Source: Candidatus Saccharibacteria bacterium CG10_big_fil_rev_8_21_14_0_10_47_8
GTDB lineage: Bacteria; Patescibacteriota; Saccharimonadia; Saccharimonadales; UBA10212
Length of the DNA stretch: 35,561 bases
NCBI GenBank assembly: GCA_002793885.1
Contig: PFEG01000041.1
Span: 1 to 35,561, forward strand
Direction of reading: 5' to 3'
Shown: one piece after another, positions 1 to 35,561 of the stretch
How positions within the stretch are numbered: position 1 is the first letter of the stretch
How the letters are laid out: every line of letters starts with the position of its first letter
Notes under the pieces: generated by a model
The model's input: the letters and a program-made list of their open reading frames with translations, nothing else
Databases searched by the model: none
What the model was told of the DNA's origin: nothing
Made by a program: the position numbers and the translations under genes

Positions 1-91
1 AGTTGCTAATCTGTTACGTTTTACGTTGATTAACTCTTGTACTGCGCAGTAACAGATATCGGGGGGTAGTGAGCAGTTACTTACGCACCAG

Positions 92-120
92 TTGACCTTT
101 TTACTAATTAGTGTTATTGT
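92..120 (+). promoter_or_regulatory. Candidate sigma70-type promoter upstream of tyrS (TTGACC -35, 17-nt spacer, extended -10 TGtTATTGT)
   Basis: TTGACC at 92-97, TGT at 112-114, TATTGT at 115-120. The first ATG (130) lies about 10 nt after the -10, implying a leaderless or near-leaderless mRNA. Motif reading only. Confidence 0.3.
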
Positions 121-1374
121 TTGTCTAGTATGACCTCAGGTGAGAGATTCTATGAACGCAGCTTTGAGTCTCTTGAAGGCATCCCGACGGATGAATTCAT
201 GTCTCTCTTGCGAGTTAAGACTGAAAAGGCAATTACTTTCGACCGAATTGAGGCCCGCTTACAGGATGGTGAGCCTCTGAATATTAAATTCGGAACCGAC
301 CCTACCGGACCAGACCTGCACCTTGGACATATTGTCCCTATTCGTGTACTCGATTTATTCAGTAGAGCAAACCACAATATTGATTTAATATTTGGTGATT
401 TTACTGCAAAAGTTGGAGATCCATCTGGGCGAAAAGACGGCAGACCAGCGCTAACTGATGAAAAGATTGCCGAGAATATGTCTACTTTCCAGGATCAAGT
501 CAATAAGTACTTTGATACGAAGCGAGAAAATGTTAATATCCATGCAAACAGTGTTTGGCTGGGTAGAATGGCACTGGCTGATGTATTTGGTTATTTTGCA
601 GCGATTAATCTCACTGAAGCAACACAACGCAATGATTTCCGTGAACGCATGCAAAAGGGCGAATCAGTAAGTCTTGCTGAAACAGTCTATGGCACCTTAA
701 TGGGGATAGATTCCGTTCACTTAGACACCGATATTGAAGTAGGGGGCCTTGACCAACTTTTAAACTTTCAACAAGCAAGGACTGTTCAAAAAGCAAGTGG
801 GCAAACTGCTGAAGAGATTATCATGACCCCCATTCTTGAAGGTACTTCTGGTGATGGCCATAAAATGAGTAAATCATTCGACAATTACGTTCCGGTGAGT
901 GCCGAGCCTGGTGAGGTGTTTGGCAAGATCATGTCGATACCAGACTCTCTGATTATCCCCTACCTGAAAGCATACGCACCTCTATATCAGAGCGACCTTG
1001 CTGCTATCGAATTAACGACCGCAGAACAACCACTCGAAATGAAAAAACAACTTGCTACCTATATGGCCGCCATCTCATCTGCTAATTATGATAGTGGCGT
1101 GCAAGCCCGCGAAAAATTTGAACGACGATTTGCTGCTAAAAATATCAGCGAAGCTGATGCAACTACTCTTTCCTTTCAAAATAAAAACCTCACAGATACC
1201 CTCTTGAGTTCAGGAGACTTCAAGTCACGCAGTGAACTCCGGCGTTTAGCCGAACAGGGCGGCATTAAAATCAATGGTACGAAAATCACAGCGGACGATC
1301 TAAATGAATTACCAGCATCAGGCTCCCTTGTAACTGTCGGTAAACATAGGATCTACACTGTCTCAGGCGAATAA
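121..1374 (+). CDS. tyrS: Tyrosyl-tRNA synthetase
   Basis: 417-aa ORF with a class I HIGH-type motif (DLHLGH), KMSKS (HKMSKS) and a C-terminal S4-like segment (SRSELRRLAEQGGIKINGTKI). The track start at 121 is TTG; ATG at 130 is an alternative start. Confidence 0.9.
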   Translation: MSSMTSGERFYERSFESLEGIPTDEFMSLLRVKTEKAITFDRIEARLQDGEPLNIKFGTDPTGPDLHLGHIVPIRVLDLFSRANHNIDLIFGDFTAKVGDPSGRKDGRPALTDEKIAENMSTFQDQVNKYFDTKRENVNIHANSVWLGRMALADVFGYFAAINLTEATQRNDFRERMQKGESVSLAETVYGTLMGIDSVHLDTDIEVGGLDQLLNFQQARTVQKASGQTAEEIIMTPILEGTSGDGHKMSKSFDNYVPVSAEPGEVFGKIMSIPDSLIIPYLKAYAPLYQSDLAAIELTTAEQPLEMKKQLATYMAAISSANYDSGVQAREKFERRFAAKNISEADATTLSFQNKNLTDTLLSSGDFKSRSELRRLAEQGGIKINGTKITADDLNELPASGSLVTVGKHRIYTVSGE

Positions 1375-1377
1375 GTC

Positions 1378-1893
1378 ATGACCAATGAAGTACTTGGTTT
1401 TAATATTTGGACCAAGAACATGCCGCAGCCATTTCTGGATAGTTTTGTGGAATTCGCCGATCGACAAGATTTACCAGTGGTAGCTATCGTTGACGATGTA
1501 TTACCTGCTGTAGTATTCAAACGATCAGAAGATGAATCATCAGAATACAGCCAAGCCTATGTTCACCATATGCAAAAAATAGGATTTGATCAAGTCCACC
1601 TGGTATCAGAACTACTAGTTGATAGGGACAAAGATCTTACTCGCTACTACGAAATTAGTAGCCGCATAGGCTTATCAGCATTTTTAGGACTATTGCCCGA
1701 AAAAAAGCGGCAAGCACTGGATGATCTTTTACTGACTGAGACAATCGACACCTGCTGGCAATTAAGTGTACTAGAATCGGGGATTATACAGGCTAGCGTT
1801 ACCAAGTATTTGACTGGCAAGCGCTCAACGGCACTTTTTAGGCTCGCTAAAAATACTATAGGTGGTTTTGATTTCGATGTTATCGATCAGTAA
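1378..1893 (+). CDS. Hypothetical protein, apparently co-transcribed with tyrS
   Basis: 171-aa ORF starting 4 nt after the tyrS stop. I recognise no family motif. Confidence 0.55.
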   Translation: MTNEVLGFNIWTKNMPQPFLDSFVEFADRQDLPVVAIVDDVLPAVVFKRSEDESSEYSQAYVHHMQKIGFDQVHLVSELLVDRDKDLTRYYEISSRIGLSAFLGLLPEKKRQALDDLLLTETIDTCWQLSVLESGIIQASVTKYLTGKRSTALFRLAKNTIGGFDFDVIDQ

Positions 1894-1897
1894 GTGA

Positions 1898-2677
1898 CTA
1901 TTCTTTTAACAAAGCTTTTGTAATTAAATGTTTACTGTGACCAATATCTTCGAAGGTACGCAGTTGTTGGGGGCTAAATAGAGCTGCAAATTGCTCCAGG
2001 AGTGGTCTACTAACCATCTTATCCTTATTACCGTAATAGATAGTGGTTTTCTCAGCAAAACCCTCACCAACCTCTACGAGTCCATCTGGGTGTTCGCCTT
2101 GAAAGTATTGGTACAACTCGTCCTTATTTTCCAGACGAATGACCTTTTCGTATCCACGTGCTAAAAATTGGGTAAATTGGGCATTATAGCTATAAAAATT
2201 ATCAATTACTGATGCATTTACGGTTGTAAGTTGAGTTTTATTAACAAGTCCTAATGGGGCAACAAACGATATTGAGTCAATGGTACTTGCTTCCAGCTTT
2301 GTGGTAGCACGTGCTAATGGATTAGCACCAAAACTATAGCTAAGCAAAGAAAGGGGTCCCGTAAACGATACTAGCTGTTTGTCTGTGAAGGCGTCTTTAA
2401 AACCCCCCGCACGAATTGCTTCTACGCAATCCACTATACTTTGCGAAGTTCCTTGCACGCTGAATGTCCCTGCACTCAGCCAGTAGCCATAGTAGTAGAG
2501 CACCATAAAGGCCTGGTTGCGCAAAGCTTCGGGTAAGCTTTTAAAGTAGGCTTTATCCGGATAGTTTGGTATACCAGGCACACAGACGGTTACACCATCA
2601 ACAGACCCCAGGTCTTGAGCCCAGTAATATAAATGCACACGCAGGCCATCTGGCGAAACAAGAAGTTGTTCGATCAT
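1898..2677 (-). CDS. Hypothetical protein, possibly alpha/beta-hydrolase fold
   Basis: 259-aa ORF. SYSFG resembles a nucleophile-elbow G/S-x-S-x-G. The functional assignment is weak. Confidence 0.45.
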   Translation of the reverse strand: MIEQLLVSPDGLRVHLYYWAQDLGSVDGVTVCVPGIPNYPDKAYFKSLPEALRNQAFMVLYYYGYWLSAGTFSVQGTSQSIVDCVEAIRAGGFKDAFTDKQLVSFTGPLSLLSYSFGANPLARATTKLEASTIDSISFVAPLGLVNKTQLTTVNASVIDNFYSYNAQFTQFLARGYEKVIRLENKDELYQYFQGEHPDGLVEVGEGFAEKTTIYYGNKDKMVSRPLLEQFAALFSPQQLRTFEDIGHSKHLITKALLKE

Positions 2678-2760
2678 TTAATAGATATCCTTGCAGTAAT
2701 TATTCAGGATGTGAATACTATACATTAGTATATGATGAATCATACTGTTTTGGTACGTTT

Positions 2761-3558
2761 ATGAAAAAAAGAATATTAGTTATAACAGACTGTAGCGACA
2801 TTGCCGCTAATGACCTTTACGCTACCTTAGTGACCAATCTTGATAATTTGAATACAAATAAGGTTGTTGTAGAGCCGATTGTTGTTGTATCTGAATTTTC
2901 GGTACTGCATGCAAGTTTCGTTGCTCGGCTACTAGCTGAAGCATACAACCCTGATTCTTTAACCATACTGGCGGTTGTGAACCCTCTTGATACATCCACT
3001 GCAAAAAGAGCTAGAATTGCAGGACGCTTAAAAAATGGCATTAAGATTGTTGGGGCGAACACCGGTGTCTTTACCTGGCTCATTAATGATTACGGGCTGG
3101 ATGAGGTGTGTGAGACAGATGCGACTGGTTTACAGGGAAAAGATTTTATTTCATTTGGTGGTAAGTATATTCACGCTCCAATAGCAGCCAAGTACGCCGT
3201 GACGGACGACATTAATAGTATAAAGATTGCTGATTTTACAGAAAACGACTTAATGAAGCTTGAATATATGCCCGGAATGGTACTTCATATTGATAATTTT
3301 GGTGTGGCTAAAATTTTCTTAAACGCTAATGATTTCTCGGCCAACAATGGAGATCATCTAACACTACGAAAAAATGGTAAAGAACTAGGCGAGCTCACAT
3401 ATTGTCACAGCATGAAAGAATTGCCTGACGGTGCGCTTGCACTCTATAAAGGTAGCTCACTTGGTTTGCTAGAAATTGGAACAGTACGAAAGCTTGGAAC
3501 GGCTAAAGAACTAGGTTTAACTATCGGTGACGTCGTTGAGATTATTCCTGATCACTGA
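2761..3558 (+). CDS. Divergent SAM hydroxide adenosyltransferase-like (DUF62 / SAM-hydrolase-halogenase family) protein
   Basis: From ATG 2761 (MKKRILVITDCSD...), the order of motifs parallels DUF62 proteins. ITDCSD matches TDFG, VNPLDTS matches IDPGVGT, FGGKYIHAPIAA matches FHGRDIFxPxAA, HIDNFGV matches IDxFGN, and the C-terminus reads GLLEIG...GD. Several catalytic-region positions are substituted. The upstream 2566-2760 extension overlaps the minus-strand gene and was discarded. Confidence 0.5.
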   Translation: MKKRILVITDCSDIAANDLYATLVTNLDNLNTNKVVVEPIVVVSEFSVLHASFVARLLAEAYNPDSLTILAVVNPLDTSTAKRARIAGRLKNGIKIVGANTGVFTWLINDYGLDEVCETDATGLQGKDFISFGGKYIHAPIAAKYAVTDDINSIKIADFTENDLMKLEYMPGMVLHIDNFGVAKIFLNANDFSANNGDHLTLRKNGKELGELTYCHSMKELPDGALALYKGSSLGLLEIGTVRKLGTAKELGLTIGDVVEIIPDH

Positions 3559-4120
3559 CCAAAAGCTGTATGGCCAGTTCGGTCTCGTCAGTATCTACGA
3601 CGTGAATAATATTTTTGATAGCAAGTTTTTCAAATTCATCACCACCAAGCTTCTTATCTGGGATAGAAAGTTTACCATACTGTTCACGCAGTAGATATTT
3701 GAAGGTTTCACACAAAGATTGGGCATTCTCTCCACGAATCACATAGACACCTGAAATGCTAGAAATCATATAAAGCAATTTTCGAGTTTTCCAGTCAGTA
3801 CCAAATAAAATATCGTTGTCATTAAATCGAAAAATATCATTATAAATAACTAAAACTGCGTCTCTGTTAAACTGGTATTTAGTTTGATAAGAAATTTCTA
3901 AGTTATTGTCATTCACAAACTTCGTTAAATGCTCGACGTGCTTGGAAGAATAATTTGGCTTAAGTATGATAATTGCATGCTCAAATCCAGCATATTTGCT
4001 TGGGTCTTTACGATAGTTAAATTGACTAGCTAGCAGTTTATCTTGCATGCAGCTATCATAACATGGTAAATCTCGCCTTTTGTGCTGATATAATAGTGTC
4101 GAGATTATATAGTACCTCAT
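3542..4120 (-). CDS. Nucleoside-diphosphate-kinase-like protein (highly divergent)
   Basis: AIIILKPN matches NDK IIKPD/N, SGVYVIRGENAQ matches GPVVxxVxEGENA, and NIIHVVDT matches NxxHGSDS with the His retained. The true start may be the internal Met at about 4048. The 3' end overlaps the convergent DUF62-like gene by 17 nt. Confidence 0.4.
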   Translation of the reverse strand: MRYYIISTLLYQHKRRDLPCYDSCMQDKLLASQFNYRKDPSKYAGFEHAIIILKPNYSSKHVEHLTKFVNDNNLEISYQTKYQFNRDAVLVIYNDIFRFNDNDILFGTDWKTRKLLYMISSISGVYVIRGENAQSLCETFKYLLREQYGKLSIPDKKLGGDEFEKLAIKNIIHVVDTDETELAIQLLVSDQE

Positions 4121-4184
4121 TAACTTCTTACAGAATGTTCCGGACCCATATGCTTAGCCAAGACGATTATCAAAGGAGACCTGT

Positions 4185-4895
4185 GTGTCCAAAGACCTAG
4201 TTATTAGAGACGATGTAGTTTCATACCGTGAAATGTGCGATATAGAAAATGTCCAAACTCTTCAAAGAGGGATGAATTATAGGTTAAATCCGAACTACTC
4301 AGTAGTTTTAATGTCGCAACGCTCAAATGCACCCTATACTGACCGGGTTCATGATGATGGTGTCACGGTTGAGTACGAAGGACATGATGTATCCAGGAAA
4401 GCTCATAACCACAATCCAAAATTTGAAGACCAAGCCGCTTTTTTACCTACTGGCAAGTTAACTCAAAACGGATTGTTCATTAAAGCCGTTGAGGATTATA
4501 AAAAAGGTATCTCAAAGCCTGAATTGGTCAAAATATATGAAAAAGTGTTGCCCGGAGTATGGTCACTAAAAGGTATCTTTGATCTCTTCGACTATAAGCA
4601 ATTATTTGATAATGGTCGGCATGTATATAGATTCATTTTGCGTTTATCCGATAATCAAAAAATAAACATTGAAACAAGTACTCAAAGTATTGAACATACA
4701 AGAATTATACCCAGTAAAGTTAAGCAAGAGGTATGGAAAAGAGATAATGGAGAGTGTGTATTATGTGGCTCACAAGAGAATTTACACTTTGATCATGAGC
4801 TACCATTCTCTAAGGGAGGTACGAGCTTAACTTCAAAAAATGTAAGACTATTATGTATGAAACATAATCTGGAAAAATCTGCCAAAATAGAATAA
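4185..4895 (+). CDS. SRA(YDG)-HNH nuclease, type IV (modification-dependent) restriction-like
   Basis: GTG start 6 nt after AAGGAG. The N-terminal half follows the SRA-like pattern (RGMNYR...SVVLMS...YTDRVHDDGVTVEYEGHD ... VWSLKGIFDLFDY...GRHVYRFILRL). The C-terminal HNH motif is CVLCGSQENLHFDHELPFSKGG...NVRLLCMKHN. Confidence 0.65.
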   Translation: MSKDLVIRDDVVSYREMCDIENVQTLQRGMNYRLNPNYSVVLMSQRSNAPYTDRVHDDGVTVEYEGHDVSRKAHNHNPKFEDQAAFLPTGKLTQNGLFIKAVEDYKKGISKPELVKIYEKVLPGVWSLKGIFDLFDYKQLFDNGRHVYRFILRLSDNQKINIETSTQSIEHTRIIPSKVKQEVWKRDNGECVLCGSQENLHFDHELPFSKGGTSLTSKNVRLLCMKHNLEKSAKIE

Positions 4896-5032
4896 ATCTT
4901 GACCAATACGCTCAGCCAGAGTGAAAAGGTGCAGGACTGATTCCACGTGCCCCTGCCATTATTGCCAGCGATCGTTTTTTGCCAAACATTAACTCTTTCC
5001 AGATAGCCAGACCAAGTGGTAGTATTTAATAG

Positions 5033-5692
5033 ATGAGTAAACTAGTTTTAAGCAAGCCAGTAGTTATATTTTTGTATGGTTTCCCGGGCTCCGGTAAAAG
5101 TTACGTGGCACGTAACTTATCGGAGTCAATTGAGATGGCCAATGTCAACGCCGATAGACTACGCAGCGAACTCTTTGAACACCCCCGTTACGACTCTCAA
5201 GAAAACGCCATAATCACCCACCTGATGAACTATATGACCGAAGAGTTCCTAAGCTCCGGTGTTAGTGTAGTTTATGATGCCAGCGCCGCCCGCCTGACTA
5301 CTCGGCGCAACCTACGCGAGCTTGCCAGAAGACATAAAGCCGAGCACCTACTGGTATGGCTGCAAATAGATGTCGAGAGTGCCTATGCCCGCACTCAAAA
5401 CAGAGACAGGCGAACATCGGACGATAAATACGCCGAGCCACAAAGCCGCCTGTCGTTTGATAAACAGATAGCCGGTATGCAGCACCCCAAAGGCGAAGAT
5501 TACCTGGTAATCAGCGGAAAACACTCTTTTGCGACTCAAAAAAGCGCCATCATAAATCGCCTTTATCAAGCAAGTTTGATCAATAGTGGAACCATGCAGA
5601 GTAACGTTGCTAAACCCGGGCTTGTAAACTTGGTGCCCAACCTACATGGTGGCCGGGTCGATATGACGCGGCGTAACATTACTATAGGCTGA
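5033..5692 (+). CDS. P-loop NTPase / AAA_33-type kinase-like protein
   Basis: Walker A GFPGSGKS near the N-terminus. Size and layout fit small-molecule or zeta-like kinases. Confidence 0.6.
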   Translation: MSKLVLSKPVVIFLYGFPGSGKSYVARNLSESIEMANVNADRLRSELFEHPRYDSQENAIITHLMNYMTEEFLSSGVSVVYDASAARLTTRRNLRELARRHKAEHLLVWLQIDVESAYARTQNRDRRTSDDKYAEPQSRLSFDKQIAGMQHPKGEDYLVISGKHSFATQKSAIINRLYQASLINSGTMQSNVAKPGLVNLVPNLHGGRVDMTRRNITIG

Positions 5693-5694
5693 GT

Positions 5695-6402
5695 ATGGCC
5701 CAGCGCATCGTCTTAATACCTGGCATCGGCGAGGTCACATTAGCTAAGCGGCGGGGCAGTTCGCATCTGCGCTTAAGCGTCACGGCTAACGGCCGCATAA
5801 GAGTTGGGCTTCCGCACTGGACGCCTTACGCTACCGGTATAGCCTTCGCCAAAAGTCGCCAGGAATGGATAACTGCTCAGCTGAATAAACATCCACAGGC
5901 CGTACTTATAAATGGTAGCCTGATTGGTAAAGCTCATAGGTTGCATTATATTGATACCAAGCAAACGGGTTCTAAAATTAAAACCAGAATCACTTCTACT
6001 ACCATAGAGATAAGGAGTTCTCTTGCCTATGACTCACCCAAAGTCCAGGAAAAAGCCCAGATAGCATCTGAACGGGCCCTAAAAGCTGAAACAATCAACT
6101 TACTTGTGCCTCGGCTGGCCAGCCTGGCCGCTCAGCACGATCTTGTTTACAACGATGTAAGAGTGCGTAAGTTAACTTCCAGGTGGGGCAGCTGCTCCAG
6201 TAATAAAACCATAACTCTTAGCTATTACTTGATACAGCTACCTTGGCCGTTGATTGATTACGTGTTGCTACATGAGCTGGCACACACTATCCACCTTCAT
6301 CACGGCGCTAATTTTTGGAACGGCCTGGAGCGTCTGCTACCTTCGGCCAAAAAAATCAGAAAAGAAATAAGACATCATAAACCGCGAATAGAACCAGCGT
6401 AA
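5695..6402 (+). CDS. YgjP-like (DUF45) zinc metallohydrolase
   Basis: WGSCSSNKTITLSYYLIQLP followed by HELAHTIHLHHGANFW (HExxH) is typical of the DUF45/SprT-like family. It starts 2 nt after the kinase-like gene. Confidence 0.75.
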   Translation: MAQRIVLIPGIGEVTLAKRRGSSHLRLSVTANGRIRVGLPHWTPYATGIAFAKSRQEWITAQLNKHPQAVLINGSLIGKAHRLHYIDTKQTGSKIKTRITSTTIEIRSSLAYDSPKVQEKAQIASERALKAETINLLVPRLASLAAQHDLVYNDVRVRKLTSRWGSCSSNKTITLSYYLIQLPWPLIDYVLLHELAHTIHLHHGANFWNGLERLLPSAKKIRKEIRHHKPRIEPA

Positions 6403-6423
6403 GCAGTTTGTGACATAATAAGA

Positions 6424-7578
6424 GTGACTATGAGCACTCTGCCCAAATTGGCCCAATCAACCGCCGATGAGTTAGACCATAACAGGCTACTGGCTTTAAT
6501 TAACAGTATGAGTGACGGGGTGCTGGCGTTGGACGACAAAGCCAAAATTATTTTAAGTAACAGTGTGGCCTTAAGCCTACTAGACTCCAATGCTATCAAC
6601 GGTAAACAGATTGGTCAAGTGTTGACGTTGGTTAACAACAGAGCCGGCGAACCCATAGATCTAGAAGACGTCATTTTTAACACCGAAACACCGATAGCCA
6701 ACCGCGATTGGCGCATAAACTATGCTGATGGCAGCAGTTTAAACTTATTCATCAGCATATCTCCGGTACACCGCGGTTTTGGCAGTGACGGCCAGAGTGG
6801 TTATGTGATTCTGATACGGGATATAACCCGAGAAAAATCTATCGAAGAAGAACGCGATGAATTTATCAGCGTCGCCTCACACGAGCTACGAACACCTATC
6901 GCAGTTGCTGAAGGTAGTATAAGCAACGCTTTGATGATGGCTCAAAAACAGGGGACTTCGAGCACAATTACGGAGACGTTAAACACTGCCCACCAACAGA
7001 TAGTTCTTTTGGGCAACATGATTAACGACCTATCAACCCTATCCAGAGCCGAGCGCGGCAGGCTCGGTATGGTTGTCGAAAACTTTAACGCTGACGAGTT
7101 GGTCTTATCTTTAGTGCACGACAATTTGCCCGTAGCCAAAACAAAAGGCCTGGAAATCATATACAAACCAGTAAGTCCTGCCGGCAGCCTGACCACCAGC
7201 CGCCTGTATGTCCGCGAAATATTGCAAAACTTTATAACCAACTCCCTAAAATACACCGAAAAGGGTCAAATAACTTTGCGGGCCAATAGCAAAGAAGACG
7301 GTATCGAATTTATAGTTAGCGACACTGGAATTGGCATCGCCAAAAGTGAGCAGGCCAAACTATTCACAAAATTTTTCAGAAGCAGTGATTGGCGCGTCAA
7401 AAACGTTAACGGAACAGGCTTAGGTCTATATGTCACTTCCAAACTGGCTAAACTCATTAATGCAAGATTGAATATGGATAGCGAGCTTAACAAAGGCAGC
7501 ACATTTAGCCTCTACGTACCCAATATTAAACAAACGCAGAAGCAGAAGCAACCTATCTCAGCCACTCAAGTTGCATAA
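6424..7578 (+). CDS. Soluble PAS-domain sensor histidine kinase (orphan)
   Basis: H-box SHELRTPI, N box NSLKYT, and G boxes DTGIGI and GTGLGL. There is no TM segment and no response regulator adjacent. The start is GTG 6424 or ATG 6430. Confidence 0.85.
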   Translation: MTMSTLPKLAQSTADELDHNRLLALINSMSDGVLALDDKAKIILSNSVALSLLDSNAINGKQIGQVLTLVNNRAGEPIDLEDVIFNTETPIANRDWRINYADGSSLNLFISISPVHRGFGSDGQSGYVILIRDITREKSIEEERDEFISVASHELRTPIAVAEGSISNALMMAQKQGTSSTITETLNTAHQQIVLLGNMINDLSTLSRAERGRLGMVVENFNADELVLSLVHDNLPVAKTKGLEIIYKPVSPAGSLTTSRLYVREILQNFITNSLKYTEKGQITLRANSKEDGIEFIVSDTGIGIAKSEQAKLFTKFFRSSDWRVKNVNGTGLGLYVTSKLAKLINARLNMDSELNKGSTFSLYVPNIKQTQKQKQPISATQVA

Positions 7579-7611
7579 ATTACTCTAATCAGGTAGTATT
7601 GACATTGACAG

Positions 7612-7637
7612 CTTACTTTAACAAGTAAGTTTTTTTA
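7612..7637 (+). terminator. Intrinsic terminator-like hairpin after the histidine kinase
   Basis: CTTACTT (7612-7618) pairs with AAGTAAG (7623-7629) around a 4-nt loop, followed by a T-run from 7630. Confidence 0.5.
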
Positions 7638-7655
7638 TTTTCTAGGGAGATTTAA

Positions 7656-8066
7656 ATGGCCGATTCGTCCAGGCCGAACCGAAAACCGCGTGTCCGCAAG
7701 ACCGCGCCGACGGTTCGGGAAAAAGCTCAGGCCGCGCAGTCTAAGGTAGGGTCCGCCAAGCCGAAAAAATTTCGGCGTCTTGCAAGGGCTACAACCAAGC
7801 CGTTTCGAGTCGTTAAAATCCCCAGTAACCCGGTAACCAGATTTCTGGGTAGAATCGGGAGAATCATCGGTAAGGTATTGGGCTGGCTGGTACCTCGCTA
7901 CTTTGTCAATTCTTGGCGTGAGGTCCGGCTTGTTACTTGGCCCGGCAGAAAAGAAACCTGGCGCCTAACGCTGGCTGTTGTTATCTTCGCTATCGTGTTT
8001 GGAGCTATGGTGGCTGGTGTGGATAAGGTAATCGATATACTGTTTCGTAAATTAGTACTTAAATAA
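7656..8066 (+). CDS. secE: Preprotein translocase subunit SecE with long basic N-terminal extension
   Basis: The C-terminal segment WREVRLVTWPGRKETWRLTLAVVIFAIVFGAMV is a typical SecE TM region. The gene lies immediately upstream of nusG, which is conserved synteny. Confidence 0.8.
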   Translation: MADSSRPNRKPRVRKTAPTVREKAQAAQSKVGSAKPKKFRRLARATTKPFRVVKIPSNPVTRFLGRIGRIIGKVLGWLVPRYFVNSWREVRLVTWPGRKETWRLTLAVVIFAIVFGAMVAGVDKVIDILFRKLVLK

Positions 8067-8083
8067 GGATAAGTTAAACTCAA

Positions 8084-8626
8084 ATGACTAAACGTTATGA
8101 TTCCAGCCGACAATGGTACGCCATTCATACCTACAGTGGCTATGAAGAAAAAGTGGCTGAAAGTATTCGCCAGCGTGCCGAGTCTTTGGATATGGGAGAC
8201 AAGATCTTTCAAGTCCTTGTGCCAAAAGAAAAAATGATAGAGATCAAAAATGGTAAGCGTAGGGTTGTAGAAAAGCGTATCTTTCAAGGTTACGTTCTGG
8301 TGGAGATGAAGTTGTACGAGGACGCCTGGTATATTGTGCGCAATACTCCAAACGTGACCGGTTTTGTGGGTACCGGCACAGAGCCAACTCCTGTTGAAGC
8401 TGACGAAATCGCCAAGATACTAAAACGTATGGGCCGCGATGAGCCAAAGCACAAGTTTGACTACCGAGTCGGAGAAGTTGTCAACATAGTTGACGGCCCG
8501 TTCAAGGGCTTTGACGGAGCTATCAACGAAATAGACGCCCAAAAGGGCAAACTAAAAGTTCTTGTAAACATGTTTGGCCGTGAAACGCCGGTTGAGCTTG
8601 ACGGTCTACAGGTAAAGAGAGTTTAG
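8084..8626 (+). CDS. nusG: Transcription termination/antitermination factor NusG
   Basis: WYAIHTYSGYEEKV NGN start and a C-terminal KOW (GEVVNIVDGPFKGFDGAINEID), within secE-nusG-rplK synteny. Confidence 0.9.
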   Translation: MTKRYDSSRQWYAIHTYSGYEEKVAESIRQRAESLDMGDKIFQVLVPKEKMIEIKNGKRRVVEKRIFQGYVLVEMKLYEDAWYIVRNTPNVTGFVGTGTEPTPVEADEIAKILKRMGRDEPKHKFDYRVGEVVNIVDGPFKGFDGAINEIDAQKGKLKVLVNMFGRETPVELDGLQVKRV

Positions 8627-8640
8627 TTATGGCTGCATCA

Positions 8641-8762
8641 CTCCATTGCACATTGCATATTGCACATTTATCATTGATTGATCATTTTACATTTACCAGG
8701 TTCGAAAAGGGCCAAGTGGCAAATGCCAAATCATCAAAAATTGTAAACTGTAAATTGATAAC
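8641..8762. repeat. AT-rich reiterated-word intergenic element A (nusG-rplK spacer)
   Basis: CATTGCA/TATTGCA heptads in tandem at 8644-8664, TGGCAAATGCCA near-palindrome, AAATTGTAAA at 8738-8747 and TGTAAATT at 8749-8756. It shares these words with element B at 20015-20150. Confidence 0.4.
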
Positions 8763-8786
8763 TAAGCAGACGAAAGGAGGCGTATA

Positions 8787-9215
8787 GTGGCTAAAGAAGT
8801 TAAGGCAAGTTTAAAACTAAAAATTAGAGGCGGGCAGGCCAGTGCCGCGCCGCCGGTTGGCTCAACGCTGGGCCAGTATGGCGTTAACATGATGGATTTT
8901 ATTAACCCGTTTAACGAAGAAACCAAAGACCGTATGGGCCAGAATCTAACGGTTCACGTATCTATTTATGAGGACCGAACCATGAGCTGGCGAGTTGTTG
9001 GGACGCCTACCGACGAGTTGATTCTATCGGCACTTAAAGTAGATAAAGGGTCCGGTGAACCAAACAAGATAAAGCTAGATAAAAAGCTAAGTGACGCTCA
9101 GTTAACTGAGATTGCTGAGGCCAAAGCCGGCGATATGAATACAGAAGATATTGATGCGGTTAAGAAAATGGTTGTCGGCACAGCTCGCAGTATGGGCATA
9201 GAAATCGAGAGCTAA
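8787..9215 (+). CDS. rplK: 50S ribosomal protein L11
   Basis: GTG start after AAAGGAGG. KLKIRGGQASAAPPVGSTLGQYGVNMMDF is a canonical L11 N-terminal domain. Confidence 0.95.
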   Translation: MAKEVKASLKLKIRGGQASAAPPVGSTLGQYGVNMMDFINPFNEETKDRMGQNLTVHVSIYEDRTMSWRVVGTPTDELILSALKVDKGSGEPNKIKLDKKLSDAQLTEIAEAKAGDMNTEDIDAVKKMVVGTARSMGIEIES

Positions 9216-9227
9216 AGAGTTTTTAGG

Positions 9228-9506
9228 ATGGCAGATTCAACAGAACGCACAATAGGAAACCTTGGTAGTGAGCAAAGAATACGCTCAATACAGAGTGGGG
9301 AAGAACTCCAAGGCCGACCACTAGGGGAAATAGTCGAGTACGCTGGTAACGTTTTGCATTTTGCTCTTGAGGGTCGCTCTTCTGAGGAAATTGCAACGGT
9401 AGGACACAGAATCATTGAGGTACTCAGGCACATGATAGCTGAGCAGGAGCCAGTAGAGCAAAAGTCAGTTGAGCAGTTATCATCCCATGCCGACGACGTG
9501 TATTAA
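9228..9506 (+). CDS. Small acidic hypothetical protein inserted between rplK and rplA
   Basis: 92-aa ORF filling most of the 355-nt rplK-rplA spacer. It has a weak, tightly spaced SD (AGGATG) and no recognised family. Coding status is uncertain. Confidence 0.4.
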   Translation: MADSTERTIGNLGSEQRIRSIQSGEELQGRPLGEIVEYAGNVLHFALEGRSSEEIATVGHRIIEVLRHMIAEQEPVEQKSVEQLSSHADDVY

Positions 9507-9570
9507 ATATAACTAAATTAAGTATGTGGGAGAGCTTTAAAAGCTCGCTAACACCACGGAAGGATACGAA

Positions 9571-10578
9571 ATGACCAAGAAAGAAGAACAGATCACAGAA
9601 ACCGAAATAAAAGAAACAAAGCAAGCAAGTGTCAAAGCCGTTTCAAAAAAGCTTGCAGTTAAAAAGCTAAAGACCGACAAGGTTGTCGAAATACAGGCCA
9701 CCGAAGAGATTGTTGAGCAAACCGATGCGAAAGACACCGATAAACCATCGGAGCCTTTGGCAAAATCGGGTAAGCGAAGCGCCCAGGCTCTCGAAGAAGC
9801 CCAAGAGAAAAAAGCTAAAGAAACTCGCAAAGCCAAAAAAACAACAACTGAAAGTCAAGAAGCTAAAAAGTCCACAAAAAAGCCAACCCGCTCAAAGTTG
9901 GAACGGGCTGGTAAAAAATTCAGAGAAGCCGCCAAGCTGGTTGATAAGTCAAAAACTTACACCTTGGTTGAAGCCTTAGAATTAGCTACAAAGACCAGCC
10001 CAACAAAATTTGACGCGACTGTTGAGCTGCACATTAACTTAAATGTTGACCCCAAGCAGGCTGATCAAAATATCCGCGGTGTAGTGGCCCTGCCGGCTGG
10101 AACTGGTAAGCCTGTCCGCGTAGCGGTTCTGGCCGATGCGGACGACGCAGGTAAGGCTCAAAAGGCCGGGGCAGATATTGTCGGCAGCGATGAGCTGTTT
10201 CAACAGTTAGACAAAGAGAACATAAACTTTGATGTGCTAATAGCTACCCCCGCGTTAATGCAGCGATTGAGTAAATACGCCCGTTTGCTTGGGCCGCGCG
10301 GACTGATGCCCAATCCTAAAAGCGGAACAGTAACTGCCGATGTAGCAAAAGCCGTAGCCGAAGCCAAAGCCGGCCGGGTAGAATACCGGGTGGACAGCAA
10401 CGGCATAATCCACCTGGGTATTGGAAAGGTAGGCTTTGGGGCGAGTAAACTTACGCAAAACGCCGAGGCTGTAATAGCTAGCATACGGGCTGCTAAGCCG
10501 GCCGGTTTAAAGAGTACCTACATTAAGTCTCTGTACATCTCAAGCACCATGGGCCCTAGTATCAATACACAGCCCTAA
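9571..10578 (+). CDS. rplA: 50S ribosomal protein L1 with ~110-aa Lys/Glu-rich N-terminal extension
   Basis: From about residue 113, [26 protein letters not shown] matches the canonical L1 N-terminus. The first ~110 residues are low-complexity K/E/T-rich. A good SD (GGAAGGA) precedes ATG 9571. Confidence 0.9.
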
Positions 10579-10667
10579 GCAACCCATAAAACCACAACGA
10601 GTTGACGCTTGCGGCTAGTTGTAATTATCAGTTAGACTATTAATATAAGGAGTTAGGGGCGTATTTA

Positions 10668-11372
10668 ATGGCGGTATTTAGTAACAAGCAAATTCGTGAA
10701 GCCATTAAGAGTGGCCACATTATCTGCCACCCCCTGGTTGATAGCTATATTGCTGGCAGTAGTTTAGATGTGACACTCGGATACTGGTTCTACCGGACCG
10801 AAAGGACCGGCAGCAGCGGTTTCTATAACCCATTCGATAAAAGCGACGTCGATCGTTACTTTGACGGACCCTATAAAGCCGAAGCCCACGAAAAGTGGGC
10901 TAGCATTAACGGCCGAAAGCTATTTAAAGGTATACCCCCGAAGCATCCAATAATCGTGTTAAGGCCAGGCGAGAGAATTCTTGCCCATACCCATGAGTTC
11001 ATAGGTATAAAAGCTCCAGGCACTAGCACTATGCAAGCTCGTAGTACGTGGGGCCGCAGTGGTATATCGGCCTGTTTGGACGCCGGTTGGGGAGACCCCG
11101 GATATATTAACCGCTGGACAATGGAAATATATAATATGAACCAGCATGAGAGCGTGGCCATACCTGTTGGAGAACGAATTGCCCAGATGGTTTTTTACGA
11201 AACCGGCCCTGTCGAAGGCGAATACGCAAAACTAAGTGGCAAATACCAATCCGGGAGGGGTACCGAGCTTTCAAAAATAATTAAAACGTGGACTCCGGGG
11301 CAGCTGCTGCCGAGAGCATATAAAGATAGCCGAACAATGCCGTTGAAAATTAAAGGTTTAAAGATTCTGTAG
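10668..11372 (+). CDS. dcd: dCTP deaminase family protein (dUTPase superfamily)
   Basis: The N-terminus (NKQIREAIKSGHIICHP...GSSLDVTLG) and the ARSTWGRSGISACLDAGWGDPGY...EIYN core match Dcd/Dcd-Dut proteins. Confidence 0.8.
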   Translation: MAVFSNKQIREAIKSGHIICHPLVDSYIAGSSLDVTLGYWFYRTERTGSSGFYNPFDKSDVDRYFDGPYKAEAHEKWASINGRKLFKGIPPKHPIIVLRPGERILAHTHEFIGIKAPGTSTMQARSTWGRSGISACLDAGWGDPGYINRWTMEIYNMNQHESVAIPVGERIAQMVFYETGPVEGEYAKLSGKYQSGRGTELSKIIKTWTPGQLLPRAYKDSRTMPLKIKGLKIL

Positions 11373-11404
11373 GTGGATATGCAGGCGTTACTAAAGGATA
11401 AAGC

Positions 11405-13414
11405 ATGCAAAACCACCCCGGAATATTTATAGTCATAGAAGGCTCAGACGGGTCTGGTAAAACAACTCAATTTAACCTGCTGAAGGAGCGTCTTGAAGCA
11501 GTCGGTTATGATGTTGAAGTATTTAAATTTCCACAATATGACCAGGACTCTAGTCACTTTGTGCGTCGCTATTTGAATGGTGACTATGGCCCCGCCAGTG
11601 ATATTAATCCATATACAGCCTCCTTGTTTTACGCGCTAGATCGTTTTGAAGGAGCTCCACGGATTAGAAAAGCTCTTGAAGCAAGCAAGGTTGTACTGTC
11701 CGACAGGTATGCTGGCGCCAATATGGCTCACCAAGGGTCAAAATTCGCTAGTGCCGCCGAAAAACGTGGCTTTTTTATCTGGGCTGATAGCATGGAATTT
11801 CAATTACTGGGCATCCCGCGGCCGAATATAAATATATACCTGAGAGTACCGGCGGAAGTGTCGTTTGAGTTAATTGCAAAACGAGCAGCACGTAGCTACA
11901 CCGATAAAACACATGATGAGCATGAAGCCGATATCAATCATCTAAAACAAGCCGTTGAAACCTATGATTTACTGTGCCAGTTATTCCCCAAGGACTTCTA
12001 TGCCGTTGACTGTACCGATGGCGGACAAATGCTTAGTATTCCGACAATCAATGATCACATATGGCAGTATTTGCAGCCGTTTTTGAGTAGTATGCCTAAA
12101 CATCAACCGCACAGTAAAACAGTCAGACTGAGTGGCCCTCCAATCCCCGAGTCGCAGGACAATCGCGGACCCGGCATAACTAATTTTGATATTGACATCC
12201 AAGGCCAGCCGCTTAAGATTAAGTTGAATCATCTTAGCCTTTTAGCGGCCCGCAACTTGGTGGCAACCATGGGTATAGATGCCCAACTGAGGCTTAGTAA
12301 GAAAACAGCTGTTTACGAGCCCAAGCTCCATAGCCAGCAACTTCTCAAACGCTATAGGCAGATTATGGCAGAAACCATCGCGCGCCATCAATTAATGCTA
12401 AAGCTCTTACAAAAATCTAATAAAACTAACTCTAAGCCAACAGGCGTACTACTAGCAGCCACGCCTTTAGCATATTTTTGTGATGTTGACATCCGGGGTG
12501 AATCATCTGCACTACAAAAATTAATTATAGAAATGTCTGATTCGAAGTTAGCTGAGCTTGGTATGATAAGCCAGACTTTGTACTCTTCGGCACACAAAAA
12601 ACGCCCGAACGATTTTAAAACTCCAGAAATCCAAAAGTTAAAACAAGTGTTTAGCGATAACACTAACAACATGGTTGGCAAGTTACCCCAAACGTTGGGC
12701 AACCCCGATACTCTGCTCCGGCTTATCGCAGCCCGGCCGCGCAACGAGTTCGATCTAATAAATGATGCCGTCTACAAAAACAGTTCGCTCGACAGATCAG
12801 AAGTTTTATCGGCTATTGATAATCTTAGCTACGAACTAAAAACAGAATTACTAAAGCATTACTTCGAAGCGCTTGAATCTGAACCTAGTACGGCCCAAGC
12901 GATCAGCTACGAGTGGGAAATGCTAGCCAGCGGAGTAACCCTAGACTATCTCCTCCGAAACAGGCTGTTAGACCGGGTAATTTTGCAGTCGGCAACCCCA
13001 CGCTATGGCTACGAAGTCCCCGATTGGGTGAGCAGTGCCGGTATCGAGGAGCTATTTACTGAATGTTTCGATGATAGCCTGACTTTATTTAGCGAGTTGC
13101 AATCCGGCGGCCATGAAGAAGAAGCCCAGTACGCCGTGTTGATGGGCCACCGGCTTAGATGGCAGGTAACCATGTCGCTTAACAAAATTCTACGTTTTAA
13201 AGTCTTAACTGGTGACTCTAATTGTCCTGCCGAAGCCAAGTCCTTGTATGAATCCATGCAGCTGGCAATCAGCCAGACTCATCCGTTAATCGGAGAGTGG
13301 CTAATAGCCCAGGAAACCCCGAGACAACTCAGAACGGCTACTACACCGAAAGTTAATAGAGCCGCAAGGCACCAAAAAAAGCACCCTAAAAAACCGACCC
13401 AGGATAACTTGTAA
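11405..13414 (+). CDS. tmk: Thymidylate kinase fused to a ~410-aa tandem ThyX-like (flavin-dependent thymidylate synthase-like) region
   Basis: The N-terminal Tmk shows P-loop IVIEGSDGSGKTTQ and DRY motif (LSDRYAGANMAHQ). The C-terminal half shows ThyX-like blocks: YEWEMLASGVTLDYLLRNRLLDRVILQSATPRY matches the RHR...S.RY motif, and AQYAVLMGHRLRWQVTMSLNKILRF matches ARxxLPxxxxTxxxxTxNxRxLxxF. A more degenerate copy lies upstream (LKIKLNHLSLLAARNL; LLAATPLAYFCDVDIRGESSALQKLI). Confidence 0.75.
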   Translation: MQNHPGIFIVIEGSDGSGKTTQFNLLKERLEAVGYDVEVFKFPQYDQDSSHFVRRYLNGDYGPASDINPYTASLFYALDRFEGAPRIRKALEASKVVLSDRYAGANMAHQGSKFASAAEKRGFFIWADSMEFQLLGIPRPNINIYLRVPAEVSFELIAKRAARSYTDKTHDEHEADINHLKQAVETYDLLCQLFPKDFYAVDCTDGGQMLSIPTINDHIWQYLQPFLSSMPKHQPHSKTVRLSGPPIPESQDNRGPGITNFDIDIQGQPLKIKLNHLSLLAARNLVATMGIDAQLRLSKKTAVYEPKLHSQQLLKRYRQIMAETIARHQLMLKLLQKSNKTNSKPTGVLLAATPLAYFCDVDIRGESSALQKLIIEMSDSKLAELGMISQTLYSSAHKKRPNDFKTPEIQKLKQVFSDNTNNMVGKLPQTLGNPDTLLRLIAARPRNEFDLINDAVYKNSSLDRSEVLSAIDNLSYELKTELLKHYFEALESEPSTAQAISYEWEMLASGVTLDYLLRNRLLDRVILQSATPRYGYEVPDWVSSAGIEELFTECFDDSLTLFSELQSGGHEEEAQYAVLMGHRLRWQVTMSLNKILRFKVLTGDSNCPAEAKSLYESMQLAISQTHPLIGEWLIAQETPRQLRTATTPKVNRAARHQKKHPKKPTQDNL

Positions 13415-13416
13415 TC

Positions 13417-13550
13417 CTGACCCACACTCACTTTTTAACCTGAGATACCTCTACCCCTGTTAAGCAATTACATAAAATATCCGATCGGATCAAATATGTA
13501 ATTTTAACAGATAAAAAGCAAGATATACTTAAAAAAGTGAGTGGGGTCAT
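13417..13550. mobile_element. MITE-like 134-bp inverted-repeat element flanked by 9-bp direct repeats
   Basis: CTTGTAATC occurs at 13408-13416 and 13551-13559. The terminal inverted repeats are CTGACCCACACTCACTTTTTAA (13417-13438) and TTAAAAAAGTGAGTGGGGTCAT (13529-13550). Nested inner inverted repeats are TGTTAA/TTAACA, AATTACATA/TATGTAATT and the central palindrome ATCCGATCGGAT. Confidence 0.4.
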
Positions 13551-13676
13551 CTTGTAATCTGTGGCCAGGTTTGTTAAAATTGTACTTAAGATTACCAAAG
13601 ACAGTAGCTTTCGCTCAAAAGGCGGATTAATTCGCTATCGAGGTTGCAATGTAGAATTATAGGTTCTAATCGCTCC

Positions 13677-13708
13677 AACTTTGGTGTATCTAACCAAAGT
13701 TTTTTTAT
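13677..13708 (+). terminator. Terminator/attenuator hairpin in the rplJ leader
   Basis: AACTTTGGT (13677-13685) pairs with ACCAAAGTT (13693-13701), followed by a T-run. It lies about 65 nt upstream of the rplJ start, consistent with an L10-leader-type attenuator or the terminator of the tmk fusion gene. Confidence 0.5.
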
Positions 13709-13771
13709 TGGCAGATAAGTGAAAACAGCCCCTTCACAACCTGGTAATAATCAGATTAAGGAGATTAATTA

Positions 13772-14299
13772 ATGGCTCTAAGTAAACAGAAAAAGTCAGA
13801 CATAGTATCTGAGGTCAGCGATCTGCTGGCACGTTCAAAGCTGACCGTTATCGCAAGGTACAAGGGTACGCCCGTCAAAGCCATGCAACAGCTGCGTAAA
13901 GAGGCCTACGAAAACCACACGCAGGTGATGGTCATTAAAAACCGATTGGTTAAAAAAGCCATCGAGCAAAGCCCCACCTTCAAGGATATTGATACAAATA
14001 TCCTGCAAGGACAGCTACTGTACGCTTTTAGCGGGGAAGACGAAGTGGCTCCAGCCCAATCGCTGGCGAATTTCGCCAAACAGGAACCACAAATTGAATT
14101 TGTCGGCGCCTTAACGGCCGAAGGGCAATTGCTAGCGCCCCAAGATGTTAGCGCCTTGGCCCAACTGCCCAGTAAAGACCAATTGCGCGGCATATTGGCC
14201 GGTACTATCGCCGCTCCGCTTAGCAGTTTTGTAAGTGTGGCATCGGGTAATATTCGAGGCGTGCTAAACGTCCTGACCGCCCGAGCTGAAGCGATTTAA
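13772..14299 (+). CDS. rplJ: 50S ribosomal protein L10
   Basis: 175-aa ORF after TAAGGAG with an L10-like N-terminus (KKSDIVSEVSDLLARSKLTVIARYKGTPV), positioned upstream of rplL. Confidence 0.9.
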   Translation: MALSKQKKSDIVSEVSDLLARSKLTVIARYKGTPVKAMQQLRKEAYENHTQVMVIKNRLVKKAIEQSPTFKDIDTNILQGQLLYAFSGEDEVAPAQSLANFAKQEPQIEFVGALTAEGQLLAPQDVSALAQLPSKDQLRGILAGTIAAPLSSFVSVASGNIRGVLNVLTARAEAI

Positions 14300-14331
14300 T
14301 CAGATAAGCAAGTTAAATAAGGAGATAAATT

Positions 14332-14763
14332 ATGGCCGAAAGTGAAGCCAAAGAGACAAAGAAAGAATCAAAGGTAGAAGTTCCTAAAGAGTTCGCGACT
14401 CTAGTGGAACAGTTGGACAAACTAAGCGCGCTAGAAATTAGCAAGTTCGTAAAGTTTTTAGAGGAGTACTGGAATGTTAGCGCGGCCGCACCCGCAATTG
14501 CCATAGCTGCCCCGGCAGGCGGCGATAATGGTGCCCCGGCTGCCGACGAAAAAAGCGAATATGACGTAATCCTTAAAGATGCCGGCGCCCAAAAGGTAGC
14601 CGTCATCAAGGCCGTCAAGGATATCACCGGCCTGGGACTAGGTGAATCTAAAGCTATCGTGGATAGCGTGCCCAAGGCTGTCAAAGAGAAGATTGCCAAA
14701 GACGAGGCTGAATCTATCAAAAAAACTCTTGAAGATGTTGGCGCTACCGCAGAGTTAGCTTAA
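14332..14763 (+). CDS. rplL: 50S ribosomal protein L7/L12
   Basis: Ala-rich hinge and canonical C-terminal domain ([51 protein letters not shown]). Confidence 0.95.
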
Positions 14764-14786
14764 AAACTAACCAACAAAATTTCTCA

Positions 14787-14823
14787 AATACCCCGAGGGG
14801 ACAGCCTTTCGGGGTATTTTTGA
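14787..14823 (+). terminator. Rho-independent terminator after rplL
   Basis: AATACCCCGA (14787-14796) pairs with TCGGGGTATT (14809-14818), followed by TTTTT. Confidence 0.75.
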
Positions 14824-14951
14824 TACCTAGGTTGCCGTATTTATCCACAGACTAGCTACTTGACACTTTGACTTGGAATACTAACTATGGTAATTTTGGG
14901 GTAGTTGAGGCCAAACAAAGATTTTAAGAGGCTGGGAGTCACCAAGCAACA

Positions 14952-15464
14952 ATGGCAGAGTTACCTGACAAACAAATAAAGCGACTAAGGACTTTAATTG
15001 CTGAAGCAGAGACCAGTTTGGCCGCTGCTAAAGAGTTATTGGTGAGCCTGGTAGGCGACGATCCGGTCTTGCTCGACAAGGTGAAAGATACTTCTATGGG
15101 CAAGGTAATAGAAGGTGTTTTTGATGGCCAGACAATGGTTGGTTCCGATGGCAAAACCTATCCGGTGCCAGCCAATTACGCCAGCAAGTCAAAGCTCGTC
15201 CAGGGTGATATTTTAAAACTGACCATCGCTGATGATGGGGCGTTTATGTACAAGCAAATCGGCCCGATTCCCAGAAAACAGATCGTCGGCGTGCTTAACC
15301 AAAAAGACGGCCACTATTTCGTGGACACTAGCGATAAAAAATATCGGGTACTGCTGGCTAGCGTTACATACTTCAAGGCTAAACCCGGGGATCAGGTAAG
15401 CATAAACGTGCCGGAAGACGACAGCGTTAACGCCGAGTGGGCCGCCTTAGAAGCAGCCCTGTAG
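14952..15464 (+). CDS. Hypothetical protein (coiled-coil N-terminus, beta-rich C-terminus)
   Basis: 170-aa ORF with normal-looking codon usage, occupying the position where rpoB usually follows rplL. No recognised family. Confidence 0.6.
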   Translation: MAELPDKQIKRLRTLIAEAETSLAAAKELLVSLVGDDPVLLDKVKDTSMGKVIEGVFDGQTMVGSDGKTYPVPANYASKSKLVQGDILKLTIADDGAFMYKQIGPIPRKQIVGVLNQKDGHYFVDTSDKKYRVLLASVTYFKAKPGDQVSINVPEDDSVNAEWAALEAAL

Positions 15465-15524
15465 CTTTTGACTATTGCACAACGCCTATTAGCCGCTTCC
15501 TAAGGTATACTTAGCGTCTATATA

Positions 15525-15622
15525 GGGGCAGGCCCAGTAGTAGACTTTCGCGTTGTCCGTCTTGGGCGGGCCTAGCAGTCGACAGTAAGTCGACTGGTCG
15601 CGAAAGCTCACTACTGGGCAAG
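15525..15622 (+). ncRNA. Structured RNA candidate upstream of dnaX, possibly a small SRP (4.5S-like) RNA
   Basis: A long basal helix pairs GCCCAGTAGTAGACTTTCGCG (15532-15552) with CGCGAAAGCTCACTACTGGGC (15599-15619). The interior contains CCGUC...GGGCGGGCCU-AGCAG, with AGCAG resembling the conserved SRP domain IV 3' strand, and an apical hairpin CAGTCGAC-AGTAA-GTCGACTG. The position upstream of dnaX matches ffs/scr synteny in many bacteria. No canonical GGAA tetraloop was seen. Confidence 0.35.
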
Positions 15623-15641
15623 CGTTATAATGGAGGCGTAA

Positions 15642-17078
15642 ATGGGTCAAGCACTATATAGAAAGTACCGTTCGCGTTCACTTGATGAGGTGGTTGGGCA
15701 AGAGCACATCGTTAAGACTCTTAAAAATGCCCTAAAAAATAATAAAATCAGCCACGCTTACTTATTTACCGGCCCTAAGGGGGTCGGTAAAACCAGCGTG
15801 GCACGCATTTTGGCTCATGAAATAAACCAACTGCCGTATAGCGGCGATACAGTCAATCTCGATATCATTGAAATAGACGCCGCCAGCAACCGCCGGATAG
15901 ACGAAATCCGCGATTTACGCGAAAAGGTACACATCGCGCCAACCGCGGCTAAATACAAGGTCTATATCATCGATGAAGTGCACATGTTAACCAAAGAGGC
16001 CTTTAACGCCCTCCTAAAAACCCTCGAGGAGCCGCCGGCCCACTGTGTATTTATCCTAGCGACTACCGAGGCCCATAAGCTGCCCGAAACAATTATCAGC
16101 CGAACTCAACGATTTACCTTCAAGCCAATCAACAAAAAACAGACCGCTGACCACCTAGAAAAAATTTCTTTGAATGAGAACATCGATATCACCAGAGGCG
16201 CGTTGGAGCTGCTAGCCGAACATGGAGAAGGCAGTTTTCGTGACAGCATCAGCCTACTAGATCAGTTAAGTTCTTCACGGCAAAAAATTATCGAAGAGAC
16301 CGTCAGGGCAACCTTAGGCCTACCATCCGAAAATCTTATAAACGACCTGCTGGCGGCGATTAAAAACGGTGAGAATACTGTGCTAGTGAAGCTTCTGGAC
16401 AGCCTGCGAGACCAGGCCGTAGACCCGGTGGCCGTAAGCACCAATTTAAGTCGAAAAGTCCGCGGTTTGCTGCTTGACGAATCGGCTTCTAATATCGACA
16501 TTCAGCTGCTAAGAAACTTACTGGAAGTTAGCTCCAGCGCTCATCCACGGTCGAGTCTAGAAATCTGTCTTTTGGAAGCCTGCTTGGCATCTGCTAAAAC
16601 CGACGTAATCTCAAAAAATGTAGTGGCCAGTGTAGCGGCCAACACCGAGACTGAAATTGCCGTTAAAAAAGTTTTAGACGCTCCCGTAAATAATTCCAAA
16701 CCTCAACCGGAAGCGCCAAGTGGCGATTTTAAACTGGAAGATTGGCCCCACGTAATAGATAAGGTCAAAAGTGAGGCGACCTCCCTTTATACGGCTCTTC
16801 GTTTGGCCGTACCAAGCCTGTCGGACAACAAACTAACTTTAGCGTTCCAGTTTCCGTTGCACCAAAAAAAGGTAGCGACAAGCAAGGCCAAGGATTTAAT
16901 TGGGCGTCTAGTTGAGCAAGTATCCGGAGCTAAAATGTCAATTGAGTGCATAGTCGATAAATCCATCCAGCCTCAAGTCGAGGTTGTAGCCCCGGTACCA
17001 CTAAACGAAGCCGAACCGGATGAACACGCCCAGACCATTAGCAGTATTTTTGGCAGCACTGAGCTGTTAGAATCTTAA
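15642..17078 (+). CDS. dnaX: DNA polymerase III subunit gamma/tau
   Basis: Walker A GPKGVGKTS, DEVHML, the SRTQRF sensor motif and clamp-loader domain order. Confidence 0.9.
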   Translation: MGQALYRKYRSRSLDEVVGQEHIVKTLKNALKNNKISHAYLFTGPKGVGKTSVARILAHEINQLPYSGDTVNLDIIEIDAASNRRIDEIRDLREKVHIAPTAAKYKVYIIDEVHMLTKEAFNALLKTLEEPPAHCVFILATTEAHKLPETIISRTQRFTFKPINKKQTADHLEKISLNENIDITRGALELLAEHGEGSFRDSISLLDQLSSSRQKIIEETVRATLGLPSENLINDLLAAIKNGENTVLVKLLDSLRDQAVDPVAVSTNLSRKVRGLLLDESASNIDIQLLRNLLEVSSSAHPRSSLEICLLEACLASAKTDVISKNVVASVAANTETEIAVKKVLDAPVNNSKPQPEAPSGDFKLEDWPHVIDKVKSEATSLYTALRLAVPSLSDNKLTLAFQFPLHQKKVATSKAKDLIGRLVEQVSGAKMSIECIVDKSIQPQVEVVAPVPLNEAEPDEHAQTISSIFGSTELLES

Positions 17079-17098
17079 TGAGTTAATGACCAGACTGT

Positions 17099-18475
17099 AT
17101 GGATAAAGATAAATCAAAAACTATCCCTCCTCAAAACCTGGAAGCCGAGGCCAGCTTGCTGGGCAGTTTGTTAATTGATGGCGAAGCTTTGACCAAGATC
17201 GGTGATATGATCCAACCCGAGGACTTTTTTGAGCAGAAGCACAAAGTGATTTTTACCGCCATGCGGGCTCTTTATGATAAACGCAGCCCGATCGATCTGC
17301 TAACATTAAGTGAGCAGTTAAAAAGTAACGATCGGCTGGATGTAATCGGTGGTGCCGGCTACCTTACCGAGCTAACAAACTTTGTGCCAACCGCCGCGCA
17401 TGTCGAACAATACGCCCAAATAGTCGCCGACAAAGCTATCAGGCGTCGGCTGATAGCTGCCAGCCAGGATATAGCCGATGTTGGTTTTGATGAAAAAAAG
17501 AGCTTGCAGGAACTTATTGAGGAAGCTGAATCGCGGTTATTCGAAGTCAGCCAGCGCCATGTGCGGCAAGACATTACCAGCTTGGAGTCAATCCTGGGCG
17601 ACAGTTTTGACCGGATTGATGATCTGCACCGTCATAAAGGCGGGCTTCGCGGTATAGCAACCGGCCTAGCAGATATCGATAAGAAGCTGGCTGGTCTACA
17701 AAGGTCGGATCTGATCGTATTGGCCGGAAGGCCGTCAATGGGCAAGACGGCGTTGATGCTTAACATAGCCCTAAATATCGCCACCCAGTCCAAGGAAGGC
17801 GCCGTGCTGATATTTAGCCTGGAAATGAGCAAGGAACAGCTGGTAGATCGTTTGTTAGCCGCTGAGGCGGGTGTGGGAGCGTGGGCACTGCGCACCGGCG
17901 AAGGCTTGACCGACAAGGACTTTGAGCGGCTTAGCGCCGCCATGGGCCAGTTGGCCGAGGCGCCAATCTTCATTGATGACACATCAGGAATAACGGTCAG
18001 TGATTTGCGCACCAAAGCTCGCCGGCTGCATCATCAACACCCCCTGTCTGTAATAATGGTTGACTATTTGCAGCTAATGAGTGGCGGGTCACGCTATGCC
18101 ACGGTAGCTAACCGAGTGCAGGAAATTTCTGAAATCAGCCGCAGCTTAAAAATATTAGCCCGTGAGCTTAACGTACCAGTGGTAGCTCTAAGCCAGCTGA
18201 GTCGATCTGTCGAGAGCCGCTCACCGCAGATTCCCCAGCTATCAGACTTGCGTGAATCCGGCTCTATCGAACAAGATGCCGATGTAGTGGCCTTCATATA
18301 CCGTGAAGATTACTATAACCCCGATAGTAGCCGCCAAAATATCGCCGACATATTAATCAAAAAACATCGCAACGGCCCAACTTCGAATTTAGGTGAGGTA
18401 GAACTATATTTTGATAGACAACGCCAGCGTTTCCGCGATCTTGACACTAAACATGCTACGTCAACTGAAAACTAA
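17099..18475 (+). CDS. dnaB: Replicative DNA helicase DnaB
   Basis: PPQNLEAEASLLGSLL N-terminus, Walker A GRPSMGKT, and the IMVDYLQLM and SQLSR motifs. Confidence 0.95.
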   Translation: MDKDKSKTIPPQNLEAEASLLGSLLIDGEALTKIGDMIQPEDFFEQKHKVIFTAMRALYDKRSPIDLLTLSEQLKSNDRLDVIGGAGYLTELTNFVPTAAHVEQYAQIVADKAIRRRLIAASQDIADVGFDEKKSLQELIEEAESRLFEVSQRHVRQDITSLESILGDSFDRIDDLHRHKGGLRGIATGLADIDKKLAGLQRSDLIVLAGRPSMGKTALMLNIALNIATQSKEGAVLIFSLEMSKEQLVDRLLAAEAGVGAWALRTGEGLTDKDFERLSAAMGQLAEAPIFIDDTSGITVSDLRTKARRLHHQHPLSVIMVDYLQLMSGGSRYATVANRVQEISEISRSLKILARELNVPVVALSQLSRSVESRSPQIPQLSDLRESGSIEQDADVVAFIYREDYYNPDSSRQNIADILIKKHRNGPTSNLGEVELYFDRQRQRFRDLDTKHATSTEN

Positions 18476-18495
18476 TTTTTGCTATACTAATACTT

Positions 18496-19683
18496 ATGCT
18501 TAAAGTGGTCAGTCGGCGGTTATCGCGACAGGCTTTGAAAAACGCGCTGGCTGTGCTGGGTGTAGTGTTCGGTACATATCTACTTTATATATGGCGGCTC
18601 GGGTCGCTAACGACCGGCCTTAGCCCTACTGAGTCTACGGCCCGACAGCTTAGTAGCAACCTTAGCTACATCTCGGACAACCCGATTAATGCCCCTCTGC
18701 GTTTGGTACAGTATTTAGCACAAAGCCTTGGTCACCACGGCGCATTTTATATGCGGTTTGCTTCGGTGTTCTTTATGGTGTTGTTTGTGGGCTGTCTTTA
18801 CCTGCTGCTAAAAACTTGGTTCGGGCGATTAGTTGGATTACTTGGCACGTTGCTGCTAGTAGGAACACCCTGGTTCATACTAATAGCCAGGAGCGCTAAC
18901 GCCACCGTTATGCTGCTGGCCCCTTTGGCTGTAATAGCTTCGTTTTTGTGGCTCACGAGCTCCAAAAAACAATCTAAGCTGGCCTGGCTAGCCCTGGTCT
19001 GCATAAGTGCCATCAGTTTATATATACCCGGCTTGGTCTGGTTTATTCTTGTAGCCGGCTGGATGCGCCGGCGTGAGTTGCTGGGCAGCCTAAAGTTTCA
19101 TGGGCTAGTCATAGTGTCCTTAAGCGCTTTGCTAGCCATTGCGATTATTGTTCCGCTGATATTAGCCATGGTCAACGATCTGTCAGTCGCCCGGCAACTG
19201 CTGTTACTGCCTGAGCACTGGCAGGGGCTAATTGGCAACTTAAAATCTACAGCCTGGTCTCTACTGGCACTGTTTTGGCGCACCCCTTACCACATAGACC
19301 TGATAATCGGCAGATTACCCCTGCTGAACATCACGCAGCTAGCCCTGGCAGTGTTCGGCTGTTATGCAATGTGGGCTAACGCACGGAAGGAAACATACAA
19401 TCTGCTGGCGATCCTAGCCGCCAGTATAATCTTCAGTGGCCTAAACGCTAATTTGGAGTTACTGACTTTAGCAGTCTTAGTAGTTTGCATATTTGCAGTT
19501 GCTGGCCTCCGTTATCTTTACGTAGAGTGGCGCGGCGTCTTCCCGCGCAACCCACTGCCAAAAGTACTAGCCCTTAGCCTGATGGCGCTGGTAGTCGGCA
19601 TACATCTGATGTTGGGGGTACGTTATGCTTTAGTGGCCTGGCCGCACACTCCATCCACGCATAGCCTGTACGTGATAAAATAA
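18496..19683 (+). CDS. Polytopic membrane protein (possible GT-C-type glycosyltransferase; function uncertain)
   Basis: 395-aa ORF with about 10 hydrophobic segments. The resemblance to ArnT/PMT-like proteins is only general. Confidence 0.5.
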   Translation: MLKVVSRRLSRQALKNALAVLGVVFGTYLLYIWRLGSLTTGLSPTESTARQLSSNLSYISDNPINAPLRLVQYLAQSLGHHGAFYMRFASVFFMVLFVGCLYLLLKTWFGRLVGLLGTLLLVGTPWFILIARSANATVMLLAPLAVIASFLWLTSSKKQSKLAWLALVCISAISLYIPGLVWFILVAGWMRRRELLGSLKFHGLVIVSLSALLAIAIIVPLILAMVNDLSVARQLLLLPEHWQGLIGNLKSTAWSLLALFWRTPYHIDLIIGRLPLLNITQLALAVFGCYAMWANARKETYNLLAILAASIIFSGLNANLELLTLAVLVVCIFAVAGLRYLYVEWRGVFPRNPLPKVLALSLMALVVGIHLMLGVRYALVAWPHTPSTHSLYVIK

Positions 19684-19713
19684 GGTCAGTAATTAGAGGA
19701 GTTAAAGTCAACG

Positions 19714-20007
19714 ATGAGTAAATTCGACCAGGCCAAGCTACTGATGAAGGCCAGAAAACTACAAAAAGAGCTGCAGAAGGAAATCATAACTACCGAAGCG
19801 GGTGACGGGGCAGTCAAGGTAGACATCACCGGAGAACAAAAAATTAAAAAGATACACATCGACCCCGAAGCAGTTGACCTAGATGATATCGGACAGCTTG
19901 AAATGTGGATCGAGGAAGCTGTAAAGGACGCTGTTAGTCAAAGTCAGAAACTGGCCGCCGAAAAGATGCAGCCGATGATGGGAGCATTAGGCAACCTGGG
20001 ATTATAA
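19714..20007 (+). CDS. ybaB: Nucleoid-associated protein YbaB/EbfC
   Basis: 97 aa; LMKARKLQKELQK...VKVDITGEQKIKKIHIDPEAV...LEMWIEEAVKDA is a typical YbaB layout. Upstream of recR, which is conserved synteny. Confidence 0.85.
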   Translation: MSKFDQAKLLMKARKLQKELQKEIITTEAGDGAVKVDITGEQKIKKIHIDPEAVDLDDIGQLEMWIEEAVKDAVSQSQKLAAEKMQPMMGALGNLGL

Positions 20008-20014
20008 CCACGGG

Positions 20015-20150
20015 TTGCAATTATCAATGTTCAATTCCCAATTATTAATCAATGATCAATTGCCAATGAATAATGTAGCTTCAGGTCATGTTTGTGAATT
20101 GTTAAATGTAAATTCAATGGAAATTGTAAATTGTGAAATAAAAATTGAGC
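20015..20150. repeat. AT-rich reiterated-word intergenic element B (ybaB-recR spacer)
   Basis: CAATTG/ATCAATG words occur in the 5' half and a C-poor 3' half follows. AAATTGTAAA lies at 20121-20130 and TGTAAATT at 20107-20114 and 20125-20132. The same words occur in element A. Confidence 0.4.
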
Positions 20151-20170
20151 CGACGCCAGGTGGCCCTTAA

Positions 20171-20782
20171 ATGAGTTTAAGTGCCATTCCACGATCGCTA
20201 GCTGCAGTTATTGAAGCCTTTGGCCAGCTGCCAGGCGTTGGACCACGCACTGCTGAACGTTATGCATATTATCTGTTGCGGGCCGATAAACTAAAGTCAA
20301 CCAGATTAGCGGAAGAGCTCGATAGGCTGCATGCCCAAGTAACTTATTGCCCCAGAACATTCGCGCTCATGGAAGTCGGCCAAAAAGTCAGCTCGCTTTA
20401 CAGCGACCCCAAACGCAACAAAAAAATGGTCGCCGTAGTGGCCGACCCTTTCGATATAATTGCGCTCGAGAAAACCAATGGTTTTTTGGGCACGTATCAC
20501 GTTTTAGGCGGCCTGGTCTCGCCAATAGACGGCATTGGACCTGAACAGCTGCACATTAAGGAGTTAGTTAAGCGAATTGACGAAGACAGAGTGGAAGAGG
20601 TGATCCTAGCCACAAACGCCAGTGTAGAAGGGGAAAGTACGGCGCTTTTGATTACACAGCAGTTGGGTGATAAAGCGGTTAAGATCACCAGGCTGGCCAG
20701 GGGCCTACCTATCGGTATCGATCTGGAATACGCCGACCAAATCACTCTGACACACGCCCTAGAAGGCCGCCAGATCTTCTAG
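20171..20782 (+). CDS. recR: Recombination protein RecR (zinc-finger cysteines largely absent)
   Basis: HhH region LPGVGPRTAERYAYYLL and Toprim region (VAVVADPFDIIALEKT, EVILATNASVEGESTA). The usual CxxC...CxxC segment reads YCPRTFALMEVGQKVSSLYSDPKR. Confidence 0.85.
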   Translation: MSLSAIPRSLAAVIEAFGQLPGVGPRTAERYAYYLLRADKLKSTRLAEELDRLHAQVTYCPRTFALMEVGQKVSSLYSDPKRNKKMVAVVADPFDIIALEKTNGFLGTYHVLGGLVSPIDGIGPEQLHIKELVKRIDEDRVEEVILATNASVEGESTALLITQQLGDKAVKITRLARGLPIGIDLEYADQITLTHALEGRQIF

Positions 20783-20827
20783 GGCTTAGAGCATCTTTGC
20801 CCCACCGGTGTTACAATAGATGCCATA

Positions 20828-21844
20828 ATGACTACATACAAAGAGGCTCAGGAAATACAAAGCATTATATCCGAAGCTAAAACCATAGCTATTATTCAGG
20901 CCGATAACCCTGATGTTGACAGCCTAGCCAGCTCCTTAGCACTAGAGCAAATTTTGCATGATCTAGGCAAAGACCCAATCATGTACTGCGGTGTTGATTT
21001 GCCATCATACATGCGCTATCTGCCCGGCTCTGACCGTGTTAATAAGGAAATGCCCCATAAGTTTGACGCCAGTGTGATAGTCGATACCAGTAGTGATAGC
21101 TTGCTGGAACAGCTAGACGTTTCCGGAGCTAAAGCTTGGCTGGCCGCTAAGCCAACCATCGTCATAGACCATCATGCCACCAAACCAACGATTAGTTTCG
21201 CCAACGTTATCTGCAACCACAGTGCGGTGTCTACCAGTGAAGTCATTTACGAGCTAAGTCGGCAGCTCGGTTGGGAGATTAACTTGGATGCGAAAAAACT
21301 CATCACTATGGCGATACTAAGTGACAGCCTGGGGCTAACTACCGAAGCAACATCGGCCCGCAGCATCCATATAGTCGCCGAATTAGTTGAGGGCGGTGTA
21401 AGCCTGCCAGAAATAGAAAACGCCCGCCGGGAAACAATGCGGCGCGACCCGGTATTAATACATTATAAGGGACGCTTACTAGAGCGCGTTGAGTTTCACG
21501 ATAGCAACCGCATAGCCACTTTAACTATCCCATGGGAAGAAATCGAAAAGTATAGCCCGCTATACAACCCGCCAATGCTGGTAATCGACGATATGCGGCT
21601 GGCCAAAGATACTAAGGTTGCCATTTGTTTTAAACTTTATCCAAACGGTAAAATAACAACAAAAATACGCTGCAACTGGGGCAGTGATATAGCCAACAAG
21701 CTGGCCGAGCATTTCGGCGGCGGCGGCCACCCGTACGCGGCGGGCTTTAAAATTCAAGATGGCCGTGATTTTAATACTCTCAAAAACGAGTGCATAAAAG
21801 TAGCCGCCGAGCTGCTTGATAATCTACAGGCTAAATCAACATGA
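20828..21844 (+). CDS. DHH-family phosphoesterase (NrnA-like oligoribonuclease/pAp phosphatase)
   Basis: DHH-family motifs DNPDVDSLAS, VIDHHAT and the DHHA1 motif GGGGHPYAAGF. Confidence 0.8.
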   Translation: MTTYKEAQEIQSIISEAKTIAIIQADNPDVDSLASSLALEQILHDLGKDPIMYCGVDLPSYMRYLPGSDRVNKEMPHKFDASVIVDTSSDSLLEQLDVSGAKAWLAAKPTIVIDHHATKPTISFANVICNHSAVSTSEVIYELSRQLGWEINLDAKKLITMAILSDSLGLTTEATSARSIHIVAELVEGGVSLPEIENARRETMRRDPVLIHYKGRLLERVEFHDSNRIATLTIPWEEIEKYSPLYNPPMLVIDDMRLAKDTKVAICFKLYPNGKITTKIRCNWGSDIANKLAEHFGGGGHPYAAGFKIQDGRDFNTLKNECIKVAAELLDNLQAKST

Positions 21845-23244
21845 AACTCTATAACACCCTAACTCGCAAAATTGAGGACCTAAAACCACTTAATCCTCCC
21901 GAAATTACGGTCTATACCTGTGGACCGACGGTTTACGATTATGCCCACATTGGGCACTGGTTTAATTATGTACGGATGGACATCCTTATTAGAGCGCTTA
22001 GTGTGGCTGGCTTTAGGCCTAAATGGGTTATGAACATTACTGATGTAGGACATTTAACCAGTGACGCCGACGAGGGCGAGGATAAGCTCGAGAAGGGCGC
22101 CCGGCGAGAAGGCAAAACCGCCTGGGAGGTTGCCGAATTTTATACCAAAGATTTTCTAGATGGTATGAAGCAACTCAACATTTTAGATCCTGACTATTTA
22201 GTTAAAGCCACCGACCACATTAACGATCAAATTACCCTGATACAAAAACTTGAAGCCAAGGGATACGCCTACGTTATCGATGACGGTGTTTACTACGACA
22301 CCAGTAAATTTACCGGCTACGCTAACTTTGCCAGACTTGATCTCGATGACCAGCAAGCCGGAGCCCGCGTATCGCTTAATCCCCAAAAACGTAATCCAAC
22401 CGACTTCGCGCTCTGGAAATTCTCGCCAAGGGATCACCGGCGAGAAATGGAATGGGAGAGCCCGTGGGGCAAGGGCTTTCCCGGTTGGCACATTGAGTGC
22501 TCAGCCATGTCAATGAAGTATTTGGGTGAGACTATTGATATTCATACCGGAGGTATTGACCACATTCCAATTCATCACACTAATGAAATCGCCCAGAGCG
22601 AAGCGGCTACTGGAAAACGATTCGCGAACTACTGGATGCATTCTAACCACGTGACGGTAAGTGGTGAAAAAATCTCCAAGTCGCTTGGTAACGGCATCAG
22701 ACTTGAAGATATAGTGAAAAGGGGCATTTCGCCCGAGGTTGTGCGCCTTCATGTACTGGAATCACATTACCGCAGCCAATCGAAGTTCAGCTGGCAGAGT
22801 CTTGAAGCCGCGCAAAATCGGCTTAAGGACCTGCAGGCCATGGCCGATCTTAGGTGGCAGTTAACTGACTCCGCCAAGCATAAACATACCGTAAACTTTA
22901 AACAACACATCTCCGCTTTGGATAGTGAACTAACCAGCGACCTCAACACTCCTCAAATACTAACCAGTCTAAGCGCTGTTTCGCACCTGCTAATGACCAA
23001 CCCAGTAACAAAAGATCAAAAAGCAGAATTTGAAGAATTTTTAGAACACATTGATGAGTCACTGGGCTTAAAACTTTTAGGTTCTCAAAACATCAGTCCC
23101 GAGCAAAAACAACTAATTGCAGAACGAGAGAAAGCACGTGCTGCTAGCGATTGGCTAACGTCCGATAAACTCCGCGATCAACTAAAAAAGCAAAATATAG
23201 AACTGCGCGATACTGAGTACGGTCCGATTTGGAATCGCAGCTAA
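21841..23244 (+). CDS. cysS: Cysteinyl-tRNA synthetase
   Basis: HIGH (YAHIGH), the WHIECS zinc/cysteine-site motif and KMSKS-type KISKSLGN. ATGA overlap with the upstream gene. Confidence 0.95.
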   Translation: MKLYNTLTRKIEDLKPLNPPEITVYTCGPTVYDYAHIGHWFNYVRMDILIRALSVAGFRPKWVMNITDVGHLTSDADEGEDKLEKGARREGKTAWEVAEFYTKDFLDGMKQLNILDPDYLVKATDHINDQITLIQKLEAKGYAYVIDDGVYYDTSKFTGYANFARLDLDDQQAGARVSLNPQKRNPTDFALWKFSPRDHRREMEWESPWGKGFPGWHIECSAMSMKYLGETIDIHTGGIDHIPIHHTNEIAQSEAATGKRFANYWMHSNHVTVSGEKISKSLGNGIRLEDIVKRGISPEVVRLHVLESHYRSQSKFSWQSLEAAQNRLKDLQAMADLRWQLTDSAKHKHTVNFKQHISALDSELTSDLNTPQILTSLSAVSHLLMTNPVTKDQKAEFEEFLEHIDESLGLKLLGSQNISPEQKQLIAEREKARAASDWLTSDKLRDQLKKQNIELRDTEYGPIWNRS

Positions 23245-23247
23245 GGC

Positions 23248-24333
23248 CTAGGCTTCTTCTTCCGGTTTGTGGTGTTGGCGGCGCTCAAAATGATCTTCTA
23301 CCAAAATTTTAACGGCGCTAGCCGCCGGAATAGCCACTACGGCTCCTAAAATTCCCCCCAGCGATACACCAATGATAGCCGCGATAAACACCAACAAAGG
23401 TGTTAGCTCATTAAGGCGTGACTGTAAATAGGGCTGAAAGGTGTGGTTCTCTATGAAAAAGTAAATTATAAAATAGATGGCCATGACAGCCGCTAAGGTT
23501 ACCGAATTAAGAAGACTGACAAGCACGACGAGAATCGCGGCAATTGGGTTGCCAAACAACGGGATGATTCCAAAAACAGCGACGATTCCAGCTAACGCCG
23601 CCGCATTGGTTGAAACATTCATAACCTGTCCTGCGATTTCTAGGGTTATGAATGCGAATGCGCCAGCTACCGCCGCTAAAATTACCTGACCGTTAACAAA
23701 GCCACTGACCGATTTATACATTCTGTTGGCCAGCCTTCGGTGGTGTTGTCGTTTCCTTTCGGGCAACGAACCAAAATAAAGTTCAAACCATTTAGGGCCC
23801 TCAACCAGCATCATGAAAGTCATGACTAAAACTGCAAAAACCGAAACGACCGCTTCGGCAACCCGTTTGCCTGTATCCAGAATTGTGCCTCCGAAGTCGC
23901 TGTAGTTAGACGCAAAGGACTTGGCGCCTTCACTGAGCCGCTTATCGAGATGATACTTTTCAACAGCCCGCGCCAAACTGCTATCCTGGCTTTGAAAGTT
24001 GGCAACAGTTTGAGGGACTTCTTTAATAAATATTTGAGTTTGCCGGATCAGCGGAGGGATAACCAACGCAAAAAACACAGCCAGAAAAACCACGACCATC
24101 AAATAAGAAACGGCTGTTGCTTTGGCACGACTCTCTATCTTTAGCCTTCGCCTGACCCAACTGACAACTGGATTCAACGCTAAAGCCAGAAAAAATGCTG
24201 CGAATATCAAGGTGAGGATATGACTAATCTGTCCTATAAGTTTAAATAAGACAATTGCGGCTGCCACCCAAAGAATGGTCCTTACTATTGTTCGGTTAGT
24301 AATGTTAACCGTCACTTTGTTAGATGGTTCCAT
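23248..24333 (-). CDS. AI-2E (PerM/YhhT) family transporter
   Basis: 361 aa with about 8 TM segments and an overall layout typical of the AI-2E family. Convergent with cysS across a 3-nt gap. Confidence 0.7.
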   Translation of the reverse strand: MEPSNKVTVNITNRTIVRTILWVAAAIVLFKLIGQISHILTLIFAAFFLALALNPVVSWVRRRLKIESRAKATAVSYLMVVVFLAVFFALVIPPLIRQTQIFIKEVPQTVANFQSQDSSLARAVEKYHLDKRLSEGAKSFASNYSDFGGTILDTGKRVAEAVVSVFAVLVMTFMMLVEGPKWFELYFGSLPERKRQHHRRLANRMYKSVSGFVNGQVILAAVAGAFAFITLEIAGQVMNVSTNAAALAGIVAVFGIIPLFGNPIAAILVVLVSLLNSVTLAAVMAIYFIIYFFIENHTFQPYLQSRLNELTPLLVFIAAIIGVSLGGILGAVVAIPAASAVKILVEDHFERRQHHKPEEEA

Positions 24334-24337
24334 CGCG

Positions 24338-25489
24338 TTAATTATGCCCGGTATTTATCCGCTTGGCAATAATGACGTTATATTCAGCAATCAGTTGCTT
24401 GCCGACTACAGCCACATCATAACGCTTGACACGCTCAACTTGCCAGCCGTGTAGCTTGGATATCAACGTGTCATCAGATAAAAGCTGTTTCAGCTTTGTC
24501 GCAAATTCCTCGGTATTTTTTGGGTCTACCAGCAATTCCGGTTTGTTATCCAGCACACTGCAATAGCCAGGGTTGTTACCACCTAGCACGATGGCGGCTC
24601 CGGCCGCCATAGCCTCAATTAAAACGATTCCGAAGCTTTCGCCGTAAAGAGATGGGAAACAAGCGATGTTGGCGCCATTCAAAAGCCCCGGCTTATCCCG
24701 TTCGTCTATAAAACCTAGAAAGCTAACTTTTGACCCTAGGTTATGGCTTGTCACAAAACTCTCTAACTTGTTTCGCAAGGGTCCATCACCGGCAATAATT
24801 AACTCTGCGTCCAGATCAGCCTTAGCGTACGCTCTTAGAAGCTCAACGGCACCCTTGCGTTTGACTAATCGGCCAAGAAATACTATTTTCTTGGTATTTT
24901 TGGGTTCTTTAGTTGTTTTGGCAGCTTCAAAACGATTGATATCAACTACATTCGGCAATATTTCTGTATCTAAACCAAACGCCGACTTGGCAAACTCAGC
25001 GGCCGGCGGACTAACGCTGTAGATTTTGTCAAACCTGGCAAGACCACTTCCATACATTAGTCTAAGCAGCCTGGAGCCCCAGCTGGTTAGCCAGCCTGAC
25101 GGCAGGATATGAAAAGTGCCAACAATAGCCGTGTTTGGGCCAGCGGCATTTATAACTCTCTGGGACATCAGCGGTGAATGCGGTACCTGTACGTGAAGTA
25201 CATCAAAGCCCTCAGTTTCCAACACTTGTTTTATCCTAGAACGTTTAGCCGGCAAGGGAATAGACAGCCGATTACCATTAAAAATTATCCTCTGGTTTCG
25301 CGCTAGACTGTAAATTTTTCCGCCATACCACTCGCTTGCCCTGGTTTCGCCCACCAGATACCTAACTTCGTGACCTTGGCCGCCCAACCAGCTGCCCAAG
25401 GCCTTGACGTACTGGGCGACCCCATCACTACTGTCTAGGCTATCGTCAAAAACAAAGCCGATCTTAAGAGGACTTTTGGCTTTTGGCAT
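24338..25489 (-). CDS. Glycosyltransferase family 4 (GT-B fold)
   Basis: N-terminal KIGFVFDDSLDSSDGVAQYV and the C-terminal E-x7-E region (GESFGIVLIEAMAAG). Confidence 0.8.
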   Translation of the reverse strand: MPKAKSPLKIGFVFDDSLDSSDGVAQYVKALGSWLGGQGHEVRYLVGETRASEWYGGKIYSLARNQRIIFNGNRLSIPLPAKRSRIKQVLETEGFDVLHVQVPHSPLMSQRVINAAGPNTAIVGTFHILPSGWLTSWGSRLLRLMYGSGLARFDKIYSVSPPAAEFAKSAFGLDTEILPNVVDINRFEAAKTTKEPKNTKKIVFLGRLVKRKGAVELLRAYAKADLDAELIIAGDGPLRNKLESFVTSHNLGSKVSFLGFIDERDKPGLLNGANIACFPSLYGESFGIVLIEAMAAGAAIVLGGNNPGYCSVLDNKPELLVDPKNTEEFATKLKQLLSDDTLISKLHGWQVERVKRYDVAVVGKQLIAEYNVIIAKRINTGHN

Positions 25490-26612
25490 AACTTTTAATT
25501 GCCTTCTCGTAAACGTCTATGTACAGCTTGGCAATGCGGGAATGATCAAACTGTTTAATGTATGATTTGGCCCAGCGTTCCCAAAGTTTACGCAGGTCAT
25601 CGTTAAATATCATTAACTCTAAACGGCGTGCGAAGTCGATGCTATCTTGTGAATTGACCATAGAGATCGCTCCGAACCCTTTCATAACACCGAGGTAGCC
25701 AGGATTGTCACCAGCAACCAAAGGACAACCGGCAGCCATGGCCTCTAGAAGAACTATCCCGAAACCCTCACCGTAATGCGACGGCGCACAAAATACGTCC
25801 GCCTGATGTAGCAGCTTTATTTTTTCCTCTTCACTTATAAAACCCATGAAAGTAACTCTTGGGATGTCGTGAAGTTCGATAAAATTACGCAATGACTCTT
25901 CTTCGGGCCCTACGCCCGCTAGGTACAGCTGTATATCGTCGTGCCGCTCGGTCAGTTCCTGGTAAGCTCGTAAAAGATAACGGACGCCTTTGCGCTTTTC
26001 TAATCTCCCCACATATAAAATCGTTTTTCGTTTTAGGTTGCGTACAGCTTCCGGAGGACGGGCATTATATTTCGCCACATCAACGCCGCAGGGAACAATG
26101 GTTATCGGAACCTTCGCGATTGATAATAAGTATTCTGTAGCAGGCTTTCCGGTAGCCGTAAATGCGTCAAAGTATTTGAGCATCGGTTTAGTATATGGCG
26201 TTACAACGTTAACGATGGTTTTAGTTGTCAAGGTATCAGGTAGCATGGCGTGCATTGTCGCCACATTAGCGGACTGCGAGCGCATTAGCAGTTGACGGCC
26301 CCACAATGGAACATGCGGTTCATGAAAATTAAGCACATCAAATTTTTCGCGTTCAAATACTTTGTCAATTTCATCGGTATCAACCGAAACTGACCACTGG
26401 CTGTTTGTATGAAAAAAGGCCTTCACGTTGCTTGATACGCCAACAGTGACTATGTAATCTGGTATCGCGCCTCTGTAGCCTCTGGGCTGTGGCGTAAGAA
26501 TTTTTGCCTGGTGGCCGAGCTTTACATACTCGGCTCTAAGAGCCATAACCTGTTCGGTTACACCTCCCCCCGTAAAAACGTTGTAGGGGCAAGCTAAGCC
26601 AATTTTCATCAC
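25464..26612 (-). CDS. Glycosyltransferase family 4 (GT-B fold)
   Basis: MKIGLACPY...GGVTEQV N-terminus and GEGFGIVLLEAMAAG. Overlaps the downstream GT4 gene by 26 nt. Confidence 0.8.
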   Translation of the reverse strand: MMKIGLACPYNVFTGGGVTEQVMALRAEYVKLGHQAKILTPQPRGYRGAIPDYIVTVGVSSNVKAFFHTNSQWSVSVDTDEIDKVFEREKFDVLNFHEPHVPLWGRQLLMRSQSANVATMHAMLPDTLTTKTIVNVVTPYTKPMLKYFDAFTATGKPATEYLLSIAKVPITIVPCGVDVAKYNARPPEAVRNLKRKTILYVGRLEKRKGVRYLLRAYQELTERHDDIQLYLAGVGPEEESLRNFIELHDIPRVTFMGFISEEEKIKLLHQADVFCAPSHYGEGFGIVLLEAMAAGCPLVAGDNPGYLGVMKGFGAISMVNSQDSIDFARRLELMIFNDDLRKLWERWAKSYIKQFDHSRIAKLYIDVYEKAIKSYAKSQKSS

Positions 26613-26741
26613 ACTTCATCTCCGATTACGAGTGATTTCTGTGCTATATATACAGCACAGAGTCTACCCTGAAACTTAAGTTGTGATAGAGACGCGAAGC
26701 CTTGTGCGAAGTGCCTCATAAGTTACATTATACGTTAAAAC

Positions 26742-27677
26742 TTAGGGTTTTTTACTCAAGAGGCGAGCCAGCCCAGGCGGTATGAACGGCGCAGCGTCTT
26801 CGGCGGTCGCAACGACAGATGGTGAATGAGTGGGCACATCAGCTTTAAAGGACTTAAAGTCGGCATATATGGCCCGCATATGTTGTTCGACCCGCACGTT
26901 ATTAAAATAGTGATCGTCATCAATAGCCACGTGATAGACGGGCAAGTTAACATGCTTTCCGAGCAGATTTAATTTAAACATCGTAACGGTTATGCCACAG
27001 TAAGTCCTGATGTCATTGCATTGCCAAAGGTATATTTCAAAGTCTATACGTTCTTTGCGGGCTGCCTCATTTCGAGCTACTAACTTTGCGTTGAAGCTAA
27101 TCGCTTCACCAACACGATATCCAAGCCTAATAAACGGCCCCCTAAAAGCTACGTATTTTGCAAAAGCCGCTGGCAGCCGCCTAGAAAACAATGACGCCGT
27201 GTAACGAAGGGTAAGAAAGTTACGCCGTTTAAACTTAAAATCATCCTTATGAGTAAAACCCGCGGCGCTAACTAGCAAATCTACTTTTTGGGCGATTTCC
27301 GGGTACTTTTGGAGCATTTTAGTAATAATCATGAAGCCCAGGCTGTAGCCGGCGAGAGTAAAACGCTTATTACGATAGCGAAGCTTCACGAATGCCGCTA
27401 AGTAATCTGCCATATTATCTAATGTTGGCTTTTCACCAATTTTATAAAAGGGTTCCATACCGCCAAAACCAGGCAGATCAGGTACTGTCACGCCCCCGTA
27501 CCTATTAAGAACTTCGGCCGCCCCAAAGACTCTTTCCAGGCTGGTGTGATGACCGTATACAAACAATATCTCTCGTTTTTTGTTTTTTGGCGGTGGCAAG
27601 CGTAACATCCGGCCGGCGAGACCATTAATATATAGCGGCAGAACGTATTCTGCCATATTTTTTGTATTTTTTGGCAT
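26742..27677 (-). CDS. Alpha/beta hydrolase
   Basis: HG oxyanion-like VYGHH and nucleophile elbow GYSLGF. First gene of the minus-strand envelope block. Confidence 0.65.
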   Translation of the reverse strand: MPKNTKNMAEYVLPLYINGLAGRMLRLPPPKNKKREILFVYGHHTSLERVFGAAEVLNRYGGVTVPDLPGFGGMEPFYKIGEKPTLDNMADYLAAFVKLRYRNKRFTLAGYSLGFMIITKMLQKYPEIAQKVDLLVSAAGFTHKDDFKFKRRNFLTLRYTASLFSRRLPAAFAKYVAFRGPFIRLGYRVGEAISFNAKLVARNEAARKERIDFEIYLWQCNDIRTYCGITVTMFKLNLLGKHVNLPVYHVAIDDDHYFNNVRVEQHMRAIYADFKSFKADVPTHSPSVVATAEDAAPFIPPGLARLLSKKP

Positions 27678-27788
27678 ATCTATTGATAAATTATAGGATG
27701 TTTAGCAACTCTTGTAAAACTTCGGTGGACTTTAGGGCAATGGACGATATAAAATAGGTGTTGCTGCTTACGATTGCAAACCTTTTAT

Positions 27789-27862
27789 TTCGGGATCGTC
27801 TAATGGTAGGACACTGGGTTTTGGTCCCAGCAATCTAGGTTCGAATCCTAGTCCCGAAGCCA
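27789..27862 (+). tRNA. tRNA-Gln (anticodon UUG)
   Basis: Hand-folded cloverleaf: acceptor TTCGGGA/TCCCGAA, D arm GTCT-AATGGTA-GGAC, anticodon arm CTGGG-TTTTGGT-CCCAG and T arm CTAGG-TTCGAAT-CCTAG. Discriminator is G and CCA is encoded. U1-A72 and G73 fit Gln identity. Confidence 0.9.
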
Positions 27863-27879
27863 TAATTTAAGTTAAGGCA

Positions 27880-27929
27880 TCCCGATAGAATCGGGACATT
27901 AGGGAGTTCGAATCCCTGTCTGTCTACCA
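27880..27929 (+). other. tRNA-like 3'-half remnant (anticodon-arm-like hairpin, degenerate T arm, ACCA end)
   Basis: TCCCG-ATAGAAT-CGGGA hairpin, then GGGAGTTCGAATCCCTG and TCTGTCT-A-CCA. No matching 5' acceptor strand or D arm can be built, and there is too little room after tRNA-Gln for a full tRNA. Confidence 0.25.
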
Positions 27930-27950
27930 GATTGGACATCAAAGAAGTAC

Positions 27951-27984
27951 AGACCGGTTCCTATGACCGGTCTTTCTTTTTACC
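27951..27984 (+). terminator. Rho-independent terminator downstream of tRNA-Gln
   Basis: AGACCGG (27951-27957) pairs with CCGGTCT (27967-27973), followed by TTCTTTTT. Confidence 0.65.
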
Positions 27985-28181
27985 CCTTGTATTCCACCCT
28001 TGTTTTGCAGTTCGTGTCCTATCGCTATTATGGCGAGTAAACGACCGAACCGCTCACATCTGTTAATATTCTCGATTTACCCTTTAAACTGGTTCTGAAC
28101 ATGACCGTATGCCTATATGGCGATTGAGCGCTTTGAAGAGTGACCGGGTTCCATGACCGTTCGATATGACATGGAGTTACC

Positions 28182-28478
28182 CTATACCTCGAGCAGTCTA
28201 ACTTTTACTGATGTAGTATTCCCGATTTGGAGGTCCTCATTTTTCCGGACATCTTTTTTAACAGGCAGAAGATAACTCCTAGATTTGCTGTCAGGAAAAA
28301 TTGATGTTCTCCAAGCTGTCTTGCCAATGGTTGCTTCAACCCTCACTGACCCGAAGCCCCGCTTTGGGGCGGCGTTTATCAGACGAATTTCCTCATAATA
28401 CTTTTTAGGTAAAGATATAAAGCACCAAGCTCCTTGACCTTGCCATTCCCACAGTTCAGCTTTAAACGTCAGCTCCAT
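28182..28478 (-). CDS. DUF1905 domain protein
   Basis: 98 aa. The WCFISLP...GFGSVRVEATIGKTAWRTSIFPDSKSRSYLLPVKKDVRK pattern is typical of DUF1905. Confidence 0.75.
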   Translation of the reverse strand: MELTFKAELWEWQGQGAWCFISLPKKYYEEIRLINAAPKRGFGSVRVEATIGKTAWRTSIFPDSKSRSYLLPVKKDVRKNEDLQIGNTTSVKVRLLEV

Positions 28479-28591
28479 GCCTACAAGTATAAACGCTCAA
28501 TTACTATTACTATGTATATAAAATAGCTTGTGACTCCTCGCAAGCAACCACAAGCTATCAGCCAGCATAATATCAAATCGTTTACATTAAG

Positions 28592-28610
28592 TTAAGTGTT
28601 TGCTTAAATA
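28592..28610 (+). promoter_or_regulatory. Operator 1: TTAAGTGTTTGCTTAAATA (palindrome TTAAG-N6-CTTAA) within the dsbA-like promoter
   Basis: Identical 19-mer to 29882-29900. It lies between a -35-like TTTACA (28581-28586) and overlaps a -10-like TAAATA (28605-28610). ATG at 28618 follows 7 nt later, suggesting a leaderless transcript. Confidence 0.55.
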
Positions 28611-28617
28611 TGTAAAC

Positions 28618-29307
28618 ATGAAACTTCTTCTTAGCTCTATTGCTGCGATTTTAATAGTTAGTATAGGGCTTTTTATATTTTGGCCGAGCGAAGCACCATC
28701 AACCGCCCAAAATAATACTACTTCTCCAGCTGTTGCCGCTCCCGAAACGCCCTCAGCCCAAACCACCGAACTTATTATCGGAGACCCGAATGCCAAGGCT
28801 ACCATTATTGAGTATGCTGATTACAAATGTCCGTCCTGCGGTGAATTTCATCAAAAAGCTGGCAAGCAACTACGTGCTAATTACGTTGATAAAGGGCTCT
28901 TGAAAATAGTATTCAGGCCTTTCCCTGTGTATGCCGTAGATGGTGCCCAGGCGCTGGTTGGATCGTATTGTGCGAAAGACCAGCAACAATTTACCGAGTA
29001 CCACGATGTTTTGTTCGAATATATGTGGGTGAACCACTTCCGGCAGGGAGATTATCAAAAAGCTATTGATACCGTGCTGACAGAAAGTGTTATGAACGAT
29101 CTAATGAAAAATATAGGCATGGACCCGAAAGTCTATAAAGAATGTATGGATAGTAAGAAACACGATAAAGCCTATTACGATACTATTGATCTAGCCGCAC
29201 CCGATGAAATTCAAGGTACGCCAAGCTTTATCATTAACGGGCAAAAGATCGTTGGCCCGCAGCCGTATAGCGTATTTAAAACACTGGTGGATATTCAACT
29301 ACAATGA
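28618..29307 (+). CDS. Membrane-anchored/secreted DsbA-family thiol:disulfide oxidoreductase (CPSC)
   Basis: N-terminal hydrophobic anchor (LLLSSIAAILIVSIGLFIFW), IIEYADYKCPSCGEFH active site and GTPSFIINGQ cis-Pro region. ATG 28618 is preferred over the TTG at 28600, which lies inside the operator. Confidence 0.8.
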   Translation: MKLLLSSIAAILIVSIGLFIFWPSEAPSTAQNNTTSPAVAAPETPSAQTTELIIGDPNAKATIIEYADYKCPSCGEFHQKAGKQLRANYVDKGLLKIVFRPFPVYAVDGAQALVGSYCAKDQQQFTEYHDVLFEYMWVNHFRQGDYQKAIDTVLTESVMNDLMKNIGMDPKVYKECMDSKKHDKAYYDTIDLAAPDEIQGTPSFIINGQKIVGPQPYSVFKTLVDIQLQ

Positions 29308-29879
29308 GCTGGCCAAAACTGTGGTTATTAAAGCTGAAAATTAGCCTGAGGTCTGCCCTCAAAGTGTTTCGGCGACCAGCATATATTGTACTAGCCCTAT
29401 TAACTACCCTTGTCGCTAGTGGTTCGATTCTCTGGTCGCTCAATCTTGATCTACTGCGCTATATAATCTTCGAGGCACCTATAAGTGCCCTCGCCAAAGT
29501 CGATTTTTTCTTTGATATATATAAAGGTGTCTATACTGACTTCAGCAGCGCCCAAAGTACTCTGGTAGTGATTTTTTCAGTTTTATTTGGTATAAACCTA
29601 GCCTTGCTGGTTTTCGTACTGAAGCACCGAGGCTTCAAAGCTATCCCAAAGAAAAGTGGTGCGGGCGGATTTGCTTTAGCAATAATCGGTGGAGGCTGTA
29701 TTGCCTGCGGAACATCCTTAATTGCTCCGCTGCTTGCTACTTTCGGCGCTTCTGCCACGCCACTTATCCGAGACCTGGCAACTGTATTCACCTTTATTGG
29801 CAGCCTACTCATCATATATTCCATATACAAACTAGGTGCTGTGTGTTCGTATATATTTACTTCGCAGGACTTGACTTAA
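29304..29879 (+). CDS. Four-TM membrane protein with intramembrane GGGCIACG (CxxC) motif, translationally coupled to the DsbA-like gene
   Basis: ATGA overlap with the dsbA-like stop. There are four hydrophobic segments. Basic residues in the N-terminus and the TM2-TM3 loop predict that both face the cytoplasm. CIAC sits mid-TM3. I recognise no family assignment. Confidence 0.7.
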   Translation: MSWPKLWLLKLKISLRSALKVFRRPAYIVLALLTTLVASGSILWSLNLDLLRYIIFEAPISALAKVDFFFDIYKGVYTDFSSAQSTLVVIFSVLFGINLALLVFVLKHRGFKAIPKKSGAGGFALAIIGGGCIACGTSLIAPLLATFGASATPLIRDLATVFTFIGSLLIIYSIYKLGAVCSYIFTSQDLT

Positions 29880-29881
29880 GA

Positions 29882-29900
29882 TTAAGTGTTTGCTTAAATA
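29882..29900 (+). promoter_or_regulatory. Operator 2: TTAAGTGTTTGCTTAAATA within the arsR-family gene promoter
   Basis: Identical to operator 1. -35 TTGACT at 29871-29876, 18-nt spacer, -10-like TAAATA at 29895-29900, and ATG at 29907 follows 6 nt later. Confidence 0.55.
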
Positions 29901-29906
29901 GTTAAT

Positions 29907-30206
29907 ATGAAATTACTTAAAAACCGTCCGGTAAAGCTAAATAATCGCGAAGAGCGTCTAGTTAGCGCAATGCAATTACTTGGCGATCAAACCCGCTTTA
30001 AGATCTTCAAACTCTTGCTGTCGGGAAGAGAGATGTGCGTTACTGAGATCGCCGATGCAATCGGTATTTCTGTCCCAGCTGTTTCTCAGCATTTCCGTAT
30101 TTTCGAACTGGTTGGTTTGGTTGAAAAGCAGCGGTATGGACAGAAAATCTGCTATTTACTGAAAACTGAGGACCAGTTTGTTAAAGAATTAATCCGCATA
30201 GTTTAA
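29907..30206 (+). CDS. ArsR/SmtB-family winged-helix transcriptional repressor (two cysteines)
   Basis: LLGDQTRFKIFKLLLSGREMCVTEIADAIGISVPAVSQHFRIFELVGLV is a canonical ArsR HTH core. The only Cys residues are in EMCV and KICY. Confidence 0.85.
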   Translation: MKLLKNRPVKLNNREERLVSAMQLLGDQTRFKIFKLLLSGREMCVTEIADAIGISVPAVSQHFRIFELVGLVEKQRYGQKICYLLKTEDQFVKELIRIV

Positions 30207-30226
30207 ACCTACAAGAAGGAGGGTGT

Positions 30227-30478
30227 ATGTCTAAGATAACAATTTATAGTACTGCGACTTGCGCCTATTGCAAGATGCTTAAAGGCTATCTGCAAAGCAA
30301 AGATATTGCCTACGAGGAAAAGCACGTTGACCAGGACCAGTCTCTGGCAATGGAAATGTATGAAAAAAGCGGGCAGATGGGTGTGCCATTCACTGTCATA
30401 GAGAAAGAGGACGGCAGCGAAGAAAAGATCCTCGGCTTTGACAGGCAAAGGGTTGATAGCGTATTAGGACTCGCCTAA
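30227..30478 (+). CDS. Glutaredoxin/NrdH-like small redoxin (CAYC)
   Basis: ITIYSTATCAYCKMLKGYL and the GVPFTVI cis-Pro motif. 83 aa, preceded by a strong SD (AAGGAGG). Confidence 0.8.
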   Translation: MSKITIYSTATCAYCKMLKGYLQSKDIAYEEKHVDQDQSLAMEMYEKSGQMGVPFTVIEKEDGSEEKILGFDRQRVDSVLGLA

Positions 30479-30483
30479 AGCCT

Positions 30484-30780
30484 ATGAAAGCGCTCTGGAA
30501 GAATAAAACGATTGCCGAGAGTGACGACACCATAACGATAGAAGGTAATATTTACTTCCCGCCGCATTCGGTAAATCACAACTTCTTAGAGAAAAGCGGG
30601 TTTCACACACTCTGCTATTGGAAGGGTTTGGCCAGCTATTACCATGTCAGCGACAACAAGAACCGCGATAAAAATATTGCCTGGTATTACCCTCGTCCGA
30701 CCTGGCTGTCGAAGAAAATAATGGGGAAAGACTTTTCTAACTATGTAGCCTTTGACGGACGGATGAAAGTAACCTCATGA
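30484..30780 (+). CDS. DUF427 domain protein (paralog 1)
   Basis: IAESDD...IEGNIYFPP...CYWKGLASYY...AWYYPRP...YVAF is the characteristic DUF427 motif order. Confidence 0.75.
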   Translation: MKALWKNKTIAESDDTITIEGNIYFPPHSVNHNFLEKSGFHTLCYWKGLASYYHVSDNKNRDKNIAWYYPRPTWLSKKIMGKDFSNYVAFDGRMKVTS

Positions 30781-30790
30781 GGAGTATACA

Positions 30791-31255
30791 GTGAAGAGAC
30801 GGACTATTTTCCTTATCCTAATAGTGATCTTTATTGCTTTAGGCACAGCGCTGCTGGCTGTGGCGAATATTGATGATAAGCAGAATACACAAGACGTAAA
30901 AGTAATAAACGAGGCCGCGTCAAATAATGGCGCCGTCGGTTCTTCTGCCGCTTATAGAGCTTATTCACCAGAAGCAGTTGCCTCAGCCTCGGCGCAGGAT
31001 AAGATAGTACTCTTCTTCCATGCCAGCTGGTGCCCTACCTGCCATGTACTTGATAAGGACATTACAGACAACTCAGATAAGATCCCAGCTAATGTACGCA
31101 TCCTGAAAGCAGACTTTGACAACGAAACCGAACTTAAAAAGAAGTATGGAGTCAGGCTCCAGCATACCCTTGTCCAAGTCGATAAAAATGGCCAAAAGAT
31201 TGCTTTATGGAGCCAGAGCCCAAGCTTATCTGATGTATTAAACGAGTTGCAGTAA
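30791..31255 (+). CDS. Membrane-anchored extracytoplasmic thioredoxin-like protein (WCPTC)
   Basis: GTG start after GGAG, an N-terminal TM anchor (IFLILIVIFIALGTALLAV), and the LFFHASWCPTCH thioredoxin active site. Confidence 0.8.
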   Translation: MKRRTIFLILIVIFIALGTALLAVANIDDKQNTQDVKVINEAASNNGAVGSSAAYRAYSPEAVASASAQDKIVLFFHASWCPTCHVLDKDITDNSDKIPANVRILKADFDNETELKKKYGVRLQHTLVQVDKNGQKIALWSQSPSLSDVLNELQ

Positions 31256-31256
31256 C

Positions 31257-32888
31257 ATGGAACTAGTTATCCTTTCATTGCTGGCTGGCGTGTTGACGGT
31301 CCTGTCGCCGTGCGTACTGCCTTTGCTGCCTGTTGTATTGGCAGGTTCGGCGGCTGAAAAGAGTAAACGCGCGCCACTCATAATTATTGGCAGCCTCGCT
31401 ATATCAGTTATAGCCTTTACGCTGCTCATTAGAGGTAGCACATTGTTGCTTGGCGTGCCGAGTAGCGTATGGTTGATTGTGTCTGGAGCGCTGGTAACTT
31501 TCATCGGTATCACGCTGGTATTTCCGGCAGTATGGGAGTGGATGACCATAAAATTACATTTGCAGGATGAAGCCGGGCGCCTAACAGCGATATCCAGTAA
31601 AAGAGCTGGCAATACCCGTAATGTTTTACTTGGGCTCTCGCTTGGCCCGGTCTTTACAAGTTGTAGCCCAACCTACGGCTTGATACTGGCAACTGTGCTC
31701 CCGACAAGTTTTGCGGTCGGTACGATCAATCTTATAGCTTACAGCCTTGGCTTAAGCGCAGTTTTATTAGCTGTAGCTTACGGTGGGCAGCGTGTCACAA
31801 AACGTCTCGGATGGGCCATAGACCCGATGAGCAAGTTCAGGCGTGGGCTAGGTATATTTATTGTAATAGTTGGTTTACTTATTATGACTGGACTAATTAA
31901 AGACGCTGAGACTTGGCTGGTAGACCGCGGCCTGCTCGGCACTACTAAATTTGAACAGCGGCTACTTGACTCCGACAGCGATACCAAAAATAAAGCCAGT
32001 AAAGATGTACCGGATTTCTTGCTTAAGTCTTTTCCTAAAACAGACTGGTCAAAAGCAGATCCGACGATCAGCAAAGCCTTGAGTGGTGGCCCAGGTAAAG
32101 ACGGCATTCCCGCCATAGATGAACCCAAATTCGAACCAATTGGTAATTTCAAGCATTCGGATAGCGTACAAGCGATCGTTATTGAGGATAAAGACACGGT
32201 CAGAGTCTACCCGTATAACATTCTAACTTGGCATGAAATCGTCAACGATACAGTAAATGGCAAACCTCTCGCTATCACTTTCTGCCCACTATGCGGCAGC
32301 GCCATTGTTTACAATCGAACTCTGCCAGATGGTGTCAGCACCTTTGGCGTCAGCGGAGCATTGATTGAGAGCAATATGGTGATGTTTGACCGCGGCAGCG
32401 AAACACTCTGGCAACAAAGTACTGGTCAGGCGCTGGCCGGAAGGCACTTTGGCCAAAAACTTGAACTAGTTAAATTTCAACTGCTTACTGTGGGTGAAAT
32501 AAAGTCAAAATATTCAAATGCCCAGATTATGAGCGAGAACACCGGTCACAGCCGGGATTATGCACGAAATCCATATTCTGGTTACGAAGACAGTGACGAT
32601 TTCTTCTTCAGCCCGAGCGATACTGACAAGCGCTATCCGTCTAAATCTATATTTGTAGTATTTGATGTAGATGGCACTTCGGTAGCTGTTCCCTGGCTAG
32701 AACTAAAGAACGAGCAAGTCTACGATACACAAGTTAATGGGCAAACCATAAAGCTCAGCAAGAGCGATAACGAACTGACAATTACTAAGTCCGACGGGGC
32801 AGAAATACCGTTTTATTTTGAAATGTGGTTCTCGTGGGCTGTTCAGTATCAGGACAAGGGAGTCGTGTTTGATCCAACTAAACAATAA
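31257..32888 (+). CDS. CcdA/DsbD-type transmembrane thiol-electron transporter fused to a C-terminal DUF3179 domain
   Basis: TM1 reads LSPCVLPLLP and TM4 reads FTSCSPTYG (the two CcdA cysteines). After about residue 270, GKDGIPAIDEPKF and FCPLCGSAIVY are typical of DUF3179. It starts 1 nt after the thioredoxin-like gene. Confidence 0.8.
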   Translation: MELVILSLLAGVLTVLSPCVLPLLPVVLAGSAAEKSKRAPLIIIGSLAISVIAFTLLIRGSTLLLGVPSSVWLIVSGALVTFIGITLVFPAVWEWMTIKLHLQDEAGRLTAISSKRAGNTRNVLLGLSLGPVFTSCSPTYGLILATVLPTSFAVGTINLIAYSLGLSAVLLAVAYGGQRVTKRLGWAIDPMSKFRRGLGIFIVIVGLLIMTGLIKDAETWLVDRGLLGTTKFEQRLLDSDSDTKNKASKDVPDFLLKSFPKTDWSKADPTISKALSGGPGKDGIPAIDEPKFEPIGNFKHSDSVQAIVIEDKDTVRVYPYNILTWHEIVNDTVNGKPLAITFCPLCGSAIVYNRTLPDGVSTFGVSGALIESNMVMFDRGSETLWQQSTGQALAGRHFGQKLELVKFQLLTVGEIKSKYSNAQIMSENTGHSRDYARNPYSGYEDSDDFFFSPSDTDKRYPSKSIFVVFDVDGTSVAVPWLELKNEQVYDTQVNGQTIKLSKSDNELTITKSDGAEIPFYFEMWFSWAVQYQDKGVVFDPTKQ

Positions 32889-32901
32889 TAAGGAGTAAGA
32901 T

Positions 32902-33204
32902 ATGCAAGCAATTTGGAATAACAAAGTAATCGCCGAGGCAGACAAAAAAGACCTGATATATATTGAAGGTAACTGGTACTTTCCACCCGACGCAATTAAA
33001 AAAGAATTCCTCAAGCCTACGGATAAACACACCACCTGCTTCTGGAAGGGTCTGGCCAGCTATTACCAAGTCGACGTAGATGGCGAAGTTAATGAAGACG
33101 GAGCCTGGTACTACCCCGATCCTACGCCCAGTGCTATTGATAAAGTTAAGAAAGATTTCACGGATTATGTTGCCTTTTGGCACGGCGTGGAAGTTAAAGA
33201 GTAG
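32902..33204 (+). CDS. DUF427 domain protein (paralog 2)
   Basis: IAEADK...IEGNWYFPP...CFWKGLASYY...AWYYPDP...YVAF. About half of the positions are identical to paralog 1 by hand alignment. Confidence 0.75.
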   Translation: MQAIWNNKVIAEADKKDLIYIEGNWYFPPDAIKKEFLKPTDKHTTCFWKGLASYYQVDVDGEVNEDGAWYYPDPTPSAIDKVKKDFTDYVAFWHGVEVKE

Positions 33205-33213
33205 ACTATAAAT

Positions 33214-35550
33214 ATGAACACAAAGATTGATGCCGAACATAACATTCCTACGATATTGGTTGTATTCGGTGCAACTGGCGATCTGATGGCGCGCAAGCTG
33301 GCACCAGCATTGTTAAAACTATATGAGCGGAATCTCTGCCCTGATAAGTTCGCAGTCGTAGGCTTTGCCAGGCGCGACTTGGGTGACGAAGGCTTTCGCG
33401 CCCATGTAGATAAAACCCTGAGGGCGTACCCTGCTAAGCCAGGAACATACGATAAATTTCAGCAAATTCTAAACTACCTTCGTGGTGATTTTAACGAAGC
33501 AGATGCCTATAAAAAGCTTAGCCAAAAGCTAAAGTCTATTGACGACCAGTGGGGCGTCTGTACCAATAAGCTGTTTTATCTGGCTGTGCCACCGGAGAAT
33601 TACGAATCAATCTTTACGAATTTAGCTAAATCAGGACTAACTGAGCCATGCGGAGGCGATGACGGTTGGACCAGAGTTTTAGTTGAAAAACCCTTCGGCA
33701 AGGACCTTGACCAGGCAATCAAGCTAGATAAGCTGCTCGGAACATTGTTCGAGGAAGAGCAAATCTATCGGATCGATCATTACCTGGCAAAAGAGGCCAT
33801 TCAGAACATCCTGGCCTTCCGATTCGCTAATAATTTCCTTGAAGCATCATGGGATAGTAGTGGCATTGAGAAAATTGAGATCAAATTGCTGGAAGCTATT
33901 GATATTGAAGGCCGTGGCGGGTTTTATGACAGCGTCGGCGCACTGCTGGATGTAGGCCAAAATCACCTTCTGCAAATGCTAGCGCTGGTGACAATGGATA
34001 ATCCTATTGATTTAACGTCTGATCATATCCGTGACAAGCGAGCGGAGATTATCGAATCTATTGAGCCTATCAAAGACCCATTGGCCAACACTTCCCGGGC
34101 TCAATATGCGGGATATACTTCTGAAGACAACGTTGATTCTAACTCTGTCACGGAAACGTATTTTAAAATCCAAACTAGCCTTAAGCACCCCTCGTGGCAA
34201 GGCGTCCCGATCATACTGGAAGCTGGTAAAAAGTTGCCTAAAGCCGACAAGCAGATAATCATCACCTATCGGCATCCTTCGCCTTGTCTCTGCCCGGGTG
34301 ATGTTCATTACAAGAATCAGCTGTACGTCCACATTCAGCCCGATCCGGGCATCGCGATTAGGTTCTGGTCAAGGAAGCCAGGAACCAAGGATGAGCTGGA
34401 GGAGCAGTGGTTAAAATTTGATTACCCTCTGGGCGAGACGGCTCGCTACACAGAAGAGTATACCCAGTTACTACTTGACGCCATTGCTGGCGATCAAACC
34501 TTGTTTGTCTCCAGCCGCGAAACCATGGCCAGTTGGCGTTTTATTGACCCAATTGAACGGTCCTGGCGAGCTAGCGCCGAGAACCTGTTGCGCTATTCCA
34601 GCGACAAGCCTTTGCCGGACGTACAGCCGGAACACTCAACTCTAGATATAAAGAAGGAGATCGGTGTCGTGGGCTTAGGCAAGATGGGCTATAACCTAGG
34701 CCTTCGACTTAGCGAAAAGGGCTGGAAGGTGCTGGGATTTGACACCAAGCCACCAACCCAAAACCAATTGCTCACAGTAGCTTCCTACCAGGAACTGGTT
34801 CGCAAACTGAGAGGACCACGACTGATTTGGCTAATGGTACCTTCAACTGTTGTTGACGATGCATTATTTGGCAAAGATGGATTGAGTGATATTTTGGAGC
34901 CGGGCGATATCATCATCGACGGTGGCAATTCTCACTATAAAGAATCGCAAAAAAGAGCCAAAAAATTGGCAACCAGTGGTATCGAGTTTATTGATGTCGG
35001 AGTTTCTGGCGGACCAAATGGTGCCAGAACCGGCGCATCGCTAATGATTGGTGGAAAACAAGAATTGTTTGAACAGTGGGAGCCGCTATTTGCTGATTTA
35101 AGCGTTGAAAATGGCTACAAATTCTTCGCGGGATCGGGTGCCGGTCATTTCGTTAAAATGATCCATAATGGGATAGAGTACGGCATGATGCAGGCCATCG
35201 CTGAGGGATTTACAGTGCTTAAAACAGCCAAGTTTGACCTCAAATTGGTGGATATTGCTAGTATCTACAACCACGGCAGTGTAATTGAATCCCGCTTGAT
35301 AGCCTGGCTGGAACAAGCATTCAGAGTTCATGGGGAAGGACTCGACACGGTCAGCGGCAGTGTTGGCCATACTGGCGAAGGTGAATGGACTATAGGGGCC
35401 GCCAAGCAATTTGGTATCAAAGCTAAATTCATAGAAGAAGCTCTAAATTTCCGCAAGGCCTCTGAATCTAATCCTAGTTACACCGGACAGATACTTTCGG
35501 CTATGCGTGAGCAGTTCGGAGGCCATACGGTTAAAGTGAGCAAAAAATAA
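33214..35550 (+). CDS. zwf/gnd: Fusion protein: glucose-6-phosphate dehydrogenase (N) + 6-phosphogluconate dehydrogenase, short YqeC/GndA-like type (C)
   Basis: Zwf motifs are VVFGATGDLMARKLAPAL, EKPFGKDL and RIDHYLAKE. From residue 483 (nt 34660) a Gnd-like Rossmann motif IGVVGLGKMG begins, followed by GAGHFVKMIHNGIEYGMMQAIAEGF. This is a single uninterrupted 778-aa ORF. Confidence 0.9.
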   Translation: MNTKIDAEHNIPTILVVFGATGDLMARKLAPALLKLYERNLCPDKFAVVGFARRDLGDEGFRAHVDKTLRAYPAKPGTYDKFQQILNYLRGDFNEADAYKKLSQKLKSIDDQWGVCTNKLFYLAVPPENYESIFTNLAKSGLTEPCGGDDGWTRVLVEKPFGKDLDQAIKLDKLLGTLFEEEQIYRIDHYLAKEAIQNILAFRFANNFLEASWDSSGIEKIEIKLLEAIDIEGRGGFYDSVGALLDVGQNHLLQMLALVTMDNPIDLTSDHIRDKRAEIIESIEPIKDPLANTSRAQYAGYTSEDNVDSNSVTETYFKIQTSLKHPSWQGVPIILEAGKKLPKADKQIIITYRHPSPCLCPGDVHYKNQLYVHIQPDPGIAIRFWSRKPGTKDELEEQWLKFDYPLGETARYTEEYTQLLLDAIAGDQTLFVSSRETMASWRFIDPIERSWRASAENLLRYSSDKPLPDVQPEHSTLDIKKEIGVVGLGKMGYNLGLRLSEKGWKVLGFDTKPPTQNQLLTVASYQELVRKLRGPRLIWLMVPSTVVDDALFGKDGLSDILEPGDIIIDGGNSHYKESQKRAKKLATSGIEFIDVGVSGGPNGARTGASLMIGGKQELFEQWEPLFADLSVENGYKFFAGSGAGHFVKMIHNGIEYGMMQAIAEGFTVLKTAKFDLKLVDIASIYNHGSVIESRLIAWLEQAFRVHGEGLDTVSGSVGHTGEGEWTIGAAKQFGIKAKFIEEALNFRKASESNPSYTGQILSAMREQFGGHTVKVSKK

Positions 35551-35561
35551 TGAATACTATA

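Follow-up and report, generated by a model that had tools for sequence, protein, structure and literature searches.

A thymidylate kinase of Saccharimonadia fused to a degenerate tandem ThyX-derived region, probably a pseudoenzyme

The window analyzed is a stretch of 35,561 nucleotides from Candidatus Saccharibacteria bacterium CG10_big_fil_rev_8_21_14_0_10_47_8 (contig PFEG01000041.1). A single ORF of 669 aa on its forward strand encodes a thymidylate kinase (Tmk) in the N-terminal part and a ThyX-derived region in the C-terminal part. The gene directly upstream is dcd, whose predicted product is the supplier of the dUMP/dUTP branch, and the dcd-tmk pair is syntenic at no fewer than 30 related loci (at least 30). 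The features of the locus are as follows:

10668-11372, + strand: dcd, dCTP deaminase-like, directly 5' of the tmk fusion (Pfam DCD PF22769, 112 bits)
11405-13414, + strand: the 669-aa ORF
11405-12079, + strand: thymidylate kinase domain, residues 1-225, intact (Pfam PF02223)
12080-12214, + strand: flexible linker, residues 226-270, with low pLDDT
12215-12694, + strand: proximal ThyX-derived repeat, residues ~271-430, N-terminally truncated and with the motif lost (hhalign, PDB ThyX match)
12695-13324, + strand: distal ThyX-derived repeat, residues ~431-640, catalytically degenerate with a conserved core (Pfam Thy1, Foldseek)
12956-12964, + strand: RNR tripeptide at the RHR position, R518 N519 R520 (codons CGA AAC AGG)
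12995-13012, + strand: TPRYGY, T531-Y536, corresponding to ThyX S88-x-R90-Y91 and invariant across all Tmk-fused forms
13127-13159, + strand: Q575-Y-A-V-L-M-G-H-R-L-R585, the R147 segment (R to Q) followed by the fusion-specific GH[KR]xR (from the alignments)
13325-13414, + strand: disordered Lys/Arg-rich C-terminal tail, residues 641-669 (pLDDT ~30), and the stop codon

Pfam Thymidylate_kin (PF02223) matched residues 11-201 of the kinase part with 76.5 bits (cut-off 27), and the NCBIfam dTMP kinase models gave 120.5 bits (cut-off 193) and 69.2 bits (cut-off 83.25), both under their equivalog cut-offs. Direct reading of the sequence showed the P-loop as EGSDGSGKT and the DRY motif as SDRY. Among 10 family orthologues, 66 of the 225 residues of the domain were invariant, and it was 88% identical to the same-genus orthologue. 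From this residue conservation, the domain is predicted to turn dTMP over to dTDP. The linker behind it had a single invariant residue in the same 10 orthologues, and its residues 234-254 had a pLDDT below 50 in the full-length AF2 model.

The assignment of the C-terminal region to ThyX required profiles and structure, since single-sequence phmmer searches against PDB with this region and with a standalone relative returned no ThyX match. Pfam Thy1 (PF02511) matched only the distal repeat (residues 472-627), with a marginal 27.4 bits against a cut-off of 24.8, and the score of most orthologues was below this cut-off; no ThyX model matched in the NCBIfam search of the 669-aa protein. With the AF2 model of residues 226-669 (pLDDT 76, pTM 0.72), the best 50 Foldseek matches in PDB were all ThyX (probability 1.00, TM-score on the target 0.59-0.68). 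In hhalign, the proximal half matched the corresponding repeat of complete tandem ThyX (98.6%, E 8e-16). Against PDB ThyX, its alignment was weak (E 0.01), and a profile built solely from the distal repeat of the short forms barely gave a match (E 0.54). Searches with Pfam, NCBIfam, phmmer against PDB and Foldseek gave no likeness to any other enzyme family. A first-pass annotation, made from the letters of the sequence, had already described a ThyX-like region fused to Tmk, on which Pfam, hhalign and Foldseek now agree; the HMM and structure comparison that it had proposed indeed found the relationship. Its likening of the architecture to a pseudo-dimeric ThyX fused to Tmk was correct, and its tandem repeats held in part. 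The chain has two ThyX repeats, homologous to both repeats of the complete forms, but the two halves are mutually dissimilar (proximal versus distal profile in hhalign as an internal-repeat test, no detectable similarity, probability 0.1%), and the proximal one is truncated, being without approximately the first 80-90 residues of the ThyX domain and another ~10 residues of the RHR...SxRY loop. Only the homology to complete tandem ThyX, together with the recurring order of secondary-structure elements, reveals the tandem.

Residue equivalences were taken from the alignment to catalytically complete relatives and depend, in loops, on the MAFFT and HMMER alignments. The motifs of these relatives (proximal WGR, STRY and R..LP; distal RRHPGR, RHR, NAR, HELR and GHYR) map to H69, R95-H96-R97, S105, R107, Y108, R172, N188, R190, H194, R199 and H203 of M. 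tuberculosis ThyX. At the same positions, the 669-aa protein has ATM, a gap and L..TP in the proximal repeat (of which residues 279-290 read LLAARNLVATMG) and a gap, RNR, SLN, RVLT and CPAK in the distal one. Lost are the equivalents of H53, H79, R147, N163, R165, R174 and H178 and the entire proximal SxRY loop. The motif RHR-x7-S-x-R-Y is represented distally by RNR-x10-T-P-R-Y (residues 516-534, LLRNRLLDRVILQSATPRY). The dUMP-binding and -activating arginines (T. maritima R147 and R174; M. tuberculosis R172 and R199) are replaced by Q575 and T602 in the distal repeat and by Leu in the proximal one, N163/R165 by S591/N593 (residues 574-598 read AQYAVLMGHRLRWQVTMSLNKILRF), P608 stands in the H178 column and the H53 segment is absent (gap/E). 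In ThyX, R174 (M. tuberculosis R199) activates dUMP and S88, R90 and Y91 are catalytic (PMC8316439), and the dUMP contacts of the M. tuberculosis enzyme are R172, R199, R107 and R95 (PMC9571937). Judged by the alignment, the residues of the flavin site (H53, N163, R165 and H178 equivalents) would all be missing, and the composite active site, with STRY and R..LP from the proximal repeat and H, RHR, NAR, ELR and GH from the distal one, is not present. What is left of the signature is only T531-P-R533-Y534 and both outer arginines of RHR (R518 and R520), far from the "most of" it that the first-pass annotation had credited to the distal repeat; its placing of the RNR codons and its remark that the proximal motif had been lost were accurate. 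The Asn of RNR was also considered as an adaptive conserved substitution and rejected: orthologues have RNR, EHR, EKR, SKG, EHH, ENS, KTA or SSS at this position, and because the tripeptide varies so freely, the change from His to Asn is not a special conserved variant.

Although the ORF is the sole Thy1 match in the genome, contig 21 has an intact thyA with the PCH Cys (402.6 bits), followed by folA; it is a canonical gene whose presence elsewhere the earlier annotation had named as bearing on the domain's role. Given the usual exclusivity of ThyA and ThyX, the fusion is not the thymidylate synthase of this genome, and the short C-terminal region was rejected as a candidate for it (thyA present, catalytic residues lost). 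In the family sample (f1, 49 genomes), ThyA was found in 34 genomes and a complete tandem ThyX in eight, seven times standalone and once as a long fusion, none of the eight with ThyA. Genomes of this family with a short fusion also encode, in all but a few cases, ThyA or a complete tandem ThyX as a separate protein; in these few, the short fusion occurs and a thymidylate synthase was not detected (for example, G239, 92% completeness), and G212 has, besides its short fusion, only an odd ThyX-like ORF. In the class sample of 201 genomes, 68 had a ThyX-like protein, 101 had ThyA and 7 had both. Judging by their motifs, all 12 long fusions in the motif table appear catalytically complete, as do all standalone forms examined; the long fusion of G195, where ThyA and a ThyX-like protein co-occur, is partly degenerate.

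Degenerate as it is, the relic appears, on comparison of orthologous sequences, to be still under selection. None of the 12 short-fusion orthologues examined had an interrupted reading frame, and 88 degenerate Tmk-fused representatives remained at 50% identity (proteins of at least 500 aa). Between same-genus orthologues, the C-terminal region had a dN of 0.25-0.31; as dS was already saturated at this distance, the comparison used dN and the saturation itself in place of a pairwise dN/dS ratio. By the same comparison, evolution in this region is 3-4 times faster than in Tmk. Short fusions group in a single clade (monophyletic, 100*), whose end branches measure 0.4-2.4, versus 0.16-0.35 in the long fusions. 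The constraint is uneven along the chain: among the 10 family orthologues, 6 of 160 residues were invariant in the proximal repeat, which is thus almost unconstrained in sequence, and 26 of 210 in the distal one, with an invariant core of TPRYGY, Y..L.GH[KR].R, PRNE and CFDxSL. Every fused form examined has TPR[YF] and LGH[KR]xR. Standalone tandem ThyX is not conserved at these positions (TPEL, GIDY, DTSL, QYCAYRK and others), although, as the standalone forms are one clade, very few independent events may underlie the association of the motifs with the Tmk fusion. The tail is a further feature: K+R made up at least 32% of the last 25 residues in 37 of the 88 degenerate Tmk-fused representatives versus 0 of 14 complete forms, and the tail of the 669-aa protein, with 28%, falls just under this threshold.

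We consider it probable that the protein consists of a working Tmk and a C-terminal pseudoenzyme of 440 residues, derived from a tandem ThyX that was once active as the partner of Tmk. This reading builds on the ThyX ancestry, the loss of catalytic residues, the co-occurrence with a second synthase, the synteny with the active fusions and the continued constraint; the non-catalytic role of the relic, and its nature, we infer. A pseudoenzyme domain is preferred to a channelling enzyme because the catalytic residues are lost, an ordinary ThyA makes dTMP and the remnant is still selected. In the proposed scenario, a second thymidylate synthase in the ancestor of this Saccharimonadia family (thyA-folA in this genome, standalone tandem ThyX in some relatives) would have made the fused ThyX redundant. 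The fused copy would then have lost its flavin site, the dUMP-activating arginines and ~100 residues, with its evolution speeding up several-fold, whereas the remnant would have been retained, its distal-repeat core staying invariant and a polybasic tail being acquired. The remnant most likely serves Tmk, since conservation of TPRY and GH[KR]xR is confined to Tmk-bearing proteins. It may be a relic nucleotide- or phosphate-binding pocket (for sensing or hand-over of dUMP, dTMP or dTTP), an oligomerization scaffold or both, and the tail may anchor the protein to nucleic acid. A bolder version, which we put forward tentatively and hold to be rather unlikely, is that the distal pseudo-active site (TPRYGY and LGH[KR]xR) was recruited as a nucleotide site feeding or allosterically controlling Tmk and would be the only part still selected, the tail tying dTDP synthesis to nucleic acid.

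The same data can be read in other ways. The relic might be neutral, in slow decay and with no function of its own, on its way to the plain-Tmk state of Southlakia and surviving only because deletions that spare Tmk are rare. The missing catalytic residues and ~100 deleted residues, the accelerated evolution with very long branches, the near-absence of invariant positions from the proximal repeat and a relative whose plain Tmk works at this locus all suit this account; it is nevertheless improbable, as the frames stayed open in so many orthologues and representatives, the dN remained modest where synonymous sites are saturated within the genus, the invariant distal residues include TPRYGY and GH[KR]xR, and the polybasic tail was gained as a conserved new feature. 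The weak constraint on the proximal repeat and the speed of the whole C-terminal region do fit slow decay and speak against the pseudoenzyme reading, against which we also count the plain Southlakia Tmk, the genomes lacking a detected synthase and the full-length AF2 model (pTM 0.52, disordered linker), in which the relic has no confident packing on Tmk.

A flavin-independent activity on a nucleotide or nucleic acid, newly acquired through the invariant cluster of H582, R583, R585, R533 and Y534, is very improbable. The set of GH[KR]xR and TPRYGY is specific to fused forms, and the polybasic tail suggests a nucleic-acid partner; yet the long, catalytically complete fusions already have these motifs, which therefore predate the loss of synthase activity, and the searches gave no similarity to another enzyme family. 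That the C-terminal region is an active flavin-dependent thymidylate synthase, its active site remodelled, and channels dUMP to dTDP is hardly credible, even with the ThyX fold, a Thy1 score just over the cut-off, R518, R520, T531, R533 and Y534 kept, the dTTP-synthesis gene pair with dcd and complete fusions of the same kind in sister families. Nearly all FAD- and dUMP-binding residues, from H53 to H178 and including the proximal SxRY loop, are substituted or deleted, the RHR position is unconstrained, and the short forms accompany ThyA (here an intact thyA-folA) or a complete ThyX. Of the two roles offered in the first-pass annotation, the active channelling enzyme hence fails, and the lost catalytic residues and the other synthase favor its alternative, a putative regulatory, inactive domain. 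In sister families, the longer Tmk::tandem-ThyX fusion is probably such an active channelling enzyme, to judge from its complete motifs.

For the preferred pseudoenzyme reading, the locus offers three states of thymidylate synthase displacement, from which their ordering was inferred: a complete and apparently undescribed Tmk::tandem-ThyX fusion, which is a candidate one-chain dUMP-to-dTDP enzyme; a dead relic of this fusion beside ThyA or standalone ThyX; and a plain Tmk beside thyA-folA. It would also add a ThyX-derived pseudoenzyme to the little that is known of the ThyX fold, and the two motifs that track the Tmk fusion give a handle on the coupling of thymidylate synthesis and phosphorylation. 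If the recruited nucleotide site controlling Tmk were true, a ThyX domain would have been converted from a catalytic to a regulatory one. There is an annotation problem as well, since the proteins are labelled only "thymidylate kinase" and the marginal Thy1 match could falsely assign ThyX to a genome.

Canonical ThyX forms homotetramers of single-domain chains, with four FAD/dUMP sites. The fusion has the fold in common with it (T. maritima TM0449, PDB 1O26; M. tuberculosis 3GWC) and keeps S-x-R-Y as T-P-R-Y, but it has two unequal joined repeats, the proximal one truncated, and the His of RHR is lost. In the library of papers searched, nothing relevant turned up on Tmk-ThyX fusions or on ThyX of CPR bacteria, except a remark by Valas and Bourne (2009, PMC3224940) on domain-duplicated, uncharacterized ThyX, which they note in Chloroflexi and "a few other species". 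Standalone tandem ThyX (~530-610 aa) is found in many Saccharimonadia; it is directly homologous and has the same two-repeat architecture, with a complete composite active site in genomes without ThyA, whereas the 669-aa protein keeps none of this site. The long Tmk::tandem-ThyX fusions (~740-800 aa), which belong to sister families within the order, have the same Tmk at the orthologous locus (dcd-tmk::X, adjoining rplJ-rplL downstream) and also bear TPRYGY and LGH[KR]xR. They are catalytically complete, mostly without ThyA and usually the only thymidylate synthase of their genome, while the short form is ~100 residues shorter, degenerate and polybasic in its tail. Southlakia epibionticum SEML1_0409 is a plain Tmk of 217 aa in the same neighborhood (dcd, rplJ-rplL) with a homologous Tmk domain, no C-terminal appendage and adjoining thyA-folA, so Tmk can do without the appendage. 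Dead catalytic domains kept for a non-catalytic role are the general case of pseudoenzyme domains. In the protozoan bifunctional DHFR-TS, consecutive enzymes of thymidylate metabolism are likewise joined in one chain and both halves are active; the likeness to the Tmk-ThyX fusion would be one of analogy, in the chain fusion, as the folds are unrelated.

The thymidylate kinase (Tmk)/ThyX-like protein is encoded by a single ORF, preceded by rplA and dcd and followed by rplJ-rplL:

9571-10578, rplA (L1) ORF, on the upstream side
10668-11372, dCTP-deaminase-like gene (dcd), upstream
11405-13414, + strand, single ORF for the 669-aa Tmk/ThyX-like protein
12956-12964, codons CGA AAC AGG of the RNR tripeptide (residues 518-520)

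Two Pfam domains were recognized, Thymidylate_kin (residues 11-201, 76.5 bits) and Thy1 (residues 472-627, 27.4 bits, cut-off 24.8). The NCBIfam matches were dTMP kinase models only, under their equivalog cut-offs, and the C-terminal part had no NCBIfam match. The AF2 model of residues 226-669 (14 homologues in the input, pLDDT 76, pTM 0.72) had only ThyX structures among its top 50 PDB matches, including T. maritima 1O26 and PBCV-1 4FZB (prob 1.00, TM on target 0.59-0.68). The C-terminal region is ThyX-related, as the first-pass annotation had proposed, and every string quoted there was found in its place. The tandem organization described in it held in part. The proximal half (approximately residues 271-430) matched PDB ThyX profiles weakly (E 0.01) but aligned well with the proximal repeat of complete tandem ThyX proteins (hhalign 98.6%, E 8e-16), themselves similar to M. 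tuberculosis ThyX (E 1e-8), and the strand/helix order occurs twice in the full-length AF2 model. However, the two halves had no detectable similarity to each other (hhalign probability 0.1%). Compared with a ThyX domain, the proximal repeat is short of about 80-90 N-terminal residues, and further deletions fall exactly in its RHR...SxRY loop.

A C-terminal-region profile run against 1.84 billion proteins retrieved 2,189 cluster representatives, 486 of them at E < 1e-30. Three architectures were present. Standalone tandem ThyX proteins measure about 526-610 aa; long Tmk::tandem-ThyX fusions reach about 730-800 aa and contain two Thy1 stretches at 118-135 bits; short Tmk fusions, the window's type, measure about 620-690 aa. 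In the latter, Pfam usually detects Tmk alone, and the sole named member is labelled just "thymidylate kinase [Candidatus Saccharibacteria bacterium]".

In T. maritima ThyX (Tm), FAD is contacted by R78/H79/R80, N163, R165, and H178. R107/R90 (M. tuberculosis, Mtb/Tm) touches both uracil and phosphate of dUMP. Methylene transfer requires S88, R90, and Y91, and dUMP is activated by R174 (Tm)/R199 (Mtb) (PMC8316439); R95, R107, R172, and R199 contact dUMP (PMC9571937). When the complete forms were aligned to Mtb ThyX (HMMER), the proximal repeat supplied R97, S105, R107, and Y108 ("STRY") and R172 ("R..LP"), and the distal repeat H69 ("RRHKPGR"), R95-H96-R97 ("RHR"), N188 and R190 ("NAR"), H194, R199 ("ELR"), and H203 ("GH"). 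The complete tandem forms are thus predicted to have a composite active site divided between the repeats, as expected if just two of the four pseudo-tetramer sites are live. Motifs were tabulated for 139 representatives and, in further tables, for loci taken from genomes. The set was complete in 12/12 long fusions of the first locus table (11 from sister families and G230 of f1, the window's family of 49 genomes); among five further long fusions, three were complete, G198 was nearly so, and G195 was partly degenerate. It was essentially complete in 7/7 f1 standalone forms and in 10/10 standalone forms sampled from other orders, with W or Y replacing the distal RRH His in six of these ten.

The whole set was gone from all 12 f1 short fusions, including the window's. 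There, the proximal repeat has ATM, a gap, and L..TP at the catalytic motifs, and the distal repeat has a gap, RNR, SLN (S591, N593), RVLT (T602 for R174), and CPAK. The distal repeat had been credited with most of the ThyX signature; of the canonical residues, only T531-P-R533-Y534 and the Arg on either side of the RHR centre survive. Nor was the Asn conserved: orthologues have EHR (same genus), EKR, SKG, EHH, ENS, KTA, or SSS at this position. Since the tripeptide is unconstrained, the Asn is best read as drift. Partial degeneration is seen in many of the long Tmk fusions of 700-800 aa (P0012, P0015, P0022-P0025, P0029-P0031); RHR may be gone, for instance, and NAR retained. Such motif patterns suggest that fused ThyX has decayed repeatedly, in steps, across several lineages.

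In the window's assembly (788 kb, 90.6% complete), the sole Thy1 match is the 669-aa ORF. Contig 21 encodes a canonical ThyA with its catalytic PCH (402.6 bits) and, after it, DHFR. This thyA-folA operon (L002, 1498-2912) is separate from dcd-tmk, which adjoins thyA in other Saccharimonadia (L016-L018, Southlakia). By its residues and this gene content, the short fusion is evidently not the cell's thymidylate synthase. Of the two roles offered in the first-pass annotation, which was largely right overall, an active channelling enzyme is not supported, given the lost catalytic set and the ThyA, and the same evidence supports an inactive domain.

In the class sample, 68/201 genomes had a ThyX-like protein, 101/201 had ThyA, and only 7/201 had both. 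Two of the seven (G000, G197) combine ThyA with short fusions, G185 (L012) and G074 (L042) have a ThyA sequence alongside complete long fusions, G195 (L043) has ThyA alongside the partly degenerate one (ANR/PVKY/S..LP, HELH), and G089 and G126 have ThyA fragments only. G089 (L044) contains a long fusion, and its ThyA fragment is interrupted by a TGA. G185, G074, G195, and G089 may capture displacement under way in both directions. Within f1, ThyA occurs in 34/49 genomes and complete tandem ThyX in 8/49 (seven standalone, one long fusion), none of these eight with ThyA, and the short fusion is found beside either. The classical ThyA/ThyX exclusivity therefore holds for the complete forms, and the short form occurs regardless of it. 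In the remaining seven genomes, several only 76-86% complete, G213 has a canonical single-domain ThyX (143 bits), and G239 and G212 are left over as exceptions. ThyA is absent from G212. A 343-aa ORF there (L039:1441-2472), next to a 219-aa P-loop kinase, has weak Thy1 matches in two pieces of swapped order (profile 60-186, then 13-57) and carries "GGHMSPLEH" close to the C-terminus. Its product may be ThyX-like, either of phage type or circularly permuted.

The relic appears to be still under selection, more weakly than Tmk. Relative to the same-genus orthologue, dN was lowest for Tmk (0.075) and higher for the proximal (0.31) and distal (0.25) repeats, with synonymous sites saturated. The frame was open in 12/12 short-fusion orthologues examined, and 66/225, 6/160, and 26/210 residues, respectively, were invariant among 10 family orthologues. 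The distal ones include P445/E448 (PRNE), Q528, P532, R533, G535, F555-D556-x-S558-L559, Y576, L579, G581, H582, R585, and H626-P627. A neutral relic would fit the higher dN of the repeats but not these constraints, and is unlikely. TPR[YF]GY and LGH[KR]xR occur in every Tmk-fused protein, complete or degenerate, whereas standalone complete forms show no conservation at the first (TPEL, TPWY, GIDY, STDY, DTSL, EPLL) or the second motif (QYCAYRK, QYGAFNR). This distribution suggests that both motifs depend on Tmk being present rather than on thymidylate synthesis, although the standalone forms are one clade and represent few independent events. Short fusions frequently have a disordered Lys/Arg-rich C-terminal tail: the final 25 residues contained 32% K+R or more in 37/88 degenerate fused representatives and 0/14 complete forms (window's tail, 28%, pLDDT about 30).

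Judged by sequence, Tmk is intact. The ThyX portion should be incapable of flavin-dependent thymidylate synthesis by any known residue requirement; that it is an active ThyX, despite the surviving TPRY, is extremely improbable. We infer that the relic is retained for a non-catalytic function linked to Tmk. Its surviving TPRY, with the dUMP-contacting R107/R90, and the basic GH[KR]xR next to it suggest a putative remnant nucleotide/phosphate pocket. The main alternative is an oligomerisation or docking surface; the full-length AF2 model (pTM 0.52, linker pLDDT < 50) gave no confident placement of Tmk against the relic. A new enzymatic activity, which the invariant distal residues might also serve, has a low probability, below that of neutrality.

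The order dcd-tmk::X with rplJ-rplL downstream is common to short and long fusions. In G220 (L030, G220:C1:236545-240909), rplA and dcd-tmk(short) immediately flank a complete standalone tandem thyX, placing active and dead ThyX copies next to each other in one dTTP module. In the tree of ThyX parts, which has a midpoint root only and long branches that make placement uncertain, short fusions form one clade (SH-aLRT 100) with end branches of 0.4-2.4 substitutions per site versus 0.16-0.35 in long fusions, and the f1 standalone ThyX nests in the standalone clade, not with f1's own fusions. In the simplest history, an active Tmk::ThyX fusion would have been the starting state, a second thymidylate synthase would then have been gained, and the fused copy would have degenerated and shrunk. 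Around the window's locus, the rplA ORF counted from its first ATG encodes 335 aa, with a Lys/Glu-rich N-terminal extension of ~105 residues ahead of the usual L1 start, placed around a 12-letter protein string (not shown), and a 170-aa ORF (14952-15464) lies right behind rplL, ahead of large ORFs from 15642 onward.

The literature searched contained no description of Tmk-ThyX fusions or of pseudoenzymes derived from ThyX; domain-duplicated ThyX has been remarked on without characterisation (PMC3224940). Southlakia epibionticum has the same neighbourhood in the form rplL-rplJ-hyp-tmk(654 nt)-dcd-folA-thyA, and its dTTP genes there are all non-essential by Tn-seq (PMC10633639 Table S1).

Follow-up and report, generated by a model that had tools for sequence, protein, structure and literature searches.

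CcdA/Scs-type envelope thiol systems carry reducing power across the membrane and thereby protect surface proteins. Two of them, CcdA-Etrx-MsrAB (PMC3914529, PMC7034828) and ScsBCD (PMC10907172), are known analogues of the gene set described here and follow the same logic as the regulon we propose. They also provide precedents for a CcdA without cytochrome c, a combination that had appeared surprising in the initial annotation of this locus. Our gene set looks like a novel form of such a system, with a mechanism that we infer throughout. On the system itself, nothing was found in the searchable literature.

In this study, we analyse nine genes at the end of a stretch of 35,561 nucleotides (the window) from Candidatus Saccharibacteria and compare them with about 110 related loci. 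The host genome is a tiny one of the Saccharibacteria. With about even confidence, we propose that most of the nine genes constitute a modular Saccharibacteria thiol-redox regulon, repressed by an ArsR/SmtB-family protein, which would deliver cytoplasmic reductant to cysteine proteins on the surface.

Results

Organization of the locus

Nine co-directional open reading frames (ORFs) occupy the plus strand from 28600/28618 to 35550, and the window ends 11 nt past the last one, zwf-gnd. The gaps between them are, in order, -4, 27, 20, 5, 10, 1, 13 and 9 nt, smaller than elsewhere in the window. The dense packing described initially is thereby confirmed, and so are the domain assignments, by Pfam and NCBIfam and for the CcdA half by a family profile. 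Likewise, neither cytochrome c nor ccm genes are found within the window, and a thioredoxin reductase gene is missing there too.

The array had further been regarded as a low-GC island following a tRNA gene. GC content is 0.457 in the nine genes versus 0.461 in the other window genes, GC3 is 0.471 versus 0.463, and codon usage is indistinguishable from the rest of the window (p ~0.08); the array is therefore not a GC-deviant island. A tRNA-Gln gene (27789-27862) does lie upstream, but 756 nt away, with a terminator-like hairpin and a DUF1905 gene on the opposite strand between it and the array.

Conservation of the gene neighbourhood

Three modules are conserved among the related loci: a DsbA-like protein with a four-TM partner (TM4); ArsR-Grx-DUF427 followed by an FMN reductase or a class-I flavoprotein disulfide reductase (FDR); and Trx-CcdA::DUF3179. 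A 1.05-Mb Saccharibacteria genome (L084) keeps the order of the first eight genes, from dsbA to the second DUF427 gene, with 59-81% amino-acid identity. In L073 and L095-L097 these genes are distributed differently, over divergent operons, and linkage persists through rearrangement in L073, L084, L088 and L095-L097. Of the grouping proposed initially, co-conservation of the thiol/disulfide genes thus stood, but the Zwf-Gnd fusion did not share it, being present in only 8/81 loci.

Independent housekeeping redox genes crowded in a very compact genome could give a similar picture with no functional unit behind it. In the window, long runs of closely spaced co-directional genes are usual (e.g. 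5033-23244), the present array continues for about ten genes beyond it on the same public contig, reaching sugar metabolism and unrelated genes, and both DsbA-TM4 and ArsR-Grx-DUF427 also stand alone elsewhere. However, linkage outlasts rearrangement in the several lineages named, two transcription units share a rare 18-mer upstream, and Trx adjoins CcdA::DUF3179 across phyla (both below), so that we consider mere crowding the least probable of the explanations weighed here.

A shared upstream element and the ArsR repressor

An 18-bp element, TTAAGTGTTTGCTTAAAT, is located about 7-9 nt ahead of the start codons of both dsbA and arsR, at 28592..28609 (+), 8 nt before the dsbA-like ATG (28618), and, as an identical 18-mer, at 29882..29899 (+), 7 nt before the arsR ATG (29907). 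Its TTAAG-N6-CTTAA dyad overlaps an extended -10-like box, TGnTTAAAT, and the exact 18-mer has only these two copies in the 35.5-kb window. The motif before dsbA recurs at this site in L084, L073, L088, L089, L090 and L099, and that before arsR in L084, L073, L009, L087, L097, L100, L101, L107, L110 and L113. Besides the window's own contig (L001-L003), 16 further loci of relatives carry the motif at these positions; it is missing in L085 and L086, where DsbA-TM4 has no adjoining ArsR. This conserved operator-like element fits the earlier notion of an ArsR-gated locus, and it could be a promoter element instead of an ArsR operator.

The ArsR/SmtB-family repressor (29907..30206, +; HTH_5 2.5e-14; NF033788 71.3 bits, cutoff 55) carries Cys44 in alpha3, aligned with SmtB Cys61, and Cys82 in the wing, the latter kept in 23/26 aligned ArsR sequences from related loci. 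The three sequences lacking Cys82 are either secondary copies of ArsR or outliers. In homologues of the Daviesbacteria type, Cys44 is lost and a second wing cysteine gained (RCGQLICY). ArsR is encoded in 24/81 loci, mostly immediately 5' of (Grx-)Trx.

The membership of the regulator in the ArsR/SmtB family and the match of its Cys44 to the alpha3 ligand position of SmtB raise the question whether the set serves primarily in metal(loid) resistance (copper, mercury, arsenic, selenium), in which case ArsR would sense metal, DUF3179 would bind or reduce it at a His/Cys knuckle, and the relays would keep metal-binding cysteines reduced. CopA-type P-type ATPases lie close to the module in five loci, a small Cys/His-rich protein precedes the FDR in seven, the neighbouring FDRs are MerA/LpdA-like, and the Scs system connects copper and envelope thiols (PMC10907172). 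On the other hand, the repressor has neither the alpha5 His/Asp site nor the N-terminal ligands of the alpha3N site, and no metal transporter is encoded in the window or 10 kb downstream. We regard this explanation, on which the DUF3179 data below also bear, as unlikely.

The DsbA-like protein and TM4

The first gene (28618..29307, +; mechanical ORF from TTG 28600) encodes a BdbD/DsbA-like thiol:disulfide oxidoreductase with a CPSC motif and an N-terminal membrane anchor (Thioredoxin_4 1.1e-27, 97.6 bits; DSBA 2.7e-13). Its closest solved structure is B. subtilis BdbD (3eu3, E=4.9e-13), with an identical DYKCPSC motif; ScsC proteins match at about 1e-4. TM4 (29304..29879, +), whose gene overlaps dsbA by 4 nt, has one conserved Cys pair only, an intramembrane CxxC within the single invariant GC[IVA]ACGTS motif of TM3 (CIAC in the window copy). 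It has no Pfam or NCBIfam match and represents a novel family without a Pfam model, which comprises 1067 50%-identity clusters (E<=1e-3). DsbA is found directly 5' of TM4 in 17/18 evaluable metagenome loci, often with the 4-nt overlap, and the pair also occurs alone in housekeeping contexts, e.g. between rpoC and rpsL in L086.

A natural Grx::TM4 fusion (P0223), a single fusion cluster seen in two independent assemblies, places the TM4 N-terminus in the cytoplasm and ties the family to a cytoplasmic redoxin. It adjoins CsoR and a copper-type (heavy-metal) ATPase, as metal resistance would have it. In L084, a TM4 paralogue immediately precedes an FDR. The fusion suggests that TM4 may relay cytoplasmic reductant outward, and the arm annotated initially as oxidising may then be a second reducing arm.

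Because BdbD, the nearest protein of known structure to the DsbA-like protein, is an oxidase with an identical CPSC motif, the DsbA-TM4 pair may nevertheless be oxidative, with TM4 as a new, possibly quinone-independent DsbB/VKOR substitute that re-oxidises the BdbD-type DsbA. The pair would then be merely co-regulated with a separate Trx-CcdA::DUF3179 reducing pathway, as in the oxidising-plus-reducing picture of the initial annotation. The strict adjacency and translational coupling in 17 of 18 loci, the solitary housekeeping contexts and the absence of DsbB and VKOR from every retrieved locus are in keeping with this. It is at odds, however, with the lone Cys pair within TM3, with the lack of Pfam, NCBIfam or Foldseek similarity of TM4 to DsbB/VKOR, and with the Grx fusion and the paralogue beside an NAD(P)H-type FDR, which point to cytoplasmic reductant. 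Moreover, DsbA-fold proteins such as ScsC are reductases or isomerases (PMC10907172, PMC11634996). An oxidising arm is thus questionable, and we assign oxidative folding a possible but rather doubtful place.

The anchored thioredoxin and CcdA::DUF3179

A thioredoxin with a WCPTC motif and a signal anchor in the membrane (30791..31255, +; Thioredoxin 6.6e-10) precedes CcdA fused to an extracytoplasmic DUF3179 domain (31257..32888, +; DUF3179 250.8 bits). The CcdA half, with six TM segments and Cys19 and Cys136, both invariant TM cysteines, scores marginally below the Pfam threshold (25.6 vs 27.1), and its family profile matches the solved CcdA 5VKV (E=1.5e-10). Trx stands immediately 5' of CcdA(-DUF3179) in 58/60 evaluable loci, from Saccharibacteria, Paceibacteria, Kaiserbacteria and Microgenomates-type lineages (Patescibacteria) to Micrococcales. 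As read straight from the sequences, the signal anchors on DsbA and Trx and the positive-inside topology of CcdA put DUF3179 on the outer side.

DUF3179 contains CPLC (343-346), an invariant WHE (325-327) and, near the CPLCG, invariant His326, Glu327 and Asp331; the loci were retrieved by patterns including FCPLCGS and PFYFEMW, so that the invariance of these motifs is partly by construction. At the same time, CPLCG is a classic knuckle for metal binding. The AF2 model has a pLDDT of 80-94 for the domain. The sole high-probability Foldseek matches are Rieske ferredoxins (0.97-0.99), with weak E-values of 0.04-0.12. Knuckle, nearby His, Glu and Asp residues and Rieske matches together mean that the role of DUF3179 might be metal binding instead of disulfide cycling, as under metal resistance. 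Against this, DUF3179 is a listed selenoprotein family with UxxC/T motifs (PMC9312934, PMC13188914); selenocysteine in place of the first cysteine in some organisms argues for redox catalysis, and the UxxT variants suit catalysis more than chelation.

The redoxin, DUF427 and the source of reductant

The cytoplasmic glutaredoxin/NrdH-like redoxin (30227..30478, +; Glutaredoxin 7e-14) has a CAYC motif, the CxxC being kept in 14 homologues; its best NCBIfam match, the YruB family, reaches 72 bits, under the cutoff of 88.55. DUF427, like DUF3179 an embedded member of the set as first described, is present in copies a (30484..30780, +; PF04248 4.9e-23) and b (32902..33204, +; PF04248 2.3e-26), copy b having more than 120 homologue clusters at 66-99% identity and matching PDB 3DJM at E=1e-3. 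Grx and DUF427 adjoin in L073, L084, L088, L095, L096, L100, L110 and L113, and in L110 and L113 ArsR-Grx-DUF427-FMN_red forms a stand-alone cassette.

The last gene (33214..35550, +) encodes Zwf (G6PD; TIGR00871 450.6 bits, cutoff 400.6) fused to a short-form Gnd (6PGDH; TIGR00872 321 bits, cutoff 297; NF007161 327 bits, cutoff 271). The Gnd half matches NAD- and NADP-annotated models alike, and its beta2 ends in Asp (VLGFD), a residue which usually favours NAD, so the half may be NAD-favouring.

The initial annotation had viewed the locus as a self-contained island with Zwf-Gnd as dedicated NADPH generator and DUF427 replacing thioredoxin reductase. DUF427 indeed lies immediately after Grx and immediately before Zwf-Gnd in the window, its adjacency to Grx is conserved, and Zwf or Zwf-Gnd is found no more than 10 kb from the DUF3179 module in those 8/81 loci, from several phyla, above the roughly 2% expected by chance on our own estimate (20-kb neighbourhood, 1-Mb genome). 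However, DUF427 is a beta-tent protein of about 100 aa with a single conserved Cys (T-x-C-x-WKG) and no nucleotide (Rossmann) or flavin domain, which makes an NADPH-linked reductase unlikely. Zwf-Gnd is missing from L084, the closest complete relative, where the TM4 paralogue and FDR take its place, and the Asp of the Gnd half speaks against a dedicated NADPH source. Flavoproteins are far more consistently linked, with class-I FDRs in 31/81 loci and FMN reductase directly after DUF427 in L110 and L113. A self-contained island is hence very improbable; rather than being a conserved member, Zwf-Gnd is a neighbouring gene that may supply NAD(P)H.

The reported lack of a reductase is accurate for thioredoxin reductase in the window, but it is a window-edge effect, the array being severed there: on the same contig, an FMN reductase gene starts 21 nt past zwf-gnd, and a co-directional class-I FDR, split into two ORFs, follows 4.3 kb downstream. 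To our knowledge, it is not established that FDRs of this class reduce Grx/NrdH-like proteins. The genome may also encode a canonical TrxB elsewhere.

Discussion

Our observations comprise the gene content, the domain homologies, the conserved cysteines, co-conservation, the shared cis-element and the Grx::TM4 fusion. From these we infer each step of electron transfer and the direction in which it runs, as well as the inducer and the substrate of DUF3179; the direction of electron flow is not readable from sequence. In the proposed thiol-redox regulon, NAD(P)H, for which Zwf-Gnd would be a loosely linked source, would reduce a flavoprotein (candidates are the FDR, the FMN reductase or a TrxR encoded just beyond the window), which would in turn reduce the cytoplasmic Grx-like redoxin (CAYC). 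The redoxin may feed two membrane relays. In one, CcdA (Cys19/Cys136) would pass electrons to the anchored Trx (WCPTC) and on to the fused, outward-facing DUF3179 (CPLC); in the other, the intramembrane CxxC of TM4 would service the BdbD-like DsbA (CPSC). Under thiol-reactive stress (oxidants, copper-type metals), the surface proteins would keep thiols reduced, return them to that state, or reduce an extracellular substrate. With Cys44 and Cys82 as its sensing residues, ArsR would respond to the stress by leaving an operator that overlaps the dsbA and arsR promoters. DUF427 would be a small, Grx-linked, single-Cys cytoplasmic protein of the regulon, possibly a Grx-dependent reductase. The gene set gives three uncharacterised protein families their first functional context.

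Results

Extent and composition of the array

The window derives from a metagenome bin of Candidatus Saccharibacteria (CG10_big_fil_rev), and the 543-aa protein encoded in it, a fusion of CcdA to DUF3179, is 100% identical to COU91_03105 at NCBI. The nine ORFs of the initial annotation (28600/28618-35550, + strand), encoding a DsbA-like protein, a four-TM protein with a CIAC motif (TM4), an ArsR-type repressor, a Grx/NrdH-like redoxin, DUF427 (copy a), a signal-anchored thioredoxin (Trx) with the motif WCPTC, CcdA::DUF3179, DUF427 (copy b) and a Zwf-Gnd fusion, are present as described. They lie on one strand and are packed more closely than the remaining genes of the window (intergenic distances -4 to 27 nt), and profile searches (Pfam, NCBIfam) upheld the domain calls for all but TM4, which matches no family. 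Housekeeping genes make up the remainder of the window: aaRS genes, secE-nusG-L11-L1, L10-L7/12, dnaX, dnaB, recR and glycosyltransferases. A thioredoxin reductase gene was not found in the window.

Both the number of nine genes and the lack of a reductase had been taken as properties of the system. They are window-edge effects, because on the public contig (locus records L001/L002) the array continues co-directionally. The window stops 11 nt past zwf-gnd; an FMN reductase gene lies 21 nt downstream of zwf-gnd, and on the same strand are encoded a 122-aa CxxC protein without Pfam or NCBIfam match (L001 14882-15250), a 111-aa free-standing C-terminal fragment of G6PD (L001 15261-15596; PF02781, 9e-24), a 316-aa protein of no named kind, an alpha-glucosidase-family enzyme and, 4.3 kb past the window end, a class-I flavoprotein disulfide reductase (FDR) with GGECLWNGCVPSK (L001 18596-19870 and 19870-20037). 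Neither the FDRs nor the FMN reductase reach an NCBIfam equivalog cutoff.

Several details of this extension are recorded on their own account. The 111-aa ORF, 1 kb past the full zwf-gnd, matches the G6PD C-terminal domain over its final 90 residues only and looks like a duplicated fragment or remnant. The downstream FDR is in two pieces, a 424-aa ORF ending where a 55-aa ORF starts in a different frame; the latter is seemingly the C-terminus that the dimerisation domain lacks. Gene calls and coordinates of the split are identical in two independently reported contigs (ENA, JGI), and the split may mark a genuine pseudogene or a site of frameshifting. The 122-aa family carries the motif Y-x-C-x-L-C-x-x-(T/S)-Y, adjoins FDR or FMN reductase in seven compared loci (L009, L065, L067, L068, L077, L084, L088) and is a candidate small redoxin partner.

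The array had also been considered a low-GC island following a tRNA gene, a view which the composition does not bear out. GC is 0.457 in the nine genes and 0.461 in the others, with GC3 and codon usage indistinguishable. The tRNA-Gln gene, the sole Rfam match, does not abut the array but lies 756 nt upstream, with a hairpin and an opposite-strand DUF1905 gene in between, and neither integrase nor transposase was found in the window. Scans for sigma-70 promoters and terminators within the array gave counts near chance and no convincing internal terminator.

Directly 3' of tRNA-Gln, the stretch 27863-27930 contains a perfect T-arm-like hairpin (GGGAGTTCGAATCCC) and a 3' end similar to an acceptor strand with CCA; no tRNA was called here by ARAGORN or Rfam, and the stretch may be what is left of the 3' part of a tRNA. 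A hairpin resembling a bidirectional terminator comes next (27951-27973). The DUF1905 gene (28182-28478, - strand) stands beside the array, and DUF1905 also occurs within a few kb of DUF3179 in L051, L058, L072, L077 and L078. The compositional outlier of the window is 2566-4895 (GC 0.35-0.40, GC3 0.30-0.33), where ORFs 1898-2677, 3542-4120 and 4185-4895 have no Pfam match and ORFs overlap on both strands. At 11405-13414, beside dCTP deaminase, lies a 669-aa ORF with a thymidylate kinase domain (residues 11-201) and, further on, a weak ThyX-like region (472-627); it may encode a fused dTMP/dTDP synthesis enzyme. Ribosomal protein L1 (9571-10578) has a predicted N-terminal extension of ~140 residues (L1 domain 141-329 of 335), which could be an upstream start-codon artefact or real.

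Conservation of the gene set in relatives

A scan of one genome per species gave 311 relatives of CcdA::DUF3179, of which 80 loci were analysed, their ORFs being searched with the proteins of the window by phmmer. The most constant feature is an anchored Trx gene immediately 5' of ccdA(-DUF3179), found in 58 of 60 evaluable loci and ranging over Saccharibacteria, Paceibacteria, Kaiserbacteria, Microgenomates-type lineages and Micrococcales actinobacteria. ArsR is encoded near the DUF3179 module in 24 of the ~80 loci, mostly immediately 5' of (grx-)trx; class-I FDR is found in 31, Grx in 14, Zwf in 8 and DUF427 in 3.

The closest parallel is L084, on a complete 1.05-Mb Saccharibacteria genome (59-81% identity). 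It has the order dsbA-TM4-arsR-grx-DUF427-trx-ccdA::DUF3179-DUF427, after which a TM4 paralogue and an FDR take the place of zwf-gnd. Elsewhere the modules are rearranged: dsbA-TM4-arsR-grx-DUF427 is divergent from FMN reductase-trx-ccdA-DUF3179-grx in L073, and in L095-L097 from DUF3179 and trx. The modules stay linked despite rearrangement, and the comparison of gene neighbourhoods suggested by the initial annotation supports a functional unit but not the membership of Zwf-Gnd in it.

In the Zwf-Gnd protein of the window, Zwf scores at equivalog level (TIGR00871, 450.6 bits; cutoff 400.6), as does the short-form Gnd half against its own models (TIGR00872, 321.3 bits, cutoff 297.2; NF007161, 327 bits, cutoff 271). 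Similar Zwf-Gnd fusions are found in L029, L067 and L071, which come from a Parcubacteria, a Levyibacteriota and an Actinobacteria MAG; the fusion is therefore recurrent and not unique to the window.

Further proteins were seen around the DUF3179 modules. In L020, L023, L028, L032, L048, L056 and L081, FDRs of ~690 aa with a C-terminal VTT/DedA-type membrane domain are encoded directly 3' of CcdA::DUF3179, and several Patescibacteria carry such fusions. A Cys/His-rich protein of ~68 aa (CMACSCPCDMHKEH...CSKCG) is encoded just 5' of FDR in seven Microgenomates-type loci (L059, L064, L065, L067, L068, L077, L079). Five loci (L059, L062, L064, L065, L068) additionally encode a 102-aa Grx-like CEHC protein.

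CcdA::DUF3179

In the N-terminal half of the fusion protein (31257-32888), a 6-TM core, C19 (TM1) and C136 (fourth TM helix) are invariant among 22 sequences. As a single sequence it falls just short of the Pfam cutoff (25.6 bits; cutoff 27.1); the profile of the 22 sequences matches the solved CcdA structure 5VKV (E=1.5e-10), and CcdA is the only match of the CcdA::DUF3179 profile among PDB sequences. At the gene level CcdA has a candidate extracytoplasmic Trx-like acceptor in the anchored Trx encoded next to it. Genes of the ccs, ccm or resA type were not found in the window or in its 10-kb extension.

The C-terminal half is DUF3179 (PF11376, 250.8 bits; cutoff 27), which by the positive-inside topology of CcdA is predicted to face the outside. 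Its CPLC motif (343-346) is conserved, and invariant positions include D282, W325-H326-E327, N330-D331, C343-P-L-C346-G-S, W385, Q387 and P439-Y440; the invariance of CPLC and PFYFEMW is in part by construction, because both belonged to the pattern by which DUF3179 loci were retrieved. DUF3179 is listed among selenoprotein families with the motif UxxC/T (PMC9312934, PMC13188914), and catalysis is therefore favoured. The AF2 model is mostly beta (pLDDT 80-94). Foldseek returned nothing at E<0.03 for it; its only high-probability matches, weak and local, are Rieske ferredoxins of ~100 residues, and WH...CPLCG could be placed on the two Rieske loops by eye. We regard a possible Rieske-like fold of the model as a lead, not a result.

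The window's CcdA::DUF3179 shares 57-65% identity with proteins of Micrococcales (Cryobacterium, Arthrobacter, Salinibacterium, Rhodoglobus; loci L004-L014, L038, L041, L049, L057) and only 42-57% with most other Saccharibacteria; identities between Saccharibacteria and Micrococcales CcdA::DUF3179 proteins reach 62-65%. In a neighbour-joining tree its clade is nested among actinobacterial clades, and GC of the actinobacterial genes is host-like. An old gene exchange, in either direction, between the episymbiotic Saccharibacteria and the phylum to which their hosts belong is suggested by these data.

The DsbA-like protein and TM4

The DsbA-like protein matches PF13462 (Thioredoxin_4, 97.6 bits; cutoff 23.2) and PF01323 (DSBA, 50.6 bits; cutoff 25.6). 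Its closest solved relative is BdbD (E=5e-13), with the CPSC motifs of both proteins aligned; ScsC follows at ~1e-4. DsbB or VKOR was not seen in the window or in related loci; the conserved partner of the DsbA-like protein is the unrelated TM4 (29304-29879).

TM4 belongs to an unannotated family of 1067 clusters (50% identity) at E<=1e-3. Even at E<=1 it has no Pfam or NCBIfam match, and with its AF2 model (pLDDT 80) a Foldseek search of the PDB gave nothing below E=0.9, DsbB and VKOR not being listed. Among 31 aligned members there is one invariant Cys pair only, in GC[IVA]ACGTS within TM3, where DsbB/VKOR have two essential pairs directed to the outside, a CxxC plus a loop pair. TM4 as a DsbB/VKOR protein was rejected, profile and fold similarity both being absent.

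Twenty-three metagenome loci were retrieved with the TM4 family. In 17 of 18 evaluable ones a DsbA-like gene stands immediately 5' of TM4, and in eight arsR stands immediately 3' of it. The dsbA-TM4 pair also occurs without the rest of the set, once between rpoC and rpsL. A protein of Saccharimonadales, P0223 (NCBI MEO6761159.1), consists of a Grx very like that of the array fused to the N-terminus of a TM4 paralogue, and the fusion is present in two independent assemblies. In L084 the TM4 paralogue is encoded immediately 5' of FDR, and in L116 another TM4 paralogue follows an ArsR gene and a remnant of DUF427.

Because of these three associations we favour an outward flow of reductant via TM4. 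On the basis of its sequence and gene context, TM4 would be a minimal membrane relay through which, as with ScsB and ScsC, Grx supplies reducing equivalents to the DsbA-fold protein. A strong rival is that the DsbA-TM4 pair serves oxidative folding, with TM4 replacing DsbB/VKOR; the initial annotation likewise spoke of an oxidising arm. The closeness of the DsbA-like protein to the oxidase BdbD speaks for an oxidative role, whereas the partner lacks DsbB/VKOR features and its paralogues are tied to Grx and FDR. The claim that quinones are absent from Saccharibacteria was not relied on; at least one Saccharibacterium has been reported with NADH dehydrogenase and a terminal oxidase (PMC6031116).

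At L114 (6001-10634) the Grx::TM4 fusion gene is followed by genes for a CsoR-family repressor, a SHOCT protein and a heavy-metal P-type ATPase, and preceded by NQR/RNF-like, ApbE and FMN_bind genes.

Grx and DUF427

Profile searches identify a Grx/NrdH-like redoxin, which has the motif CAYC. Both DUF427 copies match PF04248 (a, 81.2 bits; b, 91.9 bits; cutoff 22.1), and DUF427 matches the solved structure 3DJM (E=1e-3) with the conserved Cys in register. DUF427 is a beta-tent protein of ~100 aa with one conserved Cys and is paired consistently with Grx; copy b has more than 120 close homologue clusters, among whose contexts are stand-alone ArsR-Grx-DUF427-FMN reductase cassettes (L110, L113). 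DUF427 had been proposed as the link from NADPH to the redoxin, a proposal we abandon since a small single-Cys beta-tent protein cannot plausibly oxidise NADPH. Functional studies of DUF3179 (PF11376) or DUF427 (PF04248), of a Saccharibacteria DsbA or of CcdA in Patescibacteria were not found in the searchable literature; several matches to "DUF427" really concern DUF4276 or DUF4278.

ArsR and a shared 18-mer

Exactly two copies of an 18-mer, TTAAGTGTTTGCTTAAAT, are present in the window, 8 nt 5' of the dsbA ATG (28592-28609) and 7 nt 5' of the arsR ATG (29882-29899). In it, a TTAAG-N6-CTTAA dyad overlaps an extended -10-like box. A degenerate form of the motif stands at the same positions in the contig of the window (L001-L003) as well as in 16 more loci of relatives, and is absent in L085 and L086, where dsbA-TM4 has no adjacent arsR. 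We infer that the 18-mer is an ArsR operator lying over two promoters that would give near-leaderless transcripts.

The repressor matches PF01022 (HTH_5, 53.3 bits) and NF033788 (71.3 bits; cutoff 55). Its Cys44 aligns with the alpha3 ligand Cys61 of SmtB, and Cys82 in the wing is kept in 23 of 26 aligned ArsR proteins of related loci, the three without it being secondary ArsR copies or outliers. Homologues of the Daviesbacteria type are without Cys44, but their wing holds a second Cys. None of the known metal sites (alpha3N, alpha5, As(III) Cys triad) is complete in the alignment; the N-terminal Cys/His, the alpha5 His/Asp and the CVC triad are all missing. Because of this, the most economical reading of the sequence is that ArsR would be a thiol-switch sensor.

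The ArsR of the array resembles the thiol-based ArsR/SmtB sensors of the BigR/SqrR type and the ArsR-type TsoR in that it is small, has two conserved Cys but an incomplete metal site, and has its gene within the operon under its presumed control. The NCBIfam models of BigR and TsoR give 28 bits (BigR) and 27 bits (TsoR) with the ArsR of the array, both far under the family cutoffs. The Cys positions differ as well: BigR/SqrR has them in alpha2 and alpha5, the protein described here in alpha3 and the wing.

Discussion

A close precedent is the CcdA-Etrx-MsrAB pathway of Streptococcus, an extracellular repair pathway (PMC3914529, PMC7034828). As in the array, the envelope is of the Gram-positive type, cytochrome c maturation plays no part, ccdA adjoins the genes of a thioredoxin tethered to the membrane and of an enzyme that ends the chain at the surface, and the electrons are of cytoplasmic origin, which we propose here too. 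The proposed terminal enzyme differs, being DUF3179 fused to CcdA and not MsrA/B; an MsrA or MsrB domain was not found in the nine proteins. Beyond the Streptococcus pathway the array has putative ArsR-type control, a Grx, DUF427 and a candidate for a second relay in the membrane.

The Scs system (ScsABCD; PMC10907172, PMC11634996) is an envelope set that is stress-induced, as the array may be, and likewise combines a membrane relay, a DsbA-fold protein and an anchored Trx-like protein. It is linked to copper, and here CsoR and a CopA-type ATPase adjoin the Grx::TM4 fusion. However, neither ScsA nor a ScsB-type protein was found among the nine proteins; alpha or gamma domains of the ScsB/DsbD type are lacking and the candidate relays are a 6-TM CcdA and the single-CxxC TM4.

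With the DsbD/CcdA superfamily the fusion protein shares the two invariant Cys in TM1 and the fourth TM helix of its N-terminal half, and its fused C-terminal domain, a candidate acceptor predicted to face the outside, is reminiscent of DsbD gamma; unlike the latter, the fused DUF3179 is mostly beta and not a Trx fold. A DsbA/BdbD-like protein with a translationally coupled, small 4-TM protein bearing a CxxC resembles DsbA-DsbB, BdbD-BdbC and DsbA/MdbA-VKOR. In contrast to these, the partner has one Cys pair and not two, located inside a TM segment, and its family is tied to Grx and FDR.

The overall logic would thus be that of CcdA-Etrx-MsrAB and Scs, the mechanism being read from genomic context. 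DUF3179 as a terminal enzyme, its fusion to CcdA, the TM4 relay candidate, the Grx-DUF427 cassette and the control by an ArsR-type repressor are undescribed in the searchable literature. A joint reading, which we put forward tentatively and hold to be rather doubtful as a whole, is that TM4 might be an unrecognised, minimal and quinone-free transmembrane thiol relay from cytoplasmic Grx to a surface DsbA-fold protein, DUF3179 an extracytoplasmic Cys/Sec-dependent reductase fed by CcdA and Trx, and DUF427 a Grx-dependent single-Cys enzyme. TM4 would then do the job of DsbD/ScsB, or the reversed job of DsbB/VKOR, in the reduced genomes of Patescibacteria.

Disulfide chemistry on the exposed surface of the ultra-small, host-dependent Patescibacteria is essentially unstudied, and no paper on their handling of surface disulfides was found in the searchable literature. 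Through this locus and related ones, three families of no known function become connected to well-understood thiol relays: DUF3179 (also a family of selenoproteins), DUF427 and an unnamed 4-TM CxxC family; in addition, a candidate operator and a Rosetta-stone fusion are gained. If TM4 is indeed a new membrane thiol relay, it would represent a third architecture beside DsbD/CcdA and DsbB/VKOR.

Follow-up and report, generated by a model that had tools for sequence, protein, structure and literature searches.

Twin palindromic sites in a Saccharibacteria redox locus are predicted operators of an adjacent two-cysteine ArsR-family repressor

Introduction

Gene regulation in the Saccharibacteria and other Patescibacteria is, to our knowledge, almost uncharted. 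The window considered here is a stretch of 35,561 nucleotides from a Candidatus Saccharibacteria bacterium, and two promoters within it carry an identical 19-nt sequence, one ahead of a dsbA-like gene and one ahead of a gene of the ArsR family. The locus raises the question of what these twin sequences do, which protein might read them and to what signal that protein might respond. The reading preferred on the grounds of sequence and comparison, at a probability of roughly 0.78, is that the twin 19-mers serve the adjacent two-cysteine ArsR/SmtB-family repressor (29907-30206) as operators; this repressor would be switched by redox state and would act on leaderless promoters.

Genes of the Locus

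The genes around the two sites are as follows.

28618-29307, + strand: dsbA, DsbA-like thiol:disulfide oxidoreductase (CPSC) with a membrane anchor; Pfam Thioredoxin_4 1e-27 and DSBA 2.4e-13; predicted leaderless
29304-29879, + strand: 191-aa membrane protein with GGGCIACG, putative DsbA partner (4-TM CxxC); found beside dsbA in 10 of 41 loci
29907-30206, + strand: arsR, predicted ArsR/SmtB-family repressor of 99 aa; Pfam HTH_5 2.5e-14; predicted leaderless and autoregulated
30227-30478, + strand: grx, glutaredoxin/NrdH-like redoxin (CAYC); Pfam Glutaredoxin 7e-14
30484-30780, + strand: first DUF427 protein (Pfam)
30791-31255, + strand: anchored thioredoxin (Pfam)
31257-32888, + strand: DsbD_TM (CcdA)-DUF3179 fusion (Pfam)
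32902-33204, + strand: second DUF427 protein (Pfam)

The 191-aa CxxC membrane protein gave no Pfam match. All genes from arsR onward point the same way; 20 nt separate arsR from grx, and the later gaps are 1-13 nt. Terminator-like matches on the + strand occur only at 29598, inside the CxxC gene, and at 30051, inside arsR, with none within or between the genes that follow arsR. The series arsR-grx-DUF427-trx-ccdA/DUF3179-DUF427 is predicted to be one operon, and its members after grx recur behind arsR-grx in many orthologous loci.

The Twin 19-mers and Their Extent

The sequence TTAAGTGTTTGCTTAAATA occurs in exact copies at 28592-28610 and 29882-29900, both on the + strand, and each copy contains the inverted repeat TTAAG-N6-CTTAA. 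A preliminary description of the window had reported both the positions and the repeat, and both are borne out. It had also proposed searching the rest of the genome for the 19-mer. With up to three mismatches allowed, the window holds 2 matches against 0.04 expected (none of 100 shuffles reached two or more), and the whole 788,170-base genome holds 2 as well, which are the twin copies alone; the reversed control has zero matches in the same 788,170 bases. A dispersed repeat was rejected on this count of two. The likeness extends over a promoter-sized unit of 35 nt, with 80% ungapped identity between 28581-28615 and 29871-29905.

The candidate operators were delimited as 18-nt cores.

28591-28608, + strand: candidate operator O1, core GTTAAGTGTTTGCTTAAA; the exact 19-mer in common with O2 is 28592-28610
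29881-29898, + strand: candidate operator O2, core ATTAAGTGTTTGCTTAAA; the exact 19-mer is 29882-29900

When the genome is scored with a position weight matrix (PWM), O2 is its best match at 26.3 bits and O1 its second best at 22.8 bits, compared with a shuffle maximum of 16-18. The third match, at position 16073 of contig C31 (TTTAAGGGTGTGCTAAAA, 20.1 bits), lies before a 57-aa open reading frame.

An additional TTAAG ahead of each palindrome, also pointed out in the preliminary description, is indeed present in both copies. Its offset is not the same in the two (0 and 1 nt) and no orthologous promoter keeps it, and on both grounds it was rejected as a third half-site; by this comparison it is incidental. 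An outer inverted repeat, GTTTACAT/ATGTAAAC, surrounds O1 with a center 1 nt off that of the inner palindrome; neither O2 nor any of the inspected orthologous sites has it, and it is treated as unexplained or due to chance. An Rfam scan of 27600-30400 returned tRNA-Gln only, with no known RNA element at the twin sites.

Promoter Elements and Leaderless Starts

Both sites are embedded in putative promoters, whose elements are given below.

28581-28586, + strand: TTTACA, the -35-like hexamer for dsbA; a 17-nt spacer separates it from TTAAAT (28604-28609)
28601-28609, + strand: putative extended -10 TG-C-TTAAAT of dsbA, lying across the right half of O1; position taken from aligned orthologues, which read TGcTAAAAT
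29871-29876, + strand: -35 hexamer TTGACT of the arsR promoter; most orthologues have a TTGAC-like hexamer at the equal offset, 4 nt before the site
29891-29899, + strand: putative extended -10 TG-C-TTAAAT of arsR, lying across the right half of O2; position taken from aligned orthologues

The two -35-like hexamers lie where they had been proposed. The -10 originally chosen, TAAATA after an 18-nt spacer, is placed as stated, and the ATG does follow it by 7 nt at 28618 and 6 nt at 29907, but the orthologues favor the extended -10 TG-C-TTAAAT with a 17-nt spacer. The last T of TTAAAT is at -9 from the dsbA ATG and at -8 from the arsR ATG. As -10 hexamers both are weak in the window, with TTAAAT lacking A2 and TAAATA lacking T6. 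A consensus promoter scan called neither promoter because both -10 readings break its A2/T6 rule, and its total count equals the shuffle expectation, making it uninformative here. The arsR -35 hexamer also forms the last two sense codons of the CxxC gene, with the stop codon (29877-29879) immediately after it. Within the palindrome, the nonpalindromic center TGTTTG is best read as a reflection of the superimposed extended -10 (TGn) and not of the protein's site.

The sequences GGAG, GAGG and AGGA are absent from the 17 nt before either ATG, while grx, the gene after arsR, has the Shine-Dalgarno sequence AAGGAGG. The source genome as a whole shows a related pattern. Among 618 long open reading frames, TANNNT with its last T at -7, -8 or -9 from the ATG is found 53, 49 and 36 times, compared with about 17 at other positions, and this signal is combined with a Shine-Dalgarno sequence in 8 genes where about 31 would be expected. 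The peak and its near exclusivity suggest that leaderless initiation is a normal mode in the source organism.

The proposal that both mRNAs are leaderless finds unequal backing at the two genes. The genome-wide -10 peak favors it, and at arsR the ATG lies 7-8 nt after the 18-mer, with no Shine-Dalgarno sequence, in 28 of 41 promoters; distant arsR orthologues place the site after the -10 and have a GGGAA leader. The leaderless geometry of dsbA is shared by the window and one other locus (L090) only, and leaders in the other genomes are 25-64 nt long. In the window, both transcripts very probably start at the ATG or 1 nt before it, which would yield leaderless mRNAs. The gap between the CxxC gene and arsR is 27 nt and has no space for a terminator, so that read-through from the dsbA promoter into arsR is likely. 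A read-through mRNA would present arsR with its AUG no longer 5'-terminal and with no Shine-Dalgarno sequence.

Conservation of the Palindrome at arsR

Of 401 genomes sampled from the order Saccharimonadales, 70 have an orthologue of the ArsR protein (E <= 1e-14). From these, 40 orthologous loci were retrieved; counts over 41 include the window. The 18-nt palindrome WTTWAG-N6-CTWAAA heads the arsR-containing operon in all 40 of the other loci. It is directly 5' of arsR in 39 of them, and in L090 it lies 5' of a dsbA-TMCxxC-arsR series in which arsR overlaps the preceding gene. The operon-heading site is kept down to 37% ArsR protein identity. The typical layout at arsR is TTGACA, N4, TTTAAGtgttTGcTAAAAT, N6 and ATG, in which the promoter reads TTGACA-17-TGnTAAAAT followed after 6-7 nt by an ATG with no Shine-Dalgarno sequence. 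Directly downstream of arsR is grx in 38 of the 40 loci, as in the window, and the arsR-grx pair is found together with a TTAAG...CTTAA palindrome in other classes of Patescibacteria too.

By column information the site reaches 1.2-2.0 bits, against 0.2-0.9 bits in the -35 and roughly 0.1 bits in the sequence upstream of it, in a comparison where the site columns were picked with a PWM made from those same sites and where part of the conservation of the right half-site, which coincides with the -10, is the promoter's own. At positions 4 and 15, strict symmetry was not borne out: TTTTAG is in every case paired with CTAAAA (4/4), but TTTAAG with either CTTAAA or CTAAAA, a weak test of symmetry in that the right half doubles as the -10. 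Variants of the recognition helix (SQHFR as against SQQLK or SQQCK) showed no informative covariation with operator bases, the TTAAG core being constant.

The two-site layout is conserved as well. In seven genomes a second site precedes dsbA/TMCxxC upstream of arsR (L062, L063, L065, L077, L078, L081 and L082), and in L087 and L090 the dsbA/TMCxxC pair lies within the arsR operon behind a single site. Counted by gene, orthologous sites precede dsbA in 8 other genomes. With a threshold of at least 14 bits, the PWM gives only about 7 chance matches in 1.58 Mb (both strands of the source genome), so the finding that 7 of 7 sites fall within 200 nt before dsbA cannot be put down to chance. The earlier suggestion that the DsbA/CxxC pair is coregulated with arsR gains from both arrangements, the repeated pair of sites and the merged operon.

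Motif and Regulator Across Genomes

The strict pattern was counted in genomes with and without the ArsR protein. It was built from arsR-adjacent sites, so its excess in regulator-positive genomes is partly circular, and related genomes do not count as independent cases; what informs is that regulator-negative genomes show the pattern at the control rate.

WTTWAGYRNTTRSTWAAA: 59/70 genomes with an ArsR orthologue; 27/331 (8.2%) without
WTTWAGYRNTTRSTWAAA read backwards (control): 5/70 genomes with an ArsR orthologue; 29/331 (8.8%) without

Only where the regulator is present does the motif exceed chance. Ten of the pattern-bearing genomes counted as lacking it were retested at a lax threshold. 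Two of them have a borderline orthologue (E about 1e-14) beside the site, and in the other eight there was no orthologue near the match, consistent with chance matches. Taken with the palindrome at the head of every arsR operon retrieved, this favors the original proposal that the sites are operators of the adjacent ArsR protein.

Sites Away from arsR and the Content of the Regulon

In regulator-positive genomes, 20 further motif sites far from arsR were picked by position, with their neighbors not known beforehand. By Pfam, 14 of the 20 precede thiol-redox genes: trxB five times, grx three times, dsbA twice, and once each trxA, a TlpA/AhpC-TSA-like anchored redoxin, DUF427 and an NADPH-dependent FMN reductase. 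At these promoters the palindrome comes immediately after a TATAAT or TACAAT box, as in cgtatacaatgTTTAAGTAATTGCTTAAAcat, and the genes have Shine-Dalgarno leaders, which argues that the palindrome is not a by-product of -35 and -10 elements. The best of these sites, in trxB and grx promoters, form a perfect 24-bp palindrome, ATGTTTAAGTAATTACTTAAACAT. The palindrome is thus a predicted protein-binding site that is portable between promoters. The content of the regulon fits disulfide or oxidant stress and not metal or persulfide sensing.

The position of the site varies with the promoter but stays over its core. It covers the spacer and -10 at arsR and dsbA, and it lies directly after TATAAT, over +1, at trxB, grx and trxA. 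Both positions are compatible with repression by occlusion of RNA polymerase, as the preliminary description had suggested for the twin sites. In the source genome no site precedes trxB, a second grx (contig C17), the FMN reductase, gdh or the zincin gene, and its regulon appears limited to the two adjacent operons.

The ArsR Protein and Its Cysteines

The 99-aa protein scores 53.3 bits against PF01022 (HTH_5), for which the cut-off is 22, and this places it in the ArsR/SmtB family. Its AF2 model (pLDDT 93.6) has helices at 13-25, 28-37, 45-52, 56-69 and 90-98 and a hairpin at 72-85, fitting the a1-a2-a3-aR-b1-b2-a5 fold. The top Foldseek matches are HlyU (rank 1, TM 0.77), CadC, SmtB and CzrA, all with a probability of 1.00, and SqrR and BigR are also listed.

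Two cysteines, C44 and C82, are invariant in 41/41 orthologues. A 47-sequence alignment of database homologues also has C44 invariant and C82 kept in at least 90%. In the AF2 model a short strand (43-44) directly ahead of helix 3 contains C44, and the second wing strand (80-85) contains C82, so that both are outside helices 28-37 and 90-98. The CVC/CXC triad was not found in the protein, which reads EMCVTEI with a lone cysteine in the helix 3 region, and the C-terminal helix DQFVKELIRIV has no histidine and no His/Asp/Glu cluster. The presence of two invariant cysteines points to a thiol switch. By alignment coordinate ranges, and not at residue level, C44 and C82 fall at or next to the contact positions of the cyanobacterial regulator RexT, and by analogy a disulfide from helix 3 to the wing that distorts the DNA-binding wing is a reasonable model.

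Proposed Mechanism and Its Alternatives

In the proposed mechanism, an ArsR dimer would bind the 18-nt palindrome over the spacer and extended -10 of a sigma-70-type promoter and exclude RNA polymerase. The bound dimer would shut off both its own operon, arsR-grx-DUF427-trx-ccdA/DUF3179-DUF427, and the pair formed by dsbA and the CxxC membrane protein. Disulfide or oxidant stress would oxidize C44, where helix 3 begins, and C82, within the wing strand, releasing the repressor, and the cotranscribed glutaredoxin would then re-reduce it and close a feedback loop. The sites, their conservation, their independence of promoter elements, the link to the regulator and the content of the regulon come from sequence comparison; binding, the direction of regulation, the transcription starts, the signal and the glutaredoxin feedback are inferred.

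Three other accounts of the sites can be set against this mechanism. One holds that no regulator is involved and that the 19-mer is a duplicated strong promoter core, consisting of a -35 and an extended -10, or a dispersed repeat. It can point to the right half that overlaps the -10, the central TG that would belong to an extended -10 and the 80% identity of the 35-nt unit. It is barely credible in the face of a left half-site within the spacer, TTTAAGT, that hardly varies (1.2-2.0 bits) next to a weaker -35, and of palindromes that follow unrelated TATAAT promoters at trxB, grx and trxA. Other leaderless promoters in the genome lack the palindrome, and only 2 copies exist in the whole genome. 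A second account accepts a real operator but has it bound by another transcription factor, the ArsR gene being merely a target. The 8 of 10 retested pattern-bearing genomes with no orthologue near the match would suit this account, yet the pattern in regulator-negative genomes is no more frequent than its reversed control (8.2% and 8.8%), so these matches look like chance. The site at the head of the arsR operon in 40/40 loci, the autoregulation that is the norm of the ArsR family and the few regulators encoded by genomes of 0.6-1.2 Mb also tell against another factor, which is quite improbable.

The third account leaves ArsR as the binding protein and changes its signal to a metal, a metalloid or persulfide, as for SmtB/CadC/ArsR or BigR/SqrR. 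In its favor, the closest relatives by sequence and fold are the metal sensors SmtB, CzrA, CadC and NmtR, and C44 is in the helix 3 region where ArsR and CadC hold thiolate ligands. It is unlikely nonetheless. The helix 3 cysteine is single (EMCVTE, no CVC), the C-terminal helix lacks a His/Asp/Glu cluster, and the cysteine positions of BigR/SqrR (helix 2 and helix 5) are unmatched. The predicted regulon consists of Trx, TrxB, Grx, DsbA, TlpA/CcdA and FMN reductase, and among the targets inspected there was no efflux pump, metallothionein, arsenate reductase, sulfide:quinone reductase or persulfide dioxygenase.

Implications for Patescibacteria

A wider reading of these results is that a thiol-stress regulon extends across the Patescibacteria under a new class of ArsR redox sensor, one that forms a C44-C82 disulfide and is reset by its own glutaredoxin. 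The regulon in this reading has an arsR-grx core to which are added trxB, trxA, dsbA with its CxxC partner, tlpA/ccdA, DUF427 and FMN reductase. The reading is held tentatively, at slightly under an even chance. If it is true, this would be the first conserved circuit of transcription factor, operator and regulon to be defined in the Candidate Phyla Radiation (CPR), and DUF427 and DUF3179 would be tied to thiol-redox biology. Both domains, along with the 4-TM CxxC partner of DsbA, would be placed in a response to thiol/disulfide stress.

Literature searches found no ArsR regulon or leaderless transcription described for Saccharibacteria or the CPR and no prior description of this regulon, with RexT as the closest analogue. 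The locus would offer a regulator, a precise operator, a promoter architecture and a regulon that are conserved over hundreds of species, and a 99-aa protein with 24-bp oligonucleotides would suffice to test them. It also predicts an arrangement of redox-sensing cysteines in an ArsR protein unlike those of RexT and BigR/SqrR. For the emerging genetics of Saccharibacteria (PMC10633639), the sites are a candidate native inducible promoter and operator.

Relation to Known Systems

As a repressor-operator pair, the system appears to follow a familiar logic, and the novelty would lie in the arrangement of cysteines, the operator and the host group. Autoregulation through an inverted repeat over the regulator's own promoter is the norm of the family and is found with SmtB, CzrA, CadC and RexT. 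We know of no ArsR-type regulator other than RexT that controls a thioredoxin gene. RexT, from Nostoc sp. PCC 7120 (PDB 7TXM, 7TXN and 7TXO), has a helix 3 residue, Cys41, that contacts residues 75 and 77 of the wing, a contact broken by oxidation (PMC8960804). It binds a palindrome when reduced, is freed by oxidation of cysteines at helix 3 and is re-reduced by the redoxin under its control, and its authors found the switch to be nearly confined to Cyanobacteria (PMC8960804).

The cyanobacterial protein is the closest known analogue, alike in its predicted working and not a member of the same group. Both have the ArsR fold and an adjoining gene for a thioredoxin-fold protein, which here is grx. 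RexT is recognized as a homologue by the family profile (E 1.3e-6), but among relatives in the PDB SmtB, CzrA, CadC and HlyU score better. While RexT forms a disulfide between the vicinal residues Cys40 and Cys41, the Saccharibacteria protein has its two cysteines apart, the first where helix 3 begins and the second in the wing. The operators differ as well, ATTCG-N15-CGAAT for RexT and TTAAG-N6-CTTAA (WTTWAG-N6-CTWAAA) here. So do the hosts, the present group being Patescibacteria, and the predicted regulon is wider than that of RexT, with trxB, dsbA, tlpA/ccdA and DUF427.

The two-cysteine sensors BigR, SqrR, HlyU and YgaV share the ArsR fold, and they are metal-independent thiol switches that act on inverted repeats. 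In the BigR/SqrR type the cysteine pair is made up of one residue in helix 2 and one in helix 5, and it reacts with persulfide or forms a sulfenate. Regulons of this type contain genes for sulfide oxidation or virulence, as opposed to the Trx/Grx/Dsb genes found here. No sqr, pdo or rhodanese gene was found among the targets inspected, and the protein does not fall within the BigR/SqrR type.

The nearest relatives by sequence are SmtB, CzrA and CadC, together with NmtR, also a metal sensor. SmtB, CzrA and CadC respond to metals and repress themselves from 12-2-12 operators that overlie their promoters. The logic would be shared, with a dimer on an imperfect palindrome across the -10 and transcription start of the regulator's own operon, and the 24-bp ATGTTTAAGTAATTACTTAAACAT is similar in size. 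The present sites differ in half-site sequence, and the system also departs from these relatives in its thiol-redox regulon and in a protein without the metal-ligand sets. The inferred feedback, in which an oxidized sensor induces the Trx or Grx that resets it, resembles that of OxyR-GrxA and of sigmaR-RsrA-TrxBA. OxyR is a LysR-type activator and RsrA a ZAS anti-sigma factor, whereas here the same loop would be run by a small winged-helix dimer acting through repression.

Regulon Membership across Lineages

The set of genes placed under the palindromic operator is, on comparison of the sequences, fluid and differs from lineage to lineage. The window's own genome (G000) encodes a grx–trxB pair at about 1062–2365 of contig C17, where no operator was found within 250 nt, whereas five other genomes of the order carry a strong site at trxB. 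The genome of locus L077 (G249:C22) has, in addition to its dsbA and arsR sites, a third site of 25.7 bits at 550–567 on the minus strand, which precedes a second glutaredoxin paralogue whose transcription is directed away from a ccdA/trx block. An unexpected member of the regulon may be a zincin-like metallopeptidase (PF06262), the gene for which adjoins the operator in three genomes, at loci L106, L110, and L114; in L106 and L114 it is divergent from dsbA, and the two genes have the palindromic site in common.

In G000, the match to the weight matrix ranking third, after the operators before arsR (O2) and dsbA (O1), is the following.

C31:16073–16090, TTTAAGGGTGTGCTAAAA, 20.1 bits (shuffle maximum 16–18 bits)

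A 57-amino-acid ORF (MSGDQFTKLFKYIEEF...) begins 11 nt downstream and is followed by one of 219 amino acids. This match could reflect either a third operator, albeit a weak one, or simply an extended -10 promoter.

Sequences Surrounding the Operators

The inner palindrome of O1 is enclosed by a second symmetrical element.

28580–28587 and 28610–28617, outer 8-nt inverted repeat GTTTACAT / ATGTAAAC, flanking O1 on both sides

This outer repeat takes in the -35 hexamer, its far end abuts the start codon, and its centre lies 1 nt away from that of the inner palindrome. No such repeat was found at O2 or at the orthologous sites inspected. The orthologous arsR promoters share a different feature, a nearly invariant T (1.82 bits) at +3 after the 18-mer, which falls at 29901 beside O2 in the window and corresponds to position 28611 at O1. 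It is kept in leadered and leaderless arsR promoters alike and is accounted for neither by the palindrome nor by any obvious promoter element.

The Divergent Region Upstream of dsbA

The intergenic region between dsbA and the DUF1905 gene, which is on the minus strand (28478–28182), holds a perfect 10-nt inverted repeat, ATAGCTTGTG-N16-CACAAGCTAT, at 28523–28558. The repeat could be the site of another regulator, or it could form a hairpin in the 5'-UTR of the DUF1905 mRNA; the minus-strand RNA would fold into a 14-bp stem, and the 87-nt fold containing it has a z-score of only -0.67. A promoter-like site directed at the DUF1905 gene is also present.

28595–28567, minus strand, TTAACT-17-TATTAT with TG, from a promoter scan whose total count was at chance level

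Because the -35 of this site overlaps the left half of O1, the operator might also act on the divergent DUF1905 gene.

Leaderless Signature of the Genome

Among the 618 long ORFs of G000, about 140 have a TANNNT ending 7–9 nt before the first ATG, and only about 21% have GGAG, GAGG, or AGGA at -18 to -4. The TANNNT placement and Shine–Dalgarno sequences are mutually exclusive, a pattern that reads as a leaderless signature of the whole genome.

Irregular Loci and Genome Labels

A Grx-like ORF behind a strong palindromic site in locus L115 (G320:C23, about 117640) appears broken: MKQVTIY... begins 21 nt past the site, and the long in-frame stretch starts only at 92 nt. The break may stem from a frameshift or from an error in the assembly, or the ORF may be a pseudogene. 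The contigs of loci L121/L142, L144, L143, and L167 bear submitter labels of Limnocylindrales, Dormiibacterota, Parcubacteria, or Burkholderiaceae. Three of these, L144, L143, and L167, match genomes that the genome collection assigns to the window's own order, and all of these loci probably come from mislabelled or mis-binned MAGs.

Follow-up and report, generated by a model that had tools for sequence, protein, structure and literature searches.

The locus lies on contig PFEG01000041.1 of Candidatus Saccharibacteria bacterium CG10_big_fil_rev_8_21_14_0_10_47_8, and the window, i.e., the whole stretch of DNA that was analyzed, comprises 35,561 nt. A dsbA-like gene is followed by the gene for a small membrane protein, here called TM4 (a working name for the family; the helices are separately numbered TM1 to TM4), and by a second run of genes from arsR to a fused zwf-gnd (Table 1). 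A preliminary description had reported a 191-residue, four-helix reading frame overlapping the dsbA-like stop codon, with a CxxC (CIAC) in a glycine-rich stretch in the middle of the third helix and one further, C-terminal cysteine. The frame is real: its ATG shares the letters ATGA (29304-29307) with the upstream TGA, the four helices are backed by an AF2 model and by the hydropathy and charge profile of the family, and the protein encoded in the window matches P0001, which heads alignments A1 and A2, at 100% identity. From its three cysteines (C132, C135, C182), the CxxC pair stands as described, whereas C182 is not conserved in relatives. The dsbA-like gene likely starts at the ATG at 28618 and not at a TTG at 28600.

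Table 1. Coordinates of the features of the island (positions within the window)
Feature	Position	Strand	Description
Palindromic motif, copy 1	28592..28607	+	16 nt, TTAAGTGTTTGCTTAA (TTAAG-N6-CTTAA); candidate ArsR operator
dsbA-like gene	28618..29307	+	membrane-anchored DsbA/BdbD/MdbA-like oxidoreductase; Pfam Thioredoxin_4 1.1e-27, DSBA 2.7e-13
TM4 gene	29304..29879	+	191 aa, four TM helices, predicted N-in/C-in; founding-type member of an undescribed CxxC family
N-terminal helix (residues 3-21)	29310..29366	+	amphipathic, K/R-periodic, predicted cytoplasmic; AF2 pLDDT 92-98
TM3 (residues 119-147)	29658..29744	+	Gly-rich discontinuous helix, G129-x-G131-C132-x-x-C135-G136-T-S...P142
CxxC codons (C132-I-A-C135)	29697..29708	+	within IIGGGCIACGTS; only invariant columns in 142 sequences
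Palindromic motif, copy 2	29882..29897	+	identical to copy 1
arsR	29907..30206	+	ArsR/SmtB-family regulator; HTH_5 2.5e-14, NF033788 4.4e-20
Glutaredoxin-like gene	30227..30478	+	signal-less (cytoplasmic), C-A-Y-C, YruB/NrdH-like; Pfam Glutaredoxin 7e-14
DUF427 gene	30484..30780	+	in the arsR-grx operon; PF04248 4.9e-23; recurs in 12/57 loci
TrxTM gene	30791..31255	+	membrane-anchored thioredoxin-like, WCPTC; Thioredoxin 6.6e-10
CcdA (DsbD_TM)-DUF3179 fusion	31257..32888	+	DUF3179 2.4e-74; DsbD_TM 8.7e-06, just below cut-off
Second DUF427 gene	32902..33204	+	PF04248 2.3e-26
zwf-gnd fusion	33214..35550	+	glucose-6-phosphate dehydrogenase + 6-phosphogluconate dehydrogenase; zwf 450.6, gnd_rel 321.3 bits, both above cut-off

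Gene content and regulation of the island

The first palindrome lies 11 nt before the dsbA-like ATG, between a -35-like TTTACA (28581-28586) and a -10-like TTAAAT, and the second 10 nt before the arsR ATG, with its -35-like TTGACT (29871-29876) inside the end of the TM4 gene; the hexamers were identified by eye, and the promoter scan did not return them. Motif copies with up to 3 mismatches directly precede dsbA, arsR, or both in about 35 loci of Saccharibacteria, vs. about 4 expected by chance. The palindrome recurs ahead of both units, dsbA-TM4 and arsR-grx-DUF427, in about 35 loci, the latter unit being continued by a GR-like reductase, TrxTM-CcdA or Zwf-Gnd. The ArsR protein has a single alpha-3 cysteine and no CVC arsenite site, and its conserved cysteines (in MCV[TS]EIA and GQKICY) were both present in 14/14 full-length orthologues out of 15 aligned, the fifteenth being cut off after the first one. 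ArsR is likely the repressor of both operons and, as the palindrome upstream of the two is shared, the DsbA-TM4 pair would belong to a regulon otherwise composed of reductant-supplying genes.

Among 57 non-redundant TM4 loci, arsR adjoins the DsbA-TM4 pair in 16 and the glutaredoxin-like gene is adjacent in 15; the window's glutaredoxin-like protein scored 4e-20 against TIGR02196, below its cut-off. TrxTM is likely the extracytoplasmic partner of the CcdA encoded directly after it, a pair that recurs in L001, L020, L025, and L026, and the CcdA-DUF3179 fusion is the canonical reductant conduit of the island. The Zwf-Gnd fusion generates reduced nicotinamide cofactor, presumably NADPH, and its position in the island is held elsewhere by a GR-like flavoprotein disulfide reductase (L001, L015/16, L017, L042).

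A four-helix family with an intramembrane CxxC

An exhaustive search recovered 536 cluster representatives of TM4 at E<1e-3, all of about 180-200 aa, from Saccharibacteria, Parcubacteria, Chloroflexota, and Actinomycetota. The window protein shares the traits that define them, namely this length, an N-terminal amphipathic helix, four TM helices, the motif G-x-G-C-x-x-C-G-(T/S)-(S/x)...P in TM3 and the conserved N47, K65, and G96. The CxxC is present in 210 of the 213 relatives that were fetched, in which two is the modal number of cysteines, and across 142 diverse sequences C132 and C135 (100%) are the sole invariant columns, followed by G136 (99%) and G131 (96%). C132-I-A-C135 is presumably the redox or ligand site of the protein.

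In the AF2 model (pLDDT 88.7) the helices span residues 25-46 (TM1), 82-109 (TM2), 120-146 (TM3), and 152-178+ (TM4), and TM3 is divided into a helix (120-135), a break (136-139), and a second helix (140-146). As residues 119-155, a stretch of 37, carry no charge, we infer that the CxxC sits near the middle of TM3 and thus mid-membrane, in agreement with the modeled secondary structure. An N-in/C-in topology is predicted from the hydropathy and charge profile of the family, in which K/R reach a fraction of 0.4-0.6 at alternating positions of the N-terminal helix. The model and the profile further place the conserved G96 and N98 at mid-TM2 (the other conserved polar residues of the family being N47 and K65), and the first outer loop is long and contains two helices. 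No cysteine occurs in the loops, and a comparison of the N-terminal with the C-terminal half gave nothing, i.e., no internal repeat or 2+2 pseudo-symmetry.

The claims that the protein fits neither DsbB nor VKOR and lacks their loop cysteine pairs were borne out: searches of Pfam, NCBIfam, PDB sequences, and PDB folds returned no match, and the one conserved pair is located inside TM3. Neither did the profile and Foldseek searches place the protein in a transporter or other non-redox family, while the CxxC, the conservation of which the preliminary description had wanted checked, proved invariant. In detail, the Pfam and NCBIfam searches with the window protein and the Pfam search with 142 relatives gave only noise (e.g., DUF7560 in 10 members, best E 0.021). 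PF02600 had no match at E<=1 in the window protein or in the 142 relatives, while the same scan found real DsbB in L075 and L077, and PF07884 had no match to TM4 in a scan that did detect VKOR, e.g., in L044 and L073, with E-values from 1e-22 to 2e-34. Pfam matches were likewise absent for MauE/DoxX (PF07291, 142 members), CcdA/DsbD_TM (PF02683/PF13386), and MerC/MerT (PF03203/PF02411), and no MerP was found. The sole match of a sequence profile search in the PDB, non-significant at E=0.46, was to the GMTCxxC loop of a copper-ATPase metal-binding domain. Foldseek searches of the PDB with two AF2 models gave nothing at E<0.3 or TM-score >0.36 and recovered no VKOR, DsbB, or CcdA chain, the best TM-score in the VKOR fold test being 0.33, to unrelated proteins. 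With hhalign, the probability was 0.15% against E. coli DsbB, 0.2% against the window's own CcdA domain, and 22% against Tn21 MerC, the last over 23 columns and confined to a local motif. Full-text literature searches found no description of the family. By sequence, TM4 thus represents an undescribed family of four-helix membrane proteins of about 185 aa, with a CxxC at a glycine-lined break of TM3.

Like TM4, VKOR (PF07884) and DsbB/BdbC (PF02600) are small membrane proteins of four helices that carry a redox CxxC and a long, helix-containing first outer loop, and their genes directly follow a DsbA/MdbA/BdbD-like gene, often with an overlap. TM4 differs from them in the absence of sequence, profile, or fold similarity, of a loop (shuttle) cysteine pair and of an identified quinone site, in its redoxin neighbors, which VKOR and DsbB loci lack, and in the position of its glycine-flanked CxxC, which is mid-membrane on TM3 while that of DsbB is at the outer end of TM2 and that of VKOR at the outer end of TM4. 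VKOR is marked by a loop cysteine pair plus conserved Ser/Thr and by a CxxC where the fourth helix begins on the outer side, whereas TM4 has no loop cysteines and its CxxC is in the middle of the third helix. Of the two outer-loop cysteine pairs of DsbB, a CxxC following the first helix and a further pair in loop 2, TM4 has neither. MauE (PF07291) is also a four-TM protein with a single short cysteine motif as its sole active site, but has a CXC followed by Phe-Gly and a conserved Lys and Glu where TM4 has GxGCxxCG(T/S).

CcdA/DsbD/ScsB (PF02683) share with TM4 cysteines buried mid-membrane at helix irregularities, an extracytoplasmic thioredoxin-fold partner (ScsC having a DsbA fold), a cytoplasmic redoxin donor (for TM4 a candidate one), and links to copper and oxidative stress, and CcdA fills the same slot in two DsbA loci. 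TM4 is nevertheless not homologous to them, has four helices instead of 6 to 8, carries both cysteines on one turn without a repeat whereas CcdA has one per pseudo-symmetric half, and coexists with a genuine CcdA in the same island. The preliminary description had also been reminded of CcdA/DsbD-type thiol relays, and the likeness holds for the context, which speaks for a relay at least as strongly as for an oxidant, but does not extend to homology. The mercury carriers MerC/MerT and the HMA domains have a GxxCxxC-type motif, which in MerC (TM1, GCAAC) lies in a membrane helix; MerC also has four helices, and metalloregulators are found nearby. The TM4 motif is, however, on TM3 and not TM1, the match is local, there is no second, cytoplasmic cysteine pair, and the partner is a DsbA instead of the products of a MerP, MerA, or MerR operon.

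The DsbA-like partner and its 3' slot

Exported thiol-disulfide enzymes need a membrane protein for their recycling. To our knowledge, only four families have been established or proposed in this role, three of them oxidizing (DsbB, VKOR and, recently, MauE) and one reducing (DsbD/CcdA). All three oxidants are lacking from about a fifth of the bacterial species surveyed, while species with several oxidant classes are common; MauE has been proposed as the third DsbB-like oxidant, which fills gaps in species without DsbB and VKOR, and more pathways are considered to remain to be found (bioRxiv 10.64898/2026.03.05.709764). MdbA-like proteins are an enriched signature family of CPR and are thought to fold pilins. 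Two families neighbor MdbA-like genes more often than VKOR does (Meheust et al. 2019).

The DsbA-like protein of the window carries CPSC as its active site, together with a Thr-cisPro loop and another conserved cysteine pair (C118/C176, A3 numbering), and the CPxC is kept in 30/30 partner DsbAs. Its nearest solved relatives are BdbD (5e-13), the C. diphtheriae DsbA/MdbA, and the S. aureus DsbA, with ScsC at 1e-4. A DsbA-like gene adjoins TM4 in 28 of 32 independent loci seeded with TM4, usually with a stop/start overlap of 4 nt, in contexts that are otherwise unrelated (e.g., between rpoC and rpsL in L003); the pair is also found in Dehalococcoidia, Actinomycetota, and Parcubacteria, and may be duplicated as a unit (L010). 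Many pairs are located in housekeeping contexts without stress genes (e.g., L002, L003, L012). When 80 loci were seeded with DsbA alone, the 3' gene was TM4 in 27, VKOR in 16, DsbB in 4, and CcdA in 2. In the DsbA tree, the TM4-linked proteins occur at at least four places, interleaved with VKOR-, DsbB-, and CcdA-linked ones, and in all but one of 65 TM4 loci (64) the TM4 and VKOR/DsbB partners exclude one another. A canonical DsbB or VKOR in addition to the pair had been named as a point to check: TM4 is co-conserved with DsbA, but one locus (L044, a translationally coupled DsbA-TM4-VKOR) does have a canonical VKOR directly 3' of it.

The adjacency of DsbA and the slot counts point to TM4 as a dedicated, translationally coupled membrane redox partner of the upstream DsbA-like protein, which we consider highly probable. 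Very probably, TM4 represents a novel type of recycler of the DsbA-like enzyme, and the two proteins would exchange a disulfide via the intramembrane CxxC. The linkage of TM4 to DsbA is as tight as that of VKOR and DsbB, and the family, which is unrelated to the known ones, is common in CPR. If it is an oxidant, it would be a further, independently evolved one for DsbA; if it is a relay, it would represent a second and minimal way of transferring reducing equivalents through the membrane. Either outcome would fill a gap in the envelope redox biology of organisms without respiratory quinones and would explain the presence of the family on mobile copper-resistance islands. From the earlier proposal of a DsbB/VKOR analogue coupled to DsbA, the coupling is confirmed, whereas the re-oxidant role is no more than a candidate function, no quinone or other acceptor being evident and the CxxC lying mid-membrane.

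Direction of electron flow

Genes for cytoplasmic glutaredoxins, thioredoxins, or Rdx proteins were found within 2.5 kb of 18 out of 57 non-redundant TM4 genes vs. 0 out of 20 VKOR or DsbB genes (Fisher p=0.004, in a statistic that ignores phylogeny and is dominated by one clade, Saccharibacteria). Some form tight operons, such as Fur-Trx-DsbA-TM4 (L010) and Rdx-DsbA-TM4 (L009), and a glutaredoxin gene lies 3' of TM4 even where DsbA (L007) or CcdA is absent. Subfamily b has no DsbA neighbor but has cytoplasmic redox proteins alongside. In one natural fusion (P0109 = MEO6761159.1, seen in two assemblies) an orthologue of the window's glutaredoxin-like protein is attached to the N-terminal, cytoplasmic helix of TM4; it is a single case among about 300 relatives, and none of the 47 relatives in a profile search of subfamily b was fused. 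In three further phyla, the pair or a TM4 gene is embedded in a copper or metal island, with CsoR-ATPase-...-DsbA-TM4-multicopper oxidase in L115-117, a cupredoxin/multicopper-oxidase-like protein in L009, a CueR/MerR-type regulator in L008, and CsoR-ATPase in L034, while metal genes are absent from most TM4 loci. A GR/MerA-like reductase adjoins a TM4 paralogue in L001; such reductases are near few loci and score best as glutathione reductase.

The redoxin neighbors, the glutaredoxin fusion, the operator shared with reductant-supplying genes, the copper islands, and the mid-membrane CxxC lead us to slightly prefer, with a probability of roughly 0.4, an outward flow of electrons from the cytoplasm over a re-oxidation of DsbA. 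Electrons would pass from NADPH (Zwf-Gnd) to the GR-like flavoprotein reductase and the cytoplasmic glutaredoxin-like protein, and from there via the CxxC of TM4 to the DsbA-like protein. In functional terms, this would be a counterpart of CcdA/ScsB that needs no quinone and supplies a ScsC-like reductase or isomerase. It would be induced together with the other members of a thiol or metal (copper) stress regulon under ArsR control, and TM4 would not be an oxidant of the DsbB/VKOR type. A DsbA-fold protein that is reduced in copper stress has a precedent in ScsB/ScsC. More tentatively still, we propose that TM4 is a structurally new, quinone-independent four-helix relay, with a single mid-membrane CxxC passing electrons from a dedicated cytoplasmic glutaredoxin, itself supplied by NADPH via a GR-like reductase, to a surface DsbA-fold protein. 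The only solution known so far to this problem is the DsbD/CcdA/ScsB superfamily, to which TM4 would add a second, non-homologous one that would be widespread among CPR and mobilized on copper-resistance islands. The opposite route, from DsbA through TM4 to the cytoplasmic glutaredoxin, was rejected, as by the redox potentials this flow is thermodynamically uphill.

Several observations argue against a relay. The known oxidants in the same slot outnumber CcdA 20 to 2, and the DsbA-like protein is closer to the oxidases BdbD, MdbA, and SaDsbA (~1e-12) than to ScsC. The island already encodes a canonical reductive pair, TrxTM-CcdA, which the glutaredoxin could serve, unless it is simply a co-regulated stress protein. 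The 2+2 repeat that gives CcdA/DsbD access to both sides is missing, and no relay with both cysteines on one helix turn is known. In L044, a relay and VKOR would create a futile cycle if both acted on one DsbA, barring a PDI-like balancing, and the weight of the fusion and of the neighbor counts is reduced by its being a single case and by their dominance by Saccharibacteria.

Somewhat less probable is that TM4 is an analogue of DsbB, VKOR, or MauE, the CxxC of which would re-oxidize the DsbA-like protein directly and hand the electrons to a membrane acceptor, e.g., a scavenged quinone held between the four helices and below the two helices of the extracytoplasmic loop. TM4 occupies the overlapping 3' slot of VKOR (16 loci) and DsbB (4 loci), almost always to their exclusion, and its partner is an oxidase-like DsbA with a CPxC and its own structural disulfide, in many loci outside any stress context. 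The build resembles that of DsbB/VKOR, with four helices, the long two-helix outer loop, and conserved N47, K65, and N98; MauE indicates that a single cysteine motif can suffice, and further pathways are expected. Reduction is already covered by TrxTM-CcdA, CPR genomes carry VKOR despite having no quinone synthesis, and the frequency of species with several oxidant classes renders L044 tolerable. On the other hand, no acceptor for such an oxidant is evident, TM4 matches no quinone-dependent oxidase by homology or by fold, its CxxC is not at the outer surface, and shuttle cysteines are absent. The redoxins enriched near TM4 and absent near VKOR/DsbB, the one fusion, the co-regulation with reductant-supplying genes, the copper islands, and the VKOR in the L044 operon likewise fit it poorly.

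It is improbable that TM4 is a MerC/MerT-like carrier of thiophilic metals (Cu(I), Hg(II), As(III)), in which the CPxC of the DsbA-like protein would bind the metal outside and pass it by ligand exchange to the intramembrane CxxC and then to glutaredoxin or a reductase, or in reverse for export. The GMTCxxC match and the local likeness to MerC TM1 (GCAAC..P.L..FGA) fit such a role but neither is significant, and the 142 members include no MerC/MerT match. With its location at a mid-membrane helix break and the conserved Asn and Ser, the cysteine pair is reminiscent of the CPC site of copper ATPases, and the neighboring ArsR, CueR/MerR-type and CsoR regulators, P-type ATPases, multicopper oxidase, and GR/MerA-like reductase, as well as L044, are compatible with metal transport. 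Against it, the second cytoplasmic cysteine pair of MerT, MerC, and MerF is lacking (two cysteines being the modal count), most loci have no metal gene, the ArsR has its single alpha-3 cysteine in place of a CVC arsenite site, and TM4 is almost always partnered with a DsbA that has homologues linked to VKOR and DsbB, rather than with MerP or an HMA protein.

Least probable of all is a non-catalytic companion that would anchor the DsbA-like protein in the membrane, assist its assembly, or be its client, with a structural or regulatory CxxC and no transfer of electrons or metal: the TM4 fold has no cofactor site or catalytic precedent, the translational coupling is as expected for a stoichiometric complex, and L044 holds a complete DsbA-VKOR system besides, but the DsbA-like protein has its own membrane anchor, subfamily b occurs beside cytoplasmic redox proteins without DsbA, and the residues invariant across four phyla are just the two cysteines and their flanking glycines, as is typical of an active site.

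The four-helix CxxC family

The preliminary description of a 191-aa ORF coupled by ATGA to a dsbA-like stop proved correct when the ORF and the overlap were re-read. The upstream gene, which likely starts at ATG 28618, encodes a Thioredoxin_4 (1.1e-27)/DSBA (2.7e-13) protein according to Pfam, with a CPSC site and an N-terminal membrane anchor. The downstream product, the four-helix membrane protein TM4, has three cysteines (C132 and C135, inside IIGGGCIACGTS, and C182) and a 100% identical counterpart, annotated 'hypothetical protein', in a Candidatus Saccharibacteria MAG. A word-indexed search returned 67 relatives. With exhaustive HMMER the number of cluster representatives was 536 at E < 1e-3, of which 135 stayed in at E < 1e-10; almost all are 180–200 aa long. 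The CxxC occurs in 210 of 213 fetched relatives, two being the commonest cysteine count, and across 142 diverse aligned members C132 and C135 are the only invariant columns; N47, G96, G131 and G136 exceed 90% conservation, position 65 holds a basic residue (K or R) in 96%, and conservation is ~80% at Y27, W44, G129, P142 and S173. Of the cysteines noted previously, the CIAC pair is thus the part conserved among homologues, and the C-terminal one, present in the window protein, is not. Two relatives (P0130 and P0073) no longer have the second cysteine, their motifs reading CIAG and CIAR, and may be sequencing errors or natural single-Cys variants able to trap mixed disulfides. Clustering gave four main groups, namely a Saccharibacteria type (115 sequences), a Parcubacteria type (Kaiser-, Azam- and Spechtbacteria; 60), a third group (27) and subfamily b (8); Dehalococcoidia, Limnocylindrales and Actinomycetota are also among the named members.

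The AF2 model built with a deep alignment (pLDDT 88.7, pTM 0.82) shows a discontinuous third helix (see table). Because Lys and Arg are concentrated in the N-terminal helix, the 107–118 loop and the C-terminal tail, the predicted topology is N-in/C-in, with the long 47–85 loop outside. Charged residues are absent from 119–155 in 142 of 142 sequences, and the CxxC would lie near the bilayer centre, facing conserved G96 and N98 of TM2.

No Pfam or NCBIfam model matched the window protein or any of the 142 members, and full-text literature searches found no description of the family. Foldseek of the TM4 models against the PDB reached only E = 0.35 (TM-score 0.33), recovering no VKOR, DsbB or CcdA chains with either of two models. 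Searched against all PDB sequences, the profile matched only the metal-binding domain of a copper ATPase, at its GMTCAAC loop, and not significantly (E = 0.46). The hhalign probabilities were 0.15% for E. coli DsbB (sequence confirmed from the PDB), 0.2% for the window's own CcdA domain and 22%, over 23 motif columns only, for Tn21 MerC (verified against annotated merC). TM4 failed the membership tests for DsbB, VKOR, MauE, CcdA/DsbD and MerC/MerT and had no fold match, and the earlier judgement by eye that it fits neither DsbB nor VKOR is confirmed by Pfam, hhalign (DsbB) and Foldseek.

Coordinates of features in the window, the TM4 protein and related loci
Feature	Position	Strand	Remarks
TM4 ORF	window 29304-29879	+	191 aa
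TTAAGTGTTTGCTTAA, first copy	window 28592-28607		just upstream of dsbA-TM4 operon
TTAAGTGTTTGCTTAA, second copy	window 29882-29897		just upstream of arsR-grx-DUF427 operon
DUF427 genes (n = 2)	window 30484-30780; 32902-33204
CcdA (DsbD_TM)-DUF3179 fusion	window 31257-32888		large extracytoplasmic DUF3179; membrane-anchored thioredoxin precedes
Zwf-Gnd fusion	window 33214-35550		778 aa; glucose-6-phosphate/6-phosphogluconate dehydrogenase, both NCBIfam models above cut-off
N-terminal amphipathic helix	residues 3-21		AF2
TM1	residues 25-46		AF2
Two loop helices	residues 48-57; 62-79		AF2
TM2	residues 82-109		AF2
TM3, discontinuous	residues 120-135; 140-146		AF2; first part runs to CxxC, break G136-T-S-L
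Fourth helix	from residue 152		AF2
Subfamily-b paralogue	L001 8901-9455		flavoprotein reductase directly after, 9469 onward
Same reductase	L015/16 8530-9873; L017 4478-5830; L042 4256 onward		last gene of arsR-grx-DUF427-DUF427 operon (Saccharibacteria)
Second TM4-DsbA pair	L010 1760-3444	-	TM4 then DsbA
P0109	L034 4001-4825		Grx-TM4 fusion
DsbA, TM4, VKOR	L044 2875-3579; 3576-4139; 4136-4732		consecutive 4-nt overlaps
Copper-resistance island	L115-L117 ~1090-9700		on mobile element

Coupling to DsbA-like proteins

The strongest result of the analysis is the coupling to DsbA. Of 32 independent TM4-seeded loci, 28 have a DsbA-like gene immediately beside TM4, usually with a 4-nt stop/start overlap, and the genes flanking the pairs are wholly different from locus to locus (between rpoC and rpsL in L003, a prophage-like region of Dehalococcoidia in L008, an Actinomycetota locus in L009, a Parcubacteria mobile element in L115–117). 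Two pairs are present in L010, and the order is DsbA-TM4-DsbA in L015 and L037. In the reverse test, a metagenome scan seeded by the DsbA alignment alone, the gene immediately 3' of DsbA (classified with local HMMs and checked against Pfam) was TM4 in 27 of 80 loci, VKOR in 16, DsbB/BdbC in 4 and CcdA in 2; TM4 therefore occupies the slot otherwise taken by membrane proteins already known to be redox partners of the DsbA fold. Both counts bear out the coupling that was proposed from the window, and we estimate with a probability of about 0.85 that TM4 serves the DsbA-like protein as its dedicated redox partner in the membrane. An exported thioredoxin-fold enzyme with a membrane Cys protein that recycles it is a known kind of system, to which TM4-DsbA belongs functionally, TM4 being a new, non-homologous family with a recognisable task. 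A preprint on MauE (bioRxiv 10.64898/2026.03.05.709764) states that none of the known oxidants is present in about 20% of species and that more pathways are still to be found; there is precedent for unconventional partner arrangements in fermentative bacteria.

All partner DsbAs (30/30) retain CPxC, the Thr-cisPro loop and a second conserved Cys pair. Among solved structures they come closest to BdbD, C. diphtheriae DsbA/MdbA and S. aureus DsbA, all of them oxidases from Gram-positive bacteria, and ScsC is far more distant. A rough tree of the DsbAs shows lineages linked to TM4 intermixed with VKOR-, DsbB- and CcdA-linked ones. CPR bacteria are reported to be enriched in MdbA-like proteins, with VKOR only the third commonest neighbour of these proteins and the first two not named (Meheust et al.).

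In L010 a DsrE-like sulfur-relay protein comes before the second pair, and a Fur/PerR-like-Trx-DsbA-TM4 operon, whose TM4 protein (P0221) is recorded on 259 contigs, runs divergently from that pair. Tandem two-domain DsbA-like proteins (470–570 aa, CxxC in each domain) were seen in L090, L092, L093, L096, L100, L103, L105–L107 and L112, with no membrane partner gene detected beside them.

Direction of electron flow

All functional readings of TM4 have a genomic basis. Our leading but tentative one, held at somewhat less than even odds, is a CcdA/ScsB-like reductive conduit carrying electrons outward from the cytoplasm to the DsbA-like protein; ScsB/ScsC already provide an example, under copper stress, of a DsbA-fold protein in the reduced state. 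Of 57 non-redundant TM4 genes, 18 have a signal-less redoxin gene no more than 2.5 kb away, compared with 0 of 20 VKOR/DsbB genes (Fisher p = 0.004, uncorrected for phylogeny, with neighbour counts dominated by Saccharibacteria), and tight operons join a redoxin to the pair (Fur/PerR-like-Trx-DsbA-TM4 in L010, Rdx-DsbA-TM4 in L009). In one natural protein (P0109, NCBI MEO6761159.1, two assemblies) the island's glutaredoxin is joined to a TM4 domain on the cytoplasmic, N-terminal side, although a second such fusion was not found. The palindrome TTAAGTGTTTGCTTAA common to the dsbA-TM4 and arsR-grx-DUF427 operons, the copper/metal contexts around the pair or a TM4 gene outside Saccharibacteria, and the predicted mid-membrane position of the CxxC at a helix break point the same way. 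Against such a conduit, both cysteines sit on a single helix turn, and comparison of the N- and C-terminal halves found no relationship and hence no pseudo-symmetry.

The opposite direction, with TM4 as a DsbB/VKOR-like re-oxidant, is possible though held with less conviction, and the gap between the two falls within the uncertainty. Known partners in the slot 3' of DsbA are 20 oxidants vs 2 CcdA, the partner DsbA is of oxidase type, many pairs have housekeeping contexts, and the same island already holds a separate reductive pair, TrxTM-CcdA; a single Cys motif is enough in MauE (bioRxiv 10.64898/2026.03.05.709764). Awkward for both directions is L044 (766-kb contig), where DsbA, TM4 and a canonical VKOR (loop cysteines, CIYC, Pfam 2e-34) are coupled; a VKOR alongside TM4 was seen just once in 65 TM4 loci. 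A MerC-like carrier of thiophilic metals, suggested by the metal contexts and the non-significant motif matches, is improbable for a protein without a second Cys pair or mer partners, and a non-catalytic companion of the DsbA-like protein is slightly less probable still.

Subfamily b, which includes the second copy in L001, P0067 (L004), P0130 and the P0109 fusion, is not adjacent to DsbA. Its neighbours are cytoplasmic redox proteins (a GR-like reductase, a 111-aa CEEC protein, DUF427, or the fused Grx), a context that supports a link of the TM4 fold to the cytoplasmic thiol system and shows that DsbA is not its sole possible outer partner. The reductase beside the L001 copy is a GR/MerA/Lpd-type flavoprotein disulfide reductase.

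Regulatory and metal contexts

The 16-nt palindrome (TTAAG-N6-CTTAA) recurs with ≤ 3 mismatches at the same two positions in ~35 Saccharibacteria loci, against a chance expectation of ~4 (besides the window, L001, L005, L013, L018–L026, L035–L037, L042, L046–L055 and L060). It lies 10–25 nt 5' of dsbA-like or arsR start codons, also where arsR is not adjacent. The two-Cys ArsR-family repressor, whose two cysteines are retained, probably has its operator here, and the palindrome would mark a small thiol/metal stress regulon. Promoter hexamers were read by eye; none of them was called by the promoter scan. The arsR operon continues with the GR-like flavoprotein (L001, L015/16, L017, L042), with TrxTM-CcdA or, in the window, with fused Zwf-Gnd, presumed to supply NADPH; thus the TM4-DsbA pair would be co-regulated with a complete reductant-supply chain.

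Outside Saccharibacteria, a cupredoxin/multicopper-oxidase-like protein (L009) and a CueR/CadR/MerR-type regulator (L008) occur in the pair's surroundings. In the Kaiserbacteria-like (Parcubacteria) genome of L115–117 the order is CsoR, P-type ATPase, rhodanese/DUF1573, DsbA, TM4, multicopper oxidase and serine recombinase; a 131-aa ORF follows the ATPase, the rhodanese-DUF1573 gene is followed by DUF1573, and a DNA methylase accompanies the recombinase. The ATPase, DsbA and oxidase genes of L115 are fragmented, which suggests a decaying copy or poor assembly. P0109, in which a glutaredoxin (CGFC) and a ~7-residue linker precede a subfamily-b domain, has no adjacent DsbA; the genes that follow it encode a repressor of CsoR/RicR-like type, a SHOCT protein and a P-type ATPase for heavy metals.

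Within the island, Zwf-Gnd ends the cluster at the position that the glutathione-reductase-like flavoprotein takes in other genomes. The thioredoxin, CcdA-DUF3179 layout recurs in L001, and CcdA and DUF3179 are separate genes in L020 (apparently also in L025 and L026); this arrangement hints at a place for DUF3179 in the CcdA reductive pathway, either as client or as effector. In 12 of the 57 TM4 loci the glutaredoxin gene is followed by DUF427, frequently as a tandem, and this points to a so far unrecognised role of DUF427 in thiol/redox metabolism.

Follow-up and report, generated by a model that had tools for sequence, protein, structure and literature searches.

The window analysed here, a 35,561-nt stretch of saccharibacterial DNA, closes with a gene that raises three questions: does it encode two dehydrogenases of the oxidative pentose-phosphate branch in one polypeptide, how did it come to lie in this genome, and what kind of reducing power would it supply? 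Our main reading, to which we assign a probability of about 0.8, is that the product is a bifunctional oxidative pentose-phosphate enzyme, an old CPR fusion created by stop loss, which was laterally acquired by this lineage and displaced its native zwf and gnd. What we established as observation is the architecture of the fused gene, its intact catalytic residues, its conservation, and the pattern of its phylogeny and distribution; its biochemistry and history are argued from these below.

Architecture and junction of the fused gene

The ORF list and translation give a single uninterrupted ATG-to-stop frame at 33214..35550 on the forward strand (778 codons plus stop), which the initial annotation had read as one polypeptide joining Zwf to a short-type Gnd. 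This was borne out by four Pfam domains and by NCBIfam profiles for each half. The Zwf (G6PD) half, residues 12-465 (33247..34608, +), contains G6PD_N (16-198, E 4e-56) and G6PD_C (200-465, E 6e-74), and matches the zwf profile TIGR00871 over residues 13-463 with 450.6 bits against a cut-off of 400.6, a full-length equivalog match; PDB sequence matches, fold matches and motifs agree. The short-chain Gnd (6PGDH) half, residues 482-778 (34657..35547, +), contains NAD_binding_2 (482-630, E 8e-38) and 6PGD (644-752, E 5e-20), and scores 321.3 bits with gnd_rel TIGR00872 (cut-off 297.2) and 327 with NF007161 (cut-off 271), again in accord with PDB matches and with its RX2FGXH motif. Both halves thus exceed NCBI equivalog cut-offs and retain their catalytic residues, and the order Zwf then Gnd, in one frame across a short variable linker, places the protein among the fused CPR type.

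The linker, of about 16 residues (466-481; 34609..34656, +), was delimited by alignment, by low pLDDT and by comparison with unfused relatives. It stands in place of the canonical C-terminal GSWGP tail of Zwf, and its length and sequence differ among homologues. In an AF2 monomer model of the 778-aa protein (mean pLDDT 85) the linker alone is disordered, with pLDDT <50 at residues 470-478. Neither PDB sequence search nor fold search returned a solved structure of a fused Zwf-Gnd protein.

At the junction of the two halves the sequence has neither a stop nor a change of frame. A sequencing or assembly indel that joined two neighbouring genes is extremely improbable, because five independent assemblies are identical here and >120 fused homologues (52-68% identity, from many CPR lineages) have the same architecture. 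The identical 778-aa protein is present on contigs of five separate samples from three pipelines (two ENA, two JGI, one Logan; ERZ27293400, JGI 3300004210 and SRR6240789 carry the identical gene), and the 161 nt spanning the junction are 100% identical in all five assemblies, with their differing samples and assemblers. Out-of-frame TAG and TAA triplets do occur shortly 5' of the Gnd start, and some relatives do have separate, adjacent zwf and gnd genes, but the alternative frames at the junction offer no Zwf-like C-terminus: one is an unrelated 75-aa overlapping ORF (34418-34645) and the other terminates almost immediately.

We also consider it very unlikely that the working form consists of separate Zwf and Gnd, made by proteolysis or by internal initiation at an AAGGAG followed by GTG at the junction. 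An in-frame GTG does lie 9 nt 3' of the AAGGAG, and possible cleavage of some diatom fusion proteins has been mentioned (Kroth et al. 2008), but this GTG is Val486, right before G487 of GxGxxG. A product starting there would miss strand beta1 of the Rossmann fold, and the internal start was rejected on that ground. The AAG-GAG itself is a conserved Lys-Glu of the Gnd N-terminus, present in unfused relatives too, and the open frame is maintained through >120 divergent homologues.

Catalytic residues, cofactors and the pathway

The Zwf half matches PDB G6PDs with E 1e-85 to 1e-64, and the fold matches of its predicted model are G6PDs with target-normalised TM of 0.78-0.86. Its motifs are G19-A-T21-G-D-L, R53, E158-K-P-F-G, R186-I-D188-H189-Y-L-A-K193 and Q249-N-H251. 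An alignment of 25 fused homologues shows little or no variation in G19ATGDL, E158KPFG, R186IDHYLAKE, H251 and D188; the last two correspond to the catalytic His/Asp dyad of G6PD (H240/D177 in L. mesenteroides numbering). The substrate motif R186IDHYLAKE has Ala for Gly at position 192 relative to the RIDHYLGKE type. The window protein lacks the canonical Zwf tail Y-x-x-GSWGP, its profile match stopping at 278 of 296; this tail is not a catalytic feature of Zwf, and it is lost in all fused members and kept in unfused relatives and in a downstream zwf relic (below). Four cysteines of the Zwf half are conserved (C116, C146, C358 and C360), the last two forming an invariant CxC within P-S-P-C358-L-C360-P-G (34276..34299, +), whose alignment columns are invariant or nearly so. 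The CxC is confined to the clade holding the fusions, including its unfused members. From its G6PD family identity, the Zwf half is predicted to reduce NAD(P)+ with glucose-6-phosphate.

The Gnd half is about 297 aa long and has a single C-terminal hemi-domain, such that the Pfam 6PGD match spans just 1-115 of 290. Its motifs are G487-L-G-K-M-G, S598, K648, H651, N652, E655 and R765-x2-F-G-x-H771. Residues S598, K648, H651, N652 and E655 are invariant in the 25 fused homologues, and correspond to the catalytic Ser/Lys/His/Asn/Glu of 6PGDH (S128, K183, H186, N187 and E190 in sheep numbering). We checked this half against models of other beta-hydroxyacid dehydrogenases, and its identification as Gnd was upheld: HMM scores and catalytic block are those of a true decarboxylating 6PGDH. 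There is next to no chance that it is instead a non-Gnd enzyme of the HIBADH or tartronate-semialdehyde-reductase type. Such enzymes have the NAD_binding_2 Rossmann domain in common with it and their models do match weakly, but HIBADH reaches only 54 against a cut-off of 292 and tartronate semialdehyde reductase 76 against 341, as compared to 321 against 297 for gnd_rel, and the 6PGDH block GHFVK648MIH651N652GIE655YG and the substrate-binding tail are both present and invariant. The L-threonate dehydrogenase model also falls far under its cut-off. The tail, R765-E-Q-F-G-G-H771, conforms to the RX2FGXH motif as defined in bioRxiv 10.64898/2026.01.21.700892.

The cofactor-discriminating stretch of Gnd at beta2, V-L-G-F-D510-T-K-P-P (34729..34755, +; motif table and alignment), gives the window protein an NAD+-type pocket, D510-T-K, where many other fused homologues have the NADP+ type, N-R-S/T; the N-R-(S/T) expected at the end of beta2 in NADP+-specific 6PGDHs, for the 2'-phosphate, is absent. 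In Tm6PGDH the cofactor determinants are N32, R33 and T34, and N32D alone raises the NADP+ Km 460-fold (PMC5090862). With Asp510 and no Arg next to it, the Gnd half probably prefers NAD+, so that the second step would yield NADH rather than NADPH; Lys512, two positions past Asp510, might allow some NADP+ binding. In the Zwf half T21 and R53 align with K18 and R50 of EcG6PDH, and the pair Thr21 and Arg53, a dual-cofactor G6PDH pattern, suggests that this half can use NADP+ and probably NAD+ as well. NAD kinase could be detected neither in the window genome nor in 39 of 41 genomes from the order. A reading in which both steps yield NADPH is therefore doubtful: Asp510 occupies the position where NADP-dependent enzymes have Asn, and a NAD kinase was not detected. 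In NAD-kinase-poor, lactonase-poor organisms such as these, the oxidative pentose-phosphate branch may give NADH instead of NADPH.

In the proposed pathway the N-terminal half would oxidise glucose-6-phosphate to 6-phosphogluconolactone, and the C-terminal half would convert 6-phosphogluconate by oxidative decarboxylation to ribulose-5-phosphate. The window has no 6-phosphogluconolactonase gene, as had been noted earlier, and the sole Pgl candidate in the window genome is weak (PF01182, 37 bits; TIGR01198, 33.7, cut-off 124); neither known Pgl family was found in the other genomes with the fused gene. Lactone hydrolysis would be spontaneous, or performed by a divergent Pgl-like protein encoded elsewhere in the genome. 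The ribulose-5-phosphate would feed an RpiB-Rpe-transketolase cluster, whose genes lie on another contig (C61) of the window genome. Because the intermediate needs hydrolysis first, we infer that fusion pays through fixed 1:1 expression and co-localisation, and not through true channelling.

Origin, lateral arrival and gene neighbourhood

The fusion, widespread in Patescibacteria and apparently old, seems to have arisen when the zwf stop codon was lost from a zwf-gnd pair that lay adjacent and in the same frame. Two unfused relatives look like pre-fusion intermediates: in one (G188) the zwf stop, one codon and the ATG of gnd follow each other in a single frame, and in the other (G004) the zwf stop is followed by 19 in-frame codons before gnd. 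Both still have a GS(Y/I)GPS tail, which is missing from the fused forms. In the Zwf tree (99*) and in the Gnd tree (99*), which are unrooted and come from a quick search, a single clade holds all 35 fused sequences. Seven unfused sequences are nested within this clade in the same unrooted, quick-search trees, which calls for several fissions or for more than one fusion.

Among 41 sampled genomes of the family only the window genome has the fusion, while 31 have separate zwf and gnd and nine have neither. The separate genes of these 31 relatives show 34-40% identity, and the zwf and gnd of the order itself form a clade apart from the fused clade in both trees (unrooted). One kilobase downstream of the fused gene, on contigs of other assemblies rather than in the window genome's own, lies a 111-aa 3' relic of zwf with 52-58% identity to own-order Zwf and 36% to fused Zwf. 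On account of the sole fused gene in 41 genomes, the distant separate genes of the relatives and the native-type zwf relic, we favour a lateral arrival of the fused gene, which would have taken the place of the separate zwf and gnd native to the lineage. Around an anchor gene beside tRNA-Gln, a synteny comparison with two family relatives matched just that anchor and the native gnd.

There is a slim chance that the fusion was instead vertically inherited and that the relatives secondarily swapped to split genes; the nearest homologues do carry the Saccharibacteria label, and some fissions within the fused clade are required anyway. Against this, 31 of the 40 family relatives have a different, mutually related type of zwf and gnd at 34-40% identity, this type clades with other genomes of the order, and a decayed native-type copy adjoins the fused gene. 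Lateral displacement, the reading we prefer, would make this a clear case, in a minimal genome, of native split genes ousted by a fused one.

Upstream of the fused gene is a same-strand cluster (29907..33204, +) with gaps of 1-20 nt, annotated by Pfam and NCBIfam: an ArsR-type HTH gene (29907-30206), a glutaredoxin-like gene (30227-30478), a DUF427 gene (30484-30780), an anchored thioredoxin-like gene (30791-31255), a DsbD_TM/CcdA-DUF3179 gene (31257-32888) and a second DUF427 gene (32902-33204). The fused gene had been placed at the end of this operon, which proved mistaken: the window contig just stops there, and longer contigs from other assemblies carry, beyond it and on the same strand, an FMN reductase, the zwf relic, an amylase and, 4 kb downstream of the fused gene, a class-I flavoprotein disulfide reductase. 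Glutaredoxin lies upstream of the fused gene in all three closest relatives, ArsR upstream in two of them, and FMN reductase follows in two. Conservation of the Grx-ZwfGnd-FMN reductase module, present on the extended contig, is confined to the nearest relatives; the suggested thiol-redox context thus holds for these and does not extend to the wider fused family. In the window's subclade the fused enzyme may be co-expressed with glutaredoxin and FMN reductase, supplying reducing equivalents.

Whether it is a dedicated NADPH generator, with two NADPH-yielding steps powering the Grx/Trx/CcdA thiol-disulfide system encoded upstream, is doubtful because of the D-T-K pocket of Gnd (D510, no Arg) and an order largely without NAD kinase. 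The tight cluster with genes for ArsR, Grx, Trx-like and CcdA-DUF3179 proteins, the glutaredoxin and FMN reductase genes of the relatives and the disulfide reductase downstream speak for it. But the relatives' modules lack the Trx-CcdA block; at 22 other fused loci phosphoglucomutase is the most frequent neighbour, with DUF427, Trx and DsbD outside the top 25 families; and a promoter/terminator scan of the extended cluster gave counts in line with chance (31 where 26 were expected, and 13 where 16 were). An outside chance goes to the proposal that the subclade enzyme is the core of a self-contained, ArsR-controlled redox-stress unit (Grx-ZwfGnd-FMN reductase) run largely on NAD(H) without NAD kinase, in which C116, C146 and C358-x-C360 would be a thiol switch or metal site by way of which the neighbouring Grx would regulate the dehydrogenase. 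If true, this would be an independently arisen bacterial counterpart of the thioredoxin-regulated G6PDH of plastids and cyanobacteria.

Distribution and comparison with known systems

Initially, no characterised bacterial Zwf-Gnd fusion was said to be known. That holds in so far as the literature searched contains no biochemical study of one, but with >120 homologues it is not rare, it is already in print (PMC11237513), and a diatom counterpart has been predicted. About 16 of 400 sampled genomes of the phylum carry it; it is widespread in Patescibacteria, occurs also in some high-GC MAGs, and, when clustered at 50% identity, is represented by roughly two dozen junction-spanning sequences. Matches in Fictibacillus, Brevibacillus, Mycobacterium, Chloroflexi, Acidobacteria, Deinococcus, Nitrosomonas and others turned out to be separate genes lying side by side. 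The Zwf-Gnd fusion is thus not new, and the window gene is an ordinary case of a common one. The fused family is compact, abundant and uncharacterised, and databases name its proteins after just one of the two enzymes, which we correct here.

Several systems invite comparison. (i) G6pd-Pgd fusions of candidate-phyla bacteria and one Diapherotrites archaeon appear in 'Fusion/fission protein family identification in Archaea' (PMC11237513), where one sentence records their existence, in 60 bacterial assemblies. The window protein shares with them the order of four domains and the short-chain Gnd type; it differs in its NAD+-type D-x-x pocket, many members having N-R-S/T, in its location in a Grx/FMN-reductase module and in being the sole fused gene among the sampled family genomes. 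(ii) Phaeodactylum tricornutum gene model 54663 is a predicted G6PDH/6PGDH fusion (Kroth et al. 2008, PMC2173943; Stover et al. 2011, PMC3148214), beside which the latter authors found no further such fusion in nr in 2011; it is eukaryotic and a disputed gene model, likened here by its published description. (iii) In the G6PD::6PGL fusions (Plasmodium GluPho, Giardia, Trichomonas and metazoan H6PD) the partner is the lactonase, uniting consecutive steps 1 and 2, whereas the window protein joins G6PD to the step-3 dehydrogenase and skips the lactonase step; H6PD (8em2) matches the Zwf half with E 2e-43. (iv) The best PDB chains for the Gnd half are stand-alone tetrameric short-chain 6PGDHs, from Gluconobacter oxydans (10gw/6xeq), G. 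diazotrophicus (6vpb), M. tuberculosis (Gnd2, 8ihe/9ijb) and Geobacter (4e21), matching with E 1e-52 to 1e-55. These have in common with the window protein the single C-terminal hemi-domain, the RX2FGXH tail and an Asp ending beta2; they are free enzymes of about 330-360 aa, whereas the window domain is shorter, lacking two stretches of roughly 18-22 residues in the alignments, and has its N-terminus tethered to Zwf.

A continuous Zwf-Gnd reading frame

The fused zwf-gnd ORF runs from ATG to stop over 778 codons (33214..35550, + strand). Its Pfam domains are G6PD_N (residues 16-198), G6PD_C (200-465), NAD_binding_2 (482-630) and a 6PGD match (644-752) that covers positions 1-115 of that domain. 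The initial annotation read this as a single-polypeptide fusion of the two dehydrogenases, which is borne out, with both halves above the curated NCBIfam cut-offs: the Zwf half matches zwf (TIGR00871) at 450.6 bits against a cut-off of 400.6, and the Gnd half matches gnd_rel (TIGR00872) at 321.3 against 297.2 and NF007161 at 327 against 271. Its assignment of the C-terminal half to Gnd also held, i.e. models of other beta-hydroxyacid dehydrogenases reach 54-76 bits there, against cut-offs near 290-350.

The window is the entire contig C53 of its 788-kb genome G000 (63 contigs, 90.6% complete), stopping 11 nt past the fused-gene stop codon. The junction DNA carries TAG and TAA triplets out of frame and an AAGGAG ahead of an in-frame GTG, which raised the question of an indel artefact. 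The same 778-aa protein occurs, identical, on contigs of five different samples from three assembly pipelines, and the 161 nt of the junction are 100% identical across all five assemblies. Full-length fused homologues form >120 clusters (747-828 aa, 52-68% identity, four domains each) from Saccharibacteria and Kerfeld-, Taylor-, Nealson-, Roizman-, Harrison-, Parcu- and Peribacteria, and when a segment bridging the junction was searched exhaustively, about two dozen representatives of 50%-identity clusters covered both sides of it. On these grounds the fusion is genuine and not an indel artefact. The segment from the GLGKMG region also hits P0132, a 2447-aa protein unrelated to the fusion, at 18 distinct places, suggesting a giant protein built from Rossmann-like repeats.

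Active sites, cofactors and the lactone step

The Zwf half carries G19-A-T-G-D-L, R53, E158-K-P-F-G, R186-I-D-H-Y-L-A-K-E and Q-N-H251, all fully or almost fully conserved across 25 aligned fused proteins, and matches solved G6PDs at E-values of 1e-85 to 1e-64. Its profile match breaks off at position 278 of 296; every fused member of the alignment lacks the canonical Y-x-x-GSWGP tail and has a linker of varying length and sequence instead. Away from the chain ends, this linker is the one part that AlphaFold models with low confidence (pLDDT <50 at 470-478; mean pLDDT 85, pTM 0.66). The Gnd half opens with G487-L-G-K-M-G, has S598, K648, H651, N652 and E655, and ends in R765-x2-F-G-x-H771, the defining substrate-binding signature RX2FGXH of short-chain tetrameric 6PGDHs (bioRxiv 10.64898/2026.01.21.700892). 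Its nearest solved structures are short-chain 6PGDHs (4e21, 8ihe/9ijb, 6vpb, 10gw/6xeq). Neither sequence nor fold search found a solved structure spanning both halves, the top fold matches being G6PDs that cover ~53% of the model. Four cysteines (C116, C146, C358 and C360; window 33559-33561, 33649-33651 and 34285-34293) are invariant or nearly so within the fused clade, the C-x-C pair (C358/C360) being confined to that clade with its unfused members included; this pair may bind a metal or act as a redox switch.

In 6PGDH, N32, R33 and T34 contact the 2'-phosphate of NADP+; the single change N32D increases the NADP+ Km 460-fold, and Asp is what NAD+-preferring enzymes have at this site (PMC5090862). 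The Gnd half of the window has D510-T-K at these positions, while N-R-S/T is found in many other fused proteins, with both types present across several branches. NADP+ preference in G6PDH is set by K18 and R50, Thr18 being common in dual-cofactor enzymes (PMC4807051), and the Zwf half has T21 and R53 there. NAD kinase was not found in G000 by either Pfam model (PF01513, PF20143), and among 41 genomes from the order (G000 and 40 others, many of them 99-100% complete) it was found in just two. Taken together, these residues and the scarcity of NAD kinase indicate that the Gnd step probably yields NADH and that the Zwf step may use either cofactor.

Transketolase, Rpe and RpiB genes are grouped on another contig of the genome (C61); transaldolase was not found in G000. 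The sole lactonase candidate in the genome is a 241-aa Pgl-superfamily protein (L001, contig C24:1014-1739; Glucosamine_iso Pfam, 37 bits), which scores 33.7 against the pgl equivalog cut-off of 124. It is divergent, and its neighbours are glycosyl- and nucleotidyl-transferase genes. DevB/NagB-type lactonases are absent from five other fused-gene genomes (93-100% complete), and YbhE-type lactonases from G000 and four of those five. Since the known types are absent or far below cut-off, the lactone step is probably spontaneous or carried out by another hydrolase. Direct channelling is unlikely, as lactone hydrolysis has to come between the two active sites; the likelier gains from fusion are fixed stoichiometry and co-localisation.

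Distribution, origin and probable lateral arrival of the fused gene

Of 400 other genomes in a phylum-wide sample, 13 have a complete single-ORF match; two more are interrupted by contig ends, and one further (G183) was flagged with a stop yet proved continuous when inspected. Many others of the 400 have separate zwf and gnd. A species-representative genome collection gave 13 further loci with confirmed true fusions, Doudna-, Magasanik- and Wolfebacteria among them. Three of these 13 loci, of 64-69% GC (L048, L049, L050), carry true single-ORF fusions with ~50% identity to that of the window and come from 1.8-2.5-Mb MAGs labelled Actinomycetes, Coriobacteriia and Slackia sp.; going by these labels, the fused gene apparently crossed out of Patescibacteria. 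Candidates in Firmicutes, Mycobacterium, Chloroflexi, Acidobacteria, Deinococcus, Nitrosomonas and others were all adjacent yet separate genes.

Quick maximum-likelihood trees of each half, with 35 fused sequences in each, place all 35 in one clade (starred support of 99 in both), which contains seven unfused sequences in the Zwf tree and five in the Gnd tree. The Gnd tree is compatible with a single origin of the fusion; the starred branches of the Zwf tree require at least three changes between fused and unfused states. In one genome (G188; L135, contig C1) the zwf stop is followed one codon later by the gnd ATG in the same frame, and in another (G004; L006, contig C31) 19 in-frame codons lie between the stop and gnd; both Zwf proteins retain a GS(Y/I)GPS tail. 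These pairs are either natural intermediates one mutation from fusion or recent fissions. They illustrate how the fusion can arise, since losing a single stop codon would produce it, including a linker of the observed size.

Among 41 genomes sampled in the window's family, only G000 has the fused gene; 31 have separate zwf (34-40% identity) and gnd (35-40%), and nine, including a closed 0.7-Mb genome, lack both. In both trees the zwf and gnd of the family and order form a clade distant from the fused one. The closest fused relatives come from Saccharibacteria-labelled MAGs and Kerfeldbacteria, and synteny of the region with relatives is poor. About 970 nt past the window end, on longer contigs with the identical fused gene, lies a 111-aa ORF (13304-13639 of L014, one such contig from another assembly) that aligns with just the final 87 positions of G6PD_C (E 9e-24), shares 52-58% identity with Zwf C-termini of its own order versus only 36% with fused Zwf, and retains a Y-R-G-G-S-W-G-P tail. 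It looks like the remnant of a displaced native-type zwf. On the simplest reading, the fused gene would have come from another Patescibacteria lineage, the native zwf and gnd decaying afterwards. A tRNA-Gln(TTG) gene (27789-27862), ~0.7 kb ahead of the DsbA gene at the start of the redox cluster, is compatible with a role as integration site.

Redox neighbours and a predicted precedent

Upstream, with gaps of 1-20 nt, the gene order is ArsR-type regulator, glutaredoxin-like, DUF427, anchored thioredoxin-like, DsbD_TM/CcdA-DUF3179 fusion, DUF427. On the longer contigs the cluster extends past zwf-gnd: an FMN reductase gene begins 21 nt on, followed by genes for a 122-aa CxxC protein, the zwf relic, a 316-aa protein, an alpha-amylase, and a 418-aa class-I flavoprotein disulfide reductase with no equivalog match. 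The 122-aa protein (L014:12925-13293, directly 3' of the FMN reductase, with C-K-L-C) and the 316-aa protein (L014:13632-14582) have no family match; by eye only, the latter resembles a SIS-type sugar-phosphate isomerase.

The three closest fused relatives (64-68% identity) have the locus orders DsbA, an unannotated gap, ArsR, Grx, DUF427, DUF427, ZwfGnd, FMN_red (P0002); Grx, ZwfGnd, FMN_red (P0003); and ArsR, Grx, ZwfGnd (P0004). Because a Grx-ZwfGnd(-FMN_red) core is thus kept in this subclade, a functional tie of the fused enzyme to redox homeostasis is supported there. Among the neighbours of 22 other fused loci, phosphoglucomutase is the most frequent (5/22), Pyr_redox_2 and peroxiredoxin-type genes each occur at two, and DUF427, Trx and DsbD fall outside the 25 most frequent neighbour families; since the neighbours of the wider family differ, the redox link is not a property of the fusion itself. 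Of the proposed NADPH generator closing a thiol operon, the redox association stands within the subclade, but the cluster continues downstream and the Gnd pocket is of the NAD+ type.

No biochemical data on any G6PD-6PGDH fusion were found in the literature searched, in agreement with the earlier statement that no bacterial Zwf-Gnd fusion is known to have been characterised. The fusion is rare in that sense but not in occurrence, given the cluster, genome and locus counts. The protein belongs to a known, uncharacterised architecture, and its local story is probably one of native genes displaced laterally, together with an NAD+-type pocket and a redox module particular to the subclade. A precedent is the G6PDH/6PGDH fusion predicted in the diatom Phaeodactylum tricornutum (PMC2173943; PMC3148214), for which no counterpart was found in nr in 2011 (PMC3148214).
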